DNA of 64,000 nucleotides from the IMG/VR virus record IMGVR_UViG_3300026256_000121, positions 1 through 64,000 of that record. One strand, 5' to 3'. The stretch comes from a virus. Below the pieces are notes generated by a model. It worked only from the letters and a program-made list of their open reading frames with translations. It had not been told where the DNA came from and did no database searches. The position numbers were made by a program, and so were the translations under genes. Below, one piece after another: positions 1-64,000 of this stretch. Numbering within the stretch: position 1 is the stretch's first letter; each line of letters begins with the position of its first letter.

Positions 1-528
1 TTAATGGATTGTGAGCATTGGGATAAGTGCGTTGCTATTGTAGAGAAGATGAAAACTAGTAAACAACCTTGGATTATCGAAGCTAAAAGCATTGTTCAAT
101 TCCCAGGTAAAGATATTAACTCTTATACTCAAGAACAAATAGACTATGTTGCAAATACTATTAAAAGAGTTCCAGACCCAAAGTACATATTAAAACATAT
201 TGATGATTTTAATGTATTTCAAAGTGTTGCTTTATTTAATGATGGTACTGCAACAACTATGAAGTCTGAAGATTATATTCATAACAAATGGAATTATTTT
301 AATGATTGGACTTGTCATGTACCTATAGAAAATTTAGTTATAGTATATGATGGTACTGTTACAGGATCATGTAATGCAAATATTTTTAAAGATGCAAAAA
401 TTAACATTTTTTCAGAAACATTTAAAGAAGAATTTGAAGAAAAATCATTTGATTTAAAACCAATTAAATGTCCATTTAAGGTTTGTAATTGTTTACCTGA
501 TACTCATATTACGAAGTATATTTCGTAA
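1..528 (+). CDS. Radical SAM/SPASM-twitch protein, C-terminal part (truncated at the window edge)
   Basis: Frame open at base 1; C-terminal WTC..ENLVIVYDGTVTGSC..CPFKVCNCLPD resembles the twitch region of the neighbouring rSAM proteins. Confidence 0.7.
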   Translation, partial: LMDCEHWDKCVAIVEKMKTSKQPWIIEAKSIVQFPGKDINSYTQEQIDYVANTIKRVPDPKYILKHIDDFNVFQSVALFNDGTATTMKSEDYIHNKWNYFNDWTCHVPIENLVIVYDGTVTGSCNANIFKDAKINIFSETFKEEFEEKSFDLKPIKCPFKVCNCLPDTHITKYIS

Positions 529-1405
529 TATTAATATCTGCGGCGCAAGTACACCATTCCCTAGTACACGTAATAGATTCAGTAGGTTTTTTAAAACTAC
601 CTTTATAAATGTTACCCAAACTACCGCCTACTCTACAAGTAGCACGGTGTACATCACCATCCCAATTTATCATTAAACTTTCCAGACCTGCCTGGCAAGT
701 CCAGCCTTTAAATCCGTTTGTTTTATTGATAAGCAAGTCGTTTACATTACATTCAATAGTGTTATCAATCAATGTATTAGTTGGAGGATTGTGATTTTCG
801 GTCTTTAAAAAGTCCAATTCTTCCTTAGAATAGCGTTCCAAATCTTCAAAAATATCATGTGTTTCAGTCCAGCGTATAGGACGTAAAGCATAGGGTATTC
901 CTGCATTAGAAAGGCGTCTACAAGCGTCTATAACGTCGTTTAAGCGTTGGTTAATCATCATGACATGTACAAGTACCATCTTGTTTTTAGATGTATTATG
1001 TACGCTTATAATGGTCTCTAAAACACGCTCCCAATCGTACTCAAAATGCAAACTAAACACTATATGATCTAGATATTTTTGGAGCATATCAACATAAAAG
1101 TTTTTGGTTCTTGTACCATTTGTAGTTACATTAATCCAGCTAACTTTAGGACGAGCATAGTTTAATAAAGTAGTAATATCAGGATGAACAAATGGTTCTC
1201 CTCCTGTAAAACTAATTCTTACATTTTTGAGTTTAGATAATTCGTCTACAGTATTTTTAAGAATTTGAATATCAGTATGTTCGCTAACCATGTCATGAAT
1301 TTCTGCTGGGCAATACGAACAGTCATAATTGCATCGTTTGCCTAGGTTCCATTCAACCTTAATACTTTCTGCATAATGGGGATATTTGTTTTCTACCTTA
1401 AACAT
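509..1405 (-). CDS. Radical SAM protein with SPASM/twitch domain
   Basis: CNYDCSYC (CX3CX2C), FTGGEP, TTNG, C-terminal WTC..C..CTREWCTC. Confidence 0.9.
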   Translation of the reverse strand: MFKVENKYPHYAESIKVEWNLGKRCNYDCSYCPAEIHDMVSEHTDIQILKNTVDELSKLKNVRISFTGGEPFVHPDITTLLNYARPKVSWINVTTNGTRTKNFYVDMLQKYLDHIVFSLHFEYDWERVLETIISVHNTSKNKMVLVHVMMINQRLNDVIDACRRLSNAGIPYALRPIRWTETHDIFEDLERYSKEELDFLKTENHNPPTNTLIDNTIECNVNDLLINKTNGFKGWTCQAGLESLMINWDGDVHRATCRVGGSLGNIYKGSFKKPTESITCTREWCTCAADINITKYTS

Positions 1406-2220
1406 TGTATAGTTCCAATTTTATTATACACTGAAAGAGTTTCTATAATATCTTTATATGATTTATGATTTAATCCACTTTTAATAAGATTAATTTTAGC
1501 AACAGGAATCATCCCAAAGCTATTCTTTTTAAACGTATAACCTTTTTTGTTAAGCCATAGTTTGATTTGAAGCTTTCTTAAAGTATGCATAACCCAATTA
1601 ACACTTCTACCAAATTTTATCATAAAATCAGAACTATAATGTGTTTGTGGTACATCTGTAGTATATTGATCTTTGTCTTTAAAAATGTCTAACATATTTT
1701 TACCTACATGACAATAGTTAATATATACACAACCAAATTGCCATTTAAATGTAAAATCGTCATAGTTTGCTAACTCTAATTTTTGTCTAGGCCTATCTTT
1801 AAATGTTACAACAATGGTAGCCGCATTGCCTCTTTTTTGTGATTCATATTCGTGAATTAAGATATTAAATTGTTCAACAGCTACTTTTATTTCTTTAGGT
1901 GCATTGTTAAACCATTGTGTACCTTCAGTAATATCACCTCGTAAGTCTTCAAAGTACGTATGCAATAAATTTAAATCAGTGCAGTTAGTTACAAATATAT
2001 CTATTACTCTATCATATCTATTGATAATTTCAATTTGTTTATTAATTAATTTAATATAATATCTTTTATCCTGCCCTGGCCAATCAGTAAATCTTGTATT
2101 CTCATAAAGTTCGTTATGATTATATAATTCCTTATACCACTTTTTAGCAATATTAGTATCATATGTATCGAAGTATACCCATTTACTATCTTTATTATTT
2201 TTAAATAGTATTCTAAACAT
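1393..2220 (-). CDS. Hypothetical protein in the rSAM operon
   Basis: 275-aa ORF overlapping both neighbours; no motif recognised. Confidence 0.6.
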   Translation of the reverse strand: MFRILFKNNKDSKWVYFDTYDTNIAKKWYKELYNHNELYENTRFTDWPGQDKRYYIKLINKQIEIINRYDRVIDIFVTNCTDLNLLHTYFEDLRGDITEGTQWFNNAPKEIKVAVEQFNILIHEYESQKRGNAATIVVTFKDRPRQKLELANYDDFTFKWQFGCVYINYCHVGKNMLDIFKDKDQYTTDVPQTHYSSDFMIKFGRSVNWVMHTLRKLQIKLWLNKKGYTFKKNSFGMIPVAKINLIKSGLNHKSYKDIIETLSVYNKIGTIQCLR

Positions 2221-3487
2221 AATTAGCGAACTCAGGATTGATTACATCAAATGGTCCTTGATTTCTTCTAGAGTCTAATGTTTTATTAAATGCAATACAG
2301 TCTTGCCAATATTCTGATAAATCTTTTGCTTCTAAAAAGTTTATATTGTCAGTAATTTGTTGTTGTGTAATCTTTTTCAATATAGGATGTTTTTTTACTA
2401 ACTTATAGCTATCTATCTTAGTATACATATCATTTAGTTGTCTAATTACATCATCTTTTAAAGGTTTAGGTAAAACTTGAGCACTTAATACTCTAGGGTA
2501 TTGTACTCTATGGCTATAAAACACTATCTCCAGATCATTTAAAAAGTATTCAATAACCTTTGGTAGTTGTAATATATTATTAGCTTGAACAGTAAATGCA
2601 CCAACAACTCTACTTACATTTGGAAATTGTTTAATTGCGTTAACGTTCTCGACAACTTCTTTAAAGTTACCGCCACTACGAATGTATTCATATATTTTCC
2701 ATAACCCGTCAATACTAACATTAACAGCTACACTTTTAAATTTAGGCCAATAGTCATAGATAGTGCGACCCCCTTTAATTCCTAATACAGTTCCGTTTGT
2801 AGCATACTTAATTTCAATATTATCGCCATACGGGGCTAACATATCTAAAATTTTATAATGCATTGGGTCCATTAACGGTTCACCACCAGCAAATTCTACT
2901 CGTCTAAAGTGCGGTAATAGTTTTTCAAAACTTTCCCACCAATTAGGACTATTATCAAACAAGCCTACATAAGGTGCTTTAGTTAATCCTAAGTTTTCTA
3001 CAGCCTTGACAAGGTAGTTGTTTTCAGCTTTATAATGATGTACAATAGAGTTCCAATCTTTCCATTGTGTACTATCTAACGGATTGCACATACGACATTT
3101 TAAATTACACAAATTATTAATTTTAATTTCCATTGTAGGTAATTCAAATGGCATTGTGTAATCGTCATTTAGTGTTTCTAATGCGTCTGGATATAAATTA
3201 ATTCTAGACTCTGGAATAACATCACTAATATGTCGTTGGCGTAAACTTTCTACACCCTGGTCTTCTAAATCAAAGCAAGGTTTACATACTTCAGGACGTT
3301 CGTTGTTTAATACTTGTTTACGAACTTTACGCATTGTATCATTGTTCCATGCTTCTTCTAAAGTTTCGTTTTGTATCCAACCAATAGGTTGACTACGACA
3401 GCAAATTTTAATTGCGCCGTCTTCTCGTGTTGCCAACCCCGTAAAAGGGTGCATACAATATGTACATGATTTTTTAGTTGAGGTCAT
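2213..3487 (-). CDS. Radical SAM protein with N-terminal twitch/SPASM-like domain
   Basis: N-terminal CMHP..ICC..CKPC; CNLKCRMC; FAGGEP; ATNG; VSIDG. Confidence 0.9.
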   Translation of the reverse strand: MTSTKKSCTYCMHPFTGLATREDGAIKICCRSQPIGWIQNETLEEAWNNDTMRKVRKQVLNNERPEVCKPCFDLEDQGVESLRQRHISDVIPESRINLYPDALETLNDDYTMPFELPTMEIKINNLCNLKCRMCNPLDSTQWKDWNSIVHHYKAENNYLVKAVENLGLTKAPYVGLFDNSPNWWESFEKLLPHFRRVEFAGGEPLMDPMHYKILDMLAPYGDNIEIKYATNGTVLGIKGGRTIYDYWPKFKSVAVNVSIDGLWKIYEYIRSGGNFKEVVENVNAIKQFPNVSRVVGAFTVQANNILQLPKVIEYFLNDLEIVFYSHRVQYPRVLSAQVLPKPLKDDVIRQLNDMYTKIDSYKLVKKHPILKKITQQQITDNINFLEAKDLSEYWQDCIAFNKTLDSRRNQGPFDVINPEFANYV

Positions 3488-4250
3488 TTTGTTTTATAGC
3501 CCAGTTGCGTTCTTTACACCAAAAACATTTTCCGCATTCTGGAACAGCTTGTCCTGGAACGTAAGTTTTATAATCTAGGTCACCAAAGACTTCAGGATAA
3601 TGTGTTTTATCACCTTCGCAACTACGAGTAAGTATTAATAGTCCTCTAATATTATGATCGTAATATTGTTTAATAATCCAGTCTTTACGTGTATAGATAA
3701 AAGGATGACAAACTGTTACACCCATGTGTTCTCTAACTAAAGGTGTTAAGTCTTCGGAAGGGTCAATATCTCTATCGTCTAGCTTACCTTTAAAGTCTTC
3801 AATAGGATTTTTGTTTACGCCGGCAAACCAAGCATCTAATCCGTATCTAAATGCAATATATTCTGCATGAGAACGTAGAATAATTTGATTACCACTTTTT
3901 AGTTTACCATATTCATCTATAATAGTAGGCCCTTTATCTCCCCATTCTAAATCAGGCGGAATAAAGTTTTGATGCATAGTAAATCTATGATCTGGAAATC
4001 TTACTTCTAACCAGTTATATACAGCTAATGCATTATATTTTTGCCAAGGTCTTGTTTTCCACATTCTAATATTAGTTAAAATATGTATATTAGTTGTATG
4101 GGGAACATTTGAACAAATTAAATAAGCCAATAATGCACTATCGGCTCCGCCACTTAAACTAATGCCAATATTTCTCCAGTTAGTTAATACAGGAAATTCT
4201 ACGTCATCATACTTAACAATATTTTCTGCATATTTTGTATCTTTTAGCAT
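3474..4250 (-). CDS. QueC-like PP-loop ATP pyrophosphatase (start revised to ATG 4250)
   Basis: SLSGGADS PP-loop; TRSCE..CGKCFWC Zn-site-like motif; ATG lies 5 nt after the late motif. Confidence 0.75.
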   Translation of the reverse strand: MLKDTKYAENIVKYDDVEFPVLTNWRNIGISLSGGADSALLAYLICSNVPHTTNIHILTNIRMWKTRPWQKYNALAVYNWLEVRFPDHRFTMHQNFIPPDLEWGDKGPTIIDEYGKLKSGNQIILRSHAEYIAFRYGLDAWFAGVNKNPIEDFKGKLDDRDIDPSEDLTPLVREHMGVTVCHPFIYTRKDWIIKQYYDHNIRGLLILTRSCEGDKTHYPEVFGDLDYKTYVPGQAVPECGKCFWCKERNWAIKQNDLN

Positions 4251-4255
4251 AACAG

Positions 4256-4299
4256 TATTTACCGCATTTAACTGGCCAGTTAACAATTTACGGTAAGTA
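4256..4299. promoter_or_regulatory. Back-to-back late-type promoters flanking a 16-bp palindrome
   Basis: GGTAAATA (-, 4256-4263), GGTAAGTA (+, 4292-4299), TTAACTGGCCAGTTAA at 4268-4283. Confidence 0.65.
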
Positions 4300-4304
4300 T
4301 ATAT

Positions 4305-4979
4305 ATGCTTTTGAAAAACACATTTATCTATGCTGATGCACAGGAAATCCTTGATATATTACCGCAATTAGAAGAAGGAAAAAACGAATTATCCAAACCA
4401 ACTGGAAATTTTTTTTATGATCCTTGGGAATTGTTACCGCAATATAAAGGTACAGCGTTAGAAGTTTTGTATAACAAGTTGCCCGAAGCAGGCCAGGCAA
4501 GAGTTATGTTAATAAAAGAAGGTACGTGTTATTCTGAACATGCCGACATTGATGATCGATACCATTTAACATTAGATGCAGAAAGTAGTTATTTAATCGA
4601 TATGGACAATCGCATTATGAACGCAACTACAGTTGACGATACAATTTTTTTAATGGATGGTAGTATTATCCATTCAGCCGTTAATTTTGGTCATCTACCT
4701 AGAGCAGAACTAGTAGTAAGGAAACTACTAACGCACAATAAACTAAAAGATCCAGCTAGGATTAATTTAACAGTTCGATACGACGTATTTGATTTACGTT
4801 ACCGTTTTGATATGGTGTTTAGCCCGTGGCTGAATCGTGCAAACAAAAAAGGGATAATTGATAACTTTGAGCCGATTAGTGAAACAGAACTAAATCTGGA
4901 TCTAGAAAAAAAATATATTGATGAGTTTAAAACATTAATAGAGGTGTCGGAGTTAGACATGGAGTTAAAAATTGACTGA
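4305..4979 (+). CDS. AspH-like/2OG-Fe(II) oxygenase-fold protein
   Basis: HAD..RYH..HSAVN..R cupin facial-triad pattern. Confidence 0.65.
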   Translation: MLLKNTFIYADAQEILDILPQLEEGKNELSKPTGNFFYDPWELLPQYKGTALEVLYNKLPEAGQARVMLIKEGTCYSEHADIDDRYHLTLDAESSYLIDMDNRIMNATTVDDTIFLMDGSIIHSAVNFGHLPRAELVVRKLLTHNKLKDPARINLTVRYDVFDLRYRFDMVFSPWLNRANKKGIIDNFEPISETELNLDLEKKYIDEFKTLIEVSELDMELKID

Positions 4980-5550
4980 AACTAAATGGAAAGAATTCCG
5001 TAAAATTATTGACGGTAAATTAGAAAGAGGTAGTTTAGCATACGAAGCCTATCAAAGTGAAAATCAATACTTAATGCATTTCTCTAATGAGCTTATATTC
5101 CAGAAAGAAATAGAGCATATTGAGAGATTATCTGAAAAAGATTATGCACCAGATATAGATAAAATAGATATTGAAAACATGAAGATCTATCTTCCACACC
5201 ATGCCTGGTACAATAACTTAAACCATTTAATTCATGAAGGTAGAGCACCTGATAATTGGAGAGAACAAGTTAGTAGAATTATTGAAGACTTAGAACGTGG
5301 AAATATTTATAAATTAAATTTGTTTACACATTGTTTTTATTTAGAAGAAGGAAAAATGCATCTAATGGATCTTTATGGATGTGTATTCCCAGATCAAATT
5401 GTTATGTTTGATCATATTAATCCTATTTTATCAAAACGATCAAGAGACCTTTTTTTACAATTCAAAGAATTAAATGGTATAGTTGATATGAAGGAAGCAT
5501 ATAGATACAGCAAAATTAATAATGTGTGGGGATTAAATGAAGATAGTTAA
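4972..5550 (+). CDS. Atypical protein-kinase-fold protein
   Basis: FQKEI..L..P.I, IYKLNL..HCFY..LMDLYG resemble kinase subdomains; TTG start with GGAG SD. Confidence 0.4.
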   Translation: MTETKWKEFRKIIDGKLERGSLAYEAYQSENQYLMHFSNELIFQKEIEHIERLSEKDYAPDIDKIDIENMKIYLPHHAWYNNLNHLIHEGRAPDNWREQVSRIIEDLERGNIYKLNLFTHCFYLEEGKMHLMDLYGCVFPDQIVMFDHINPILSKRSRDLFLQFKELNGIVDMKEAYRYSKINNVWGLNEDS

Positions 5551-6058
5551 TAAATGTACCCTTATTAATTGGAATCCGGTCTTAGAAGAAATTAGAGACA
5601 AGCCAGGTCTTAATGCTCCTCTTAGATTACCGATAGATGAACCAGAAGTACAAAAGATGATAGAAGATTTAAAAGACTATCCAGCAGAATCAATTGAATG
5701 GTTTAATTATTATCCCGGAGTAGATTTTAATGTTCGTGTAGTAAAGGAATTTAGTGATCTTGTAAACAAAGAATGCGTTCGTGCGTGGATTAGCAAAGTT
5801 AATCCAGGAAAAACAGCACCGTGGCATTGGGATTATGATGATAATGAAGAAGCATATTTAAAGAAGGGCGAGTTAGTTAGATATCATGCAAGTATAAGTA
5901 AACCTTCTCCAGGCCATGTGTTTATGTTAGGTGATGAATGTTTTTATAACGAAGCTCAAGGAACAATCCATGAATGGCCTAATTATAAGTTATACCATGC
6001 TGGAGCAAACTGTGGGAGCGAACCAAAGTTCCAATTTAACTTTCTAGGATATAGATAA
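5537..6058 (+). CDS. AspH-like 2OG-Fe(II) hydroxylase
   Basis: PG..APWHWD..RY..YHAGANCG. Confidence 0.7.
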   Translation: MKIVNKCTLINWNPVLEEIRDKPGLNAPLRLPIDEPEVQKMIEDLKDYPAESIEWFNYYPGVDFNVRVVKEFSDLVNKECVRAWISKVNPGKTAPWHWDYDDNEEAYLKKGELVRYHASISKPSPGHVFMLGDECFYNEAQGTIHEWPNYKLYHAGANCGSEPKFQFNFLGYR

Positions 6059-6966
6059 TGAATCTTATACAAGTTCCTGACACATATACAGAAGAACATA
6101 TCAACGCTGATAGGCTAGGAGGAATGGTCCCTTTATTTGATAAAAGAATAGAGGAATTAATACATAATTTAAAAACTAAGAATATTGAATTTTTAGATCA
6201 TACATTAATGACGTTAAAGGAAAACGTTGGTGAAGATTTATTTGAAAGATTTAAACATAATTTTACTAATCATATAACAGCATCTATGTATAACCATTTA
6301 ACTGGGTTTGATGCATTTGAAGAAGTAAATATTATTGCAGGCTGTACACAATTTTTTGATGACCTATATGTTATGAATAAAGAAATACAGGTTTTAAAAA
6401 ATGAATACAAATATCATGAATTAATAAATCCTAATTTACAATATAAAACAATTGAATCATTAAGAGCCAACGTTCCGTTAGTTATTAGTTTACCTTTTAG
6501 TTTTCACGGTCAAGAACATCCAGAGATGAATAAAATTTTAGAAGTATGTTTGCAAAGACATATACCGTTGCATATTGATTCAGCATGGATTCCTGCTAGT
6601 AAAGATATCTGTTTTAATTATGATCATCCTGCTATACATTCTTTTGCTATAAGCATGAGTAAAGGATATGGTACTGCTGGTTGGAATCGTATAGGAATAC
6701 GTTGGAAAAGAAAACGTAATGGTAGTGATACTATTAATATATTAAAAGATTATCATCAAATAACTACATACCCTGTAGCAGTTGGATTGTATTTTTTAGA
6801 TAACTTATTACCAGATCATTTGTGGTCTACACATAAAGATCGTAATGAAAAGATTTGTAAAGACTTTGGTTTAACACAAACTAAAGCAATTCATATGGCC
6901 CGAAAGGGCGAAATTAATTATGGGCTTTCGCCTTTAATTAGATATTTGGAGTATAATCATGATTAG
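6058..6966 (+). CDS. PLP-dependent aminotransferase-fold protein
   Basis: LHIDSAW, SMSKGYG..RIG (fold-type I Asp and Lys motifs). Confidence 0.65.
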   Translation: MNLIQVPDTYTEEHINADRLGGMVPLFDKRIEELIHNLKTKNIEFLDHTLMTLKENVGEDLFERFKHNFTNHITASMYNHLTGFDAFEEVNIIAGCTQFFDDLYVMNKEIQVLKNEYKYHELINPNLQYKTIESLRANVPLVISLPFSFHGQEHPEMNKILEVCLQRHIPLHIDSAWIPASKDICFNYDHPAIHSFAISMSKGYGTAGWNRIGIRWKRKRNGSDTINILKDYHQITTYPVAVGLYFLDNLLPDHLWSTHKDRNEKICKDFGLTQTKAIHMARKGEINYGLSPLIRYLEYNHD

Positions 6967-7768
6967 AGGAATTGGTGGGCAACCATATATTGCATTAGAT
7001 AATTATTTAGATGTAGACGGGTTTAAAGAATTACACCCAGAAATTTGCAAAGGATTTGCTTTAGCAAGGGACTATGCAAAAGAAGGCACATGGATGAAGC
7101 CTGGGTTTACGTTTGACGACATGAGCTATATTATAGATTGGAAACCTATATACAAAGCATTTGCGGAATATGAAGCATTACCTGATAACGATCCTATTAA
7201 GGTTCAAGGTGCAGAGTTATTTCCAAAAGATTTTAAAGATTATAAACAAAGAAATTTATTTACAAGATATTTAAAATCAGCCTTAGGAGCAAACGATCCT
7301 TACATATATTATTTTCTTTGGGAAGAAGGCGACTGGCACAAACGCAATGCCAAACGTACTCCTACACCAGAACAACAATATTTTCCTGGTGTTGTAAAGT
7401 GGGTTACAGAATTAATTGAAAAAAATGTTATTACACAAATAGGACGAGTTATATTTTTTCATTGTGAACATGGTGGTAAAGCATTTGAACACAGAGACCT
7501 AGATGGCTCTAAAGGTACCGAACAAGGCTTTAGTCCACATAACAATGAGTTTATTCATATAAGGTATAGAACTAAAAGAGGCTTCTATATATGGGATCCT
7601 GAAGCAAAAAACAAAACATACATTAATGCCAATGCGGCATTTTGGAATGATCAAGATTGGCATGGTGGTGATGTCAGCAACGAACAAGAATATAGCTTAC
7701 GAATTGACTGTGTGTTCACAGACAAGTTCAGAAAGCAGATAGGTATAGCTCACCTAGAGCATTACTAA
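6959..7768 (+). CDS. 2OG-Fe(II)/AspH-like oxygenase
   Basis: GRV..EHRD..WNDQDWHG..SLRID. Confidence 0.6.
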   Translation: MIRGIGGQPYIALDNYLDVDGFKELHPEICKGFALARDYAKEGTWMKPGFTFDDMSYIIDWKPIYKAFAEYEALPDNDPIKVQGAELFPKDFKDYKQRNLFTRYLKSALGANDPYIYYFLWEEGDWHKRNAKRTPTPEQQYFPGVVKWVTELIEKNVITQIGRVIFFHCEHGGKAFEHRDLDGSKGTEQGFSPHNNEFIHIRYRTKRGFYIWDPEAKNKTYINANAAFWNDQDWHGGDVSNEQEYSLRIDCVFTDKFRKQIGIAHLEHY

Positions 7769-7769
7769 T

Positions 7770-8342
7770 ATGGCTTTTAAGTTAATACCATACTCGGATA
7801 CATTAGACCTTACTGAATTTTACGCAACCGCACAACAAAAAGGATTTGTTAATAACAATTCTAAAAAGATGTTAGTTGATTCTTTAGCTAAAGAAGATAG
7901 GTTTCAAGTTTGGATGTTAATGTGGAAAGAAAAAGTTATAGGTTGTACAGCGGCACATTCGTTCCCTGAAATGGGACCTGATAGTTATCGTATTGCTTGT
8001 CGTATATGTACATTTACAGATCAATTGCCTAAAGAATATAAAGGATTACGTGGTACTGATACAATAAGAAATCATCAAACTACTACACAACAATTTTTTC
8101 AACCTGCAGGTATTAAATGGGCAGGTCCTAATAAGAATTACTATGTAACAACAAATGAAAATGCAGAAGGTACCCAACGATTAGTACATAAAATTGTTGC
8201 TCCTACGTTAGAAGAAACAGGAGTATATACAAAGGCAAGAGTATTAGAGTACAGAGGTACACGCCAAACTGTATGGCGGGTTAATGCTGATATATATTTT
8301 AAACAATTACAGACTGCAAAAAAATGGCCAACTTATGAGTAA
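7770..8342 (+). CDS. GNAT-like acyltransferase-fold protein
   Basis: VIGC.AAH..YRIACR..YVTTN topology pattern. Confidence 0.4.
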   Translation: MAFKLIPYSDTLDLTEFYATAQQKGFVNNNSKKMLVDSLAKEDRFQVWMLMWKEKVIGCTAAHSFPEMGPDSYRIACRICTFTDQLPKEYKGLRGTDTIRNHQTTTQQFFQPAGIKWAGPNKNYYVTTNENAEGTQRLVHKIVAPTLEETGVYTKARVLEYRGTRQTVWRVNADIYFKQLQTAKKWPTYE

Positions 8343-9042
8343 ATATAATTATTATTATAATAACGTCCCTGGAAAAGGATTATGTAGAAATAATTTAGTC
8401 TATACAAGCCTTATGAATGAGGATCAAACTGAGTTTATACAATGGTATTATAATGATACTGAATATCATAAAGGACATAATCAAGTAGTTGATCCTGTAT
8501 TAATGAATCAAAAATGGGAACGAGAACTTGTATTTTTACAGTTTATGGAAGTAGAAGCACCTAACTTAATTCCCAAAATTATTACTATTAATAATGAAGA
8601 ACGTAAAATTAAATTAGCAGTTGACGGCCCAGATTTTTGGGAACAATCAAGCTGTTCAGTAAATGGGTTTGATGAAACCTGTCCGGATTGGCAAGATCAA
8701 ATGTTAGATATTATTGCTAAACACGCCGAGCTTGGTCTTTATAAATTTAGTTTACACCCTAGTAGTTATTTTGTCGTAAATGGTATATTAAAAAGTATAA
8801 ATTATTTCTTTTGTTATTCAGAAGAAGAACCACAGATTGCTGTTAAAGATGTGTTAAGTCATATTAGCGAAGATAGGAAGCAAAAATTATTTCCTGCAAT
8901 GGCTAATTTGGGCATTAGCTTTGAACAGCCAGAGGAGTTTTTTAATTTGCAAATGTTATGTTTTGAAAGTTTTAGGGAAGATTATCCTAGAGAGTTTATA
9001 GAAGAAGCAAAGGAAATCTATGTGCGAGATAGCAGATTATGA
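8335..9042 (+). CDS. Atypical kinase-fold protein (start revised to 8335)
   Basis: WERELVFL..IPKII..LGLYKFSLHPSSYF..LKSINYF; similar layout to 4972..5550. Confidence 0.4.
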   Translation: MSKYNYYYNNVPGKGLCRNNLVYTSLMNEDQTEFIQWYYNDTEYHKGHNQVVDPVLMNQKWERELVFLQFMEVEAPNLIPKIITINNEERKIKLAVDGPDFWEQSSCSVNGFDETCPDWQDQMLDIIAKHAELGLYKFSLHPSSYFVVNGILKSINYFFCYSEEEPQIAVKDVLSHISEDRKQKLFPAMANLGISFEQPEEFFNLQMLCFESFREDYPREFIEEAKEIYVRDSRL

Positions 9043-9782
9043 GTTTTGAAACGAAGTTAAGAGTAATACATATATTAAATCATTTAGCAATTGTTCCCGC
9101 AATATATTATGGTGAATGGTGGATGTTTCTTGCGGCTCTAGGTTGGTGGAGCGTAATTGGTTGCGTTGGGATATCTGCAGGATTTCATAGATACTTGTCG
9201 CACAAGGCTTATAAAACACATCCTTGGTTTGAAAAGATAAGTTTATTTCTAGGATCTTTAGCGATGGGTGGATCACCATTAGCATGGGCAGGAGCTCATA
9301 GAATGCATCATGCATATACAGATAAAGAATTAGATCCTCACTCCCCAATACAAAAAGATTGGTGGAAAATATATATTCATTATTGGGGACGTATACAAGT
9401 AGATAAACGTTTTATTGCTGACTTACTAAAAAATAAAACAGTTATGTGGATTCATAGGCATTACTTTAGTATTATAACTTTCTGGGCATTAGGGTTAACA
9501 TTAATAGATCCTTTATTGCTTATCTTTGGATTTTGTATTCCTGCTGTATATGCCTTTCATGCATATGGTCAAATAAATGCTTGGTGTCATATGTTTGGAT
9601 ATCGTACATATAATACAAAAGATCATAGTTATAATAATTTTTTAGCAAATCTTATAACATGGGGTGAAGGGTGGCATAACAATCATCACAATAAACCAAC
9701 TAAATGGCAATTTGGCGAACGCTGGTGGGAGTTTGACCCAGCCGCAACTTTGATTAAGTTAGTAAAAAAGGATAAACTATGA
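9039..9782 (+). CDS. Delta-9-type membrane fatty acid desaturase
   Basis: His boxes HRYLSH, HRMHH, GEGWHNNHH; DPHSP; TM segments. Confidence 0.92.
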   Translation: MSFETKLRVIHILNHLAIVPAIYYGEWWMFLAALGWWSVIGCVGISAGFHRYLSHKAYKTHPWFEKISLFLGSLAMGGSPLAWAGAHRMHHAYTDKELDPHSPIQKDWWKIYIHYWGRIQVDKRFIADLLKNKTVMWIHRHYFSIITFWALGLTLIDPLLLIFGFCIPAVYAFHAYGQINAWCHMFGYRTYNTKDHSYNNFLANLITWGEGWHNNHHNKPTKWQFGERWWEFDPAATLIKLVKKDKL

Positions 9783-10435
9783 CTTTAGCACCACTAACTG
9801 GGTCCTTCTTTATAATTCTAAGGGAAGGGTTCGAGGCGATGCTAATCGCTATGTTAATCTTTACCTATTTAAAGAAGTTCCACGCACAAGGTAAAGAGAA
9901 ATACGTATGGTACGGCATCATAAGTGGTATCGCACTATCAATAGTCATTGCAATGGGATTCAAATACATTGCTGGACTAACACACGAACACGAAGAATGG
10001 TTTGAAGGAGTCACAATGCTCACCGCGGCGGGTGTATTGGCATATCTGTCAATATGGTGCCACGGGGCCAAGAATCACTTTCAAGAGGATATACAGTCGA
10101 AACTCAAACCATTAGACAAAGAAATAACGCTTGGAGCAAGTTTGGCATTGTCTTTTGCCGTTTTTATTGCTATACTACGTGAAGGTTTTGAGATTGTATT
10201 ATTCTATGTGGCACTTATTTCATCTAGTGTAGACTCAGGCTTTGAGATACTTTTAGGTGGTGGACTTGGTGTTGCTGGTTTAATAGGTCTTTTTATTATA
10301 ATGCGAAAGAGTATGGATAAAGTTCCCACAGATACAATATTTCAATGCAGTAAATACCTGTTTATAATTGGGTCAATTTATTTTGCTTATTTAGGAGGCT
10401 CAGAAGTTTACGAACTATTAACTGAAACTCACTAA
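9779..10435 (+). CDS. FTR1/EfeU-family iron permease
   Basis: Two REGFE motifs in a polytopic membrane protein. Confidence 0.88.
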   Translation: MTLAPLTGSFFIILREGFEAMLIAMLIFTYLKKFHAQGKEKYVWYGIISGIALSIVIAMGFKYIAGLTHEHEEWFEGVTMLTAAGVLAYLSIWCHGAKNHFQEDIQSKLKPLDKEITLGASLALSFAVFIAILREGFEIVLFYVALISSSVDSGFEILLGGGLGVAGLIGLFIIMRKSMDKVPTDTIFQCSKYLFIIGSIYFAYLGGSEVYELLTETH

Positions 10436-10444
10436 GGAGAAATT

Positions 10445-10795
10445 ATGCTTGAGGGACATTTCGCACACCCATCAGATGTAGCAGAAGCACAAGAGCAAAA
10501 GAAGAAAGATACCTTAATGATTTATTGTCCATCGTGCCAAGGTCGAGTAGATGTACCAATTGAACACGATGGACAAGACGGAAGACACCATCAAGGGATT
10601 AATTTATTGCCTGCAATTGCAGTAAATATGAAATGGAACAAGATGGATGCCGTTTGTAAAAAGTGTTTATTAGTTTTAGATATCGACCCGATTCTACAAG
10701 ATAGACAAAGGGTCGAATTGAAAGTTAGAATTGATTGTTCAAATATGTCTAGGGGACATATGGATTATTATGATGATGATAAATATAGCTACTAG
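10445..10795 (+). CDS. Zn-ribbon hypothetical protein
   Basis: CPSC..CKKC; AAGGAG SD. Confidence 0.6.
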   Translation: MLEGHFAHPSDVAEAQEQKKKDTLMIYCPSCQGRVDVPIEHDGQDGRHHQGINLLPAIAVNMKWNKMDAVCKKCLLVLDIDPILQDRQRVELKVRIDCSNMSRGHMDYYDDDKYSY

Positions 10796-10804
10796 GGTAA
10801 TTAA

Positions 10805-11887
10805 ATGAAAGATCGAGAAACATTAAGTTTATGTCATACGTGTTATAGACACATACCAGCTGACCGTGTTACTAAAGATAATGGAGTTTATCTTATTAAA
10901 ACGTGTCCCGAACATGGTCATATGGAAGAATGTATTGAAAAGGATGTTGAATTTTACAATAGTTTAATATATAATAGAGTTACTACTGGAAAGAATACTA
11001 TAGATGAAGATCATGATAGTAATTATGAAAATTGTATTTTATTTGAAGTAACTGATCGTTGTAATTTAGAATGTCCTCATTGTTATCTACAACCCGATAA
11101 TAAAATAATAGATAAATCTTTTGACCATATCTTTAAAATGATAACGGAGCAAACACGATCTACTATGGATACTGTATTCCTTTCAGGTGCTGAATGTACA
11201 GTACGTAAAGATTTACCTGAATTAATTAAAGCTATTACAGACAGAGGAAATGATGTTTGTATTATGACTAATGGTGTTAAACTTTCCAAAAGAAATTATG
11301 TTAAGTCACTTGTAGACGCTGGCCTTAAAATGGCTGTTCTAAGTTTAAACCATGAGTCTTATCAAGGTAAAGTAGTACATGGAAAGCAAGTAGCTGGTAT
11401 AGATATTTGTAATGAAGAAGGTATGTGTGTAGAGAAAATATTTTATACAGTAGAACATATAGACCAAGTAGACGATGTAATGGAAGAAATACAAGCTATG
11501 GGTCTAAAAAATCACCCAAGAACTGAATATAGAATTAGAGCTGGTTCAGATATAGGTAGAACTCCAGATGAACCTAGATTCTTTTTAAGTGATCACGTAA
11601 AACTTATAAAAAGTATTGCTGATAAAAAAGGATGGACTTGGGAGAAAATACCAGGAGACGATAATTTATATCATTATATGGTTAAGATTAACGGTCTTGT
11701 TCATAGAATTATTCAATGGTGTGATGCTAGAACTATTGATATGGAACAATTAAAATGTGGACCTTATGCTTATTTTGTTCCGGGAAAACCTGTAAGTAAC
11801 TTTTTACATCAAATCATCTTACGTGATGCACATATTAATAATGGGTTACCATTATTAGATACTGTACCTGATCGTTATATAGCTTAA
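10805..11887 (+). CDS. Radical SAM enzyme with MJ0619/Tes-like N-terminal Cys/His domain
   Basis: TLSLCHTC..VYLIKTCPEHG; EVTDRCNLECPHCY; LSGAE; MTNG. Confidence 0.8.
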   Translation: MKDRETLSLCHTCYRHIPADRVTKDNGVYLIKTCPEHGHMEECIEKDVEFYNSLIYNRVTTGKNTIDEDHDSNYENCILFEVTDRCNLECPHCYLQPDNKIIDKSFDHIFKMITEQTRSTMDTVFLSGAECTVRKDLPELIKAITDRGNDVCIMTNGVKLSKRNYVKSLVDAGLKMAVLSLNHESYQGKVVHGKQVAGIDICNEEGMCVEKIFYTVEHIDQVDDVMEEIQAMGLKNHPRTEYRIRAGSDIGRTPDEPRFFLSDHVKLIKSIADKKGWTWEKIPGDDNLYHYMVKINGLVHRIIQWCDARTIDMEQLKCGPYAYFVPGKPVSNFLHQIILRDAHINNGLPLLDTVPDRYIA

Positions 11888-13242
11888 TGTAAGTCGACCC
11901 AAGCCACGCCAGTGCGTCCTTGGAATTTAGAATCAGTAGTATTGTAGATTATCATACCATCTGTTGGTGTTAATGCATCTCTTTCAACTGTAGTTAAGTT
12001 ACCAATTTTCATATAACCAGTTACTTGTGCATTACCTGTAACGTCTAAGTTTGTATCAGAGTTTGCAACTAGTGTTCCACCAACACAAAGTCTTCCACCA
12101 CTGTCAACTGATATACCAGCCCAAGTTCCACCATTGTCTGGTGTTGATATAATGAAAATCTTACCTGGTACTGCACCGTTTGAAACTGTTGCACCATCTT
12201 CAACAGAAAATTGAACTAGACTTGATACTGTGTCTTCGTTAGTGCCGTCGTGTCCGTGTACTTTAATTGATGTTAGCTCGTCGCCTGCCTGTAAAGCTGT
12301 TTTAGTTGCTAGGTCGCCTCTTGAAACTTTGTAAACTATACCTGTAGATTGTGTTCCAGTTGATAAACTTTCTACTTGAAGAAATTTACCTGCCGCCGAA
12401 CCTGCTTTAAAAATAAGTCCTTGAGTTTCTATATCAGTATCTTTACCAATAGTTAAATATCTACCAATTCCTGCTTGTGATGTAATATCAAGAACGCCTT
12501 CACTAAATGTAAGTGTTCCGTTACTAAGTGTTCCGTTAATTCCGTCTACTAATACAGTTGAGTCATCACCAAATACAGTACCTTGAACATCGCCTACTAT
12601 ACTTCCTACGAAACTACTAGCTTGTACTACTCCACTAAATGTACCTTGTCCAGCAACAACGGCTTTTGATGTTGCATTATAAAAATAGCTATCATCAACG
12701 GCTTTAACATCACCTTTAAGAATACCTGTAGCATTTAAGGCTCCAGTTGCTCTATTAAGTAAAACTGTACTATCGTCTCCGACAATATTTGCATTAACAC
12801 TTGGGGAAATTATATCATCAGTAACATGAACAGTATTAGCCCAAATTTGATTAAATTTGTTAGTGCTAGATCCAAGATTTCTTGCACCGTCAACATCAGG
12901 AAGAACATGGCTTTCTACTTTAGCTAAAAAACTAACAGTATCGCTAGGTGCATCACCTATAATAAGGTTGCCGCCTAATGTTAAATTTCCATCTGCTGTA
13001 ATATTGCCTGTTGCTGTAATACTACCAGTAATATTAATATTACCAGTACCTGTTAAGTCGTAATTATTTAGATCAACGTTAGAACCAAAAGCCGTACCAG
13101 CAGTATCAACTGGATTACCACCTACAGTAGTTCCATCACCTATATACAGTCTTTTAGTATCTGTAGTATAGACTAATTCACCGTCAGCAGGCGTAATTAA
13201 GCCTCGTTCGCTGTTTGTACCTCTTCTTAGTCTTAAAGCCAT
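11884..13242 (-). CDS. Tail fibre/virion structural protein
   Basis: Mtd-like N-terminus LRRGT..GELVYTTDTKRLYIGDG; GDDSTVL repeats; C-terminal ERDAL..GMIIYNTT; late motif upstream. Confidence 0.8.
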   Translation of the reverse strand: MALRLRRGTNSERGLITPADGELVYTTDTKRLYIGDGTTVGGNPVDTAGTAFGSNVDLNNYDLTGTGNINITGSITATGNITADGNLTLGGNLIIGDAPSDTVSFLAKVESHVLPDVDGARNLGSSTNKFNQIWANTVHVTDDIISPSVNANIVGDDSTVLLNRATGALNATGILKGDVKAVDDSYFYNATSKAVVAGQGTFSGVVQASSFVGSIVGDVQGTVFGDDSTVLVDGINGTLSNGTLTFSEGVLDITSQAGIGRYLTIGKDTDIETQGLIFKAGSAAGKFLQVESLSTGTQSTGIVYKVSRGDLATKTALQAGDELTSIKVHGHDGTNEDTVSSLVQFSVEDGATVSNGAVPGKIFIISTPDNGGTWAGISVDSGGRLCVGGTLVANSDTNLDVTGNAQVTGYMKIGNLTTVERDALTPTDGMIIYNTTDSKFQGRTGVAWVDLH

Positions 13243-13270
13243 TCTTTTTAACTCCTGGATATCTTATATG

Positions 13271-13278
13271 TATTTATC
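13271..13278 (-). promoter_or_regulatory. Late promoter motif GATAAATA
   Basis: Variant of T4 TATAAATA upstream of the tail-fibre gene, followed by AGGAG SD. Confidence 0.65.
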
Positions 13279-13290
13279 CTGAATACAATT

Positions 13291-13608
13291 TTATTTATTC
13301 TTCTTTAAGAACTTACTTGTACGTTTTTGTATGTCTTTTTTAACTTGTTCTACATCTACTCTAAAATCAACGTGTTTGATAGTAGCATCGTAGGTTGAAA
13401 ACAAATCTTTCAGTATCTTTTCAAGATATCCTACAGGATTAGGATTCTGTCTATCTTTAATAAGTACATCCCATACCTTGCCATTCCCGAATTTAACTCT
13501 GACAGAATGCAGATATTCAATCGGGATAGCTTTAATATCAAGGTCTTTAAAAACCTCTGGCCACTTATTAATAACTTCTTGTGGTAGCCTCTTCTTAGGC
13601 CTTACCAC
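13291..13608 (-). CDS. Hypothetical protein
   Basis: 105-aa ORF in operon. Confidence 0.6.
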   Translation of the reverse strand: MVRPKKRLPQEVINKWPEVFKDLDIKAIPIEYLHSVRVKFGNGKVWDVLIKDRQNPNPVGYLEKILKDLFSTYDATIKHVDFRVDVEQVKKDIQKRTSKFLKKNK

Positions 13609-14212
13609 GCGAGCCGGCCTTTTTGCTAGGGCTCAACTTATCTGCTTGTTTACGTAGCTCAGTTGCTTCTTTAAACAGAGAGTCAGCGTCTTTACGCATC
13701 TTATTAGCTAAATCTTCATCAGATAATGCTTGTTCTTTAGTAGATGTAGCATCGTCATTAGTAGCCATTTTAGGTGCTGGTGCTGTGCTTTGATCTGTAA
13801 CAGATCCTACTTCTTCTACTGATGATCCACCTACTGCTAAGTCTTTAACTTGTACACCTTTTTGCTGAGCAATCGTTTCGTTTAACTCATTTAGTGATAG
13901 TGTAGTAGTTGTATTAGGTGTCATCTCAATGTTAGAAGTACTAACTTTAGTTAAGAATCCGCCTGTATGAAAACGTGCTAACATAATGCTACCATCACCT
14001 AGTGGTGTACGTTGCATAGCATCTGCTAATTCTTCAGCATTCTGTCCGGCATTGCTTTCAATTAATTTAATTAAGAGATCATGATCTTCGTCTCTTAAAG
14101 TCTCTGTTGGACAAACCAAACATGACTCTGGCTCGTCAGGTAAAGTACGGAATACTACCGCAACCTTACGTTTTGTATCTTTTATGCGACCAATATGTTT
14201 TAAGTCAGCCAT
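13595..14212 (-). CDS. Hypothetical protein
   Basis: 205-aa ORF, AGGAG SD, coiled-coil C-terminus. Confidence 0.65.
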   Translation of the reverse strand: MADLKHIGRIKDTKRKVAVVFRTLPDEPESCLVCPTETLRDEDHDLLIKLIESNAGQNAEELADAMQRTPLGDGSIMLARFHTGGFLTKVSTSNIEMTPNTTTTLSLNELNETIAQQKGVQVKDLAVGGSSVEEVGSVTDQSTAPAPKMATNDDATSTKEQALSDEDLANKMRKDADSLFKEATELRKQADKLSPSKKAGSRGKA

Positions 14213-14215
14213 AAT

Positions 14216-14560
14216 TTATTCTCCTGGTGTAGCTGGAACAGGATTTACAGGTGCATCACCTTGTGCCGCTACTTGTTGATTTTGAATACTAGTTAGAAAT
14301 GTATCTAGTTTAGTATACGTTTTTCCAATTGCTTCCATTTCGTTCGGCTTAAATGCTCCACGAGTCTGAGCAACTTCAATGATAGTCTTCAACACACCTA
14401 GATCTTGAACAGTAAGTTCAGGATTACCTGTTGGAGCCCCGTCGGGTCCTGGTGCCGCTGAAGTGTTTGGAACGCTGGCAGGTCCTGGTGCTGATGGTGC
14501 CTTTTGAGGTGGCGTTGCATCAGTACCTTCTGGTGCCATTGCTTGTTTTCCGTCTGACAT
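14216..14560 (-). CDS. Hypothetical Pro/Ala-rich protein
   Basis: AAGGAG SD; core LTVQDL..RGAFK. Confidence 0.65.
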   Translation of the reverse strand: MSDGKQAMAPEGTDATPPQKAPSAPGPASVPNTSAAPGPDGAPTGNPELTVQDLGVLKTIIEVAQTRGAFKPNEMEAIGKTYTKLDTFLTSIQNQQVAAQGDAPVNPVPATPGE

Positions 14561-14609
14561 ATATGTTCTCCTTTTTAGTATCTATATAGTTATATACGTA
14601 CATTATTTA

Positions 14610-14891
14610 TTAGTATTTTAAAAGTGGACACGCCAACATGAAATAAGAAAGCTCTTTTGGATCTTCAAATCCCAAGTGGACCATTGATGTAATAGTATTC
14701 TCTTTGTCCAAATCTATCTTTTTACCAATAAAAAATCTACTTTTTAAGTTCTTTAGAATCCACTTTCGAATAGCGTCTTCCAAATTGTAGTTTTGCTTTA
14801 AAGTTATGTACTCAAAATGTGGTGGGGCCACTGATAATTCTCTAATACCGAAGTAGTTTAAGGCGTTAGGTATACCTGTTTTTGTTAACAT
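14610..14891 (-). CDS. Hypothetical protein
   Basis: GAGGAG SD; 93 aa. Confidence 0.6.
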   Translation of the reverse strand: MLTKTGIPNALNYFGIRELSVAPPHFEYITLKQNYNLEDAIRKWILKNLKSRFFIGKKIDLDKENTITSMVHLGFEDPKELSYFMLACPLLKY

Positions 14892-14911
14892 AATCTCCTC
14901 AGTTACGCCGT

Positions 14912-16195
14912 TTATTCTTCGTAATGTGCTGTTACACCAAACGGTGCTTTTAAATTTTTATCGTGATGCCCGTGAATAATAAAAACTGTTTCACAGTAAT
15001 TTTCATCACCCCATTTTTCCCAGGGATAACCATCAGTAAACATTATAAAACGTTTTGGATTAATCCCTTCTTCCTCCATATATTTCCAGTTTGCCATGAA
15101 GTCTGTTCCACCGCCACCTATGATCTGATAGTCTTCTAGTTCTTGACCATTGTCAGCAGTAAAATCTTGTTCGTTATATACCTTAGTATCAAAGCACCAT
15201 AACTTAATTTTGTAATCTTGATATTCTTGCATAATCCCTTGTACTTCGCTTAAGAATATTTCAGCTTGTTTATTACCAATTGATCCACTCATATCAATTC
15301 CAATACAAATATCAATAGTTGTATCAAAGTTCATACCTGGAAGAATTGCTCCAGTATGCCATCCTTTACGTGACGGACGTTGGAAAGAGTAATCATTTCT
15401 GATAGTACTTTGGATTTGCTGGCGTAGTAGCTCTCTCCAATTCATTTTAGGTTCAGTAAGTTCCTTAATAAATCTTTCAACTTCTTTTGGAATGTTACCT
15501 GCACCAGCCGCCTGTGCCGCCCCTAGCATACTTTCTTTTACTTCGTCACGTATCTTACGAAGCTCATCTTTAGAATAGCTTGGAGCACTACCTTTTTTAC
15601 CTTGTTTTTTGTCTTTTTTACTATTGCCGTCTTGACTATCTTTATCCCAATCAATATGCTCGTCAAGTAATTTACCTAATTTTTCAAGGTCTTCTTCATC
15701 ATATTTTTTGAAAAGCTCATCATAAACTGCTTCACTAGTCCAACCTTCATATTTAAAATCTTGGAAAATTGGAATCTCTTTAGGTTTGCTACCAATAGCA
15801 TCTCTAACTAGAGTATTGTTAACAATATAATCTGATGCAATATTATGGATTTGAGGATCTCTATCTTCACGTCTTGTCATATGATCAAAAACACAATGAA
15901 GAATTTCATGAGCAATAACAAACTCAATTTCTTTGTTTGTCATTTTAGCGAAAAACTGTGAGTTATAAAATAAATGTCTACCGTCAGTTGCGGCAGTAGG
16001 ACACCAATCATCACATTCTTTAATAATAAGTCTTGTAGCCATATTACCAAAAAATGGATGTCTTAAAAGTAGTCCAATTCGTGCAACAATAATTTTGTCC
16101 AAAACTTCAGCTCGAAGATCTTTTAATTCTTCTGGTGAAAGTTTAACTTCTTCTGTTTTTGGTTTTTCTAAAATTTCTGTAGTCATTTGTGCCAT
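14912..16195 (-). CDS. Metallopeptidase-vWA protein (DUF2201-like)
   Basis: TAATDG, AHEILH (HExxH), MIDAS DMSGS, GGGGTDF, FTDG. Confidence 0.88.
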   Translation of the reverse strand: MAQMTTEILEKPKTEEVKLSPEELKDLRAEVLDKIIVARIGLLLRHPFFGNMATRLIIKECDDWCPTAATDGRHLFYNSQFFAKMTNKEIEFVIAHEILHCVFDHMTRREDRDPQIHNIASDYIVNNTLVRDAIGSKPKEIPIFQDFKYEGWTSEAVYDELFKKYDEEDLEKLGKLLDEHIDWDKDSQDGNSKKDKKQGKKGSAPSYSKDELRKIRDEVKESMLGAAQAAGAGNIPKEVERFIKELTEPKMNWRELLRQQIQSTIRNDYSFQRPSRKGWHTGAILPGMNFDTTIDICIGIDMSGSIGNKQAEIFLSEVQGIMQEYQDYKIKLWCFDTKVYNEQDFTADNGQELEDYQIIGGGGTDFMANWKYMEEEGINPKRFIMFTDGYPWEKWGDENYCETVFIIHGHHDKNLKAPFGVTAHYEE

Positions 16196-16219
16196 TCCTC
16201 AATTTCTTATTATATGTAT

Positions 16220-16248
16220 ATTATACTATATTTAATGTTCATTGTCAA
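16220..16248 (-). promoter_or_regulatory. Sigma70-type early promoter
   Basis: TTGACA-N17-TATAAT. Confidence 0.85.
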
Positions 16249-16256
16249 CCGAAATC

Positions 16257-16281
16257 TGGAAGGGGATTAAATCCCCCTCCA
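16257..16281 (-). terminator. GC-rich hairpin after the MoxR gene, probable terminator
   Basis: GGAGGGGGAT-TTA-ATCCCCTTCC stem with only a weak U-tract. Confidence 0.5.
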
Positions 16282-16292
16282 AATAGCGCCTA

Positions 16293-17387
16293 TTAGGCCG
16301 ACGCCTCGCCTTGTGCGGCTTTAATATATTTGCCAAAACGTTCATGGAACTCATCAAAGCAATCAACTTCATCTGGATCGATTGGAAGTTGATATTGTGT
16401 AAGAGCCAATTTAATACCCATAACTACTAATTCAGTATCAAAATTGTCCATTGCGAACCTTAAGAAGTTATTAACTTTATCATCAAACTTCTTATCGTTC
16501 TTATCACTTGCTTCTTTAAGCTCGTAGCACAAAGAGACTGTTAAGGAATACATGGCACTGATTTCTTTAGTCTCTAACTTCTTAACCTTAGCAGTAAGTA
16601 TATCGCTAGGATTAGGAAGGTCTGCGGCCACTCGTCTATGAGCCATAAACTTAACGGCAAGTCCTTCGCCGACTGCACCACTAACTAAATCTGTAGTGGT
16701 ATTTTCATCGTCATCATCTTCCAAAAGTTCGGAAACAAACGACCATGAACGGGGTGTAGCAAATGAACGACTCGGTGATTTTGGATCAAAATCGTATAAG
16801 TCCTTCTTGCTAAATGTCAAATAACCAACAACATCTTGATGCTGATTGTTCTTAACAGCCCACTCAAACCAATCATCAAAATCCACTTTAATTTCTAAGT
16901 GAACAAAACGGTTGGCTAACGGAGCAGGCATTCTATAAGTAACACCTTTATCAGCTTCTCTGTTACCTGCGGCAACAATCAAAACGTTATCTGGAAGTGT
17001 ATAAGTACCAACCTTACGATTAAGAATTAATTGGTAAGCCGCGGCTTGTACTGCCGGTGGTGCTGAATTCATTTCATCCAAAAACACAATAATCTGTTTA
17101 TGCTTTTTCGCCATTTTCTCATCTGGCAATTCGCTTGGTGGTGCCCAAACCATTGTACCTTGTTTAGAATCAAAATATGGAATACCTTTAATATCTGTAG
17201 GTTCCCATAAACTTAGACGTATGTCAATAACATGGGCTTCTATGCTATCACCAATTTGCCTAACTATGTCTGATTTTCCAATGCCTGGGGGACCCCAAAT
17301 AAAGATTGGACGTTTCTTTTTAAATGCTCGAATAATACTTGCTTTTGCACTATTCGGACTTACTTGTCTTACTGCTAGATTTTCCAT
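16293..17387 (-). CDS. MoxR-like AAA+ ATPase
   Basis: GPPGIGKS, FLDE, AAGN, LANRF, TPRSW; adjacent vWA partner. Confidence 0.9.
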   Translation of the reverse strand: MENLAVRQVSPNSAKASIIRAFKKKRPIFIWGPPGIGKSDIVRQIGDSIEAHVIDIRLSLWEPTDIKGIPYFDSKQGTMVWAPPSELPDEKMAKKHKQIIVFLDEMNSAPPAVQAAAYQLILNRKVGTYTLPDNVLIVAAGNREADKGVTYRMPAPLANRFVHLEIKVDFDDWFEWAVKNNQHQDVVGYLTFSKKDLYDFDPKSPSRSFATPRSWSFVSELLEDDDDENTTTDLVSGAVGEGLAVKFMAHRRVAADLPNPSDILTAKVKKLETKEISAMYSLTVSLCYELKEASDKNDKKFDDKVNNFLRFAMDNFDTELVVMGIKLALTQYQLPIDPDEVDCFDEFHERFGKYIKAAQGEASA

Positions 17388-17438
17388 TTTGTACTCCTTG
17401 TTTGCCTTTTAATGTTCAGTGCCTTATTGTTATATACT

Positions 17439-17468
17439 ATTATACGTTCATAATCGTCAAAGGTCAAC
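17439..17468 (-). promoter_or_regulatory. Sigma70-type promoter with upstream T-tracts
   Basis: TTGACC-N18-TATAAT; repeated CACTTTTTTT upstream. Confidence 0.7.
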
Positions 17469-17518
17469 CAGAATCTGCAAAAAAGATGAAAAAAAGTGCG
17501 AAAAAAAGTGTAGTAATA

Positions 17519-17914
17519 TCAAGGACTTAGTGAGCTATTTGCCCGATTTAGAGCTTTAGTAAGTCCGTATTTCCTTAAATCTCCGGAGAAAAGATGCAGT
17601 TCGAGTGCCTTCTTTTCGTTCAGTACTATAATACCTTGGTTAGTAAGGTAGTAAGGACAGTCAATAAACTTGTCTAAGAAGATTACAACTTGAGTCGTAA
17701 CTTTAAAATCCTTAGGAAACGGAACATTATAATTAGATAACTCTAAAGTTTCGGATAAAAAATTAAATCCGTCTTCTGTTAATCGTAATCCACCTGATAT
17801 TTTGGATCGAGTATTCTGCCACCATAATGGCATATACTCTTTTAATGTATTTTCATTAATTGATATGTTGGCTTGTTTTAAGAACACCTTAGTGTAGGTT
17901 TCTTTTAAGTTCAT
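17519..17914 (-). CDS. Hypothetical protein
   Basis: 131 aa; ATGA-coupled to the upstream gene. Confidence 0.65.
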   Translation of the reverse strand: MNLKETYTKVFLKQANISINENTLKEYMPLWWQNTRSKISGGLRLTEDGFNFLSETLELSNYNVPFPKDFKVTTQVVIFLDKFIDCPYYLTNQGIIVLNEKKALELHLFSGDLRKYGLTKALNRANSSLSP

Positions 17915-18201
17915 TTTTCTGTTACTACTTCACCAGTTATTAATTTTACAACTGTAAAGTCTTTAGTATTAAAAAGATCGTTTAGTTTTTTAGCAAGATT
18001 ATGTGCATGGCCTGGGTTACTAAAACTAACCTTTTTATATTTTGGCCCAGGATAGTTTGTTAGCACATTTGATGATTTTAAATTAAATGGTTTGTTAGTA
18101 TAAAATACAGCCCAGATGGCTTCTGCATTTAATACTTGTTCTGAGCGGTATGTTTTTTTATTAACATGCTCTAAAATTATTTCGGGTTTAGGTCTACTCA
18201 T
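17911..18201 (-). CDS. Hypothetical protein
   Basis: 96 aa; late motif GATAAATA at 18228-18235. Confidence 0.65.
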   Translation of the reverse strand: MSRPKPEIILEHVNKKTYRSEQVLNAEAIWAVFYTNKPFNLKSSNVLTNYPGPKYKKVSFSNPGHAHNLAKKLNDLFNTKDFTVVKLITGEVVTEK

Positions 18202-18291
18202 ATCTTTATCCTGTTATATACTACTATTATTTATCTAAAAATAACAGTTATATACGCAGTTTATTTATGAGTATATTAGCTTATTTCCAGC

Positions 18292-18534
18292 TTATTTCCA
18301 GCTATTACCACCATCCATTGTAATATTTACAACTTCTTCGGTTTTATTAGATTGATCTACTAGCTTTTCTAAGTCTCCGTGTAATCTAGACATTACACTT
18401 GCTAATGTGAAAGCGAGGTTCTTAGCTTCTTTTAATTCTATCTTTACTTCAATTGCTTTAGAATTATCAGCAATTTTTACCTTATCAATAAATTGTTGTA
18501 AAGGAATAGTGTTTAATGGTTTAACGGTTTGCAC
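18292..18534 (-). CDS. Hypothetical protein
   Basis: 80-aa ORF in operon. Confidence 0.6.
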   Translation of the reverse strand: MQTVKPLNTIPLQQFIDKVKIADNSKAIEVKIELKEAKNLAFTLASVMSRLHGDLEKLVDQSNKTEEVVNITMDGGNSWK

Positions 18535-19033
18535 GGCTTAACTCCTGACGCATTTCTAATCCAGTTTTAAAAGGTCCGCGATATTCGTATTTTTCTAAAG
18601 TAACTTGTTTTGGACATAAACTTTTAACCCAACCTTTTTCAAAATGAATTATAAAGTATCCTGCACAATACAAGCTCTTAGATTTTTTACTTTTTGTAAA
18701 TAGTGCAAATTTTCTTTTTAGATCGTACATTGCATTATAAGGAACAGTACTAGTAACTAGTCCATAAATTTCTTTTGAAACTGTTTTATTAGCATCACTT
18801 ATAGTAGCATTACTCCAAAGAATTTCTCCACCAATACCTTTTTTAAGATCTTTTAAACAACTGTAATATTCAGTTCTTGTCCTGCAACCTACTCCTTCAC
18901 ATGGTCGCTGACAATAATACATATAATGGTTATTCTCGTCTTTGGATAATGTACCAATCTTGTTTCCTTGATTTGCATCTTCAATTATCCAAAACTTATT
19001 TTTTAATATTTCTTTTGCTTTTATGTTAGTCAT
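18521..19033 (-). CDS. Hypothetical protein
   Basis: 170 aa; ATGA-coupled to the RNase H gene. Confidence 0.65.
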   Translation of the reverse strand: MTNIKAKEILKNKFWIIEDANQGNKIGTLSKDENNHYMYYCQRPCEGVGCRTRTEYYSCLKDLKKGIGGEILWSNATISDANKTVSKEIYGLVTSTVPYNAMYDLKRKFALFTKSKKSKSLYCAGYFIIHFEKGWVKSLCPKQVTLEKYEYRGPFKTGLEMRQELSRANR

Positions 19034-20013
19034 ACAGGATACCTTGCTTGTAATGGCTCAGCATAAGCCTGAGCATTATCAGTTATTCTTTGCATATCGT
19101 ATATTGCACAGAATTTCATTAGCCGCAATCCCACTTGCGGTATATTTTTGGGTTGTGCATTTTCTATAATCGTATTAAAGATCTTGTCTTTAATATTTTG
19201 TGGTTGTGCAGATAAGTCACATAGTTCTACATTACGATTATAATCGTCTAATACTCGATGTTCTACACCTTCGTGATCGGCCCATCTTTGTAGCATTAAG
19301 TTATTCCAGTTGTAGCCTTTTGTGTCTTTATCGTTAAATGCTTCTGTTAAGCCTACTTTGTTACGTGTACCTTTAACTCTTACCCCGGGATAAGCACTAA
19401 ACACATTATCACTTGTATCACCTCTCATGCATTTTTCAAACAATAACCATTCTGGGTTAGGTGCAAGTTTTTCTTGTTTAGTCTTTTTATCTATAATCTT
19501 TTTACCTTTATCATCAAAGTATCCTTCATGTGTAATAGTTGTATTAGAAACTCCGTTATACTGAATTACCTTAGGTGATATTAGTTGTGCAAAATCACCA
19601 TCAGTTGATATAATTACATGATTATCATCTGGATGATGTTGTACCCAACCTGCAATTAGATCATCTGCTTCTAATTCGTCATGTTGCAAGACTGTACAAT
19701 TAGTTTTTTCTATAATAAAGTCTTTAAAACTATCAAATGTTTCCCAGAAAACTTTTTCTTCTTCTTGTTGTGCTTCTGTTAAAGCATCACGAGCCGCTTG
19801 TCTATTTCGTTTATAAGGAGCGTAGACGTCCTTGCGCCAACTACGGCCTTCTAAGCAAAATACAATATGATCCGCATCAAAGTTGTTCCATGCTTTTTTT
19901 AGACTATTAAAGGTTATATGAAAAGCCATTCCTACTTTCATATCAAGATCGCCACGTACTACATGACGAGCTCTAAAGAATGTATTTGCTGTATCAACTA
20001 GAACATATTTCAT
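19030..20013 (-). CDS. rnh: T4-type RNase H / 5'-3' exonuclease
   Basis: LVDTAN, SWRK..YK.NR, EADD, STDGDF.QL, GDTSDN. Confidence 0.9.
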   Translation of the reverse strand: MKYVLVDTANTFFRARHVVRGDLDMKVGMAFHITFNSLKKAWNNFDADHIVFCLEGRSWRKDVYAPYKRNRQAARDALTEAQQEEEKVFWETFDSFKDFIIEKTNCTVLQHDELEADDLIAGWVQHHPDDNHVIISTDGDFAQLISPKVIQYNGVSNTTITHEGYFDDKGKKIIDKKTKQEKLAPNPEWLLFEKCMRGDTSDNVFSAYPGVRVKGTRNKVGLTEAFNDKDTKGYNWNNLMLQRWADHEGVEHRVLDDYNRNVELCDLSAQPQNIKDKIFNTIIENAQPKNIPQVGLRLMKFCAIYDMQRITDNAQAYAEPLQARYPV

Positions 20014-20046
20014 TGTGTATATTTCACCTTATCTTTATTTTTTAAT

Positions 20047-20075
20047 AGTATAACGCATTTATTATTGTTTGTCAA
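20047..20075 (-). promoter_or_regulatory. Sigma70-type promoter
   Basis: TTGACA-N17-TATACT. Confidence 0.8.
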
Positions 20076-20076
20076 C

Positions 20077-20571
20077 CTAAATAATTTGAGCAAACTTTTC
20101 CGTTTCATAGTCAGCACTACTCCAACTATCTTCGTCAGCACCTGGCCCTATCATAGTTAACTCACGTTTAACAAACATCTCATATGGATGCCAAGTTCTA
20201 TGACTACTTCTATTGTGGATTTTTATAGCTTCCATGCCTACTTCTTTTTCACTTAATAAACATACACCATAATGAAATCCTGTATATATTAGTTTTGTAA
20301 TATCGTTCTTAATACAATAACGGTTTAATTTCGATAGTGTTTTCATATGAGGATAATTTGAAAATGTAGATATAGTATCATCATCGTCATTTATAACAAT
20401 AAACTTATGATGACAAGGTCTTAAGTAGTAGTTTATACGTTGACTCATACGTACCATTTCTGCACCTAACCAAGGAAACATTTGATCAGCTTCCCAGCCC
20501 ATACGTTGTACAGGGTGCATAACTAACCATAAGCCATTTTCTTGTAGATCTTCTAGTTTCTTAGACTTCAT
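20077..20571 (-). CDS. Hypothetical protein, possible cysteine-hydrolase (isochorismatase) fold
   Basis: LIYTGFHYGVCL resembles the family's Cys motif. Confidence 0.4.
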   Translation of the reverse strand: MKSKKLEDLQENGLWLVMHPVQRMGWEADQMFPWLGAEMVRMSQRINYYLRPCHHKFIVINDDDDTISTFSNYPHMKTLSKLNRYCIKNDITKLIYTGFHYGVCLLSEKEVGMEAIKIHNRSSHRTWHPYEMFVKRELTMIGPGADEDSWSSADYETEKFAQII

Positions 20572-20580
20572 TTATATTTA

Positions 20581-20952
20581 TTAAGATACTTCACTTTTAC
20601 CGTCTTTATTAACATTGCCTACATTAATATATCCAGCACCTCGTGATGTATCTTGACCTTGATCTTTAAGAATATTTCTTGCAACATCTTTAAACCAGCC
20701 GTCAACAATTTGTTCGTTTGTTTCACCCGTGTATCCGGCATCTAATAGTTGTTCAATAAATTCATTGTTCCAATCAAGTTCAAAGAATCCATTTTTAATA
20801 TCTTTTTCATTTACATGAGTATCTAAAACTGCTACCCAAGGCTTCTTAGCTTTTTGAGCCGCTTTCTTTTCAGCCATTAACAACTCAAGCCTTGATTTTT
20901 CTTTAGGTTTATTTGTTGTTTTGGACATTAAGTTTTTTAGTTTATCTAACAT
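20581..20952 (-). CDS. Hypothetical protein
   Basis: 123 aa; GFFELDWN core. Confidence 0.65.
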   Translation of the reverse strand: MLDKLKNLMSKTTNKPKEKSRLELLMAEKKAAQKAKKPWVAVLDTHVNEKDIKNGFFELDWNNEFIEQLLDAGYTGETNEQIVDGWFKDVARNILKDQGQDTSRGAGYINVGNVNKDGKSEVS

Positions 20953-20954
20953 AG

Positions 20955-21116
20955 TTATATTCCTGATTCTCTAAGTTTATTAAGCTCAATTTCTGTCTTA
21001 AGTTTAGGTTCCCCAACTGTTTCCGAAGATGTCGACGTGTAGTCTCGGGGTATACCTCCATCCCCTCCCCATGGCAAGGGTGGCAACGGTTTTGGCGTTT
21101 TCTTGATACTCTTCAT
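20955..21116 (-). CDS. Putative small protein overlapping the queE 3' end in another frame
   Basis: MKSIKKTPKPLPPLPWGG..LNKLRESGI; its stop lies 2 nt before the next ATG; local GC about 50%. Confidence 0.5.
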   Translation of the reverse strand: MKSIKKTPKPLPPLPWGGDGGIPRDYTSTSSETVGEPKLKTEIELNKLRESGI

Positions 21117-21870
21117 AGCATCCACCCACCGCCATACAGTATACTGGACATTCCACTTTAGCATCTCTATACTCGGCAACCGCTTTTTCAACTTCGTCGA
21201 CGTCGACTTTATCAGCAACCACAAATTTAAGATACAAGTGAGTATTGGGTACAGTATAATATGAATTAGCAATTTCAGGCTTGATAGCATCACTCCATAG
21301 CTCGCCACTGACACTAAGTTTCGGAGAGCAAGACCAAGTTGTATGAAATCTAGCTTTAGTTGAGATGTAGTCTTTGAAATCATCTCTAAGTTCTTGCGTT
21401 GTGTTCGTTTCAAATGTAACATTTTTTAAATCCTCCATTCGAGGATGTTCAAATAGCTCGATGTACATCCTTTGCCAACCAAGCAATGGTTCACCCCCTG
21501 TTATTACTAGGTGGATATCTTGCCCATTATCGCAAGTCCATTTGCCTTCTGGTGTAAGAGAAAGTAATTCTTCAACTAGCTCATCTAGTTGATAATCCGT
21601 AGTAAACTTCTTAAATCTAGGATCCCATGATGCATAACTATCACAACCTGTATGCACTAATGGCAAATCTTTCAATACTTTGTACTTATCCGGGTTTTCC
21701 TGGTGGTCCTTAGCAATTAGATCATAGTCATTCGCCAATTCACCACGTGGCATACCAAAACCACGGCATTTAAAATTACAACCAAACATACGTAAAAATA
21801 CCGACGGTACACCAACAAATCTACCCTCGCCTTGTACACTATAGAATGATTCGCATACTCTAGCCTTCAT
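21004..21870 (-). CDS. queE: 7-carboxy-7-deazaguanine synthase QueE
   Basis: FYSVQGEG..SVFLR.FGCNFKC..GCDS, ITGGEP, ETN, SPKLS, PRLH. Confidence 0.9.
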   Translation of the reverse strand: MKARVCESFYSVQGEGRFVGVPSVFLRMFGCNFKCRGFGMPRGELANDYDLIAKDHQENPDKYKVLKDLPLVHTGCDSYASWDPRFKKFTTDYQLDELVEELLSLTPEGKWTCDNGQDIHLVITGGEPLLGWQRMYIELFEHPRMEDLKNVTFETNTTQELRDDFKDYISTKARFHTTWSCSPKLSVSGELWSDAIKPEIANSYYTVPNTHLYLKFVVADKVDVDEVEKAVAEYRDAKVECPVYCMAVGGCYEEYQENAKTVATLAMGRGWRYTPRLHVDIFGNSWGT

Positions 21871-22018
21871 ATATCTTCTCCCTTATAACAGCCTTATCGT
21901 AGCCTAATCTGGACATCTCGTCCAAAAACTTTTCTTCTGTCCAAGCCCCATACTCAAACATTTGTATTGCTTTGTCCACTTTACGATCCCAAAACTCTCT
22001 GACAGGTGATACACTCAT
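21860..22018 (-). CDS. Small hypothetical protein, 52 aa (not in track)
   Basis: MSVSPVREFWDRK..KIYEG; ATGA-coupled to folE and overlaps the queE start. Confidence 0.6.
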   Translation of the reverse strand: MSVSPVREFWDRKVDKAIQMFEYGAWTEEKFLDEMSRLGYDKAVIREKIYEG

Positions 22019-22695
22019 TTTGAATGTCCTTTCATGCTTAAACAGATGTCATAAAATTCTTGTTTTAGTGCTGGATCTTCGCTAAATGCACCAAGCATAA
22101 TAGCAGTAGTCATATCACTCTCGTGTTCTTTAACTCCACGTTGTGTCATGCAATGATGTTCTGCTTTTACTACTACTGCTACATTAGGTGTTTTTGCAAA
22201 CCTAACTAATTCGTTTGCAATCTCAGTCGTCATTTCTTCTTGTATTTGTGGGCGTTCTGCAATATGGTGTACTAGTCTATTAAACTTACTAAGACCAATA
22301 ACTTCTTCTTCAGGTACAATACCTATCCATGCATTACCTACAATATTCTGAAAATGGTGGGCACAAGTGGACCTAATACTTATAGGCCCACTCGTGTACA
22401 GTGATTTGTAACCCATATTTGGAAAACTAGTAATAGCAGGTCTAGGTTTAAATCTGCCAGAAAATATTTCTCTGACATACATCTTTGCTACTCGTCTAGC
22501 AGTATCGTTGGTATTATGATCGTGTTCAGTATCAATTACTAGTGCGTCTAATACATCACGAAATGCCTCTGCGACTTCATCTTGCAGTAAAGCTATTTCT
22601 CCTTCGTGTACAAACTTACTAATGTTATCGTTGGAATGAAACCGTTCACCTGCTTTTACTAGACGTTGTCTTATTATATCACTTATCTTTTCCAA
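22015..22695 (-). CDS. folE: GTP cyclohydrolase I
   Basis: TARRVAKMY, STCAHH, GLSKF.R, RPQIQE, HHCMTQRGV; TTG start with GGAG. Confidence 0.95.
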   Translation of the reverse strand: MEKISDIIRQRLVKAGERFHSNDNISKFVHEGEIALLQDEVAEAFRDVLDALVIDTEHDHNTNDTARRVAKMYVREIFSGRFKPRPAITSFPNMGYKSLYTSGPISIRSTCAHHFQNIVGNAWIGIVPEEEVIGLSKFNRLVHHIAERPQIQEEMTTEIANELVRFAKTPNVAVVVKAEHHCMTQRGVKEHESDMTTAIMLGAFSEDPALKQEFYDICLSMKGHSK

Positions 22696-22743
22696 ATCTG
22701 TTCTCCGATGTTAAGGCAGTGGATTGCCATTAATTAATATACT

Positions 22744-22772
22744 ATTATACTGTATATTTAGGTTATTGTCAA
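22744..22772 (-). promoter_or_regulatory. Sigma70 promoter for folE, with a late motif CCTAAATA in its spacer
   Basis: TTGACA-N17-TATAAT. Confidence 0.85.
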
Positions 22773-22777
22773 GTACT

Positions 22778-22975
22778 TTAAAAATGTTTGTTAGCCATTT
22801 CTAGCATATCATTATACTTGGCAATGTTTTCCATCTCAGTACCAATAGTACCGATTACATCCGGATGGTCTCCTACTCCAGTAGGATTGGTAAGTAATAC
22901 CTCAACATTCGCTACTGACTTGGCAATATTACCCTCCATTTGCGCCTTAAAGGCGTTTAAGAGTTTATCTCGCAT
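22778..22975 (-). CDS. Small phage hypothetical protein
   Basis: ANVEVLL.NP.GVGDHPD; AGGAG SD. Confidence 0.65.
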   Translation of the reverse strand: MRDKLLNAFKAQMEGNIAKSVANVEVLLTNPTGVGDHPDVIGTIGTEMENIAKYNDMLEMANKHF

Positions 22976-23853
22976 TATACTTCTCCTTTTTTAAATTGCG
23001 ATGGTAGATATTCTAAAGCAATCATGCGGTGAATTTCTTCATTTAAATGTTCACCATCCTTGGTATGCTTCGAAACATCAATCTGTTTATTCTGTAAAAA
23101 CCAATCGTTTACAGAATCTTTTGCAACTTGCATAGTATCAAATGTATAAAAGTCGTTCATTTGAGGTGGTATCCAAGTTAAGTCATTTAGTCCGAACAGC
23201 TTTAGTTCGGCTCCGTATTCTTTACAAAGAGTTTGTAAAATATACATTTCTTTAAACCATTCTCGTTGGTTCTTTAAACTGTAAATTTCCATCCAAGTTT
23301 TTACTTGCATATATGAAGTATCTCTTAAGTCCGGAGTCTTCCAATGAAAGGATGGTTTCGTTTCTATTTCTAATTCTGGTTTCTTTTGCATATCAATTGC
23401 ATGGACTTGTAACGGCATATCAAATGCTTTAAACAATGATAAGTTACGTTCTTGTTTTGACATGTGTTTACTCCAACAATCGATCTTTCCTTTTGTTGTT
23501 TCTTTAAAAAATAAATCTTCTAATTGAATAATGTTCTCATAGTCCGGTGGTTCTACCCAAGTAACTCTAAAACGATTCCAGTATGTGTTTTGTACTATAA
23601 CTTCTTTAATATCATCATATTTTCTAAAAAGGAAAGTTAACCACTCGCTATATTCCCACCAACCGTTAGAAGGGTTTGCAAATATAACACCGTCAGCGTC
23701 TTTACTATTAATATAATATTCAGCCCAGTTGTTATCATTCCATCTACCTGAGAATGGCCAAGTTTCATAATTTAATGGTGTATTATCATCAGCAGGCATA
23801 TTAGCTATATGATATCCACAAGTATGACTACAACCTAGTGCGGCAATTCTCAT
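22975..23853 (-). CDS. SGNH/GDSL-hydrolase-like protein
   Basis: N-terminal LGCSHT and C-terminal DGEHLN (DxxH). Confidence 0.55.
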   Translation of the reverse strand: MRIAALGCSHTCGYHIANMPADDNTPLNYETWPFSGRWNDNNWAEYYINSKDADGVIFANPSNGWWEYSEWLTFLFRKYDDIKEVIVQNTYWNRFRVTWVEPPDYENIIQLEDLFFKETTKGKIDCWSKHMSKQERNLSLFKAFDMPLQVHAIDMQKKPELEIETKPSFHWKTPDLRDTSYMQVKTWMEIYSLKNQREWFKEMYILQTLCKEYGAELKLFGLNDLTWIPPQMNDFYTFDTMQVAKDSVNDWFLQNKQIDVSKHTKDGEHLNEEIHRMIALEYLPSQFKKGEV

Positions 23854-24242
23854 TCAAACAACCTCATTTGTTGGGGGTCTGGTTCGTGTTTCTTATAATT
23901 GCCTTTTTCTGGAATAGCATGGCGTACACCACCTGTTGGGTCTTTCATATCTGATTTACGTCTAGGAATTAAATGAATGTGCGGATAGTCAATTGTTTGT
24001 CCAGCGGCTTCTCCACAATTCTGACCAATATTAAAAGCATCACAATAACCTCTTTCTACCCAATCATATCCCCATTGGTAAGCGGCCTTGTAAGCCTTTT
24101 CTAATCCTGGCCAGTCACGTGTCTTAGGCACGATAAGGACATGGCCTTCAGTAACAGGATATTTGTCTTTATATACAATAAAGTGTCGTGTATCAATTAC
24201 AACTTCTCCAGATTTATACCACGGCGTTTCAGTTAATTCCAT
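23850..24242 (-). CDS. HIT-family nucleotide hydrolase
   Basis: DKYPVTEGHVLIVP, AAGQT..HIHLIPR. Confidence 0.9.
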   Translation of the reverse strand: MELTETPWYKSGEVVIDTRHFIVYKDKYPVTEGHVLIVPKTRDWPGLEKAYKAAYQWGYDWVERGYCDAFNIGQNCGEAAGQTIDYPHIHLIPRRKSDMKDPTGGVRHAIPEKGNYKKHEPDPQQMRLFE

Positions 24243-24244
24243 TG

Positions 24245-24463
24245 TTACTCCTCTTCCCACTCAAGTACACTCATCATTGAATGTAATCGTTTACGGGCTT
24301 CATTACGATTAAGTGCTGGTACCCATGCAGTACCTTTATTTTGTTGTACTTCTAACATTATATCATTATGTGAATCATCTTTAGTAAATGAAATCACATC
24401 ACTTGTTTTAAACTTTAAAACGAAAACTTCTTTCTTTTTAGTAAATTGTACAACATTAGTCAT
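24245..24463 (-). CDS. Hypothetical protein
   Basis: MTNVVQF start overlapping the PRTase stop. Confidence 0.5.
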   Translation of the reverse strand: MTNVVQFTKKKEVFVLKFKTSDVISFTKDDSHNDIMLEVQQNKGTAWVPALNRNEARKRLHSMMSVLEWEEE

Positions 24464-24938
24464 CTTTATAACTTCCAACATTCTCCCATGGATATACTAA
24501 CCATACATCTTCTTCAGCTTTGTTTACTTCATGAGCCCAATACTTAACTTCCTCAAACTCACTTGATAAATTTTCAGTTAAAACTGCAAAGCGAACATTG
24601 TCCATATTATCATTAATACACCAATCATGTTTAATCCATTTAAATGTAGCACCTGTATCATTAATGTCGTCTACTACTAAAATATTTTTTCTTTTTGCAA
24701 CAGCATCTTCAGCCATCCATGTATTAGATTCATTTTTTCTTTTATGATCACGTAATGCAACTTTTAATGATTCGCATCTAATATCTAACATATTACTTAA
24801 TATAGCCGCAGGTATGTTTCCACCTCTTGTAATACCTACAATGTAATCAGGTATCCATTTATCTTTGTACATACCAAGCACAATTTGTTTGCACATATTT
24901 TCTATGTTAGTCCAACTGTAGTAATGTTTTTTAATCAT
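24456..24938 (-). CDS. Type I (xanthine/guanine-like) phosphoribosyltransferase
   Basis: GITRGG, ILVVDDINDTGAT, WLVYPWE. Confidence 0.9.
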   Translation of the reverse strand: MIKKHYYSWTNIENMCKQIVLGMYKDKWIPDYIVGITRGGNIPAAILSNMLDIRCESLKVALRDHKRKNESNTWMAEDAVAKRKNILVVDDINDTGATFKWIKHDWCINDNMDNVRFAVLTENLSSEFEEVKYWAHEVNKAEEDVWLVYPWENVGSYKDD

Positions 24939-24947
24939 TTATAATCC

Positions 24948-25649
24948 TTAACAATGAGCAATTGGATCATGAGTTAATGATGCCATTTGTTCTAATCTAT
25001 TTTTAGGTTCTTGTTTCTTGCATTTTACAATCTTTATTTTATCGTTTGGTGTACGACCTTCTATTCCATTACCTGGATATTTTAAAGGTGTTTTAAGCCA
25101 CTCGTCTCTTCGCTTGTTCATCACCTCTTGTGACACAAACTTTAATGTAGGTGTAAAACGTTGTCTACCTCGTAACCCTGTTGCTGTATGCGACATTGTA
25201 CCTGGGAACGTCATAATACGTCCTGGAATCGGTGCTATACTATGAATAATCTTTTTAGGATCTATTAAAATTTTAGTTTCACCTCCTTCATTAATATCCC
25301 AAAAAGTTTGTGGATAAAGTAATAGTGTCATTGCTTTTGGGTCACTATCATCAATATGATAGTATGCGTTTTCGCTAGGTGCAAAGATATTGCAAGAAGA
25401 TTTAAAAAGAGCTAGTCCGTTAAGTTCTGGACAATGTTCTTCACAAAACTTCCATAACAATTTAAAAGTTTCTGTATGTGTTATTCCTTCACAAGCCAGT
25501 CCTGTTGGAACAGGATTTTCTTTATTATCATATGCTCCAAAACTAAAAAGTAAACTTGAATTTTCTACTTCTAGTTCTCTAATTTTTTCAATAGAAAATA
25601 CATCATCATATACTGTAACTTGGTCGTTTATATATTTATTTACAATCAT
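24948..25649 (-). CDS. 2OG-Fe(II) oxygenase
   Basis: YHIDD, GGET, P.PGRI..F..HTA..R. Confidence 0.8.
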   Translation of the reverse strand: MIVNKYINDQVTVYDDVFSIEKIRELEVENSSLLFSFGAYDNKENPVPTGLACEGITHTETFKLLWKFCEEHCPELNGLALFKSSCNIFAPSENAYYHIDDSDPKAMTLLLYPQTFWDINEGGETKILIDPKKIIHSIAPIPGRIMTFPGTMSHTATGLRGRQRFTPTLKFVSQEVMNKRRDEWLKTPLKYPGNGIEGRTPNDKIKIVKCKKQEPKNRLEQMASLTHDPIAHC

Positions 25650-26086
25650 AAGTCGTATTTTTCCTTTAAGTACTTGTCATTATGTATCCAAGTATATCTA
25701 CCTTTTATTGCTTTTATGAATCCCCATTCTCGTTGCTGTTTGCCCATAATAAACAATGACCAACACGGAATTTCATTTCCGTCTTTATCTCGTTGTAATT
25801 CAAGACGGTGTAAATCAGTTGCTTTAGATCTACGAAAGTGTCCTGGACCACGCCAAAATTTACCTTCAGGTGTATGTTCGTAATATCCACCTTTTAAAAT
25901 TAATGTAGAATAATTCCATGGATGATCATGTAAATCGTCTACATCACTTTTTAAAATTTTATGTAATGTTACATTAAACGGGAACTTCTTTCGATCTTTC
26001 AAGAACAAGTAATACCGAATCAAATAGTCTTTTTTATGATTACGGTCGTATATAATTCTTTTTCTATTTTTAAACCACTTAATCAT
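25646..26086 (-). CDS. Cupin-fold protein
   Basis: LHDHPW..ILKGGYYEH..HRL. Confidence 0.7.
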   Translation of the reverse strand: MIKWFKNRKRIIYDRNHKKDYLIRYYLFLKDRKKFPFNVTLHKILKSDVDDLHDHPWNYSTLILKGGYYEHTPEGKFWRGPGHFRRSKATDLHRLELQRDKDGNEIPCWSLFIMGKQQREWGFIKAIKGRYTWIHNDKYLKEKYDL

Positions 26087-26430
26087 TCGTCGCCTTCATA
26101 TGTGTAATCATCTTTAACTAAGTTATATACAGTCATAAATTTTTCATATTGTACTTTAAGACCAGGGTACTTAGTAATCATATCTTTAATAACTACTTCC
26201 GATGGCCAATCAAACATCTTTCTAGTCCATTCAGTACCTAATGGATCATCATTTAAGTTTATACTAATAGGTGAACTATTATTATATGTAACAGTACTAG
26301 ATGGATTATCAACCATTGTAGTACTATCAAATGAAATAGTATACTCGTTATCAATTGAAGCTATGGAAGGCTTAGTATCATATGATATGTTAATAGGTGT
26401 TTTTGGTAAGATTTTTGTATCAATTGTCAT
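26083..26430 (-). CDS. Hypothetical protein
   Basis: 115 aa; C-terminal M..KYPGL..YEKF..VY.LV. Confidence 0.6.
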   Translation of the reverse strand: MTIDTKILPKTPINISYDTKPSIASIDNEYTISFDSTTMVDNPSSTVTYNNSSPISINLNDDPLGTEWTRKMFDWPSEVVIKDMITKYPGLKVQYEKFMTVYNLVKDDYTYEGDE

Positions 26431-27481
26431 TACATATTTCCTTATAAAGTTTTTTACCGCTAAAATAATCTGTTTTCAATTTAGCAACCTGCTTTTGTAT
26501 TAAAGGAAGATACTTATCGTAATTTTCAATATAGTCAATAATTCTTTCTCTAACTTCTGCTTTATGGTGCGTATAAGATTTAAATGTTGTAGTCCATTCT
26601 GATGGATATTTAAATGCTGGTAGTCCCATTTCTTTATAACTTAATCGATCTGGAACCATTGGAATTGTATCAACCAATGCACCTTCATACCAACTAATAC
26701 CTAATGTTTCTTGTAAGTTAGCACTAAACACAATTTTAGCACGACCTAACAAGTTGTGATATTCATTTTTTGTAAGTTGTTGATCTTGACATACAATGAA
26801 TTCATAATCAGGTAATTCTGTTTTTAATTCTCTAAATATATCTGGTTGCTTTTCTGGTGCGATTCTATGTGGAAAAAGAATTAAATTTTCTTTAGGCATA
26901 TTTTTATAACTATCTAAACTATGTGCTAGATATTCCATAGGCCAACCTACACGATGTGTTTTTGTTTTATCAACATCATGAAATGTATTTAAAAACATAT
27001 CGATATGAAAATCTGTAGCAAAAAAGTTATCGTTATAACATTCATACATACTTTTTTCAGCATGTCTAACCCAAGGTCTATCGCCAATCAATCTGCCTAA
27101 AAAGTCTGCCGGGTCATAACTACCCGCATGCCAAAGACCACCAATGCGAATATTAATACCTAATAGTTCTGCCATATAACGCAGTTGTATAACTGTAGGA
27201 TTCCAAGCATCAGTATAAAGGAAATAATCATTATCTTTAACTTTTCCTGCACAAAACATTTCGCCTATTGTTTCTAATTGTTTACTTTTATAAACATTAG
27301 TCCCACCAAAATTAAGAAAGGCCCCAGGCGTTGTAGCCTGAGGGGTCTCTCCACCGGAAATAACTTCCACAGTAATATCATTTGCACCAGTAGAATTTTG
27401 AAGTTGTACGGGAAGATGTTCTTTCCATTGTTTTGTATAACGTGTATCAACTGCTTCAATATCTACTATAAAAATTGTCAT
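26420..27481 (-). CDS. GT-B fold glycosyltransferase
   Basis: FPHRIAPEKQP, SANLQETLGISWYEG, VPDRLSYKEM (GT4-like EX7E). Confidence 0.8.
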   Translation of the reverse strand: MTIFIVDIEAVDTRYTKQWKEHLPVQLQNSTGANDITVEVISGGETPQATTPGAFLNFGGTNVYKSKQLETIGEMFCAGKVKDNDYFLYTDAWNPTVIQLRYMAELLGINIRIGGLWHAGSYDPADFLGRLIGDRPWVRHAEKSMYECYNDNFFATDFHIDMFLNTFHDVDKTKTHRVGWPMEYLAHSLDSYKNMPKENLILFPHRIAPEKQPDIFRELKTELPDYEFIVCQDQQLTKNEYHNLLGRAKIVFSANLQETLGISWYEGALVDTIPMVPDRLSYKEMGLPAFKYPSEWTTTFKSYTHHKAEVRERIIDYIENYDKYLPLIQKQVAKLKTDYFSGKKLYKEICNDN

Positions 27482-27483
27482 GC

Positions 27484-27705
27484 TTATGATTTCCTATGGT
27501 TATGTTTATTCCTTCGTTGACGGCTTCTAGCCGCTCTTTCTCTTCGAGCTTTTTCAGGATCTAAAAATGCCTGCCAAACTCTTGACTTTTTGTTATATAA
27601 ATCGCGTTCGTCGAACTTATATCCTTCAAAGCGACAAAAGTCTCTTAACTTATCTAGATCATCAAAGATCTGTACTACGTCGGGTCGATTCGCAAAATAG
27701 CCCAC
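27484..27705 (-). CDS. Hypothetical basic protein
   Basis: GTG start with AAGGAG SD. Confidence 0.6.
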   Translation of the reverse strand: MGYFANRPDVVQIFDDLDKLRDFCRFEGYKFDERDLYNKKSRVWQAFLDPEKARRERAARSRQRRNKHNHRKS

Positions 27706-27722
27706 AATGTGTTCTCCTTCAT

Positions 27723-28139
27723 TTAGCTATGTGCATATTGAACATGGCAACCATTTTCACCATCTTCAGAAATGTCAATGTGTACTTCTCTACCTGGATA
27801 ACGGTCAGCTACTTTTTCATATAAGTCGTCCGCCATCATCTCACAAGATTTGTAGTCTACATCTAGTTCCCCTTCATATAGTTCCTCCAACCATCTTTTA
27901 AATTGTATAAATTCAATATCCCGATCATCATGGAATACTGTAATTGCTATTTTAAAATGAAAAATATGTCTGTGTGGATATCCTAAAAAGGATACATCAA
28001 ACTTATCTCCCGTTGCTAATTTTGGATCATCAAGTGCCGCCGGATACTTATGTATCCCTTCTTTGCGGAATGTAACCCAGATCATACGTTTTGATGTTCG
28101 CATAATTTTTTCTTTGCCTATTGTGTCCATTGTACTCAT
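27723..28139 (-). CDS. QueD-like 6-carboxytetrahydropterin synthase (T-fold); true start probably a downstream ATG
   Basis: GIH..HRHIFH..DIEF..SCEMMA..ISEDGENG; context with folE/queE. Confidence 0.7.
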   Translation of the reverse strand: MSTMDTIGKEKIMRTSKRMIWVTFRKEGIHKYPAALDDPKLATGDKFDVSFLGYPHRHIFHFKIAITVFHDDRDIEFIQFKRWLEELYEGELDVDYKSCEMMADDLYEKVADRYPGREVHIDISEDGENGCHVQYAHS

Positions 28140-28168
28140 AGTATACTACCTTTTTGTTTCTGTGTCAA
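28140..28168 (-). promoter_or_regulatory. Sigma70-type promoter
   Basis: TTGACA-N17-TATACT. Confidence 0.8.
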
Positions 28169-28697
28169 CCTTTACAGGTTCGTCTTTTGAGTACGAATCC
28201 CAACCTGTAAATTTTTTACGATCCATCAAATCATGTACTTGGTGTATCCAAACACCAGGATTGCTATGATTAAAGTCTGTATCATCGAGTTTAATACAAG
28301 CATTATAATTTAAATGATGAATATCTGGTAATTTTATGCTAATCTGTGAAATAAATTTATCTTCTGAATTCCAATCATTATCAAGTACCCATTCATGATA
28401 TTTAATATCATAATCTAAGGTTACCCAATAATTTTTTTCTAGTAAAGGATTTATAATCTTATTCCACAACTCTACTTCTCCCGGATGTCGTTGCATAAGA
28501 TCTATATGAAAACTTTGGTTCGCACCCAAATAAATGTGTTGAGAACCGAAATGCTCAGCCTGATCAATAATTTCGTCTACGGGTTGAGGACCAACTACAA
28601 ATAATGTATCCATATCATATGCTGGAGTTTTTTCTACTTCAAACCCAGTAAAATATGTTACATCTGTTTTTGTACCGCTTGTATATATACGTTCCAT
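28146..28697 (-). CDS. Hypothetical protein in the deazaguanine cluster
   Basis: F.G.EVE.TP..TLFVVG; HIYLGANQSF; KLDD.DF..NPGVW. Confidence 0.65.
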   Translation of the reverse strand: MERIYTSGTKTDVTYFTGFEVEKTPAYDMDTLFVVGPQPVDEIIDQAEHFGSQHIYLGANQSFHIDLMQRHPGEVELWNKIINPLLEKNYWVTLDYDIKYHEWVLDNDWNSEDKFISQISIKLPDIHHLNYNACIKLDDTDFNHSNPGVWIHQVHDLMDRKKFTGWDSYSKDEPVKVDTETKR

Positions 28698-28990
28698 TAT
28701 CTTCCCATTTCAGGATCTTCTTGTACTTGATGATCTACAGAAGTAATCTTTTTAAAGTCGGGTTTTTCTGCACAACCAATATGCGTCAATTCAACTTTCC
28801 AGTCTTTTCTAAGCATATTTTGTACAGCATCTAATCCACGTGACCTAATAGTTTCCTCCCAATCAAGAACAAATTCAGTACATTCGGGTTTTGAATCGAA
28901 GTGTCGTGAAAGAACATTCACAATTTCATCTCGTTGTGTACCATCTGGTTCAGTTAGTGTGAATGCTAAGAGTAGCATAAATGTCTTCAT
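28697..28990 (-). CDS. Hypothetical protein
   Basis: 97 aa; AAGGA SD; own sigma70 promoter. Confidence 0.55.
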   Translation of the reverse strand: MKTFMLLLAFTLTEPDGTQRDEIVNVLSRHFDSKPECTEFVLDWEETIRSRGLDAVQNMLRKDWKVELTHIGCAEKPDFKKITSVDHQVQEDPEMGR

Positions 28991-29041
28991 TGTCTTGTCC
29001 TTTTGTTTGCCTAAGTGTTTTTATACCTTTACTATTCTATA

Positions 29042-29069
29042 ATTATAACAGAAAACAGCAATAAGTCAA
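29042..29069 (-). promoter_or_regulatory. Sigma70 promoter with extended -10
   Basis: TTGACT-N16-TATAAT with TG. Confidence 0.7.
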
Positions 29070-29072
29070 GCA

Positions 29073-29270
29073 TTATTTTTTCATGAATTTTGCCAATTTT
29101 TCTATTTGATCTTTGACCTTAAGTTTTAATTTTTTATGCCTTTTTATTAATTCTTTTGTTTGCCAACCTCTGTAGGCGTTTTCTTCACGTTCGTTTTCCA
29201 TTTGTTCTACTTTGTTATGTAGATAACGGTGTTCGTTCTCTAATCTCTTCTGTTCCTTGCTCTTGTTCAT
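29073..29270 (-). CDS. Small coiled-coil protein (DUF465-like), start revised
   Basis: L..EHRYLH.KV..KKLKLKVKDQI; GGAG SD. Confidence 0.6.
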   Translation of the reverse strand: MNKSKEQKRLENEHRYLHNKVEQMENEREENAYRGWQTKELIKRHKKLKLKVKDQIEKLAKFMKK

Positions 29271-30801
29271 TTTCAAGTTCCTCCAACTTGCTTTCTTGTA
29301 ACTCGGGTTCATTATCAGAATCATCTTCAGTACTGTTAATGTCATCACCTTCATAAAAAAGATTCTTATAAAATGTACTTGAGTTAATAGTCTTTTTACC
29401 CGTTGCACCTCTAGTACCAATAATAGATAACCAAAATCGATTATATTCTTCTATTACTGCATTTGCTTCATCTTTGTTACTAGTTGCAAATATTGCCTCA
29501 ACGACATCTTTGAAATAAGTCCTATCAAATTTTTCTTCAACTAACATTTTAGGAATTACACCATTGTCATATTGTCTATTTGCTTCTTGTACAGCATTAA
29601 TATGATGCCAAACGTTATGCCCCATTTGAATTGCATAACTAAATGAATCCCAACTAGTTTTTCCTTCTTTACCTATCTTATTTAGGTCCCCGGGCTTATA
29701 ATAACATATATCTGAAACTTTTAATCCGTCCGTTATAGGAGAATCTTCAAAGTTTTTAAATATACCATCTTGTAATACTGCATCTTTAAATAAACGAGAA
29801 TCTGTAGCATATTTCTTATCATCAACACTCGGCACCATTCGATACACCCATTTAGATCTATCTTCTGTTTCTGTTTGAATATAAACTTGTCCATTTGCAG
29901 TTGCTAAGAAAGGACTTGCACAATCAAATGTAACTGTAAAGTTTGGATTATGATATTTACGAACTGCTCGTTGTACGTCAGTTAGTAAGGCCGCCCATTC
30001 AAGTTTAGATGTACCTAAGAAGTGCATGAAGTCATGTTTACCTGTTTCTAATAGTCCATCAAAACGTAATGCTACAAGTCTTTTTAATACTAGGTGTATG
30101 TCACACATATTTTGACCACCCATCGACCAACCTTTAAAATGATCGCTATATTTTTTAGGATCACAATAGTCTTTCATTTGCTGATACCAATCTTCTGCAT
30201 CAGCATGGTTTTCGCCTTGTAAAACATTTAAGAATTTACAATTACCATTTTGTTCTTTCATAAAGTAATCGTTATTAATGCGTGTAGCATTAACGGCATC
30301 TTGATAATTGTCAATTCCTGTTGCTTTTGCTCCTGCTGGAGAACGTGATACCCAAGCTGGAATATCTAAAATCATTCCATAGTCCATATACTCATCCATC
30401 CAAGCAAGAACTTGTTCACGTTTCTTTTTAGCTTTAGGACAGTTAGGATCTTTCCAATCGCCTTCCCAAACACCTTTACCAATTTGGAAACCACCTGAGT
30501 CACCAAGTAGCCAACTATTATCACGATCCCTATTACGAATCATATCTTCTTTAGGTGAATGTTTGTTTATATCTAATTCGGCATGACCTGCACTATATAA
30601 ACTCCAATGATAGTTGAATAAACCCTTTTGTGGATTTAACCAATTCATACTCTCTACATCATTTGGAAAGTTAGAAGGGATTCTAGTTTTATCAACATAC
30701 TCCCCGTGGCGTTGTTTTCCTATATAGGTTGCGAAAAAGCCACTTAATGCTGGAAGAAAAACTGCATAATCTTTTTGTGCTTTTGTTAGATCTTTGTTCA
30801 T
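29215..30801 (-). CDS. Large TGT/DpdA-like base-exchange transglycosylase
   Basis: DSGGFQ, MILDIP, VLQG, SMGG, HFLG, TFDCASP, GHN; no CxCxxC Zn motif seen. Confidence 0.8.
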   Translation of the reverse strand: MNKDLTKAQKDYAVFLPALSGFFATYIGKQRHGEYVDKTRIPSNFPNDVESMNWLNPQKGLFNYHWSLYSAGHAELDINKHSPKEDMIRNRDRDNSWLLGDSGGFQIGKGVWEGDWKDPNCPKAKKKREQVLAWMDEYMDYGMILDIPAWVSRSPAGAKATGIDNYQDAVNATRINNDYFMKEQNGNCKFLNVLQGENHADAEDWYQQMKDYCDPKKYSDHFKGWSMGGQNMCDIHLVLKRLVALRFDGLLETGKHDFMHFLGTSKLEWAALLTDVQRAVRKYHNPNFTVTFDCASPFLATANGQVYIQTETEDRSKWVYRMVPSVDDKKYATDSRLFKDAVLQDGIFKNFEDSPITDGLKVSDICYYKPGDLNKIGKEGKTSWDSFSYAIQMGHNVWHHINAVQEANRQYDNGVIPKMLVEEKFDRTYFKDVVEAIFATSNKDEANAVIEEYNRFWLSIIGTRGATGKKTINSSTFYKNLFYEGDDINSTEDDSDNEPELQESKLEELENEQEQGTEEIRERTPLST

Positions 30802-30809
30802 ATTAACCC

Positions 30810-31544
30810 CTATTTAGATTGTGCTGGCAAAATATAATCGTATTCAGCTAATCCAGAATCAACTGTAATTTGCATAGCACCTTGATCGGAAATTTTCATT
30901 ATTTGCTTTCCGTCGAGACTTAGGATTGCTTGTACTTGTGCTACAGGCCAACTCCAAGAATGTTTTAATTCAGTTTCAATGCCTGTATGTTGAAATACAA
31001 AGTCACCTGAATGAGTTGAATGATCACCAAAGTAAAATACTAAAGTCTTGTCTACAGTTTTTACTGTGAAAACAGTTTCTTCAGCATGTGCGGCACTTTG
31101 TAGTTTCATTCTATTAATCGATGCCATAGTTGGTTCAAACTCAACTTCCCATGTTGCACCTTTAAACTTTACAGATTTAAGTTTCTCATTAATAATTTCG
31201 CTATTCATAAAACGATAATCGTTTTTGAAATCACCTGCTTCATTTTCAAAGTGTATATGTGTTGGAATTGTAACACCGTTTCTATCTGCTTTCTCCACAG
31301 ATAGTTTTGCATTTTTTTGATATTCTGGATTCTTTAAATGCAAAGCTAACTTATCTAAGTTAGGCATACCAAATGTTTCGTTAAATTCAGTAACTGGTGC
31401 TTTAGTTTTAGATGAAAGAATTACTGATCGATCTTCAGCCATACTTTCAATTGTTGTTGATGTTGCATCACCTGTAACTTTAATTAGATTTAAAAAACCT
31501 AACGAATGTGTATGTGCAACAATGTCTTGTAAGATATCTTTCAT
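30810..31544 (-). CDS. Putative sliding clamp (gp45/PCNA-like)
   Basis: 244 aa, alpha/beta repeat pattern ending YDYILPA; located near PolB. Confidence 0.55.
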   Translation of the reverse strand: MKDILQDIVAHTHSLGFLNLIKVTGDATSTTIESMAEDRSVILSSKTKAPVTEFNETFGMPNLDKLALHLKNPEYQKNAKLSVEKADRNGVTIPTHIHFENEAGDFKNDYRFMNSEIINEKLKSVKFKGATWEVEFEPTMASINRMKLQSAAHAEETVFTVKTVDKTLVFYFGDHSTHSGDFVFQHTGIETELKHSWSWPVAQVQAILSLDGKQIMKISDQGAMQITVDSGLAEYDYILPAQSK

Positions 31545-31569
31545 AAATTCATTTCTCCATTTAAATTAT

Positions 31570-31598
31570 ATTATACTTAAAAATTATTAAAAAGTCAA
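31570..31598 (-). promoter_or_regulatory. Sigma70-type promoter
   Basis: TTGACT-N17-TATAAT. Confidence 0.8.
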
Positions 31599-32332
31599 GC
31601 ATTATTTGCCATGTTTAACTCATCAAAGTACTCAAAAATATTAATACTAGGTTTCCAACCTATTTCTATTAATTTACTAATGTCGGCTTGATTATCAAGT
31701 CGTTCATGTTTATCACCAATTTTTTCTTTAGGAGTTAATCCTATATGATTAGTAATGTCTTTTATTGGATAGGATTGTCCTGTGCCTAGGTCAAATACCC
31801 CAGTTAATGGATGAGTCATTAGCAACATAAGTGCATCACAAACGTCTGTAACATGAATAAAATCTCTTTTGTGGTTGCTATTGATAAATTGTATATCTTT
31901 TCTTAAGAGCTTTGGAATAAACATATCTGGTCGAGGTTCCTGGTCTCCATTGTATATAGTCGTAAAACGTAGGCCTAATGCATGATCTGGGGCAATGCCT
32001 TCAATAGTTTTTTTTGATAATGCATAAGGATTCCTCCAAGGTTCTTTAGCAGTACTAGAACTTGCGTAGATAATTCGAGTATTTGGAAATGCTTCAAATA
32101 ATCTATGTGATGCCATTACGTTGTGTTCGAAGTATTCTTTAGGGTTATCTATACTTTTTCTAACTCCACTTTTACCAGCTAGATGAAATATAACATCAAC
32201 ATCATAATCTAAATTACAGTTTCGTAGATCTTGACCATCTAGTAAATCAATAGTTTTTACATCATGATTAAATAAATGGTTTTGTAATTCTTGTCCGACC
32301 ATTCCCGAACTTCCTGTTATTAATATTCTCAT
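31595..32332 (-). CDS. NAD-dependent nucleotide-sugar epimerase/dehydratase
   Basis: ITGSSGMVG, FHLAG, YASSS, YALSK, RDFIHV.D. Confidence 0.9.
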   Translation of the reverse strand: MRILITGSSGMVGQELQNHLFNHDVKTIDLLDGQDLRNCNLDYDVDVIFHLAGKSGVRKSIDNPKEYFEHNVMASHRLFEAFPNTRIIYASSSTAKEPWRNPYALSKKTIEGIAPDHALGLRFTTIYNGDQEPRPDMFIPKLLRKDIQFINSNHKRDFIHVTDVCDALMLLMTHPLTGVFDLGTGQSYPIKDITNHIGLTPKEKIGDKHERLDNQADISKLIEIGWKPSINIFEYFDELNMANNA

Positions 32333-32754
32333 ACTTTACCAATCATTCGTTCTTGGAACCGTTCTCTTAAACCACTACTAGAAAATCTATGATTGCGTTG
32401 ATTATAATGATGTTCTATTCCTAAACGTTCACCTGTTGCTTTACCACTAAAGTCTTTGCCTTCATATTCTACACCTAATATTCGTACATTAATATTATTG
32501 TAAAGTTCTAATATATCGTCAATATCTTTTTCTCGTACATACGGAATAATTTCATCAACATACTTTACACCCTTTAATTGAGTATACCTTTCAACTACAG
32601 TTTGAATTGGTTTATTTTTTCCTGGTCTCTCCATTGAAGGATCTATTTGTAACCCGCATATAAGATAATCACATTGATCTTTTGCTTCACGTAACATAGC
32701 AATATGACCAGCATGTAATAAATCAAATGTAGAAAAAGTTATACCTACTTTCAT
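32329..32754 (-). CDS. Cytidylyltransferase (TagD-like)
   Basis: FDLLHAGH, KYVDEI, RFSSS. Confidence 0.9.
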   Translation of the reverse strand: MKVGITFSTFDLLHAGHIAMLREAKDQCDYLICGLQIDPSMERPGKNKPIQTVVERYTQLKGVKYVDEIIPYVREKDIDDILELYNNINVRILGVEYEGKDFSGKATGERLGIEHHYNQRNHRFSSSGLRERFQERMIGKV

Positions 32755-33281
32755 TTTTTAATTCCAAAGTGCTTATATGTTTGTTGTACGCATTTAGCTT
32801 GATAGTAACAATCTGCTAAGGCGTTGTGTGCGTCGCTCTGTATTGCTTTACGAGGGTCTTTAGGCATCATTGCAAACAATGTACGACTATCGCGAATTTG
32901 CCAAAAGTTCCAAGGAATAGGAATTTGTAAATTCTTATATAGATTTTCTAAGATAGCATAATCAAATAGTGGACCTTGGCACCACAAATAATCTAAGCCT
33001 ACACACCATTTATTTAGGCTTTTAGTTAATTCTTTTAAGCCAACTCTATCTCCGTCACCAAGAGCTTCTTCACGTATGCTTTCGTCTTGTTTGCCCCACC
33101 AATCTAAAGTGCTTTGGTCGATAGTACGACCTATCTCTGTTTGATCGTCTACATTAACACGTAAGTATAGACCATCGGATGGTTCGACATTAGTGTAAGG
33201 ATCAAACTTAATTGCTCCTAAAGTTAGTATTACTGTATCAGGACTAGTACCTAATGTTTCTAAATCTATCATTCCATGCAT
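32751..33281 (-). CDS. DEDDh 3'-5' exonuclease (DexA-like)
   Basis: MIDLETL, FDYAIL, RDSRT, HNALAD. Confidence 0.88.
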   Translation of the reverse strand: MHGMIDLETLGTSPDTVILTLGAIKFDPYTNVEPSDGLYLRVNVDDQTEIGRTIDQSTLDWWGKQDESIREEALGDGDRVGLKELTKSLNKWCVGLDYLWCQGPLFDYAILENLYKNLQIPIPWNFWQIRDSRTLFAMMPKDPRKAIQSDAHNALADCYYQAKCVQQTYKHFGIKK

Positions 33282-35956
33282 TATTCATTACCTCCAAAGT
33301 CAAATAGCGAACCAAATGTGTTATTTTGTAATGTACTTTGGATATCCCAATCAAGTACTCCGATTAAGTTGCTTAGTTTGTTATCTATAATAGTTGATTC
33401 CATAGCATCGTTGTCAAATGGAAGTTCTTTAAACCAATCAGGTAATCGTAATTCGTCTGTTGGATATGCAACACTTGTATACCCTAATGGATTTTGTTTT
33501 AATTTACAAACAATAACTTTCATACCATCTACAATTTCCTGACTATACTTGTCTCCGTTCATGCGTTTTAACGTATTCCAATTAATACTTGCTCGAACGT
33601 GTCCGGGCATATTTGCTTTACCTTCTTTTTCTTCTTTACGTCTATAATCTCCAATTTTATTTGCACGTTTCGGAGAACCTTTTTCATATCCAGGACGTAA
33701 TTTAAATTCTGTTCTAAATTCTGTAATACGTTTTAATACTTCAGCTTCTGTTTGATTAGTTAATACCATAAGCAATAGTTCACTTAAGAAGTTTTGCATA
33801 AACTCAGGTGTATCAGAACGTTTTAAGTCTAAACCCATTGCTTTTACTTTACCAGGCTTGTCATTTGTATCTTTACGTTCACCTTCTTCATCGTAAATTA
33901 GTGCCGCATATCTTTTCTTAGTAATATATAATCCACTTTCTGCAACAATTTCTCTACCTGCGGCAATAACATCTGCACGAGTTTTCGGACAATGAAAAGC
34001 CTTGCTCATAAATTCTATAAAGGTTTTATTAACTTCACCTGCTACTTGGTCGTATAATTTAATAACACTTTCTTTATCCCAAGGTATATCTTTGTTTTCT
34101 ATTTCTTTTTTCAAAACAGGAAACGCAGAAAAGTATACAGAATCTGTATCACCATAAATTACTGCATCACCAACGTGATCGTATTCGCCTGTGATTACTT
34201 TATTACATTCAGCACTCATATGTTTTGCAATTTGCCTACCAGTAAGTGTAGTTGATTGACCAATACGTTTGTCAAAGAATCTACAACCAGGATTTAGTAT
34301 TGCACCATATAAACTATTTAGGTTAATCTTCTTAACAAGTTGTCGTTTATCCCAGAATGCTATTTCTATTTTATTACCAGCTTCAATGGCTTTCCCCTTC
34401 ATTGCTTGTAATTCTTTACGTTCTGCATACCAACGTTTTAGCAATCCAGGAATAACACCGTCAAATTCAGTTGTTAAAATAGTTCCATTAGCAGATAACA
34501 TCCACGGATTTCGCGAATTAAAAATAACATTATATACTTCGGCCGCACTCATTAGTTGTTCGTCACCATTTTCCCAATCAACAGTAATATCAACATCTTT
34601 GCGTTGCTCCATTACAGCATCATACTCTAGTGTACCAAATCGTCCTTCCCAAGCACCTGCAAACGATTTTTTCTGTAGTGTCATTGCTTCTTCAACCATT
34701 GCATCTGTATCAGATGGTCTTAGTTGTCCTACTATAGTTGCAGGATCCATATTCAATGCTCTAATAACAGATGGATATAGTGAATTTAAGTCCATTGAAC
34801 CAATCCACTTATGTAAACCTTTCTTAGGAAATGCAACATAGGCACCAGCGGCTGGTTCACTACCTGGTTCACGTTTAATTCTATTAGGAACTTGTAGACC
34901 TCTGCCATGAGCTTCGTTAATAATTGCTTGTTCTGTAACTGCAACGGCACCCATTGTAGTCTGTAGCAAAACAGTATTTGCGTGTGCTAGTTCATTTGAT
35001 AAATCAATAAACTTTAGTTTTTGGTCCAGCTTGTCCAGTAATGCAACATCTTGTCTGTTGTATTCAATGAATGTCTTGAAGTCATTGTTATAAAGTTGAT
35101 CGAGCGTACCTTCGTAAACAGTTTTTTGCTCACCGATCTCAGTTTCGCCAATAGCATCAAGTCTGTATGTGTGTCTTTCTTCATACGTATATTTACGATA
35201 TAATTCTAAACTATCTAAATGTACTCTACCTATTAAGTCATAGGTTTCAGCTTTTTTACCGTATTTTTCGTATTCACGTTTCTTAGGCAATTGTCCCCAA
35301 AGACAAAAACGTCTTGTATCATCTTTGCTTAATACTCTGCTTACTCTATTAACTGTATATGGAATATCATATCCTTCGCTATTCCAACCAGTAAGAATAT
35401 CAGCATCTTCGATTAAGTCAAGAAATGTTTTTAACATATCTCCTTCTTTTTCGAATAAATGTGTATTAGGGAATTCCTTTGTTTGTTCTTTAGCTTCTTC
35501 CATTGTAAGTGTTTTCGGAGGAACTGCTAAAGTAACAAGAGTATTCATCCATTGTAGATGTACACTAATTGCAGTTATAGGCATAAACGGCTCACTAGGA
35601 TCAGCAAAGCCACGTTCAGGATCAAAATCTGTTTCAATATCAAAAAATGCTACATTAAGTTTCGGAGCATCAACGTTAAGATAGTTTTCGCTTAAACATT
35701 GAAAGATAGGATTAATATCACTTTCAAATAATTGTTTTGTATTGTTAATTGCAAGTTCTTTACGGAAGTCTTTAGTAGACTTTGAAACAATTCTATTTAA
35801 AGGATCACCATAAATGCTTTTATACTTGCCACGTGGGTCTTTGTAAAAGAATGTATACTTAATAGGGTATTCAGTAAAATGCCTTTTACCTTCTTTGCGT
35901 TCTACAACACGAAGAATATCTGCATTTCTATCAAATAGAGCATCAACGTAACTCAT
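33281..35956 (-). CDS. Family B DNA polymerase (gp43-like)
   Basis: FFDIETD, GWNSEGYD, DLNSLYPS, KINLNSLYG, YGDTDS, KKRY. Confidence 0.97.
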   Translation of the reverse strand: MSYVDALFDRNADILRVVERKEGKRHFTEYPIKYTFFYKDPRGKYKSIYGDPLNRIVSKSTKDFRKELAINNTKQLFESDINPIFQCLSENYLNVDAPKLNVAFFDIETDFDPERGFADPSEPFMPITAISVHLQWMNTLVTLAVPPKTLTMEEAKEQTKEFPNTHLFEKEGDMLKTFLDLIEDADILTGWNSEGYDIPYTVNRVSRVLSKDDTRRFCLWGQLPKKREYEKYGKKAETYDLIGRVHLDSLELYRKYTYEERHTYRLDAIGETEIGEQKTVYEGTLDQLYNNDFKTFIEYNRQDVALLDKLDQKLKFIDLSNELAHANTVLLQTTMGAVAVTEQAIINEAHGRGLQVPNRIKREPGSEPAAGAYVAFPKKGLHKWIGSMDLNSLYPSVIRALNMDPATIVGQLRPSDTDAMVEEAMTLQKKSFAGAWEGRFGTLEYDAVMEQRKDVDITVDWENGDEQLMSAAEVYNVIFNSRNPWMLSANGTILTTEFDGVIPGLLKRWYAERKELQAMKGKAIEAGNKIEIAFWDKRQLVKKINLNSLYGAILNPGCRFFDKRIGQSTTLTGRQIAKHMSAECNKVITGEYDHVGDAVIYGDTDSVYFSAFPVLKKEIENKDIPWDKESVIKLYDQVAGEVNKTFIEFMSKAFHCPKTRADVIAAGREIVAESGLYITKKRYAALIYDEEGERKDTNDKPGKVKAMGLDLKRSDTPEFMQNFLSELLLMVLTNQTEAEVLKRITEFRTEFKLRPGYEKGSPKRANKIGDYRRKEEKEGKANMPGHVRASINWNTLKRMNGDKYSQEIVDGMKVIVCKLKQNPLGYTSVAYPTDELRLPDWFKELPFDNDAMESTIIDNKLSNLIGVLDWDIQSTLQNNTFGSLFDFGGNE

Positions 35957-35967
35957 TTAATACTCCT

Positions 35968-36288
35968 TTATCTACGTAGGCCCTTAGGACCGTGCCAAAA
36001 ATAATCATTATCACTTGTTGCCTTATCATCTATCCATAAATCGTAATGTGGTTTGCATGTTTTTACAGAAGTAAACTTTACTCCCCAGCCTTTTAATTGT
36101 TCTTTAGTAAACTCTATCCAATCTATTCCAGACTTTGCACCCCTGGCTGTCCAGTAATGTATTTCATCGCCTTTATCAAATAGTTCATTTAAATACTCTA
36201 TTCTAGCTTGTTTAGGTTTACTTTCTTTATATTTGTTACCATCAGTATAACATATTGTACCGTCTATGTCTACCATATAGATTGTCAT
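35968..36288 (-). CDS. HAD-superfamily phosphatase (start revised)
   Basis: VDIDGT, WTARG, KP..WIDDK. Confidence 0.85.
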   Translation of the reverse strand: MTIYMVDIDGTICYTDGNKYKESKPKQARIEYLNELFDKGDEIHYWTARGAKSGIDWIEFTKEQLKGWGVKFTSVKTCKPHYDLWIDDKATSDNDYFWHGPKGLRR

Positions 36289-36563
36289 AAAAATAATTTC
36301 CAAAGTGCTATAGCATTCATAAGAGTAAACCATGAACACAATATAATAACAAATGCCGCTCGTCTAATGACTGCACTTATAATACCAAAAATTGATCCAA
36401 TAAAGTACATTGGTATAAAAATCTTGGTTGCTGGATCTAGTACAGTAAATGTAAGAATTGCACTTGCACTAATTAATAAACTTGCCTCAATCATTTCACA
36501 ATAAAATGCTGTAGGACTTAATCTATAAGATTCTTTAAAAAAGTTTTGTATTCGAAATATCAC
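36285..36563 (-). CDS. Small membrane protein
   Basis: Three hydrophobic segments. Confidence 0.6.
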   Translation of the reverse strand: MIFRIQNFFKESYRLSPTAFYCEMIEASLLISASAILTFTVLDPATKIFIPMYFIGSIFGIISAVIRRAAFVIILCSWFTLMNAIALWKLFL

Positions 36564-36823
36564 AGTTTGTCTTTGCCAACCGTAGCAACTAAAGTTTCTA
36601 AGTCGTCAAATGCATCAGCAGTCGCTAACCAATCTCCTTTATGAGCAATTTTAATTGCTTTAGTAATAAGAGATGGTTTCATATCTAATTCTTCTGCTAC
36701 TGCTTTGACAGTATCTTTTAGTCCGGCATTAAGATCTTCAATTTCTTGTAGAACTGTTGCGCCTTCATTTACTAGTCTTGTTAATTTGTCTTTCTCTTCG
36801 GGGCCGTATGTGCGGTCACTCAT
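36560..36823 (-). CDS. DsbA/GapR-like dsDNA-binding protein
   Basis: Helical KL..LV.E..IEDL..LKD..AEEL..K..K.AHK pattern; GGAGG SD. Confidence 0.55.
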   Translation of the reverse strand: MSDRTYGPEEKDKLTRLVNEGATVLQEIEDLNAGLKDTVKAVAEELDMKPSLITKAIKIAHKGDWLATADAFDDLETLVATVGKDKL

Positions 36824-36847
36824 GTTTTACCTCCAGGTTATTAGTAT

Positions 36848-36876
36848 ATTATACTTGTTTTCTTGTCTAATGTCAA
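36848..36876 (-). promoter_or_regulatory. Sigma70-type promoter
   Basis: TTGACA-N17-TATAAT. Confidence 0.85.
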
Positions 36877-37445
36877 GTGTTTTCTGCAATTTTTTTTGGA
36901 TTAGCTTTCTCTAATTTATATGCAATATTTCCAGCTATACAAATTCTATTATGATCGCATTCGTGTTTTGGTACAGAATGTGATATTGGTCCAGGAAAAA
37001 TTATAACTAATCCTGTATTTGGTTTGATGGCTTTTCCTGCTCCTGGAAATACCAATGGAGCACATTTTGGACAAGCATCAACATAATATACGAAACCCCA
37101 TTGTGCTGGCCAATGAGCATGAGGGTTAGTATAGTCGCCTGTTTTATAATTAACACCCCAGCAATCAACACAATAAAGTTTTGTTGTGTCTTTTGGTGCA
37201 GACGGTGTGTCGCTTAGTTTTAAAGTTTCAATTACCCAATCAATTATAGGAATAAAGTCTTTATTTGAAAACATGTCCCACGATGTCATGTTCGCTTGAA
37301 CATTTGTTCTTCTGTACTGTTTATCGCCTTCTTGTTTAATAAGTTGGGTGAGATGTTCTTTCACTTCTGTTGCTTTTGAGTATACATTAGTATACACATC
37401 AAATTGTTCAGTAAATGATAGTTGTTCTATTCTAAAATCTTGCAT
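36873..37445 (-). CDS. 2OG-Fe(II) oxygenase (TIGR02466-like)
   Basis: W..Y..GD..PHAH..VYYV..IFP..HSV..RICIAGN. Confidence 0.8.
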   Translation of the reverse strand: MQDFRIEQLSFTEQFDVYTNVYSKATEVKEHLTQLIKQEGDKQYRRTNVQANMTSWDMFSNKDFIPIIDWVIETLKLSDTPSAPKDTTKLYCVDCWGVNYKTGDYTNPHAHWPAQWGFVYYVDACPKCAPLVFPGAGKAIKPNTGLVIIFPGPISHSVPKHECDHNRICIAGNIAYKLEKANPKKIAENT

Positions 37446-37490
37446 AACAATACTTATGTACTGCTAAGGTTCTTAGATATGCCTTCCGGC

Positions 37491-38255
37491 TTATTGCCCG
37501 GCGTTAGCTTGTTTCATTAATAGTTTAAATTTAGAAAATAATTGAGGATCTTGCATCATCTTTTGAATGCTTTGTGTATAAGGTGCTATTGCTTTTATTA
37601 AATTAGGAGGTAATGTACTTCCTGAGGCAACTTTATCCATTCCTTTAGCAACCATACCGCCACTTGCTGAACCGCCAGCTACACTTTTTAGTGCTGTGGC
37701 TCTTTGTGCAACTTTTTGTGTTGCTTTTTGGTCTGGTTTTCCTGCTGGTTGTCCTGGTGGAATTTCTTGTGCTGGTGTTTGTGCTTGTTGTTGTTTAAAA
37801 CCTTGTGCCGCCTGTTGTGCTACACCTTTAACTTTATCAACACCTTGTCCAACTGCCGCGCCTGCCTGTTGTGCAATTGCTCCAACTCCGCCTGCGGCGT
37901 CAACAGCTTGTCCAACGGCTTTGGCTCCTTGAGCAATTCCACGTCCAGCCGCTTTGGCTCCTTGACCAGCCGCCTTAGCTCCTGCTTTAGCTCCTTTAAC
38001 AGCTAACTTACCAGCCGCCTTAGCTCCTGCTTTAGCTCCTTTAACAGCTAACTTGCCTCCAGCCTTTGCCGCTTTGGCTCCTACTTTACCAACACCTTTT
38101 GCTACTGCTCCTGCACCCTTCGCCGCCATTCTTCCTATGCCAGCAAGTGCAGGTAATATTTCATTTATTTCTTCGTCAGACATACCTTCAGTAATATAAC
38201 CATACTTCTTCCCAAAATTGATTAGAGCATCTCTTTCAAATTGATGAAATCTCAT
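37491..38255 (-). CDS. Ala/Gly/Lys-rich putative capsid-internal protein
   Basis: MRFHQFE N-terminus; low-complexity amphipathic repeats. Confidence 0.6.
   Translation of the reverse strand: MRFHQFERDALINFGKKYGYITEGMSDEEINEILPALAGIGRMAAKGAGAVAKGVGKVGAKAAKAGGKLAVKGAKAGAKAAGKLAVKGAKAGAKAAGQGAKAAGRGIAQGAKAVGQAVDAAGGVGAIAQQAGAAVGQGVDKVKGVAQQAAQGFKQQQAQTPAQEIPPGQPAGKPDQKATQKVAQRATALKSVAGGSASGGMVAKGMDKVASGSTLPPNLIKAIAPYTQSIQKMMQDPQLFSKFKLLMKQANAGQ
37965..38054. repeat. Perfect 45-bp tandem duplication (x2) within the CDS
   Basis: accagccgccttagctcctgctttagctcctttaacagctaactt twice; encodes KLAVKGAKAGAKAAG. Confidence 0.95.
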
Positions 38256-38366
38256 TTACTTTTTCCAGAATTTAAATTTAGTAAGAAGTTCTTGCAAGTC
38301 TTCAAATTTTTCGTTTATATACCAACCTGCTACGAATCCTATAATAAAGCCAATTGTTAAAAACAT
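38256..38366 (-). CDS. 36-aa single-TM peptide (not in track)
   Basis: MFLTIGFIIGFVAGWYINEK..FWKK; GGAGG SD; fills the gap exactly. Confidence 0.65.
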   Translation of the reverse strand: MFLTIGFIIGFVAGWYINEKFEDLQELLTKFKFWKK

Positions 38367-38657
38367 CTAGCCCTCCAGCTTTTTAAGTTGTTTTTGTAAT
38401 ATTAGTATTTGTTTTTTTAATAATGCGTTTTGTTTTTCTAAATCAACTTCTTTTGTCTTATCATCTTTAGGCTCTGCGGCTTTGCCAGTCCAGCCTGCTT
38501 TTGTTGGTCCTGCTATATCAGTACCAGTAGCTGGTTCTACAGTCATATCTCTTCCAGAGGCTTTACCGAGGCCTTTATTAAATTTATCAAACCCAGCTCC
38601 TGCACCTTTTTTAAAAGCGTCCCAGCCCGGTCCTTCAATAAGATCTCTAATTTTCAT
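38367..38657 (-). CDS. Putative capsid-internal protein
   Basis: MKIRDLIE N-terminus. Confidence 0.55.
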   Translation of the reverse strand: MKIRDLIEGPGWDAFKKGAGAGFDKFNKGLGKASGRDMTVEPATGTDIAGPTKAGWTGKAAEPKDDKTKEVDLEKQNALLKKQILILQKQLKKLEG

Positions 38658-39603
38658 TTTTTTTCGCTTCTAATTTAGTTTGTAGTTGGTCTTTATATGT
38701 TTCGTTTTTAACCCTATCTACATAGTGAGAACTCATCTTACCATAACCGTGTCTCCACGCCATTTGTTTTAGAGTTTTTTCATCTTTACCTTTAAAATGA
38801 CTTGCTAATTCTTTGTCAGACATGTCAGCGTATTTCTGTTTGTTCTTAATAACGCTTGTTGGCATTCCACCTTCGTTAGTTCTTTTTAAAACTTTTTGTA
38901 CATCTGGATGGCTTGATAACCCTTTTGCAAGTTTTTCAATAGCCTTAACTGCACCTGAATAGTTACCTTGTTTGTATCTAGGGTCATTTGCAATTCCGTA
39001 TGCTTGTTTGATTTGTTGTGAAGTAAACTTAGTTTCTTCTTTAACTTTTTTCTTTTTATGAGTTTTACCACAACTTTCACAGATTTCTTTACCACAGCTA
39101 CAATTACATGTAGACTCTGATACTTCGTCAAATTTTGTTTGGTAATCTAAATGATGGAAAACAGTACCAAGATAGTCAGATGCTTTAGTAATTTTAGCTG
39201 ATACCCAACCGTCTAATCCTTCTGCTTCACTCATACCTTTAAGCATGTCATGAAGTTTAATAGAATATTTTGCGGCTTTATATAACTCGCCTCTAGCGAG
39301 TTGGATTTCATGATCTTGCTCAACTTTATGAGCTAAGTCACCTAAGTTTTCTTGAACTTCTTCTTTATCTTCTACTGGTTTTAATGTTTCTTTAACTACA
39401 TCAAAACTAGTTGGTACTTTACCTGTCATTCTCTTTAAAATTCCACGGCCAACTTCTTTTGGATCCTTACCTGCTGGTACATTAACTATAATAGAGTTAG
39501 GCACCTCACCACCAGTATTTGGTGGCATTTTAATATTTTTTATTCTAACAACCATATCCTCTTCTAATTCAACTTCTTGTTTTATAATTTCTTTTTCTCG
39601 CAT
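38647..39603 (-). CDS. Modular putative capsid-internal polyprotein (start revised)
   Basis: Late motif GCTAAATA at 39620-39627; modules bounded by x-x-E; shares a module with 39623..41935. Confidence 0.6.
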   Translation of the reverse strand: MREKEIIKQEVELEEDMVVRIKNIKMPPNTGGEVPNSIIVNVPAGKDPKEVGRGILKRMTGKVPTSFDVVKETLKPVEDKEEVQENLGDLAHKVEQDHEIQLARGELYKAAKYSIKLHDMLKGMSEAEGLDGWVSAKITKASDYLGTVFHHLDYQTKFDEVSESTCNCSCGKEICESCGKTHKKKKVKEETKFTSQQIKQAYGIANDPRYKQGNYSGAVKAIEKLAKGLSSHPDVQKVLKRTNEGGMPTSVIKNKQKYADMSDKELASHFKGKDEKTLKQMAWRHGYGKMSSHYVDRVKNETYKDQLQTKLEAKKNEN

Positions 39604-39622
39604 AGTATTATCCTTACTGTAT

Positions 39623-41935
39623 TTAGCGTTTAACTGCGCCGCCACCCATTAAATTATTACTCATGTCTAATGCATTTACGGCTGTACCATCAGCCTTCTT
39701 TTTTTGTGGTGCCTTAGGAGCTCCAAATTTACCTTTTTTTGCAGGTTTATGTTTAGCAATTACAGGATTAGCCACAGTTGCGATATTGCCTGCACTTGTT
39801 GATCCAGCTGTAGCTGTTTCGCCTATTTCTTTCATACCATCATATATTTGTGATTCATAATTTTCAGCGTTTTCTTTATCATAATTAACTTTCCACGTTG
39901 CTAATTCTCTATATCTACGTCTTACTTCATCAGCAAGTTCCGGATCGCTTTTCATATAGCGTTCTAAACTATAAAGAGTTTTCATTTTTTCTCTATAGTC
40001 TTCTAAATCTGTAACGCCAAATTTTTCTTCAGACATAAATGCTTCCTTTTTATCTTTTGATAATGTTTTTGCTTCTTCTTCATCATCGTCATCATATTCA
40101 CGTCCTGGAACATTTGTTAGATCACGTGCGGCAGTACCAAATTCTTTTTCATCATCATCTGTCCAGTCGTCATCTTCTGGATCTCTATTACTAGGATGAT
40201 CTGGCCAATTCATTTCATCATTTGATGGATCAATACGTCCCCAATATTGGTGTTCGCTTGAGTAGTCTTTAGTTGAATCATAAAATTCGTGGTCTTGAAC
40301 TCTATCACTATTTTTGCCATCTAGCCATTTATCAAATGCTTCGTCATAATTTTTTGCAGGTACTTTATAGATGTGCATTTCTGTTGGTGTATCAGTAATC
40401 ATATGCGTACCTTCTGCATCGGCATCATAATCATCTGGATCTAACCAGTTACGTCCGATCGGATTTGATTTGTGCCACATTGATGAATATGCTTTATGCG
40501 ATTTTGAATCAAGATCTTCGTTTGCTCTTTTTAATGCGTTAGCAACGTCTGGATGTTTTGATAATCCTTTTTTAAGTTTTTCAATAGTATTTGATGCTCC
40601 AGTGTAATTGCCATCTTTATATCTTTTATCAAAAGCAATACCTTTTGCTTGTTTAATTTCTTTATCAGTTGGTTTTTCTTTATCTTCTTTAATTGCATTA
40701 CAATCACAATGAGGACAATCTGGTGGACAATGACATTCGCTAACTGGCACACCACAACAGGCTTCAGGACACATTTTTTCTTTTGCTTCACCTATATCCC
40801 ATGGATGTTTCCAATCACGTCTTTTAGTAGCTTTACCTAATGCATCTGTAGGATGTTCAAGATCTAGTTCATCGCGGTTCATATACTTTGTGTCACCGTT
40901 TTGAAATTCTACTTTATATACTCCAGCTTTAGGATCAGCTTGTATTATTTTTACTCTACGTCCTTTAATTGTTCTTACAACTGTTCCAACTCGATCGTCA
41001 ATAAATTCTTTAATGCTTTCGCCGTTTGATCTTGTTTTATATACGTTATGTATTTTGTCAATTGCGTCTGGCCAACCGTCTACAATAACTCTTGCCATGC
41101 TTTCAGCTTTGAACTTATCTCCATCTAATACGTGTTGAGCCATTTCTAACCCATAGCCTAAATGAGCTTGGGCGACTCCTAAAAGTCTTGCTGGAGCATT
41201 TTCATCACTTTCGTCTTGTATATCTTCTTGTGGTTGTGCTTCGGGGTCGTCTTCATCTTGTATATAGTCATAAAGTTTTTTACCACCGTATAAGATTGCA
41301 ATAATTGCCGTTGCCGGTAACGCCCATTTTACTGCCACTTGTGCAAGTGCTTTGATAGTTTCATTATCAAGCATATCACCTACAAGTTCTTTGATGTGAT
41401 CAAATAATTCATCTACTTCAGTATAAATTTTTGCACCTACGCCTAATATTGTAGCTTTAATAGGATGTTTAAGAATTTGTTTTCCTACGCCTTTTGCTAC
41501 ACTTCCAGCACCTTTGGCAATCTTTGGTGCTACTTTTATTGCACCTTTACCTGCCGCTTCTGCACCTTTTTGAATAAGTGGTTTGGCATTTTTTGCTATA
41601 TTAGCCGCCGCACCTGCTCCGCTCTGAGCTCCTTTTTTAATTATTTCTTTTGCACCCTTTTTTCCAAGGAATCTAAGCACATGAGGAGCACCTATTCTAA
41701 CAGCGGTTGCTAATGCTGGTATTAATAATGGTAAGAAAGCAAGTTCAGTTAAGTGCTGAACATCTTCATTTGTGAATTCGTCTTTGTATTTTGCTTTGCG
41801 TGGAATTTCTTTAGTTTTATCACCATGAGATCCAGCGGCACCACTCTTTTTAAGATCTTGCATTTGTTTCCAGTTAGGATCGCGGGGTTTTACTACTCTG
41901 CCATCCTTGTATTTTTTAAGCTCGTTAAATCTCAT
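39623..41935 (-). CDS. Modular putative capsid-internal polyprotein, 770 aa
   Basis: MRFNEL; amphipathic, Cys-rich and acidic modules; late motif at 41954-41961. Confidence 0.6.
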   Translation of the reverse strand: MRFNELKKYKDGRVVKPRDPNWKQMQDLKKSGAAGSHGDKTKEIPRKAKYKDEFTNEDVQHLTELAFLPLLIPALATAVRIGAPHVLRFLGKKGAKEIIKKGAQSGAGAAANIAKNAKPLIQKGAEAAGKGAIKVAPKIAKGAGSVAKGVGKQILKHPIKATILGVGAKIYTEVDELFDHIKELVGDMLDNETIKALAQVAVKWALPATAIIAILYGGKKLYDYIQDEDDPEAQPQEDIQDESDENAPARLLGVAQAHLGYGLEMAQHVLDGDKFKAESMARVIVDGWPDAIDKIHNVYKTRSNGESIKEFIDDRVGTVVRTIKGRRVKIIQADPKAGVYKVEFQNGDTKYMNRDELDLEHPTDALGKATKRRDWKHPWDIGEAKEKMCPEACCGVPVSECHCPPDCPHCDCNAIKEDKEKPTDKEIKQAKGIAFDKRYKDGNYTGASNTIEKLKKGLSKHPDVANALKRANEDLDSKSHKAYSSMWHKSNPIGRNWLDPDDYDADAEGTHMITDTPTEMHIYKVPAKNYDEAFDKWLDGKNSDRVQDHEFYDSTKDYSSEHQYWGRIDPSNDEMNWPDHPSNRDPEDDDWTDDDEKEFGTAARDLTNVPGREYDDDDEEEAKTLSKDKKEAFMSEEKFGVTDLEDYREKMKTLYSLERYMKSDPELADEVRRRYRELATWKVNYDKENAENYESQIYDGMKEIGETATAGSTSAGNIATVANPVIAKHKPAKKGKFGAPKAPQKKKADGTAVNALDMSNNLMGGGAVKR

Positions 41936-41956
41936 AGTTTTTCCTAGCTTTAGTAT

Positions 41957-43447
41957 TTATGCTTTTGCTAGTTTCGTAGCTGTAGCATACATAACTGCTT
42001 TAGCGTCATCACCATAGCGTTTTGCGAAGCCTTTTTTGTCTTTTTTCATACCTTTAACAATACGTTCTTTGTCTTTTTCTTGACCTTTTGTAAGCTCACG
42101 CTCTGTAGCTGGATTTCGTCCTTTTCTAGCCAACTGTCTTGGAGAATTATCTATATCATGTATAGTATAATTTTTACCGTCCCAATCAACATCCTGTCCT
42201 GACAGGAGTTCGTAAATTTTCTTTAGTAATTTTGGGTCGTATTCTGATTTGCCATATCCTTTTTGTGGCTGTCTAACTTTATCAGCAACAAAGTCTTTAA
42301 AATCGCTGTATTTCATTTTTAAATCACCTTCAATAATAGTAGATTCTTTAAAATGTTGTTGTAAGTTTTTAGCAGTTCTTTCAAACTTATGGTCTTTATG
42401 TTTAAAGCCCACTCCACCAGCACCTTCCCATTTAGCAACATTTTGCCCAAAGTCATCAATTAAGATGTTTGGTGTTCCATCTTTTTGTACAGCATATTGT
42501 TTTTTATTAGTTGTAATAATAACATCATCGGGTGGAAATGCTTTTAAATTCTTTTGCACCCATTCTCTTTTACTAGGCTCAACTCTATGATCGTCTGCCA
42601 TCGGTGCAGAAAGAATTATGTAACTTCCTTTAATTTGTTTAATAATGCCTAATAGATTATCGGCATTAGATGTTGGTTTTAGTTTAGTCCAAAAGTCTGG
42701 AGTATTTCTAATTTTATCAAGTCCTACATTTACATTCGAAATGTCTTTCCAAGTTTTAACTCCCATTAATTTAGTCCAAGCACTAAAGAAATCTACAAGT
42801 ACTCCATCCATGTCTACATAAATTTTGCTGTTACTTGATAAACCTTTAGCTTCTTTTTCTTGTAGGTTATCTGGAACATCAAATTGCCATACTTTACCCT
42901 TACCAGTTGTTCTTATTGCCGCGGTAAGTCTTGTATTACCACCTACAAGCTCTAACCATCCATCACTATAACTTGCAACAATAGGTAATTCAATTTTACC
43001 TGTTTGTAATTGTTGTACTACTCTTTTTTTCCGTACAGGATCTATTTTATCCCAATCTTTTACGTTACCAGCTTCAGTATTTTTAATCTTTTTAACTGTT
43101 TCAGCATCATAGTCTACTACTTTACCTTTTTTAGCAAGAGCAATCCATTTATCTTTACCTATATTTTTAAATTCCTTGTAACGTTTTGCTTCGCCCCATT
43201 CATTATCAAAGTTAGGGTCAGTATATGCAATAGAGTTTTTTGATTCTGACATTCCTAAATTAAAAAGTGTATTAGGGTTAGTATTTTTGTATGCTTTATC
43301 GTGCATAAAGTAGCCAGGACGGCCATCTTTGTCAACTTTGTTTCCGAATTTAGCGGCTTGTTTTTTAATTTCGTCAGGGCCTACGTCAGATGTTTGATTC
43401 TGCTTTGTAATTCTGCCGACACCTTCGTATAACTGACGTAATTTCAT
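41957..43447 (-). CDS. Modular protein with ParB/Srx-like and NT5C-type HAD nucleotidase domains
   Basis: MKLRQLYE; LPIV..LVGGNTRL; IYVDMDGVLVDF..ILIDD..W..AGG. Confidence 0.7.
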   Translation of the reverse strand: MKLRQLYEGVGRITKQNQTSDVGPDEIKKQAAKFGNKVDKDGRPGYFMHDKAYKNTNPNTLFNLGMSESKNSIAYTDPNFDNEWGEAKRYKEFKNIGKDKWIALAKKGKVVDYDAETVKKIKNTEAGNVKDWDKIDPVRKKRVVQQLQTGKIELPIVASYSDGWLELVGGNTRLTAAIRTTGKGKVWQFDVPDNLQEKEAKGLSSNSKIYVDMDGVLVDFFSAWTKLMGVKTWKDISNVNVGLDKIRNTPDFWTKLKPTSNADNLLGIIKQIKGSYIILSAPMADDHRVEPSKREWVQKNLKAFPPDDVIITTNKKQYAVQKDGTPNILIDDFGQNVAKWEGAGGVGFKHKDHKFERTAKNLQQHFKESTIIEGDLKMKYSDFKDFVADKVRQPQKGYGKSEYDPKLLKKIYELLSGQDVDWDGKNYTIHDIDNSPRQLARKGRNPATERELTKGQEKDKERIVKGMKKDKKGFAKRYGDDAKAVMYATATKLAKA

Positions 43448-44049
43448 TATGCCGCCCAAACATGAGTTGCACCACGTTGTTTTCCAATACGTGCAATTTT
43501 ATTCATCATCATTATTACTTCATTAAAGTAACCTTCACGTTTGCCGCCACCAATCATTGTAGCACCGCCGCCACTTTTATCTACTGTAGTAGGTTCCTCT
43601 GCTGAACGTTTGCCTATATGTCGTTTTAACCATTGAGTAGTGAATGCAATGAACTCGTCTATAGGGACATTAGAGTCCGGATCTCCAAATCCAAGCTCGT
43701 CAAACACTTCACGCATATTTGAATTAGACAAATTTAAATCTAGTTCTGGATCGTAATCAGGATTTTCAGGTGGTTCTTCATCACCATACATATACTTGTC
43801 TGAATTTTTATAAAAGTCATCACCATAACGGCTTCCTGAATCAGTATCGCTAGTCCAGTAACCTTTTTCTTTGTCTTTATGACCTGCGGCAAAGCTCATA
43901 CTTTCATTAGCTTTATTATTGCCTTTGTTTTTAAAGTCAAATCTGTTATTTGGACCAATACCTTTTTTATGTATTAAACCTTGTGGCTTAATTGTTTGAG
44001 GCATTATTATCCATTCTTGTTTGTAACCTAAAACTTCAGTTATTTTCAT
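43447..44049 (-). CDS. Putative capsid-internal protein
   Basis: MKITEVL N-terminus; ANE module boundary. Confidence 0.55.
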   Translation of the reverse strand: MKITEVLGYKQEWIIMPQTIKPQGLIHKKGIGPNNRFDFKNKGNNKANESMSFAAGHKDKEKGYWTSDTDSGSRYGDDFYKNSDKYMYGDEEPPENPDYDPELDLNLSNSNMREVFDELGFGDPDSNVPIDEFIAFTTQWLKRHIGKRSAEEPTTVDKSGGGATMIGGGKREGYFNEVIMMMNKIARIGKQRGATHVWAA

Positions 44050-44264
44050 TTTTTACGCCCCCTAAATGGTACGTTACTTGCAACCATGAAAGGTCTACTA
44101 AACCAAAGTTTGAACCAATCTTCTGTACCTGGTTTAATACCTTGTTCTTTTTCTTTTTTCTTTAATGCCGCGGCAGTTATACTAGGATTCTCGTCTATTT
44201 TGTATTCAGAGTATCCTTGAAACTCGTTAACCCCTGCTAATTGTTTTAATCTTTCTATATCCAT
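44046..44264 (-). CDS. Small putative virion protein
   Basis: MDIERLKQLAGVNE; IKPGT..WFKLWF. Confidence 0.6.
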   Translation of the reverse strand: MDIERLKQLAGVNEFQGYSEYKIDENPSITAAALKKKEKEQGIKPGTEDWFKLWFSRPFMVASNVPFRGRKK

Positions 44265-44265
44265 T

Positions 44266-44433
44266 TTACTTTTTATCTATTCCACAATATTTACTTGCTT
44301 CGTCTACTTTGCCCATGCTAATTTTATGAAATGTTTTCATAATGTTTTTATGCTTTACGTTATTCGGACATGAACATTGCCATTGATACATCGCTTCGCA
44401 TTTTACACAATATCTAGACTTTAGTTTACTGAT
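44266..44433 (-). CDS. Putative Cys-rich small protein with a non-canonical (ATC) start (not in track)
   Basis: AAGGAG SD then ATC; YCVKC..WQCSCP; fills an otherwise empty gap. Confidence 0.45.
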   Translation of the reverse strand: MSKLKSRYCVKCEAMYQWQCSCPNNVKHKNIMKTFHKISMGKVDEASKYCGIDKK

Positions 44434-45442
44434 TAGAATCTCCTTCTATTCGGGTTACGTTACTTGCGTCAAAGATTAATAAACCTTCAACAGCTTTATC
44501 ACTAACTACTCCATCATATCCTGCTTCTTTTAAGTCCATTGTTAGTATTGCTGAGTACATTTTATCTCCAGTATACTCCCAAGGTTTAAGTCCCATTTTT
44601 GCTTTGATATCTGCTACTTCGTCGCTTTGATAATCAGCTATTTTTAACCCTGGCTTTACTTTATACTTAACAATCTCACCATCAGCACCATGATGTATTG
44701 AAAATGCATTCGCGGCAGACTCAGTCCATGTAAGATAAACTCCTCTACCTAATGCACCTAGTCCTAAACCTTTGCCCCCTTTACCTTCTCCTCGGTAAAA
44801 TACGCCGTCTTCTTTCTTATATAAATGTGGATAAAAATCTGCTTCTGATTCTATTACTTGTATAGCTTCGCCTTGTATTCCTAATCCAGCACGAACTTTA
44901 TTGTATAACATTTTTCCTACTTTAGGATCTTTGCTACAAACACCAGATCTAAATGATTCAATGTCTCCGTCAACTGCCGCTTGTTTCATTTTACTAGCAC
45001 TCATACCTTCAGCACCTTCGGCATCTGGATCTCGTTGTCCTGCACTTATAACATTTATGGAATTAAATTGATAATCATCGCCACCGTTGTATTTGTTTAG
45101 TAATGTATCAAAAGATTCTACACGATCGTCACCAGCTACGTAGATAAGATCAGTATATTTTCTACTGTAAAGAAATTTGCAACAATCAATAATAGTTCTA
45201 ACACTATCATGCCCGATAGTAATTCCATTGCCGAAACATTTACGAGCAAAAAAAACTTTTTCTGCAAATGATAAAGGATCTGTTTTAGGTTTTTGTGTAT
45301 GACTTAAAAATAGGAAAGGATCGCCTGGCTGACTTGTAATTACATCAACTAATTTAGCGTGTCCAATTGTAGGAGGATTCATTCGCCCGAAGGCAAATAC
45401 AGCCGTTTTCCCGTCAGCTTCAGTAAGTTGTCGTAAGAGCAT
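44426..45442 (-). CDS. HxGH nucleotidyltransferase fused to an ADP-ribosyltransferase-like domain
   Basis: FGRMNPPTIGH, AGDDR, MSASKM; C-terminal FYRG..GRGVYLT..A..F..GYDGV. Confidence 0.7.
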   Translation of the reverse strand: MLLRQLTEADGKTAVFAFGRMNPPTIGHAKLVDVITSQPGDPFLFLSHTQKPKTDPLSFAEKVFFARKCFGNGITIGHDSVRTIIDCCKFLYSRKYTDLIYVAGDDRVESFDTLLNKYNGGDDYQFNSINVISAGQRDPDAEGAEGMSASKMKQAAVDGDIESFRSGVCSKDPKVGKMLYNKVRAGLGIQGEAIQVIESEADFYPHLYKKEDGVFYRGEGKGGKGLGLGALGRGVYLTWTESAANAFSIHHGADGEIVKYKVKPGLKIADYQSDEVADIKAKMGLKPWEYTGDKMYSAILTMDLKEAGYDGVVSDKAVEGLLIFDASNVTRIEGDSNQ

Positions 45443-45786
45443 TAATAATCACCTTTTTCAATTAGCTCCATTTCTTCGCCATAGATTTTTTCAATTAACG
45501 CATCAATTTCTTCGCTTTGCATCAAATCCTCTGGACGTTTAGGAATACTATATTTTGCACAATAGTGATTAATACCTTTGTTTACCATAGGCAATATTGC
45601 CTTTTTTGTATCAATTGGATTGCCTTGTTTTAGACGATCTTGCATATTAGCAATAGTTGGATAATACTGTTTACGATAAAACATAGGGTCGTTCTTCATA
45701 TGGACATGAAGGTCACTTACAACATCAAACCCTAAGTTAGGTTTGCTTTCATCGTTATGATCATCTATAAATTCATTAATTTTCAT
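45442..45786 (-). CDS. Putative capsid-internal protein
   Basis: MKINEF N-terminus. Confidence 0.55.
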   Translation of the reverse strand: MKINEFIDDHNDESKPNLGFDVVSDLHVHMKNDPMFYRKQYYPTIANMQDRLKQGNPIDTKKAILPMVNKGINHYCAKYSIPKRPEDLMQSEEIDALIEKIYGEEMELIEKGDY

Positions 45787-45788
45787 AG

Positions 45789-45899
45789 TTATTCTTCTTC
45801 TTCTGTTCTAGTACAGCATTCGCAACGCATTGTTGCAGTACACTCACAGGGATCGCAAGTACATTTTTTGTCCTTGCATTGGTCATTATTACAAGCCAT
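45789..45899 (-). CDS. Metallothionein-like 36-aa Cys-rich peptide (not in track)
   Basis: MACNNDQCKDKKCTCDPCECTATMRCECCTRTEEEE; AGGAGG SD; late motif at 45923-45930. Confidence 0.7.
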   Translation of the reverse strand: MACNNDQCKDKKCTCDPCECTATMRCECCTRTEEEE

Positions 45900-45941
45900 G
45901 ATGAAACCTCCTATGTATAGAGTATTTATCAGACTTTAAGG

Positions 45942-46211
45942 CTAGACAGAAATTTCGATATCGAAGTGATTATAACCTAAATCAAATAGTTTATGAGCAA
46001 TACGCTCAGCTACTACAGTAGATTCAGAATCTTTGAGGTTTTTGTGTGTTTCTACAGTTAATATAACGCCACCTTGTTCAGTTTCACCTATTTCGTAATT
46101 TGTTTCATCTTCAAGTAATGCTTCGTCGGCACATTCGAGGATTGAATCAACTACAACCTCGTCTACATCTTCTGGTTTCTTTTCCCATACTATATTAATA
46201 AAGTGCTTCAT
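45942..46211 (-). CDS. Acidic hypothetical protein
   Basis: 89 aa. Confidence 0.6.
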   Translation of the reverse strand: MKHFINIVWEKKPEDVDEVVVDSILECADEALLEDETNYEIGETEQGGVILTVETHKNLKDSESTVVAERIAHKLFDLGYNHFDIEISV

Positions 46212-46220
46212 ATTACTATC

Positions 46221-46562
46221 CTAATGATTTAATAGTACAGATGTTACTGTACCTGCTGTATATGTTACTGATACTCTAACATATACAAAATTACCGGTAA
46301 AATTCTTAAAATGACTATTGTTTGATGTACTTACTTCTGTACCTACAATATCACCCCAATCAGCTTCAACTGGTGTTGTTGCTAATGTACCTTGCATCTT
46401 AATTGTACCATTAAAGTTGACTAAATTATACTGAACAGTATGAAATCCATCTGCTCTGCCATAATATCCGTCACCTTTATATGCAGTTCCGTTGACAGTC
46501 ACTGAAGTGCTATCACCTGGGTGTACATTTTGGGTTAAAATTGTTTCGCTTGTACTGGACAT
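46221..46562 (-). CDS. Small beta-rich putative virion protein
   Basis: GDGYYG..G.HTVQY..NFTGNFVYVR; late motif 5 nt upstream. Confidence 0.6.
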   Translation of the reverse strand: MSSTSETILTQNVHPGDSTSVTVNGTAYKGDGYYGRADGFHTVQYNLVNFNGTIKMQGTLATTPVEADWGDIVGTEVSTSNNSHFKNFTGNFVYVRVSVTYTAGTVTSVLLNH

Positions 46563-46566
46563 ACTG

Positions 46567-47238
46567 TTATTTATCTACATCTTGCTTTAGAACTATTCTG
46601 TCTACCCTGGTAATATTGCCTGATAAGAAAAGCATTGCAAGGGTTAAAACCTTCTCATCACGCAGATACAAGTATTTGCCATTTACATATCCTTTTTGAG
46701 ATAATCGAGACATAAGCCCTGGACTAACACGGATTTTATCACCATTCTCTTTTGCCCAGTTATAAAAATTATAGTCTATTGAGTTCCCTCCAAGAGTTAC
46801 TTTAAATTCGTACTCAAACGGAGTATTTTTAATAATGATATTCTTATTTTTTAAAAGTAGATCAGCAGTATTATCTGCTGGCTCATAAAAGTCGCTAACA
46901 CGATGAAGTTTTTTACTTACGTGTTTAAGCCATGTATCGTCATTTGAAAAAAGGCCAACTTTACGCTGTTCACAGCGTACCATAAAAGATGATGCACTTT
47001 CAAGTTCACTAAGTAATATTTTTAAATCGTGTAAGTCATCTTGAGTAACATCAATATGCCGCATCGATGGCATATATCGAAGAGTTTCTTTTTCTTCTAA
47101 TTTAAATTGTAAATCGTCGATGACTGTTCTAGCATGACTAAAATTTTTATTACGAAAGATAAACCCTAATGGATTAACAACACCTAATTTATAAAGGTAT
47201 TTGTCATAAAATAGTTTAGTTGTTTCGTGTCGTATCAT
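46567..47238 (-). CDS. Hypothetical protein
   Basis: 223 aa. Confidence 0.6.
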   Translation of the reverse strand: MIRHETTKLFYDKYLYKLGVVNPLGFIFRNKNFSHARTVIDDLQFKLEEKETLRYMPSMRHIDVTQDDLHDLKILLSELESASSFMVRCEQRKVGLFSNDDTWLKHVSKKLHRVSDFYEPADNTADLLLKNKNIIIKNTPFEYEFKVTLGGNSIDYNFYNWAKENGDKIRVSPGLMSRLSQKGYVNGKYLYLRDEKVLTLAMLFLSGNITRVDRIVLKQDVDK

Positions 47239-47252
47239 AACCGCCTTCTATA

Positions 47253-49499
47253 TCAATGGACGGTTGCTTTCACGTCCTTGGTATTAGTATTTAAGACAAA
47301 TTCTTCGTCTTTTACATCAATTGTTACAATTCCGCCTGCTTTTAATTCACCGAATAATAATAGTCTAGATAAAGGACGTTTAATGTCGTTATCAATAACA
47401 CGTTGTAAAGGTCTTGCACCCATTTTCTTATTAAACCCTTTATCTACTAATACATCAATAGCTTCGTCGGAAATAGTAATGTCAACATTTTTATCAGTTA
47501 ACATTTTCTTTAACTCTACTAAAAACTTACCAACTATTTTTATCATAGTATTTTTATCTAGTTTATCAAAAGTTATAACACCATCTAATCTATTTCTAAA
47601 TTCTGGCGGAAAAAATTTCTTAAGTTCAGTATCTTCAAATTCGCCTTCGTCATTTCCAAAGCCAATTAATGACCTTTCTGATTCTGCGGCTCCTAAGTTA
47701 GTTGTTAGAATTAAAACAATATTTCTACAATCAGCAGTTTTACCATTACTACCTGTTATAAATCCATTGTCCATTATTTGCAATAGTAACGAGCTAACAT
47801 CTGGATGTGATTTTTCAATTTCGTCTAGTAGTAAAACACAATTAGGAGTTTCCTGTAATGCAGTTATAAGCATTCCAGCATTTTCTTCAAATCCTACGTA
47901 TCCTGGAGGCGAACCAATTAGTTTAGAAACAGAGTGCTTCTCTTGATACTCTGACATGTCAAATCTAATAAGTTTTACACCAAGTTGTTTAGCAAGTTGT
48001 CTTGCAGTTTCTGTTTTACCTATGCCTGTTGGACCCATAAACACAAAAGAACCAATTGGTTTACGTTCTTCTTTAAGTCCTGCTTGTGCAACTAGTATTT
48101 TATCAACTACGTTTGTAATAGCATCATCTTGACCATAAATTTCACCTTTAAGGTTCTTTTCTAAATTAGCAAGATTACTAGTTTCTTTTTCCTTAATTTG
48201 TTCTTCAGGAAGATTAACCATTTTTGCTAATTCAAATTGAATTTCTTCTTCATTTATAACTCTATCTTCAGGATCGTTAAGGTTAAACCTAGAACAAGCA
48301 CAATCAAGTAAGTCAATAGCTTTATCAGGTAATTTTTTATCTGTTTGGTACTTAACACTTAATTTAATAGCCGCATCAACAGCCTCTTCTGTAATAGTAG
48401 TATTGTGAAATTCTTCATAGTATTTCTTAATGCCAAGTAAAATATCTTTTGCAACTTCTTTGCTAGGTTCATCGATTGTAACTCTAGCAAACCTACGCAT
48501 TAATGCTCTGTCATTTTCAAAATATTTACGGTATTCTTCCCATGTAGTAGATGCAACTACTTTAATATTGCCTTTAGTTAATATAGGTTTTAGCATATTT
48601 GCAAGATCGTTTGAACTACTACTACCTGCCGCACCTGCTCCGCTTATCATATGTGCTTCGTCGATAAACATAATAGTCTTTCCACGTTTCTTTAATGCAG
48701 ATATTACAAGTTTAAATCGTTCTTCAAAATCACCTCTATACTTACTACCAGCTAACATAGATCCTATGTCTAAGTTATAAACATTATACTCTTGTAGGAA
48801 CTTTGGACATTCTTTCTTGACAATTTTCCAAGCAAGTCCTTCTGCAATAGCAGTTTTACCTACACCAGGATCACCTACAAGTAAACAATTATTTTTAGTT
48901 CTACGTCCAAGGGCTAATGCAATAGTATCCAACTCATCACGTCTACCAACTACAGGATCAATTTTTCCTGAGTCAACTTCTTGATTTAAATTAGTAGTAA
49001 ATGAACGTAATGCCCTACTAGCCAGGCCTTGTGTTTCTTCATCTTCATATGTTGCTTCTAGTTCATTATTTAAATAATCTGAAAATTTAGTTTTGTCGAT
49101 ATTTGCTTTAGAAATATGAAAATATGCCCAAGTTTTTTGTTCATTCATCATACTAAGGAATACATCTGCTATTTCAATTAATTGACGTCCACTAAACAGT
49201 ACCTGAGTAAATGCTCTATTAAGAACACGTTCAACAGCGTGTGTTTTTTTAGGTTTGTATTTTTTACCTTGGACTTCAACAGTTTCAATTGATGTTAAAT
49301 TATTTTTTAGATAATGCTCAATATTCTTTTTAATTAGTTCATGATCAGTGCCAAATCCTTCTAAGATTTTTGAGAAACTTTCTTCACAAAGCATAGCAAA
49401 GAGTAAATGCTCTATAGTTACATACTCGTGTTTTAGCTTTTTCGAAACCTCAACAGCCTTATCAAAAACTAATTGTAATTTTTCGCTTGGTTCAACCAT
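47253..49499 (-). CDS. clpA: ClpA-type Hsp100 chaperone
   Basis: HEYVTIEHLL, GDPGVGKT, FIDEAH, LPDKAIDL, GPTGIGKT, FDMSEY, IGF ClpP-docking loop, PEFRNRLD. Confidence 0.95.
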   Translation of the reverse strand: MVEPSEKLQLVFDKAVEVSKKLKHEYVTIEHLLFAMLCEESFSKILEGFGTDHELIKKNIEHYLKNNLTSIETVEVQGKKYKPKKTHAVERVLNRAFTQVLFSGRQLIEIADVFLSMMNEQKTWAYFHISKANIDKTKFSDYLNNELEATYEDEETQGLASRALRSFTTNLNQEVDSGKIDPVVGRRDELDTIALALGRRTKNNCLLVGDPGVGKTAIAEGLAWKIVKKECPKFLQEYNVYNLDIGSMLAGSKYRGDFEERFKLVISALKKRGKTIMFIDEAHMISGAGAAGSSSSNDLANMLKPILTKGNIKVVASTTWEEYRKYFENDRALMRRFARVTIDEPSKEVAKDILLGIKKYYEEFHNTTITEEAVDAAIKLSVKYQTDKKLPDKAIDLLDCACSRFNLNDPEDRVINEEEIQFELAKMVNLPEEQIKEKETSNLANLEKNLKGEIYGQDDAITNVVDKILVAQAGLKEERKPIGSFVFMGPTGIGKTETARQLAKQLGVKLIRFDMSEYQEKHSVSKLIGSPPGYVGFEENAGMLITALQETPNCVLLLDEIEKSHPDVSSLLLQIMDNGFITGSNGKTADCRNIVLILTTNLGAAESERSLIGFGNDEGEFEDTELKKFFPPEFRNRLDGVITFDKLDKNTMIKIVGKFLVELKKMLTDKNVDITISDEAIDVLVDKGFNKKMGARPLQRVIDNDIKRPLSRLLLFGELKAGGIVTIDVKDEEFVLNTNTKDVKATVH

Positions 49500-50035
49500 T
49501 AAATGACCCTTCTTTTATGTAATTGATCGTATTTTTTTATATACTTGCTTCTTTTCTTTCTAGCCATTTCTAGTCTAAGTTTACTTACTCTATCAATAAA
49601 ATTAATTCCGTATAGGTGATCGTATTCATGCCCAAAGATTCTAGCATTCCAACCTGTTAACTCTATTGTACACTCTTTTCCTGCAATGTCAAGACAGTCT
49701 ACAACCAATCCGTATGGTCTTTTTACTTTTATATATAAAAAAGGAAAACTTAAACATCCTTCTTCGCCTATAAGTGTTTCTTGTGATACATGAGTAATTT
49801 TAGGATTAATTATAGCAAATCCTTTATTATCTTCATATCCTTTTAAGTCTGTAGGCTTTATAACAAATATTTGTGCATCAAGTTCTACTTGATTAGCCGA
49901 TAATCCAATACCTTGCTCTTTATCCATGATTTCTACCATTTCCTTTTCAATAGAAGGTGCATCATGTTCATCAAAATTAAAAGGCTTTACAGTTTTTTCT
50001 AACCAATCATTTGGTGCGTGAATTAATTTCATCAT
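49499..50035 (-). CDS. def: Peptide deformylase
   Basis: GIGLSANQV, EGCLS, HEYDHL.G. Confidence 0.95.
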   Translation of the reverse strand: MMKLIHAPNDWLEKTVKPFNFDEHDAPSIEKEMVEIMDKEQGIGLSANQVELDAQIFVIKPTDLKGYEDNKGFAIINPKITHVSQETLIGEEGCLSFPFLYIKVKRPYGLVVDCLDIAGKECTIELTGWNARIFGHEYDHLYGINFIDRVSKLRLEMARKKRSKYIKKYDQLHKRRVI

Positions 50036-50903
50036 TTATTTTTCTTATTTTTTCTCTTATTATTTCGTTATCAACTTTTGGTGTTACAGCATTAATTTTA
50101 ATAAAAAGTGCGCCGGTTTGCCCACTCCTGTGATCTGGCAATCCTTGTTCGTGTATACTAAAAGTTGTTCCTGCATTTGCTCCTGCTGGTACTGTTACAT
50201 TTAAAGTTTTACCATGAATAGTATCAATTGTTATATTAGTACCTAAGATAAGATCTAGTACACTAACATTTTTATTTACATATAAATTAATTCCATCTAC
50301 ATCATATATGGCATGTTTTCTTACACGTATTTTAACATGAAGATCCCCCGGTTGTCTACCTGGAGCATACTCATTTGCACCCATTCCGGGAAAATTTACT
50401 ATGTCACCGTTTCTAATACCTCGAGGTATATCAATATTAACTGTTTGTTCTGAACCGTTAGCTGTTCTAAATGTTGCAATTAAACTTTTACCATTTACAA
50501 TATCTTCTAACTCAAGATCTGCGGCTATTGTTATATTTTGATTTCGTTGATGTGCTCGTTGGCCAGGACCAAAGCCGTTTCCAAAAAATGGTTCACCTTG
50601 TCCAAAGAAAGAATTAAATATATCTTCTACATTTATATTTCCGTTAGGGCCTCTAGTATGAAAATGATATTCTTGCTGGCGAGGACGATGTTGATGTGGA
50701 TGTGGATCAGTACTACCAAATTGATCATACATCTGCTTTTTTTGAGGGTCTTTTAATGTATCGTATGCTTCGTTGATTTTTTTAAATTGTTCTTCTGACC
50801 CGCCACGATCGGGGTGATGAGTCATTGCTTTCTTTTTAAAAGCTTCTTTTAAATCACTTTTACTTGCGTTACGGTTAACACCTAGTATGTCGTAGAAATT
50901 CAT
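50007..50903 (-). CDS. DnaJ/CbpA-type co-chaperone lacking the Zn finger
   Basis: YDILGV..HHPDRGG..INEAY; GDLHV C-terminal domain. Confidence 0.92.
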   Translation of the reverse strand: MNFYDILGVNRNASKSDLKEAFKKKAMTHHPDRGGSEEQFKKINEAYDTLKDPQKKQMYDQFGSTDPHPHQHRPRQQEYHFHTRGPNGNINVEDIFNSFFGQGEPFFGNGFGPGQRAHQRNQNITIAADLELEDIVNGKSLIATFRTANGSEQTVNIDIPRGIRNGDIVNFPGMGANEYAPGRQPGDLHVKIRVRKHAIYDVDGINLYVNKNVSVLDLILGTNITIDTIHGKTLNVTVPAGANAGTTFSIHEQGLPDHRSGQTGALFIKINAVTPKVDNEIIREKIRKINDEINSRTK

Positions 50904-50930
50904 ACTATTACTTATCGTGTATTAAGATGA

Positions 50931-51263
50931 TTACTTAGTCTTACTGGATCCTGTATACAAACCAAACCAAGCCGCGCCGGCACCAACTACAATAGAAATT
51001 AAACCTGATTGTTCCATAGTAGGTTTTGGTAAAGCTAGATACCAATGCACACATTGATACAATAATATAATATAAGTTGTAATAAAAATACGTGGAAAGA
51101 TTCTCCACTGGTCAAATGCTTTTGCTAAATGAATCCATCGTTGATAAGGATTAGGTCCTATGTCTTTAAGTTGTGAATCAACTTCAAGTTCAACTACTAC
51201 TTTTTTACTTGTAGTTGTCTTGTCAGCTGGTACAGGTATCTTGTCTACTTTAGGATTACTCAC
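50931..51263 (-). CDS. Two-TM membrane protein, putative holin
   Basis: WRIFPR plus two hydrophobic helices; near lysis genes. Confidence 0.5.
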   Translation of the reverse strand: MSNPKVDKIPVPADKTTTSKKVVVELEVDSQLKDIGPNPYQRWIHLAKAFDQWRIFPRIFITTYIILLYQCVHWYLALPKPTMEQSGLISIVVGAGAAWFGLYTGSSKTK

Positions 51264-51667
51264 TTCTTTCCTCCATTCTTAAGTTTGTGTATCTCTTCAC
51301 GATTCTTGTGAATCGAACTTGTATTTTGATGTGGAGTCGAATCAAAAATTACTTTTTCTAATTTAAGAAACGGTATTCTATCATTAGGTACGTAACGCCA
51401 TATATAATCACCGTCCCATTCACCGCCTTTTTTAGTAATTCCAAAAACAGTTTCTGTCATTCCAATTTTAACAATAAGAGCTCTCTCACCGTCAAGTACA
51501 ACTTTATCACCTTCTCTAAATTGAGGGTTATATTTAAATGCTATACCTTTAGCAAGTTTAGTTGCTACATCTTTAAACCATATTGCTATCATGATAGAGA
51601 TTAAAACGCCTATCCACGGCATCAATACATCTGTCAGCTGTATGGACAGGTCACTTAATTCGTTCAT
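51260..51667 (-). CDS. MscS-like membrane protein fragment
   Basis: TM..KD..GI.F..FREGDKVVLDG..IVKIG..T..VPN. Confidence 0.6.
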   Translation of the reverse strand: MNELSDLSIQLTDVLMPWIGVLISIMIAIWFKDVATKLAKGIAFKYNPQFREGDKVVLDGERALIVKIGMTETVFGITKKGGEWDGDYIWRYVPNDRIPFLKLEKVIFDSTPHQNTSSIHKNREEIHKLKNGGKK

Positions 51668-51916
51668 CTATTTTCTCTTTTCAAGTTTGCTAAGACGGCC
51701 TTCTAAATCCTTTAGCTTTTCTTGTAGTTTTGGAAACTTTACCATCTGTTTTTCTTCGTCTGTGATTAATTTAATATCATAGCGTTTAGCGGCCCAAGTA
51801 TATAATTTATCTACTTTATTGTAGAACCAAACTCCTACTTTAGTGTCACGGAACCAACTTTCGGTTGCCGCACCAATAATACTACCAGCTATTGCTTTTA
51901 TTAAAAAGAACCACAT
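51668..51916 (-). CDS. Hypothetical protein
   Basis: AAGGAG SD; late motif at 51942-51949. Confidence 0.6.
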   Translation of the reverse strand: MWFFLIKAIAGSIIGAATESWFRDTKVGVWFYNKVDKLYTWAAKRYDIKLITDEEKQMVKFPKLQEKLKDLEGRLSKLEKRK

Positions 51917-51989
51917 ATAATCTCCTTGTTATATACTACTATATTTATCAGGAGATATGGATTTAAAACGGAGTGTCTATTTAGGTGGG

Positions 51990-52358
51990 TTATTCTTTAG
52001 GTAATTGTTCGTCTTTTTCGTAGTAATCTTGATATTTTTTAATAATTTCGCGTTGTTTAATAATATATGCTCTAATTTGTGCGAAGTTTTTTGTAAGTGA
52101 TTCATACCCTTCATCAGTTAGACCGAAAACGACAGGATCATCTCCGCCTTTTTTAATCTTATCTAATACTTCCTCAGCATTATCAGAATTAACAATATAC
52201 CATTTTAGTTCTTCTACTTTAAGTGGTTCTGGAAGAGTTAACGCTAACGGTTCACGTTTAACTTCAGTTTTAAAAATATCTAATTTTTGTACACTACTAC
52301 AGCCGTTTAAAAATACAGCTACTAAAATAACGAGTAAAAAGTTTTTAATGTTTAACAT
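51990..52358 (-). CDS. Putative o-spanin lipoprotein
   Basis: Signal peptide with lipobox LNGC; downstream of the i-spanin candidate. Confidence 0.7.
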   Translation of the reverse strand: MLNIKNFLLVILVAVFLNGCSSVQKLDIFKTEVKREPLALTLPEPLKVEELKWYIVNSDNAEEVLDKIKKGGDDPVVFGLTDEGYESLTKNFAQIRAYIIKQREIIKKYQDYYEKDEQLPKE

Positions 52359-52367
52359 AATTTTTTC

Positions 52368-52862
52368 CTATTGATATGGCACATAATTTGGATTCGCTAT
52401 AGATGGACAATCCGGATTAATTTGTGACTTTTTAGTTGCCGCAATTTCCTTCTCTGTTAGCGGAGATCCAGTAGCAATTTCAATGCATCTGTTAGCATTA
52501 GTATTAAGTTTGTTTATAGTTTTATCTACTAATTTAGGCTTTTGTTCTGCAAGGTTACCAAGATCACGTTTTTTACCTGATGCATTTAATTTATTAAATC
52601 TATCATTTAATGCTAATTTTTCTTTAGTAAGTTGTTGATTAGTGTGTTCTAGTTCTGCCTTAATTTTATTAATAGCTTCCCAATCAGCTTTCATTTGGGC
52701 AATTACGGCTTTTTGTGAATCAACACTTTCTATTAGTTTTGAATTATTTGCTTCACTTACTTCTAAGTCAGCTTTAAGTGTTTTTACATACATAAATCCA
52801 CCTCCAGCACCAGCTAAAAGCATTAATACTAATACTACTTTAATACCGCTAATTATTCCCAT
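52368..52862 (-). CDS. Putative i-spanin (Rz-like)
   Basis: N-terminal TM, coiled coil, two C-terminal Cys. Confidence 0.7.
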   Translation of the reverse strand: MGIISGIKVVLVLMLLAGAGGGFMYVKTLKADLEVSEANNSKLIESVDSQKAVIAQMKADWEAINKIKAELEHTNQQLTKEKLALNDRFNKLNASGKKRDLGNLAEQKPKLVDKTINKLNTNANRCIEIATGSPLTEKEIAATKKSQINPDCPSIANPNYVPYQ

Positions 52863-53091
52863 TTACCTTCTCCACAAGATCATAAAGATCCTGGACTGTA
52901 TTAACATCGCCTACAATATTTTCATCTATCTTAATTGAAAGTTTTTCTTCAATAGCTGTAATAAGTTCAATATAGTCAAAGTCATCACCGTCTAAATCAT
53001 CAATGATATGACTAGTAGCTTCTATGTTTTTATCAGCCCCATATTGTGCATGAAGTACTTCTAAAATTGCTTTTTGGTTATCTATGTTCAC
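52849..53091 (-). CDS. Acyl-carrier-protein homologue lacking the attachment Ser (GTG start)
   Basis: DDLDGDDFDYIEL..IEEK..I..TVQDL matches ACP, but DSL is replaced by DDF. Confidence 0.75.
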   Translation of the reverse strand: MNIDNQKAILEVLHAQYGADKNIEATSHIIDDLDGDDFDYIELITAIEEKLSIKIDENIVGDVNTVQDLYDLVEKVNGNN

Positions 53092-53252
53092 TGGCTTCTC
53101 CGATTGTTGTTTGTAATAAGACTGCATTTTGTACAAATACATGTTTTACAAATTTCTATTTCTACAGGAAGATTATCTCCGTCCTGCATTGTTTTTCTTA
53201 ATGGCGTCCCGCAATGGCTATCATGTCCACAATTTTTACAACCTACTGTCAT
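53088..53252 (-). CDS. 54-aa Cys-rich protein (not in track)
   Basis: MTVGCKNCGHDSHCG..EICKTCICTKC; coupled to the endolysin stop (ATGA) and ACP start (GTGA). Confidence 0.65.
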   Translation of the reverse strand: MTVGCKNCGHDSHCGTPLRKTMQDGDNLPVEIEICKTCICTKCSLITNNNRRSQ

Positions 53253-53758
53253 ATTAGTTTATTAGCAGATTGTGTTGTTTCAGTAACCCTACGAGTCCAT
53301 CCTCTCCCAAATGTTGCAAATGTTGTTAGTTTTTCATAGTATCCTTGTCTTGCTTCTTGATAGTTATGAATTGTTTTTTCTAATCCAACTTCTTCAACAT
53401 AATTCGCTACAGCTTTTAACGTATTTGGCCCAATGCCTCCGTCAGCAGTTGTACCTATCATTGTTTGTAAATACTTTGCCGCTCTACCAGGCCCAGCATT
53501 AACGCCAAAGTCAAATACACATAAATCTAAGCCATTTGGTAAATCATCACATTTAAGTCTACCCCAATAATTCTTTTCATATATTGGTGCAACATCTTCA
53601 ACTGTTAGGTCTTTCATATCCTTTGTACCACCCCATTCTTCGTATACTCTTTTCGTTACACCAAGATTAGTTTCGCCACCGGGGTCTTTAGGATGATTCA
53701 CATATCCGCCTTCATGATGTAAAATCACCTCTAGTGCATGTTTATAATTTGTTTGCAT
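53249..53758 (-). CDS. Endolysin, GH108 family with peptidoglycan-binding domain
   Basis: HEGGYVNHPKDPGGETNLGVT, FD.GVNAG, DG.IGP.T, F.RGW..R. Confidence 0.93.
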   Translation of the reverse strand: MQTNYKHALEVILHHEGGYVNHPKDPGGETNLGVTKRVYEEWGGTKDMKDLTVEDVAPIYEKNYWGRLKCDDLPNGLDLCVFDFGVNAGPGRAAKYLQTMIGTTADGGIGPNTLKAVANYVEEVGLEKTIHNYQEARQGYYEKLTTFATFGRGWTRRVTETTQSANKLI

Positions 53759-53770
53759 GTTTAATCCTTG

Positions 53771-54481
53771 TTACTTTGTTAATACTAATGTATATCCTGT
53801 ATTCTCAATGAGGTATTTCTCACCGTATTTGGCAATATCATAATCGCCCAAATATTTAGTAAGGAATATAATTTCTGCAAAAGAATTGGCATCAAAAGAC
53901 TCTGTCATATTAGTCTGGATGTCTTTAGATTTACCAAATTCTTTAATTTTAAATTTTAATGGTTCAGCATATGATTTTCTAAATTTAATATTGTCTTGTA
54001 ATACTTCAACTGAATCCACATAACTGCGGTTAAAGAAATTTTTATAGTTATTTAAACTGTTCTCGTTTACATTAATTTCATATGCCATTGTATCTAAAGG
54101 AATAATTTCTGATAATGTTTCTGTGTCAGCATCTTGACTATCAAAACTCTTATAATATCTAAATCTAAGTTTATCAATATCAGCTAATTTTTTTACACCA
54201 TCAATTATTTCCATAATTTGTTCTGGAACATCTTTATTACGTTCAATCTCAACAAATACTTTATATGTACCGTCTGGTTGTTCTCCTGATGTTACATCAG
54301 AATCTAATACAAAATTATAACCTTTTTCTAAAAAGTTCATTAAGTCTATTGCTGGTTCTTGCGACTTGACTGAAAAACTTAAAGTTACAATATCTTTATC
54401 TTCACCCATTTTTGATTTAAATGAATCAATTTCAAAAATATCATAAACTAAATTTTTTAAATCGTGTGCTTGTAAACCCAT
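53771..54481 (-). CDS. Hypothetical protein
   Basis: 236 aa; IDSFKSKMG, FVEIER. Confidence 0.65.
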   Translation of the reverse strand: MGLQAHDLKNLVYDIFEIDSFKSKMGEDKDIVTLSFSVKSQEPAIDLMNFLEKGYNFVLDSDVTSGEQPDGTYKVFVEIERNKDVPEQIMEIIDGVKKLADIDKLRFRYYKSFDSQDADTETLSEIIPLDTMAYEINVNENSLNNYKNFFNRSYVDSVEVLQDNIKFRKSYAEPLKFKIKEFGKSKDIQTNMTESFDANSFAEIIFLTKYLGDYDIAKYGEKYLIENTGYTLVLTK

Positions 54482-55044
54482 TATACTTCACCCTCGACTG
54501 GTGCTGGTGCCGCCGCACCGGTTTCTTCTGCACCTGTTGGCGCCGCCGCTACTTCTTCACCCGGTTGTACTTCGCCATCAACGGCTGTCCCGGCATCCAC
54601 AGCTGGATCTGTAACAAAGTCTAATGCTTCTTTATAACCGCTATAGATGTTTATAATTAATTCTTTTGGCATTTGAATTTTAACTACCCAAACAGGATGT
54701 CTATCCAATTTACCTTTTTTAGTACCAGGACGTATATCACCTGGTTCTTGAATTTTACGAGGTTTAAGTATGCTAGTTTTTTCATAACTTACTTTACAGT
54801 CATAATCCATAAGTCTTTTACCACCCATTGGATCAGGCATTTTGTCTTTATCCCACATAAATTCGCAAACTACCCAATGTTTTTCAATATTAGGTCCTGA
54901 AGCTAATTCGCCATCTTCCCAGTTATCGTAAACATAGATATCTAATTCGTCAAGTACTCGTTCAAAGTCTTTAAGAACGCTAAAAGCGGTATCGCTTTCA
55001 TATATACTTTCTAGGTTTTTTACAATGTCCATCACGTCATGCAT
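54481..55044 (-). CDS. Hypothetical protein (start revised)
   Basis: AGGAG SD; late motif at 55065-55072; DFERVLDE..MPDP.GG. Confidence 0.65.
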   Translation of the reverse strand: MHDVMDIVKNLESIYESDTAFSVLKDFERVLDELDIYVYDNWEDGELASGPNIEKHWVVCEFMWDKDKMPDPMGGKRLMDYDCKVSYEKTSILKPRKIQEPGDIRPGTKKGKLDRHPVWVVKIQMPKELIINIYSGYKEALDFVTDPAVDAGTAVDGEVQPGEEVAAAPTGAEETGAAAPAPVEGEV

Positions 55045-55203
55045 ATTAGAAGCTCCTGTACACTTATTTAGCTGAGTTGTGTCCATATAGTAGCAGTTTT
55101 GTTTCTCGATTCATGTGCTAAATATTTTAGTAAAGGTACAACTGAGTTGTGTCTAAGCTCAGAAGTGTGCTTTATGCGAATTCCACTCATAAAGGAGGAC
55201 TGC

Positions 55204-55914
55204 ATGAGTAATAAACGTCAAAAACGGCACTATCAAAGTGCTAGTAATATTATTAACTTTCAACCACAGAATAACAACATTAAAATACTACCTAGAAATA
55301 AAAATCAAGAATCATACATGCTAAAACTAATGGATCCTAAGAAAGACATAGTCTTCGGAATAGGCCCTGCAGGAACCGGAAAAACGCTTCTAGCTGTTCA
55401 GGTGGCTGTAAAATTATTTCAAGAAGGTGTTGTAGATAAGATTGTGGTTACTAGACCAGCAGTAAGTGTTGATGAAGATTTAGGCTTTTTACCAGGAACA
55501 TTAGAACAAAAAATGGCTCCTTGGACTATGCCTATATTTGATGTATTTCGAGAAAGTTATAATACAAGCCAAATTTCAGGCATGATTAACGAAAGTATAA
55601 TTGAAATTGCACCATTGGCGTATATGAGAGGCCGAACGTTTAAAAAGGCTTTTATAATTGCAGATGAGATGCAAAATGCTACAGTTAGTCAAATGAAAAT
55701 GCTATTAACACGTTTAGGATTAAAATCACAAATGGCTGTTACAGGCGATCTACACCAAGCAGATAGATTAGCAAGTAATGGGTTATTAGATTTTATCAAA
55801 CAGCTTGAAGGCTATAGACAAACTACACATCTTGATGTTGTAAGATTTCATCAAGGTGATATTGAACGCCACAATGCTGTGCGTGAAGTATTACAAGTTT
55901 ATGGAGATGAATAA
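55204..55914 (+). CDS. phoH: PhoH-like ATPase (start revised)
   Basis: GPAGTGKT, TRPAV, LGFLPG, YMRGRT, DEMQN, TGD..Q.D; AAGGAGG SD. Confidence 0.95.
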   Translation: MSNKRQKRHYQSASNIINFQPQNNNIKILPRNKNQESYMLKLMDPKKDIVFGIGPAGTGKTLLAVQVAVKLFQEGVVDKIVVTRPAVSVDEDLGFLPGTLEQKMAPWTMPIFDVFRESYNTSQISGMINESIIEIAPLAYMRGRTFKKAFIIADEMQNATVSQMKMLLTRLGLKSQMAVTGDLHQADRLASNGLLDFIKQLEGYRQTTHLDVVRFHQGDIERHNAVREVLQVYGDE

Positions 55915-55924
55915 AAAGACTTAA

Positions 55925-56674
55925 TTAATCAGTATCGCCTGGCAAATCTAAATCGTGTGCTTCTACGACATAGTTTTTCTTTTCGTGTTGCCAACGTTTC
56001 CAACCGGAAAATATAAGATTTCTTAGGCCTATAATAGAATTATGTCTATCGACTGTAGCAGGACGCATATCACCAGTCCGAGCAACAATTTTTTCTCGTT
56101 TAATAGGAATTACTTGTACTAACGGGTCACCTAGTTTAATACTAGTATGTTTAATTTCTTTTAACATAATATTAACTGGACTCATTAGAGCACCTAAGTC
56201 ATGATCTATGATACCAGGGACGGCATCATAGTTTCTATCTTCAAAGTACCACATAGGTTGATAAATTAAACTCCAACCATCAGGTGCATACATTTTCCAA
56301 GGGTTATCTAATTTAATTGGTGACCGTACTTTATATTGTGGTATAAAATTAGGGTTAAGTTGGTCTGGTGGATGAAACGCATGATTATATGTGGGATCAG
56401 AATAACGTACATCAGTAGCCATTCCGTCCTCTGTAGGATGAATTTCTATATCACACCAAGCAGGAATTACATAGCCTAATGCCATAAAATCTCCTACGCC
56501 AGGACAGGCTTTTACAGTTTTCTCACTATCAAGTGGAAATGGACATTTTTTTGTATAGACTTCTGTTTGTGTCCATGATTTAGGAATAAATTCTTTAGCT
56601 GGGCGTATAGGAGCATGTTTGCGTACAGCCCATCGTTCAGTTTCAAAGTATATATGTGTTTTTACTTTTTTCAT
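55925..56674 (-). CDS. Hypothetical protein, possible dUTPase-like fold (start revised)
   Basis: TVKACPG..GY.IP, NPW, PGIID.D, G.PLVQVIP. Confidence 0.5.
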   Translation of the reverse strand: MKKVKTHIYFETERWAVRKHAPIRPAKEFIPKSWTQTEVYTKKCPFPLDSEKTVKACPGVGDFMALGYVIPAWCDIEIHPTEDGMATDVRYSDPTYNHAFHPPDQLNPNFIPQYKVRSPIKLDNPWKMYAPDGWSLIYQPMWYFEDRNYDAVPGIIDHDLGALMSPVNIMLKEIKHTSIKLGDPLVQVIPIKREKIVARTGDMRPATVDRHNSIIGLRNLIFSGWKRWQHEKKNYVVEAHDLDLPGDTD

Positions 56675-57333
56675 AATTCCTCCATTATAGGAAAAATACC
56701 AGCAATTACAGTTGCACATTCCTGAGCAATTTCCATGTGTTCTTTCTGAGTGCCATTAGCACTACGTAATTCAATATAATGTACCCAACTTCTAAGACTT
56801 CCATTCATATATAATCGTGTTTTAGTGTTACCTTCCGGCAATACTACCCTAGCTTGTTCTTTTGCAATGTTATGTTCAATAGCCCAGTCGTATGCAAGTT
56901 TAGAATGTTCAATAACTCTTTGTTGCATAGCATTCCATTGATCTTGTAGTAATTTATCTTCTACTTCAACTGAATTTTGTCTATTCTTTTCATCTTGTAA
57001 ACGTGCTTCTCTATGAATAAACATATCTCCCATTTCTTCAGGATTAGCATAACGTTGACTAAACTCTTGAAAACTAAAACTACGATGTCTTACAATTTGA
57101 TGTGCAATATCTCTAGTAGTATTAATTTCTAAACAAGCATTAACCATTTCTAATGGTGACCAATGTTTATGTTTAATCAAGTACTTAATAAGTTTTTCAC
57201 TAGTTTCAGAGTTAATTTGATTATTTGGATTGCTTACTTTAGCACAAAAGGCAATTAAGTCTTGTACGTTTTCTAATCCTTCTTCGAGAAAATCATCTGA
57301 TGGTTTTGAATATGAAACTAATTTTACATTCAT
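56671..57333 (-). CDS. thyX: Flavin-dependent thymidylate synthase
   Basis: HWSPLE, QIVRHRSFSFQEFSQRY, EQARVVLP, GSLRSW.H..LR. Confidence 0.95.
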   Translation of the reverse strand: MNVKLVSYSKPSDDFLEEGLENVQDLIAFCAKVSNPNNQINSETSEKLIKYLIKHKHWSPLEMVNACLEINTTRDIAHQIVRHRSFSFQEFSQRYANPEEMGDMFIHREARLQDEKNRQNSVEVEDKLLQDQWNAMQQRVIEHSKLAYDWAIEHNIAKEQARVVLPEGNTKTRLYMNGSLRSWVHYIELRSANGTQKEHMEIAQECATVIAGIFPIMEEL

Positions 57334-57334
57334 G

Positions 57335-57652
57335 TTATCCTGTCCTTAGTATAATATGTACTCCAAATGGTGAAATACAAGGAGGACCTATGTCATCCTT
57401 TGTAATAGTTTTACAAGCATTAGAAAATTCAAACGCCATAGTTTCTTCTTCAAACCATCCTAAATCACCGCCCTGGTTTTTGCTCGGACAAGCACTATTT
57501 TCTCGTGCCGCCTGATCAAACGATATTTGTCCATTTTTTATCTTGTCTACTAATTCTTGTGCTTGGGTCATTGCTAGTGCAATTCCTCTGCTATGTGTAG
57601 GAGGATTAGCATCTTTATGACTCAATAAAATATGTGATGCTCTCATTCTCAT
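57335..57652 (-). CDS. Parvulin-type PPIase
   Basis: ASHIL, F..AR..S.CPS..GGDLGWF, S.FG.HII. Confidence 0.92.
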   Translation of the reverse strand: MRMRASHILLSHKDANPPTHSRGIALAMTQAQELVDKIKNGQISFDQAARENSACPSKNQGGDLGWFEEETMAFEFSNACKTITKDDIGPPCISPFGVHIILRTG

Positions 57653-57655
57653 ATA

Positions 57656-57997
57656 TTAATCTCCTTTGCCTGGAGCTTCATTAAAGTATTTCATTTTTCC
57701 TTTTACGCCTTCCCAGTCTTTAACATCAGCTGGTACGTCTTCTTCTCGTTTTTGCGTAATGTTAGGCCATATATTAGCATATTCTTGATTTAACTTTAAC
57801 CACTTATTATCTTCATCCATATTATCTGTAATAATTGCGTCTGCAGGACATTCTGGTTCGCATACACCACAATCAATACATTCATCAGGATGTATGACCA
57901 ACATATTTTCTCCCTCATAAAAACAGTCTACAGGACAAACTTCAACACAATCCATATGCTTACAGTTAATACAGTCATCATTTACAAGGTATGTCAT
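57656..57997 (-). CDS. fdxA: FdxA-type ferredoxin
   Basis: [33 protein letters not shown]. Confidence 0.93.
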
Positions 57998-58032
57998 TGT
58001 TTGCTACTCAGTTCCTTATTTGCACTTATTTA

Positions 58033-58953
58033 CTATTCTTTAAGTCTGTTCAGCTTTATCATGGTTGCGGCTAAATTAATTTCGGGATCTACAACTAACG
58101 TATGATCCACTAACCCTTGTTTAATTATAATAACAGCTTGGTCTTGTTTATCTTCATTACCAAATAATTCTATGTTATCATAAAGCCAACGATATACATC
58201 TTCCATTTCTTCTGCTTTTGCAGATCCGCAAACTAGTTTTCTTGCTTCAGTTATTTTGCCTGCTTTAAATAACTCAACCATATCTAACTTCCAATCAGCA
58301 TCACCTTTATCCATCTCATTTGCGGCTAAAAGTGTACCATCAGTACTATTCATTTGTACCATATTAATACATTTACGTAAGTCAGGATATGTTGCTTTTA
58401 CATACGTATCAAGTGTGTCTAAGTCTGGAGTAATACCTTCTGTAATAAGAATTTCAGCTACACGAGCCGTAAACTCTGTTTGATCTATTCTAGCAATATG
58501 AAAACCTTGACAACGACTATGTAAAGCAGGGATAACACGGTTGGGGTAATTGCAAGTAAGAATAAACCTTGAAGTGGTGTGATATTCTTCCATAACTCCA
58601 CGTAATGCCGCTTGAGCGTTAGGGGAAAGGTAATCAGCTTCATCAAGTAATACAACTTTAAAATCTCCAAACGGTATCATTTGTACAAAGTTTACAATTT
58701 TATCACGAACATCTTCTACACTATTTGTTCTACTCGCATTAATTTCAAGAATGTCTAAGTCATTGAGATCAAGTTCGTTAAACAATAATTTTGCAAGTGT
58801 TGTTTTACCTATACCTGCGTTACCACTAAACAATAAGTGTGGAATTGTTTTTTCTTTAATCCAATTCTTAACTTGTGCTTTTTGATGTTCATCTCGAAAG
58901 ACATAACCATCTATAGTTTTTGGTCTATACTTTTCTACCCACAGCTCTTTCAT
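58033..58953 (-). CDS. Clamp loader subunit (RFC/gp44-like)
   Basis: WVEKYRP, GNAGIGKT, INAS, LDEAD, SRC, DLRK. Confidence 0.93.
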   Translation of the reverse strand: MKELWVEKYRPKTIDGYVFRDEHQKAQVKNWIKEKTIPHLLFSGNAGIGKTTLAKLLFNELDLNDLDILEINASRTNSVEDVRDKIVNFVQMIPFGDFKVVLLDEADYLSPNAQAALRGVMEEYHTTSRFILTCNYPNRVIPALHSRCQGFHIARIDQTEFTARVAEILITEGITPDLDTLDTYVKATYPDLRKCINMVQMNSTDGTLLAANEMDKGDADWKLDMVELFKAGKITEARKLVCGSAKAEEMEDVYRWLYDNIELFGNEDKQDQAVIIIKQGLVDHTLVVDPEINLAATMIKLNRLKE

Positions 58954-58971
58954 TTTGACTCCATATTAATT

Positions 58972-59139
58972 CTAGTCACGTTTTTGAGTTCCTTCTTGCC
59001 CTGCGGCTACTAAGATTATAAAAATATATAAAAATGGCCAAGCCCATCCTACTAAATGTCCTGTAATATGTAAGATCATTAATGTAATACCTGTAGCACC
59101 GACGGTGCCAATGCTCATACGTTGTACTGGTAATTTCAC
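58972..59139 (-). CDS. 55-aa membrane protein (not in track)
   Basis: GTG start, AAGGAG SD, own sigma70 promoter; two hydrophobic segments. Confidence 0.65.
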   Translation of the reverse strand: MKLPVQRMSIGTVGATGITLMILHITGHLVGWAWPFLYIFIILVAAGQEGTQKRD

Positions 59140-59160
59140 ATACTCTCCTTATTTTATTAT

Positions 59161-59189
59161 ATTATAGACTAAAATGTAGAAGATGTCAA
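59161..59189 (-). promoter_or_regulatory. Sigma70-type promoter
   Basis: TTGACA-N17-TATAAT. Confidence 0.85.
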
Positions 59190-59192
59190 GTA

Positions 59193-59795
59193 TTATTTTT
59201 GAAGGGGTAATCCGTTAAAGATGAATCCAATTGTAGCTCGTGGACTAACATTTTTTGGCGGTAATCCTTTATGAAGGTAACTACTTGGAAATACTACGCA
59301 TCGACTCTTTTTCCAATCAACATTATGGGTTGGACCATTGTTACGATCTGACCAAAATTCTAAACCTGTATCGCCTTGTAAAAAATATACTAATGTGTGT
59401 GAAGGAATCCATCCAGGCATATTCATTTGAGTTGCATCATCAGGAGCATCAGGATGTAGTCCACCGTAATGTTCTTCTGTAGTTAAATTAATTTGTACTT
59501 GATTTAATTGTAAATCCTCTTGAAGGTTTTTAAAAAGATTTGTTTTTTTATGATGTATGATGGTCCAAAGTGCTTTAAGTTCCCAGGGCATGTCAACTAA
59601 AAACTTTGTATGATTAACTGTGGCTCCGTGTTGTATGTCACGAGTCCATTGTTCACTAAAAGTATTATAACCCTCATCGTACCCTAATCCCCGATGTCCA
59701 AATCTTAAAGGCATGTGAGGTATTACAGCTTCAATTTGATCTATTAACCAATCTGGTACTAAATCATCAAACACTAAAATATTATTTTTGTTCAT
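59193..59795 (-). CDS. 2OG-Fe(II) oxygenase, paralogue 1
   Basis: LHPD..VFPS..LHKGLPP..R. Confidence 0.8.
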   Translation of the reverse strand: MNKNNILVFDDLVPDWLIDQIEAVIPHMPLRFGHRGLGYDEGYNTFSEQWTRDIQHGATVNHTKFLVDMPWELKALWTIIHHKKTNLFKNLQEDLQLNQVQINLTTEEHYGGLHPDAPDDATQMNMPGWIPSHTLVYFLQGDTGLEFWSDRNNGPTHNVDWKKSRCVVFPSSYLHKGLPPKNVSPRATIGFIFNGLPLQK

Positions 59796-60636
59796 TCGTA
59801 ACTCCCCAGTTATCTATATTATCTTGATTAAAAATAGAATGAATAATTCTACGTTCTCTTGCAAATGGTGTAGCTTCACCACTAATAATAAAAGCCATAG
59901 TTACACGTGGACTAACATTTTTTGGTGGTAATCCTTGGTGTATAAATTTACTAGGAAATATTACCATACGTCCATCTTTCCAATCAACAGTATGACATTT
60001 AAACGAATCCATTTTCCCTGGATGATTAGCAAAGTCATCGTCATACCATGTTCCGTCTTTTGTTCGTAGACCTTTATTTTTATATGCTAGTTCTCTTGTT
60101 TTTTCTATTTCAGCATGTACTTCTGCTTCTGTAACTGTACCTTGCGTTACTCCATGCGATAATTCTGCTATTTTAGGATTTACATGTTCAGGATTATTAG
60201 ACCAAAATTCTAAACCAGCATCACCTTGTAACATATAAAGCATCGTATACGCAGGTGCGTCTTCTTGAATGTCAACGTGTAATCCGCCGGAATGTTGTTT
60301 AGTTGTTAAGTTTAGTTGTATTTGATTTAGTTGAATGTTCCCAACATTTGGAGAAATTCTTTTTCTATTTTCGTTTAATACTGTCCATATAGCTGTTAAT
60401 TGCCAGGGAGCTTCATCTAAATTTTTATTAGCATTAGCGTCACCCCATTGCTCAGACCAGAACTGATATCCTTGATACGGACCAAGGCCTCGATGGCCGA
60501 AACCTAATGCAATGTGTGGAAGTGTTTTTACTGCTTCTTTGTGCAACCAACTTGGAACAATATCGTCTAAAACATATATGTCTTGAGCTATATTATAAGT
60601 CGCCGGACTTCCTATTTTCTGAGTGATAGACGTCAA
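59782..60636 (-). CDS. 2OG-Fe(II) oxygenase, paralogue 2
   Basis: LHVD..IFPS..IHQGLPP..R. Confidence 0.8.
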   Translation of the reverse strand: MTSITQKIGSPATYNIAQDIYVLDDIVPSWLHKEAVKTLPHIALGFGHRGLGPYQGYQFWSEQWGDANANKNLDEAPWQLTAIWTVLNENRKRISPNVGNIQLNQIQLNLTTKQHSGGLHVDIQEDAPAYTMLYMLQGDAGLEFWSNNPEHVNPKIAELSHGVTQGTVTEAEVHAEIEKTRELAYKNKGLRTKDGTWYDDDFANHPGKMDSFKCHTVDWKDGRMVIFPSKFIHQGLPPKNVSPRVTMAFIISGEATPFARERRIIHSIFNQDNIDNWGVTNEQK

Positions 60637-61000
60637 ATTCTCCTCCTGGATATCTGTCTTTTAATTTCTTAACATTTTCTGCAACTACTGAATTAGGATC
60701 AAGGCCAAGAGACCTACAAGCATTAGTCCAGTACCACATAATATCGCCCAATTCTCGTTTAAGATGAAATGCAGTTTCATCGTCAAGCGGTTTACCTTGG
60801 AATAGACATTTTTTAACAATTTCACTAAACTCACCTCCTTCACTTGATAAGCCAATTGATGCTGTTAATAATAATGGAATATTAACATCTGTTGTTTGTT
60901 CTAGTTCTTGAACTCTTCCGAAGAATGCTCCAGAAACATTACTTTCAACTGACGTAACTTTTTCTACAAATTCTTCATACCGCTTTAAGTCAATGTCCAA
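60593..61000 (-). CDS. mazG: MazG-like NTP pyrophosphohydrolase
   Basis: GLSSEGGEF.EIVKK..ELGDIMWY..N..KL..RY. Confidence 0.9.
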   Translation of the reverse strand: MDIDLKRYEEFVEKVTSVESNVSGAFFGRVQELEQTTDVNIPLLLTASIGLSSEGGEFSEIVKKCLFQGKPLDDETAFHLKRELGDIMWYWTNACRSLGLDPNSVVAENVKKLKDRYPGGEFDVYHSENRKSGDL

Positions 61001-61035
61001 CTTAACCTCCTTAGTAACTAATTTATTTAACTAAT

Positions 61036-61440
61036 TTATGTTATATCCCCAATCCATCCTGAATCGGGTTCTTCATGTTGCCACGCTAAAATACCATCGG
61101 TATCTACAGTACGCAGAATAACAACTTCATCTTCATCAGGTAACTCAACATTGTACCCTCTAGTCCACCTTCCGTGTTCTATAAGAAGCCAGTCACCTAC
61201 TTTATACTCTTCTTTATTTTCATGCCCTATAGCATAGATCTTACCCCATCTAGGCTTAATGCCATGATTTTTACCATCATCTGACATAATAATAAGTCCA
61301 GCTGTAGTTTTCATCTCACCAAAGTTCATTTCTCGAACAATAACTCGATCATGTAACGGTCTTATATTACCTTTAAAAACTGCAATAGACTTACTTGGCC
61401 CGCCAAGTTGGGAGGCCATATCGTAATTGTTTGGATCCAT
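61036..61440 (-). CDS. groES: GroES-like co-chaperonin
   Basis: IRPLHDRVIV..TTAGLII..G.IYAIG..KVGD. Confidence 0.85.
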   Translation of the reverse strand: MDPNNYDMASQLGGPSKSIAVFKGNIRPLHDRVIVREMNFGEMKTTAGLIIMSDDGKNHGIKPRWGKIYAIGHENKEEYKVGDWLLIEHGRWTRGYNVELPDEDEVVILRTVDTDGILAWQHEEPDSGWIGDIT

Positions 61441-61443
61441 TTG

Positions 61444-61845
61444 TTAGTCACCCTTTTTCACAAAGTTACCATCGCTATCTTCAAGCCAATCCTCATCTTT
61501 TGCTTCTTCAACCTTAGCTTCTACCTTAGGTGCAACCTTAGGTTCTGCCTTTTTAGGCTTTGAAACTTTTTTAGGTACTACTGTTGGTTCTTTTTGCATT
61601 TCTGCAACACCAACACCAGCTTCTTCATTTGGAACTGCTTGTGGATGATCTCTATAATAATCACCCATAACTTCTTCACGTTTTTTAATGATTTTGCCGC
61701 CAGGGCCTAATTCATCACCGCGAGCATTAACACGAACATTACCTACTGCTGGTGTTAATTCATTTTTTTGGCGCAATAAATCCATATCAACAGCTTTACC
61801 TTGTAGTGATATGTGTTGTTTGCGACCTGTTTGACTATTTGCCAT
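61444..61845 (-). CDS. Hypothetical protein
   Basis: AVGN..VNARGD.LG.GG; late motif at 61868-61875. Confidence 0.6.
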   Translation of the reverse strand: MANSQTGRKQHISLQGKAVDMDLLRQKNELTPAVGNVRVNARGDELGPGGKIIKKREEVMGDYYRDHPQAVPNEEAGVGVAEMQKEPTVVPKKVSKPKKAEPKVAPKVEAKVEEAKDEDWLEDSDGNFVKKGD

Positions 61846-61870
61846 TATACTTCTCCTATTATGTACGTAT

Positions 61871-62395
61871 TTATCTCATGAACTCTTGCCAGGATAGCTG
61901 ATACTGGATCGGGTTAATCTTATGCACACCAATCAAGTATAATACATAACTTGCTACACTAGATCCACGTCCTACACCCCATACCATATTATTTTCTCTC
62001 ATAACATCTATCAAATATACAAGAAATCTTAATAAATTGAATAATCCTCTTTTTTCATACTCATGCATTTCTTCACGAACTCTTGCCATTTCTTTTGGCT
62101 CGTCTGGACATTTATCTAAAATATAATTATAGATATCTAATTTTTTATATTTTTCAGGCATAAACCAGTCTGATTGTAATGCTTCATCAAAATCTTTTTG
62201 TTCTACATCTATTGGAATATACTTTGTAAGAGTAGGAAGACCTTGTTCTTGCGATACTTTATTAAATTGGTCTATATCGTCACTAGGATCGCACAATACT
62301 ACATAACACTTTTCAGCATGACCTGTATAGATCATATCAATAAGGTCTTTGTTTGAGAATCGTGGTATTCCTAGGGAGTCTGTTTTCATAAGCAT
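61871..62395 (-). CDS. Stand-alone DnaE (Pol III alpha) fragment
   Basis: R..EE..YL.DVMR..GVGRGSSVAS.V.YLIG..INP..Y.L..EF. Confidence 0.75.
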   Translation of the reverse strand: MLMKTDSLGIPRFSNKDLIDMIYTGHAEKCYVVLCDPSDDIDQFNKVSQEQGLPTLTKYIPIDVEQKDFDEALQSDWFMPEKYKKLDIYNYILDKCPDEPKEMARVREEMHEYEKRGLFNLLRFLVYLIDVMRENNMVWGVGRGSSVASYVLYLIGVHKINPIQYQLSWQEFMR

Positions 62396-62401
62396 TTATA
62401 T

Positions 62402-62430
62402 ATTTTAACTGATATTAATTAGATTGTCAA
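62402..62430 (-). promoter_or_regulatory. Sigma70 promoter, probably giving a leaderless mRNA
   Basis: TTGACA-N17-TAAAAT, then ATG 6 nt later. Confidence 0.7.
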
Positions 62431-62632
62431 GATCTTTATTGTTCGAATCGTCCAATCTTGCTTTAACTTGGCGTTCACTAAGTTCTAATTTATAAGTGTC
62501 GATCAATAATGATATTTGATTTTGAGCTTCGGGGTTTCTAGTTTGAAAAAATTTCTTTGTTAATTCGGAAAGTGCTTCATCAATTTCTAAATCAGATTTC
62601 TGTGACAAATTATCTGCAAATGGATGATTCAT
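62405..62632 (-). CDS. Hypothetical protein
   Basis: 75 aa, helical. Confidence 0.6.
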   Translation of the reverse strand: MNHPFADNLSQKSDLEIDEALSELTKKFFQTRNPEAQNQISLLIDTYKLELSERQVKARLDDSNNKDLDNLINIS

Positions 62633-62642
62633 TTATTACCTA

Positions 62643-63209
62643 TCAAGTAAAAGTACTAACGTAATGACCATATACTGTAGTGCCGCCGTCAGTAGTCCAA
62701 AAATCAAGTACCATAGGATTTACATTACTTCCGACAACAAACGGTGAAGGAAAACTAGCATCATACTTAATTACTCCGCCACCAGCAGTAGCCCATGTAA
62801 CTGTTCGAGCAGTACTATCACCTAGCGTATCTAACAACATTAATCTAATTTTACCAACTTTGCCTGTATCTGGCCAATCTGTAAAAGTTAGTGTAATATT
62901 ACCACCAATTGTAAATGTTTGATAATTACCATTTGTAAAACTAATATTTTGGGGAGCAACTACTGTTCCACCAGCATATACTTTTTCTGTATTAGCTGTT
63001 AAATTAGCACCTGTAACTTCGTTTCCTAGAAAGTCGTTATTTGCATTAAGTTTAGCCGTACTTGTTTGTAGAGTTTCAATCTCACTTTTAGCCGCAGTAA
63101 AGTTGTTCTTTATTGTGCTAAAATTATTACGAAATCCTTGACTATCATTATCCTGTCCTGCAATAGGATATGTAGAGTCAATGCTTGTGTTGTCAATATT
63201 ACTGGCCAT
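62643..63209 (-). CDS. Virion structural protein (baseplate/tail-associated)
   Basis: YPIAGQDNDSQGFRNNF; T/G-rich beta C-terminus; late motif at 63232-63239. Confidence 0.6.
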   Translation of the reverse strand: MASNIDNTSIDSTYPIAGQDNDSQGFRNNFSTIKNNFTAAKSEIETLQTSTAKLNANNDFLGNEVTGANLTANTEKVYAGGTVVAPQNISFTNGNYQTFTIGGNITLTFTDWPDTGKVGKIRLMLLDTLGDSTARTVTWATAGGGVIKYDASFPSPFVVGSNVNPMVLDFWTTDGGTTVYGHYVSTFT

Positions 63210-63243
63210 TATTATTCCTCTCTAGTATGTATATTTATCGCCT

Positions 63244-64000
63244 TTAAACATTAAAGGCATAGTTACCGAACGGAATATACTGCTCGGCGCTGTTATCTGT
63301 AGTAGTATCTATTATGTATCTATCAATCTCAAAGTCTAATACCTTAAAATTGAACCCGCTAGTAGTGATATTTAGTAATACTTTAGCACTAGTACCTGCT
63401 TTACAGTAGCATAATGGTATAGCTGTAACAAAACCTAATTCCTGTACTGTATTAGTTTGGGCAGTAGCCATCCATAATGGAAGAAAATTCCCTTCAGTTT
63501 TACCAACTGATGATAATTGATTCCGCATATTTGTAATGTTGTTAATATAACGAGTTTGATCATTAGTATCACTAATTTTAATAGCACTACTACTAACTTT
63601 AATTGGTGTATTTTTAGGTCTCCATCTAAACGGATCACTTGTAGTTGTAGCAATTTTTTGGGCACTTATAGTATTACCATTTTTTAGTTCTACCTGAATA
63701 ACCCCGTTTGCATCATAAATGACTGTTCCGGTTCTAGTAATAACTTCAAGATCGTTACCTAGTGCTACAACTTGGATTCGTTGTCCTTGAGAATTTAGTA
63801 TTTCAAATACTGCTACACCGGCTCCTTCTTTAGTAACATCATCCATTGTTTCAAACTCAACACTATCAACTGTAATTTTTTCTGAATTAGTAATAACATG
63901 TTTTGCTCTGACAGTCTTAGGACGATCTTCATATACTTTATCAAACGTTTCACGATCAAACATTTTTTCATTTATATCATATGGGTCATGTACTTCTACG
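63244..64000 (-). CDS. C-terminal part of a large structural (baseplate-like) protein, truncated at the window edge
   Basis: Frame open to 64000 (VEVHDPY..); LPLWM..Q, LCYCK.G, DFEIDRY. Confidence 0.55.
   Translation of the reverse strand, partial: VEVHDPYDINEKMFDRETFDKVYEDRPKTVRAKHVITNSEKITVDSVEFETMDDVTKEGAGVAVFEILNSQGQRIQVVALGNDLEVITRTGTVIYDANGVIQVELKNGNTISAQKIATTTSDPFRWRPKNTPIKVSSSAIKISDTNDQTRYINNITNMRNQLSSVGKTEGNFLPLWMATAQTNTVQELGFVTAIPLCYCKAGTSAKVLLNITTSGFNFKVLDFEIDRYIIDTTTDNSAEQYIPFGNYAFNV

Follow-up and report, generated by a model that had tools for sequence, protein, structure and literature searches.

We found that nine neighboring genes of a viral contig encode proteins with related N-termini, and the best explanation is that a jumbo phage of the T4 superfamily expresses these proteins late as capsid cargo, either internal or ejection proteins (a probability of roughly 65%). 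The tagged proteins would probably be packaged, trimmed, and delivered. The source of the 74-kb contig is an uncultured marine jumbo phage of the T4 superfamily, and the contig covers about 21% of its genome. The window is the whole 64,000-nucleotide stretch of DNA that was analyzed. The nine genes (W1 to W9) are co-oriented on the minus strand at 37491-45786, and the features of the block and its upstream edge are as follows.

45942..46211, minus: possible tenth member, 89 aa, starting MKHFINIVWE (low confidence)
45923..45930, minus: GATAAATA, late-promoter-like motif, followed by AGGAGG and the micro-ORF start; same arrangement in the relative L002
45789..45899, minus: 36-aa Cys-rich micro-ORF heading the block (9 Cys, acidic tail)
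45442..45786, minus: W9, 114 aa, tag MKINEF
44426..45442, minus: W8, 338 aa, tag MLLRQLTE, nucleotidyltransferase plus ART-PolyVal-type fold
about 44858-45418, minus: W8 HxGH nucleotidyltransferase (PHROG cytidyltransferase families, E = 2.5e-49)
44429-44848, minus: W8 C-terminal ADP-ribosyltransferase fold of the ART-PolyVal type
44046..44264, minus: W7, 72 aa, 14-residue leader MDIERLKQLAGVNE, basic C-terminus
43447..44049, minus: W6, 200 aa, tag MKITEV, 48-residue leader ending KANE, body from SMSFAAG
41957..43447, minus: W5, 496 aa, tag MKLRQLYE, five pieces
W5 residues 1-68: tag MKLRQLYE and N-terminal piece
W5 residues 69-197 (42857-43243, minus): ParB/Srx-fold module
W5 residues 198-373: NT5C 5'(3')-deoxyribonucleotidase
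W5 residues 374-455: inserted module opening with the internal tag-like MKYSDFKDFVAD
W5 residues 456-496: C-terminal module
41954..41961, minus: CATAAATA, late-promoter-like motif, 19 nt before the W4 start
39623..41935, minus: W4, 770 aa, tag MRFNEL
38647..39603, minus: W3, 318 aa, tag MREKEII
38367..38657, minus: W2, 96 aa, tag MKIRDLIE, Gly/Lys-rich, coiled-coil-like C-terminus
37491..38255, minus: W1, 254 aa, tag MRFHQFE, strongly basic Ala/Lys/Gly repeat, net charge +23

The tag of the nine genes reads M-[KR]-hydrophobic-x-[EQD]-hydrophobic, often with x-E next. A preliminary description had claimed this shared N-terminus for nine open reading frames (ORFs); all of them are present on the minus strand, and the tag is real. 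The expression ^M[KRLD][FIL].[EQD][FLIV] matched 7 of the block's 9 ORFs and none of the other 91 on the 74-kb contig (Fisher p = 2e-9, for a pattern picked after the data were seen). With a leave-one-out position matrix, five of the nine block genes outscored every other ORF (Mann-Whitney p = 4e-6); the tags MREKEII and MKITEV scored poorly. For the MREKEII and MKLRQLYE ORFs, the first ATG (at 39603 and 43447, respectively) was taken as the start rather than an upstream GTG or TTG, and the same Met is the start in their orthologues. Shared tag residues are coded differently from gene to gene (CGA/CGT/AGA, CTT/TTA), which places the conservation at the peptide level and not at the DNA level. 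Moreover, syntenic blocks of relatives retain the tag while the protein bodies change, with conservation of the tag down to about 50 to 60% body identity, and the same type of tag is found on unrelated modules in other phages. Neither Glu content (6.6% in the block versus 6.4% in the rest of the genome) nor the density of [LIVM]-x-E (13.9 versus 15.7 per 1,000 residues) is enriched in the block; the signal is the position of the Glu sites, not their number.

Comparison with relatives revealed where these sites lie (a slash within a peptide marks the joint). The x-x-E sites listed in the preliminary description are all present, many of them exactly at module junctions, and the module shuffling it had proposed was likewise observed: modules fused here occur free elsewhere, directly behind a tag. 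A free-standing copy starts after the last Glu of its tag and a fused copy of that module after an internal x-x-E, as at E/TATAG, E/SMSFAAG, E/[NDG]L[GA]D[LM]A, ERE/L versus LIE/K, and the ART and ParB modules. An [LIVM]-x-E motif was found near 36 of 122 alignment ends, compared to 14 ± 3.5 at random, a statistic that counts overlapping pairs of the same junctions and whose p-value is therefore inflated. One 52-residue module, shared by W4 (about nt 40517-40666) and W3 (nt 38872-39027, ending KRTNE), has 600 homologues and 76 distinct contexts; most copies have EETI[VLM]E in front of them and LKR[TA]NE at their end, and unrelated sequence follows.

The individual genes provide further examples. 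The W5 orthologue of L009, another relative, lacks the ParB-like and 374-455 modules, and the junctions are MSE/, LQE/, IIE/, and ERE/. The W5 C-terminal module is free-standing behind MKTFKQFQDLIE in cyanophage S-CAM9, and the ParB-like module stands free elsewhere behind short leaders ending LLTE/, LIFE/, or LINE/. The W4 C-terminal module begins after EIGE (nt 39626-39820) and corresponds to a free 76-aa tagged protein in L009 (MLIRELFQKDLEE/TATAG..). W4 also contains hydrophobic helices (residues 65-83 and 196-214) flanking an Ala/Lys/Gly-rich stretch, acidic linkers, and a Cys-rich knot (residues 388-413). In W3, LEE/ and VQE/ enclose an insert of ~70 aa; the protein also has a helical module whose first residues are NLGDLAHK and a Cys-rich knot, and the end of W3 overlaps the start of W2. 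The W6 orthologue in L002 opens its body at the same SMSFAAG, but the 15 residues of leader ahead of it are unrelated and end in GIIE. W7 is 66 to 74% identical in L002 and L009, with its leader retained. W9 orthologues start MKITEFADLD (L009) and MKIKDLEE (L002), and the L002 protein has an extra 22 aa bounded by LEE. The C-terminus of W1 is shared with a 294-aa L009 protein starting MKVEDLVE, and a repeat similar to that of W1 occurs in the virion-detected gp139 of cyanophage S-SZBM1. L002 has a 34-aa orthologue of the micro-ORF that shares its Cys pattern, promoter-like motif, and SD. The 89-aa ORF displays T4-like spacing (F4, I7, V8, E10), and its orthologues start MKHFISIVWE (L002) and MEHFVRIVME (L009).

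The folds of the cargo include several enzymes. The W8 nucleotidyltransferase has 6,390 homologues, and among the top 120 almost every one has the N-terminus M-x-[LI]-R-[EQH]-[LI]-x-E. A QVIE-SE linker connects it to the ART module, for which 8 of 29 family members match PF18760. In the model of this C-terminal module (pLDDT 93.5), the best solved match was a chain of the cyanophage A4 pre-ejectosome (PDB 9k3a; Z 8.1, 121 residues aligned, rmsd 3.8, 17% sequence identity), and the remaining matches were to the ART fold only. In W5, NT5C was detected at 34.5 bits (cutoff, 24.8) with an additional match to phrog_2643, and every Foldseek match to the ParB/Srx model (pLDDT 88) was ParB, Srx, Noc, or Osa. 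Domains of the ART-PolyVal and ParB-like types are characteristic of polyvalent proteins delivered from the virion (PMC5512222). The nucleotidyltransferase plus ART fold and the ParB/Srx fold plus 5'-nucleotidase are candidate host- or DNA-directed enzymes. Other cargo pieces are basic and Ala/Lys/Gly-rich, Cys-rich, or membrane-like, and the Ala/Lys/Gly-rich basic or membrane-like products may be structural or DNA-binding. The earlier wording of "many small effectors" overreaches, as several products are two-domain enzymes.

Late-type promoters had also been proposed upstream of these genes. This claim held only in part: TATAAATA was not found within the block, and the G/C-ATAAATA motif occurs at only two block sites, before the Cys-rich micro-ORF and before the 770-aa gene. 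Genome-wide, 14 of 20 copies lie at most 61 nt upstream of starts (p = 1e-15), motifs of this class show a marked preference for positions upstream of starts in G000 and G001 alike, and ATAAATA motifs precede structural genes as well as the block.

The neighbors of the block are replication genes and not head genes, with a ClpA/B-like ATPase, peptide deformylase, and DnaJ directly upstream in an order kept in L002 and L009. We did not find head genes or the protease on the 74-kb contig; since it is a 21% fragment, the link to heads and protease rests on relatives. The block is kept in a 268-kb relative (G001), which encodes a late sigma factor resembling gp55, a prohead protease of the T4 gp21 type (Peptidase_S77 at 92 bits), and a gp23-type capsid protein, with PHROG matches to major head, portal, and protease. 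The capsid protein reads ..WLNE/TATAGSTSAGNVAT, aligning just after the T4 gp23 maturation site (the site in G001 is predicted), and the first ~16 residues of the W4 C-terminal module match it directly after ..WLNE/. Between portal and protease, at the position of T4 core-protein genes 67 and 68, lies an 81-aa protein starting MILRELF, and tagged Ala/Lys/Gly-rich proteins adjoin the head genes.

In T4, the N-termini are MKTYQEFIAE for ipII and ipIII, MKTFKEF.. for ipI, MAKINELLRE for gp24, and MLKEQLIAE for gp22. Tagged homologues of the same cluster in cyanophages and the Methylophilales phage Melnitz start MKTFKQFQDLIE, MRFRQFIIE, and MKKFSEIIE. Judged by sequence, the block tags grade through these homologues into the T4 capsid-targeting sequence (MKTYQEFIAE) and into the propeptides of T4 IP, gp24, and gp22. 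The tagged cytidylyltransferase gp140 of S-SZBM1 and its neighbor gp139 were detected by LC-MS in CsCl-purified virions, and S-CREM2 ORF154, annotated as a cytidylyltransferase, is likewise among virion proteins (PMC9146016, PMC10665884). Two small tagged S-SZBM1 proteins, gp191 and gp192, are absent from the published list of 30 virion proteins.

According to our model, the 6- to 14-residue tag would act like the T4 capsid-targeting sequence and bring the protein into the prohead scaffolding core. A T4 gp21-type prohead protease, whose gene we see in the relative, would cut off the tag after hydrophobic-x-Glu. With less certainty, the protease would probably also cut at [LIVM]-x-E or x-N-E joints, yielding separate pieces in the head. 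The pieces would exit with the DNA at infection, an expectation drawn by analogy from T4 IPI, Alt, and podophage ejection proteins. The reading given in the preliminary description is partly supported; its core, a T4-like tag and joints at prohead-protease-type Glu sites, is the best fit to the comparative evidence.

Four other explanations were considered. It is possible, if rather unlikely, that the proteins are packaged whole apart from tag removal, as cargo like T4 Alt or polyvalent proteins, and that the Glu joints are linkers or recombination seams. T4 Alt is processed at its termini only (PMC9026906), so multi-domain cargo need not be cut internally; the [LIVM]-x-E density of the block is not raised, and the junction statistic is built from nonindependent events. 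However, a module has the same first residue whether it is free behind the terminal Glu of a tag or fused behind an internal x-x-E, the EETI[VLM]E cassette is conserved and moves with its module through 76 contexts, the E/TATAG.. start is common to the predicted maturation site of the capsid protein, and a relic tag is found internally at a module start. We consider it doubtful that the proteins form a prohead core or scaffold that is degraded and expelled at maturation like T4 gp22, gp67, and gp68, with no host delivery. The similar N-termini of T4 core proteins, the Ala/Lys/Gly-rich and acidic stretches of the block, and the tagged 81-aa G001 protein would suit such a role, but nucleotidyltransferase, ART, NT5C, and ParB/Srx folds are unlikely as scaffolds, a homologous cytidylyltransferase is present in mature virions, and structurally the ART module is closest to a capsid-internal ejection protein.

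An improbable explanation is that the tag is a noncapsid handle, for the phage ClpA/B-like unfoldase and DnaJ or for a membrane or secretion route, and that the proteins act in the infected cell. The ClpA/B-like ATPase, peptide deformylase, and DnaJ genes directly upstream, and their synteny in L002 and L009, fit this idea; against it, similarly tagged cyanophage and Melnitz clusters have no adjacent Clp or DnaJ, the tag matches T4 propeptides and terminates in the protease motif, it is found on head-cluster proteins, and homologues of the tagged proteins are present in virions. Chance or composition, with ordinary nonstructural genes in AT-rich genomes that favor M-K-I/L-x-E starts, is disfavored and very improbable: M-K starts are indeed common at 34% GC, but the pattern fits seven of nine adjacent ORFs and none of the 91 others, and the tag is conserved across relatives and thousands of nucleotidyltransferase homologues and recurs on unrelated modules in other phages.

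Several known systems resemble the block. The W8 C-terminal module resembles a domain of the A4 pre-ejectosome chain (PDB 9k3a; PMC12002296), whereas A4 is a podovirus whose giant ejection proteins stack on the portal without a T4-type tag or protease processing. The phiKZ-like phages (phiKZ, 201phi2-1, and SPN3US) are also giants with a gp21-related protease and paralogues with common N-termini, and many of their head-internal proteins are cut after Glu at multiple sites each (PMC5694885, PMC7411985). Their propeptides, in contrast, mostly exceed 100 residues, the motif is A/S/G-x-E, and the protein families differ; we detected no sequence homology between the block and phiKZ-like ejection or inner-body proteins.

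The nearest known kinds are polyvalent proteins and T4 internal proteins. The polyvalent proteins of phages and conjugative elements (Iyer, Burroughs, Anand, de Souza, and Aravind 2017; PMC5512222) similarly mix and match conflict-type domains within one polypeptide (ART-PolyVal, ParB-like, nucleotidyltransferases, nucleotidases) and show the same tie to late or virion genes; delivery with the DNA is predicted for both. The block proteins are smaller (72 to 770 aa), and a domain search found no zincin MPTase or other built-in peptidase in them; the prohead protease would process them in trans at short joints in the sequence, and loading would use a T4-type N-terminal tag instead of MuF or vRNAP-type modules. 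T4 IPI, IPII, IPIII, and Alt carry a capsid-targeting sequence and are processed by gp21 (Mullaney and Black 1996; reviewed in PMC9026906 and PMC3012670). In both systems, a short N-terminal propeptide carries hydrophobic residues at a spacing of three and ends in hydrophobic-x-Glu, and this propeptide is all that the otherwise unrelated proteins have in common; in both, the loci are variable, the lineage has a gp21-family protease, and an enzyme of ADP-ribosyltransferase fold and basic proteins are among the cargo. The block tag has a different sequence and falls short of the T4 tag by one to two residues, and the ART-fold module belongs to the ART-PolyVal type, whereas Alt is of the R-S-E type. 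Finally, the block proteins are multimodular with protease-type sites at internal joints, and they are encoded by nine or more genes in one operon-like unit beside replication genes.

Nine minus-strand ORFs occupy 37491-45786 with small gaps or overlaps between them. We numbered them W9 to W1 in transcription order.

ORFs of the block, in transcription order
W9, minus strand, 114 aa, starts MKINEF
W8, minus strand, 338 aa, starts MLLRQLTE
W7, minus strand, 72 aa, starts MDIERLKQLAGVNE
W6, minus strand, 200 aa, starts MKITEV
W5, minus strand, 496 aa, starts MKLRQLYE
W4, minus strand, 770 aa, starts MRFNEL
W3, minus strand, 318 aa, starts MREKEII
W2, minus strand, 96 aa, starts MKIRDLIE
W1, minus strand, 254 aa, starts MRFHQFE

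The preliminary description had proposed that all nine share an N-terminal tag, and this was borne out. A strict form of the pattern was present in 7 of the 9 block ORFs and in 0 of the remaining 91 on the contig (Fisher p = 2e-9, for a pattern chosen after the data had been seen). Leave-one-out scoring with a position matrix placed five of the nine above all other ORFs (Mann-Whitney p = 4e-6); MREKEII (W3) and MKITEV (W6) scored poorly. The codons for the shared residues vary from gene to gene, which indicates that the tag is conserved as a peptide and not as a DNA cassette. We therefore rejected the view that it is a DNA repeat or regulatory cassette. The tags are 6 to 14 residues long, with one leader of 48. 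L-x-E stands at positions 6 to 8 in W2, W5 and W8, QFE in W1 and V-N-E at position 14 in W7, and W3, W4, W6 and W9 fit a hydrophobic-x-Glu-ended propeptide less well. Tags of the same kind occur in the close relative L002 and in L009, the corresponding locus of the 267,783-base relative G001 (MKIKDLEE, MRIRQITE, MLLRELFE, MRWHEISE, MLIRELFQKDLEE and MKVEDLVE among them), on orthologues whose lengths vary (338, 404 or 646 aa for W8; 496 or 296 aa for W5).

Behind the tags, all-against-all BLASTP found a single similarity within the block, a 52-aa module common to W3 and W4, and the mature parts are otherwise unrelated. The block proteins are rich in Lys, Ala and Gly. They are not enriched in Glu (6.6% versus 6.4% in the rest of the proteome), in [LIVM]-x-E (13.9 versus 15.7 per 1000 residues elsewhere) or in N-E (4.9 versus 3.5 per 1000 residues). 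We therefore dropped the explanation that the block merely abounds in such sites.

We compared the tags with the N termini in the T4 record, where ipII and ipIII start MKTYQEFIAE, ipI MKTFKEFTS..ITE, gp24 MAKINELLRE, gp22 MLKEQLIAE, gp21 MNEPQLLIE and gp67 MEGLIE. Like ipI, ipII, ipIII, gp24 and gp22, the block proteins begin with a propeptide-like segment that carries hydrophobic, putatively targeting residues and a hydrophobic-x-Glu end. In T4, propeptides of 10 to 20 residues direct proteins to the prohead core and are then removed by the prohead protease gp21, and the tag is the sole common part of T-even internal proteins (PMC9026906, PMC3012670, PMC5694885). At the level of sequence, tags of T4-like marine phages bridge the gap between the block tags and this capsid-targeting sequence. 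Cyanophage S-CAM9 has small ORFs starting MKTFKQFQDLIE and MKTFRQFVNDITE beside its cytidylyltransferase gene, in the Methylophilales phage Melnitz a 650-aa cytidylyltransferase starts MKKFSEIIE and a further protein MKKFSELTSELIE, and gp140 of cyanophage S-SZBM1 starts MRFRQFIIE. The nucleotidyltransferase domain of W8 has 6390 homologues, and nearly all of the best 120 start M-x-[LI]-R-[EQH]-[LI]-x-E; in these 120, which are 187 to 588 aa long, the tag lies a few residues before the first beta strand. Close W8 homologues (P0008 and P0078) are encoded in NCBI entries labelled as MAGs of 'Euryarchaeota archaeon', in contigs of 164 kb and 372 kb. In view of the T4-type genes found here, these contigs may come from jumbo phages and have been binned with archaea.

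We compared module architectures by running BLASTP within the set of block proteins from the window, L002, L009, S-CAM9, Melnitz and S-SZBM1. Modules had been gained, lost or moved between the block proteins of these phages. At the seams, a conserved module begins right after Glu and the sequence upstream is unrelated (a slash marks the joint). W6 reads ..KANE/SMSFAAG where L002 has ..GIIE/SMSFAAG; W4 reads ..EIGE/TATAG and a free 76-aa L009 protein ..DLEE/TATAG; W3 reads ..VQE/NLGDLAHK, L002 ..VKE/DLADLAHK and L009 ..LKE/GLADMAYK. W5 has ..LQE/ before its nucleotidase (NT5C) domain, ..IIE/ before an inserted module and ..ERE/ before its last module, which is free-standing behind ..DLIE/ in S-CAM9. 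In W8, ..VIE-SE/ precedes an ADP-ribosyltransferase (ART)-like module. Over the full set of 122 alignment ends at which architectures differ, [LIVM]-x-E lay within -4 to +2 of 36, against 14 +/- 3.5 for random positions (maximum 26 in 2000 trials), a comparison whose p-value is overstated because one junction enters through several pairs.

Three sets of module homologues, independent of one another, agree on Glu-ended joints in their sequences. The 52-aa W3/W4 module has 600 homologues. Across 76 distinct contexts, EETI[VLM]E stands before most copies, and the module ends LKR[TA]NE, after which unrelated sequence follows; some proteins hold two copies. PF19141 (DUF5824), found on many of these homologues, was set aside as a co-occurring domain that this contig lacks. 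The ART-like module, with 95 cluster representatives, occurs within proteins of up to 4112 aa or in proteins of about 150 aa with T4-like leaders directly in front, such as MKTFKQFITE, MKTFKQHLQE and MKNFKEYYLAE. Finally, a ParB-like module is free-standing behind short leaders ending LLTE, LIFE or LINE. One internal stretch resembles the tag itself: MKYSDFKDFVAD at W5 residues 378-390 (42278-42316), four residues past the TIIE/ joint, starts the inserted module that the L009 orthologue lacks and is the sole internal match to the tag pattern in the whole proteome. It looks like the relic of a once free-standing tagged gene, the alternative being an internal start. Since this relic at W5 position 378 is the only one, we rejected the view that the joints generally arose when tagged genes fused and kept their tags.

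We then considered what the modules are. The N-terminal half of W8 matches phage cytidyltransferase PHROGs (E = 2.5e-49) and, weakly, CTP_transf_like. A PDB sequence search with this nucleotidyltransferase domain gave no match that would point to its substrate (NMN, CTP or other). W8 residues 199-338 have a predicted ADP-ribosyltransferase fold. Among 29 aligned homologues, 8 match ART-PolyVal PF18760 (best E = 1.5e-5), the window's own module having no Pfam match at E <= 1, and ESM look-alike clusters of the module carry PF18760. The model of the module (pLDDT 93.5) was compared with known structures using Foldseek and VIA-align. A chain of the cyanophage A4 pre-ejectosome ranked first (E = 1.3e-3; Z 8.1, 121 residues, rmsd 3.8), and the further matches were all of the ART fold: MbcT (Z 7.0), then PARPs, ParT, RES and Tpt1 (Z 5-6). 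The A4 entry is an assembly of ejection proteins inside the capsid (PMC12002296). Conserved motifs of the module are F-Y-R-G, G-x-G-x-Y-[LV]-[TS] and G-Y-D-G-V. In W5, residues 198-373 are an NT5C 5'(3')-deoxyribonucleotidase domain (PF06941, 34.5 bits versus a curated cut-off of 24.8; phrog_2643, E = 1.2e-23). Residues 69-197 (model pLDDT 88) gave Foldseek matches that were all ParB-N, sulfiredoxin, Noc, Osa or SbnI and all weak (E 1e-2 to 1e-1, TM 0.35-0.42), and an invariant G-G-N-T-R-L-T characterizes this ParB-like module. Pfam searches at E <= 1 with the isolated ART-like, ParB-like and W5 374-455 modules gave no match, and an NCBIfam search of five proteins gave nothing credible. Of the remaining proteins, W4 has an Ala/Lys/Gly-rich stretch flanked by two hydrophobic helices and W1 a strongly basic Ala/Lys/Gly repeat, and small Cys-rich knots occur in W3, W4 and several relatives, including some tagged proteins of G001 and S-SZBM1 gp192.

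The module at the C terminus of W4 (39626-39820) has a start that resembles part of a capsid protein. The module begins ..EIGE/TATAGSTSAGNIATV, the body of the 76-aa tagged protein of G001 begins TATAGGTSAGAIATV, and the G001 capsid protein (locus L020, 2211-3380) reads ..RKWLNE/TATAGSTSAGNVATL.., where the TATAGSTSAGNVATL stretch aligns just downstream of the T4 gp23 maturation site FLTE/AEIGG. Since cargo module and G001 capsid protein share the start TATAGSTSAGN[IV]AT.., the module carries a copy of the capsid protein's predicted maturation site and of the first ~16 residues of the predicted mature capsid protein. This start may serve for docking to the shell, or it may let the protease treat the module as it treats the capsid protein (substrate mimicry).

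The source contig (G000), an IMG/VR viral sequence whose first 64 kb are the window, is linear, has 74,451 bases, a GC content of about 34% and a CheckV completeness of about 21%. The contig's family-B DNA polymerase shares 43-51% identity with the polymerases of jumbo myophages (Sinorhizobium Phosso, Agrobacterium Atu_ph07, Vibrio 2.275.O and the Asteriusvirus group). In these 74 kb, about 21% of the genome, we found no head genes and no match to a Peptidase_S77 (gp21-family) prohead protease; searches with PF03420 and PF07068 gave no hit. The block's neighbors in the window are replication and chaperone genes, and the gene order between a ClpA/B-like ATPase and the polymerase is kept in L002 (~77% identity) and in the distant L009. 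Megablast against 50,697 phage records gave no near-identical match to the block, and relatives of W4 are encoded at eight IMG/VR loci. T4-type head machinery was found in G001: a Peptidase_S77 (T4 gp21) protease (92 bits) adjoins the major head protein (phrog_138) and portal (phrog_213) genes, and the capsid protein is of the gp23 type. An 81-aa ORF starting MILRELFYFDKETLEPVE sits between the portal and protease genes, the place occupied in T4 by genes 67 and 68 for core proteins. A few kilobases from the head genes are two further tagged proteins, MKLNEVITSK.. (718 aa) and MKINQIVTETTVSE.. (171 aa, Ala/Lys/Gly-rich), and a second small tagged cluster (MKTFADYLTE and MKLEDIYKK) lies near the tail genes.

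Other genes surround the block. Directly upstream (47253-50903) are a ClpA/B-like two-ring AAA+ ATPase (748 aa), a peptide deformylase and a DnaJ-like protein, in a synteny kept in L002 and L009; the cyanophage tagged clusters are without these three genes. Their products may help to handle the tagged proteins. A single 2OG-Fe(II) oxygenase-like gene lies just downstream (36873-37445), and in L002 (14768-16514), L003 and L004 its position is taken by a tandem of three similarly sized ORFs, apparently paralogues. A QueE-like gene and other deazaguanine-pathway-like genes are located upstream on the same strand (21004-30801).

The preliminary description had placed late-type promoters ahead of the block genes, which held in part. 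The T4 late promoter, read with the gp55 sigma factor, is TATAAATA. This form is absent from the block, and a shorter ATAAATA class is present at two block sites, before W4 and before a Cys-rich micro-ORF that heads the block.

Features at the head of the block
45923-45930, minus strand, GATAAATA late-type motif before the micro-ORF
45789-45899, minus strand, Cys-rich micro-ORF of 36 aa with 9 Cys, an acidic tail and a strong AGGAGG

ATAAATA, usually preceded by G, C or A, has 20 copies in the contig, 14 of them within 61 nt upstream of a same-strand start (p = 1e-15). In G001, which carries a gp55-like late sigma factor, 39 of 54 copies lie upstream of starts. In both genomes these copies lie 6 to 61 nt before starts, mostly of tail and structural genes, and the motif looks like the T4/cyanophage-type late promoter of this lineage. 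By analogy, its presence suggests that the block is expressed late. L002 encodes a 34-aa orthologue of the micro-ORF with an identical Cys pattern.

Published virion proteomes bear on packaging. LC-MS of CsCl-purified S-SZBM1 virions detected gp140 (cytidylyltransferase) and its neighbor gp139 (PMC9146016); gp139 resembles W1 and W4 in its Ala/Lys/Gly repeat. In S-CREM2 virions, ORF154, known here by its annotation as a cytidylyltransferase, was detected, and the authors suggested encapsidation (PMC10665884). These detections support packaging of the family and do not bear on its cleavage. In S-SZBM1, tags and virion content agree in part: gp140 and the protease were detected, and tagged gp191 and gp192 were not. 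Neither of the latter two, which have T4-like tags, is among the 30 virion proteins listed in the publication. They are small ORFs (L012, 27312-28126) in the region from the terminase to the neck genes and start MKSFKSFLSE and MKTFKQYITE; gp192 is Cys-rich.

Together, these results confirm T4-like tags and x-E-jointed modules as observations on the sequence. The block proteins are most likely T4-style tagged capsid cargo whose tags are removed by the prohead protease; we give a probability of about 0.7 that they are tagged and packaged. The joints are probably further cut sites, and we consider the odds of internal cleavage to be about even. Delivery to the host and effector roles are proposed by analogy. 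A broader model, which we put forward tentatively and at somewhat less than even odds, is a plug-in cargo system common to marine phages of the T4 superfamily (Kyanoviridae, Melnitz-like and uncultured jumbo phages). Any module with a short [LIVM]-x-E cassette could be loaded behind one capsid-targeting tag; the prohead protease could then cut it loose, and it could be delivered together with the DNA. Gene fusion and fission at the joints would keep reshuffling a library of enzymes (NAD-linked ART, nucleotidyltransferase, nucleotidase and ParB-like nuclease) and of small peptides that are basic or Cys-rich. One module would copy the E/TATAGSTSAGN[IV]AT maturation site and N-arm of the capsid protein, perhaps for shell docking or capsid-like handling by the protease.

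If this model is true, the capsid-targeting and gp21 logic of T4 is not a T-even curiosity but a widespread form of modular protein delivery with DNA by abundant ocean phages; one module of the block has 6390 homologues and another 600. Dozens of genes now annotated as 'hypothetical' or 'auxiliary metabolic', the cyanophage 'cytidylyltransferase' among them, would become candidate first-strike proteins, and a simple sequence rule would predict virion cargo and mature N termini from metagenomes. The natural tags and joints would also suggest ways of loading foreign proteins into phage heads. The cargo idea is directly testable with cultured cyanophages and public virion proteome data.

We found no prior description of such a tagged, jointed cargo array in the searchable literature. 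T4 internal proteins combine a hydrophobic-x-Glu-ended propeptide with unrelated mature parts, and both are found in the block. Ejection proteins of the phiKZ/SPN3US type have propeptides of >100 aa and A/S/G-x-E sites, whereas the block has tags of 6 to 14 residues with mostly L, I, V or M at P3; no PHROG or Pfam link connected the block proteins to phiKZ inner-body families. ART and ParB-like domains are hallmarks of virion-delivered polyvalent proteins (Iyer et al. 2017; PMC5512222). Polyvalent proteins combine unrelated conflict-type domains, as do W8 (nucleotidyltransferase and ART fold) and W5 (ParB/Srx-like fold, NT5C and two small modules), and homologues of the W5 and W8 modules occur in many architectures. 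Many polyvalent proteins contain a built-in peptidase (zincin MPTase and others), whereas no peptidase family was found in the nine block proteins (Pfam E <= 0.1, PHROGs E <= 0.01). The system thus combines two known ideas, the T4 internal proteins with their capsid-targeting sequence and the polyvalent proteins, and differs from both in its proposed processing in trans at short joints, its operon-like array and its wide spread in abundant marine phages.
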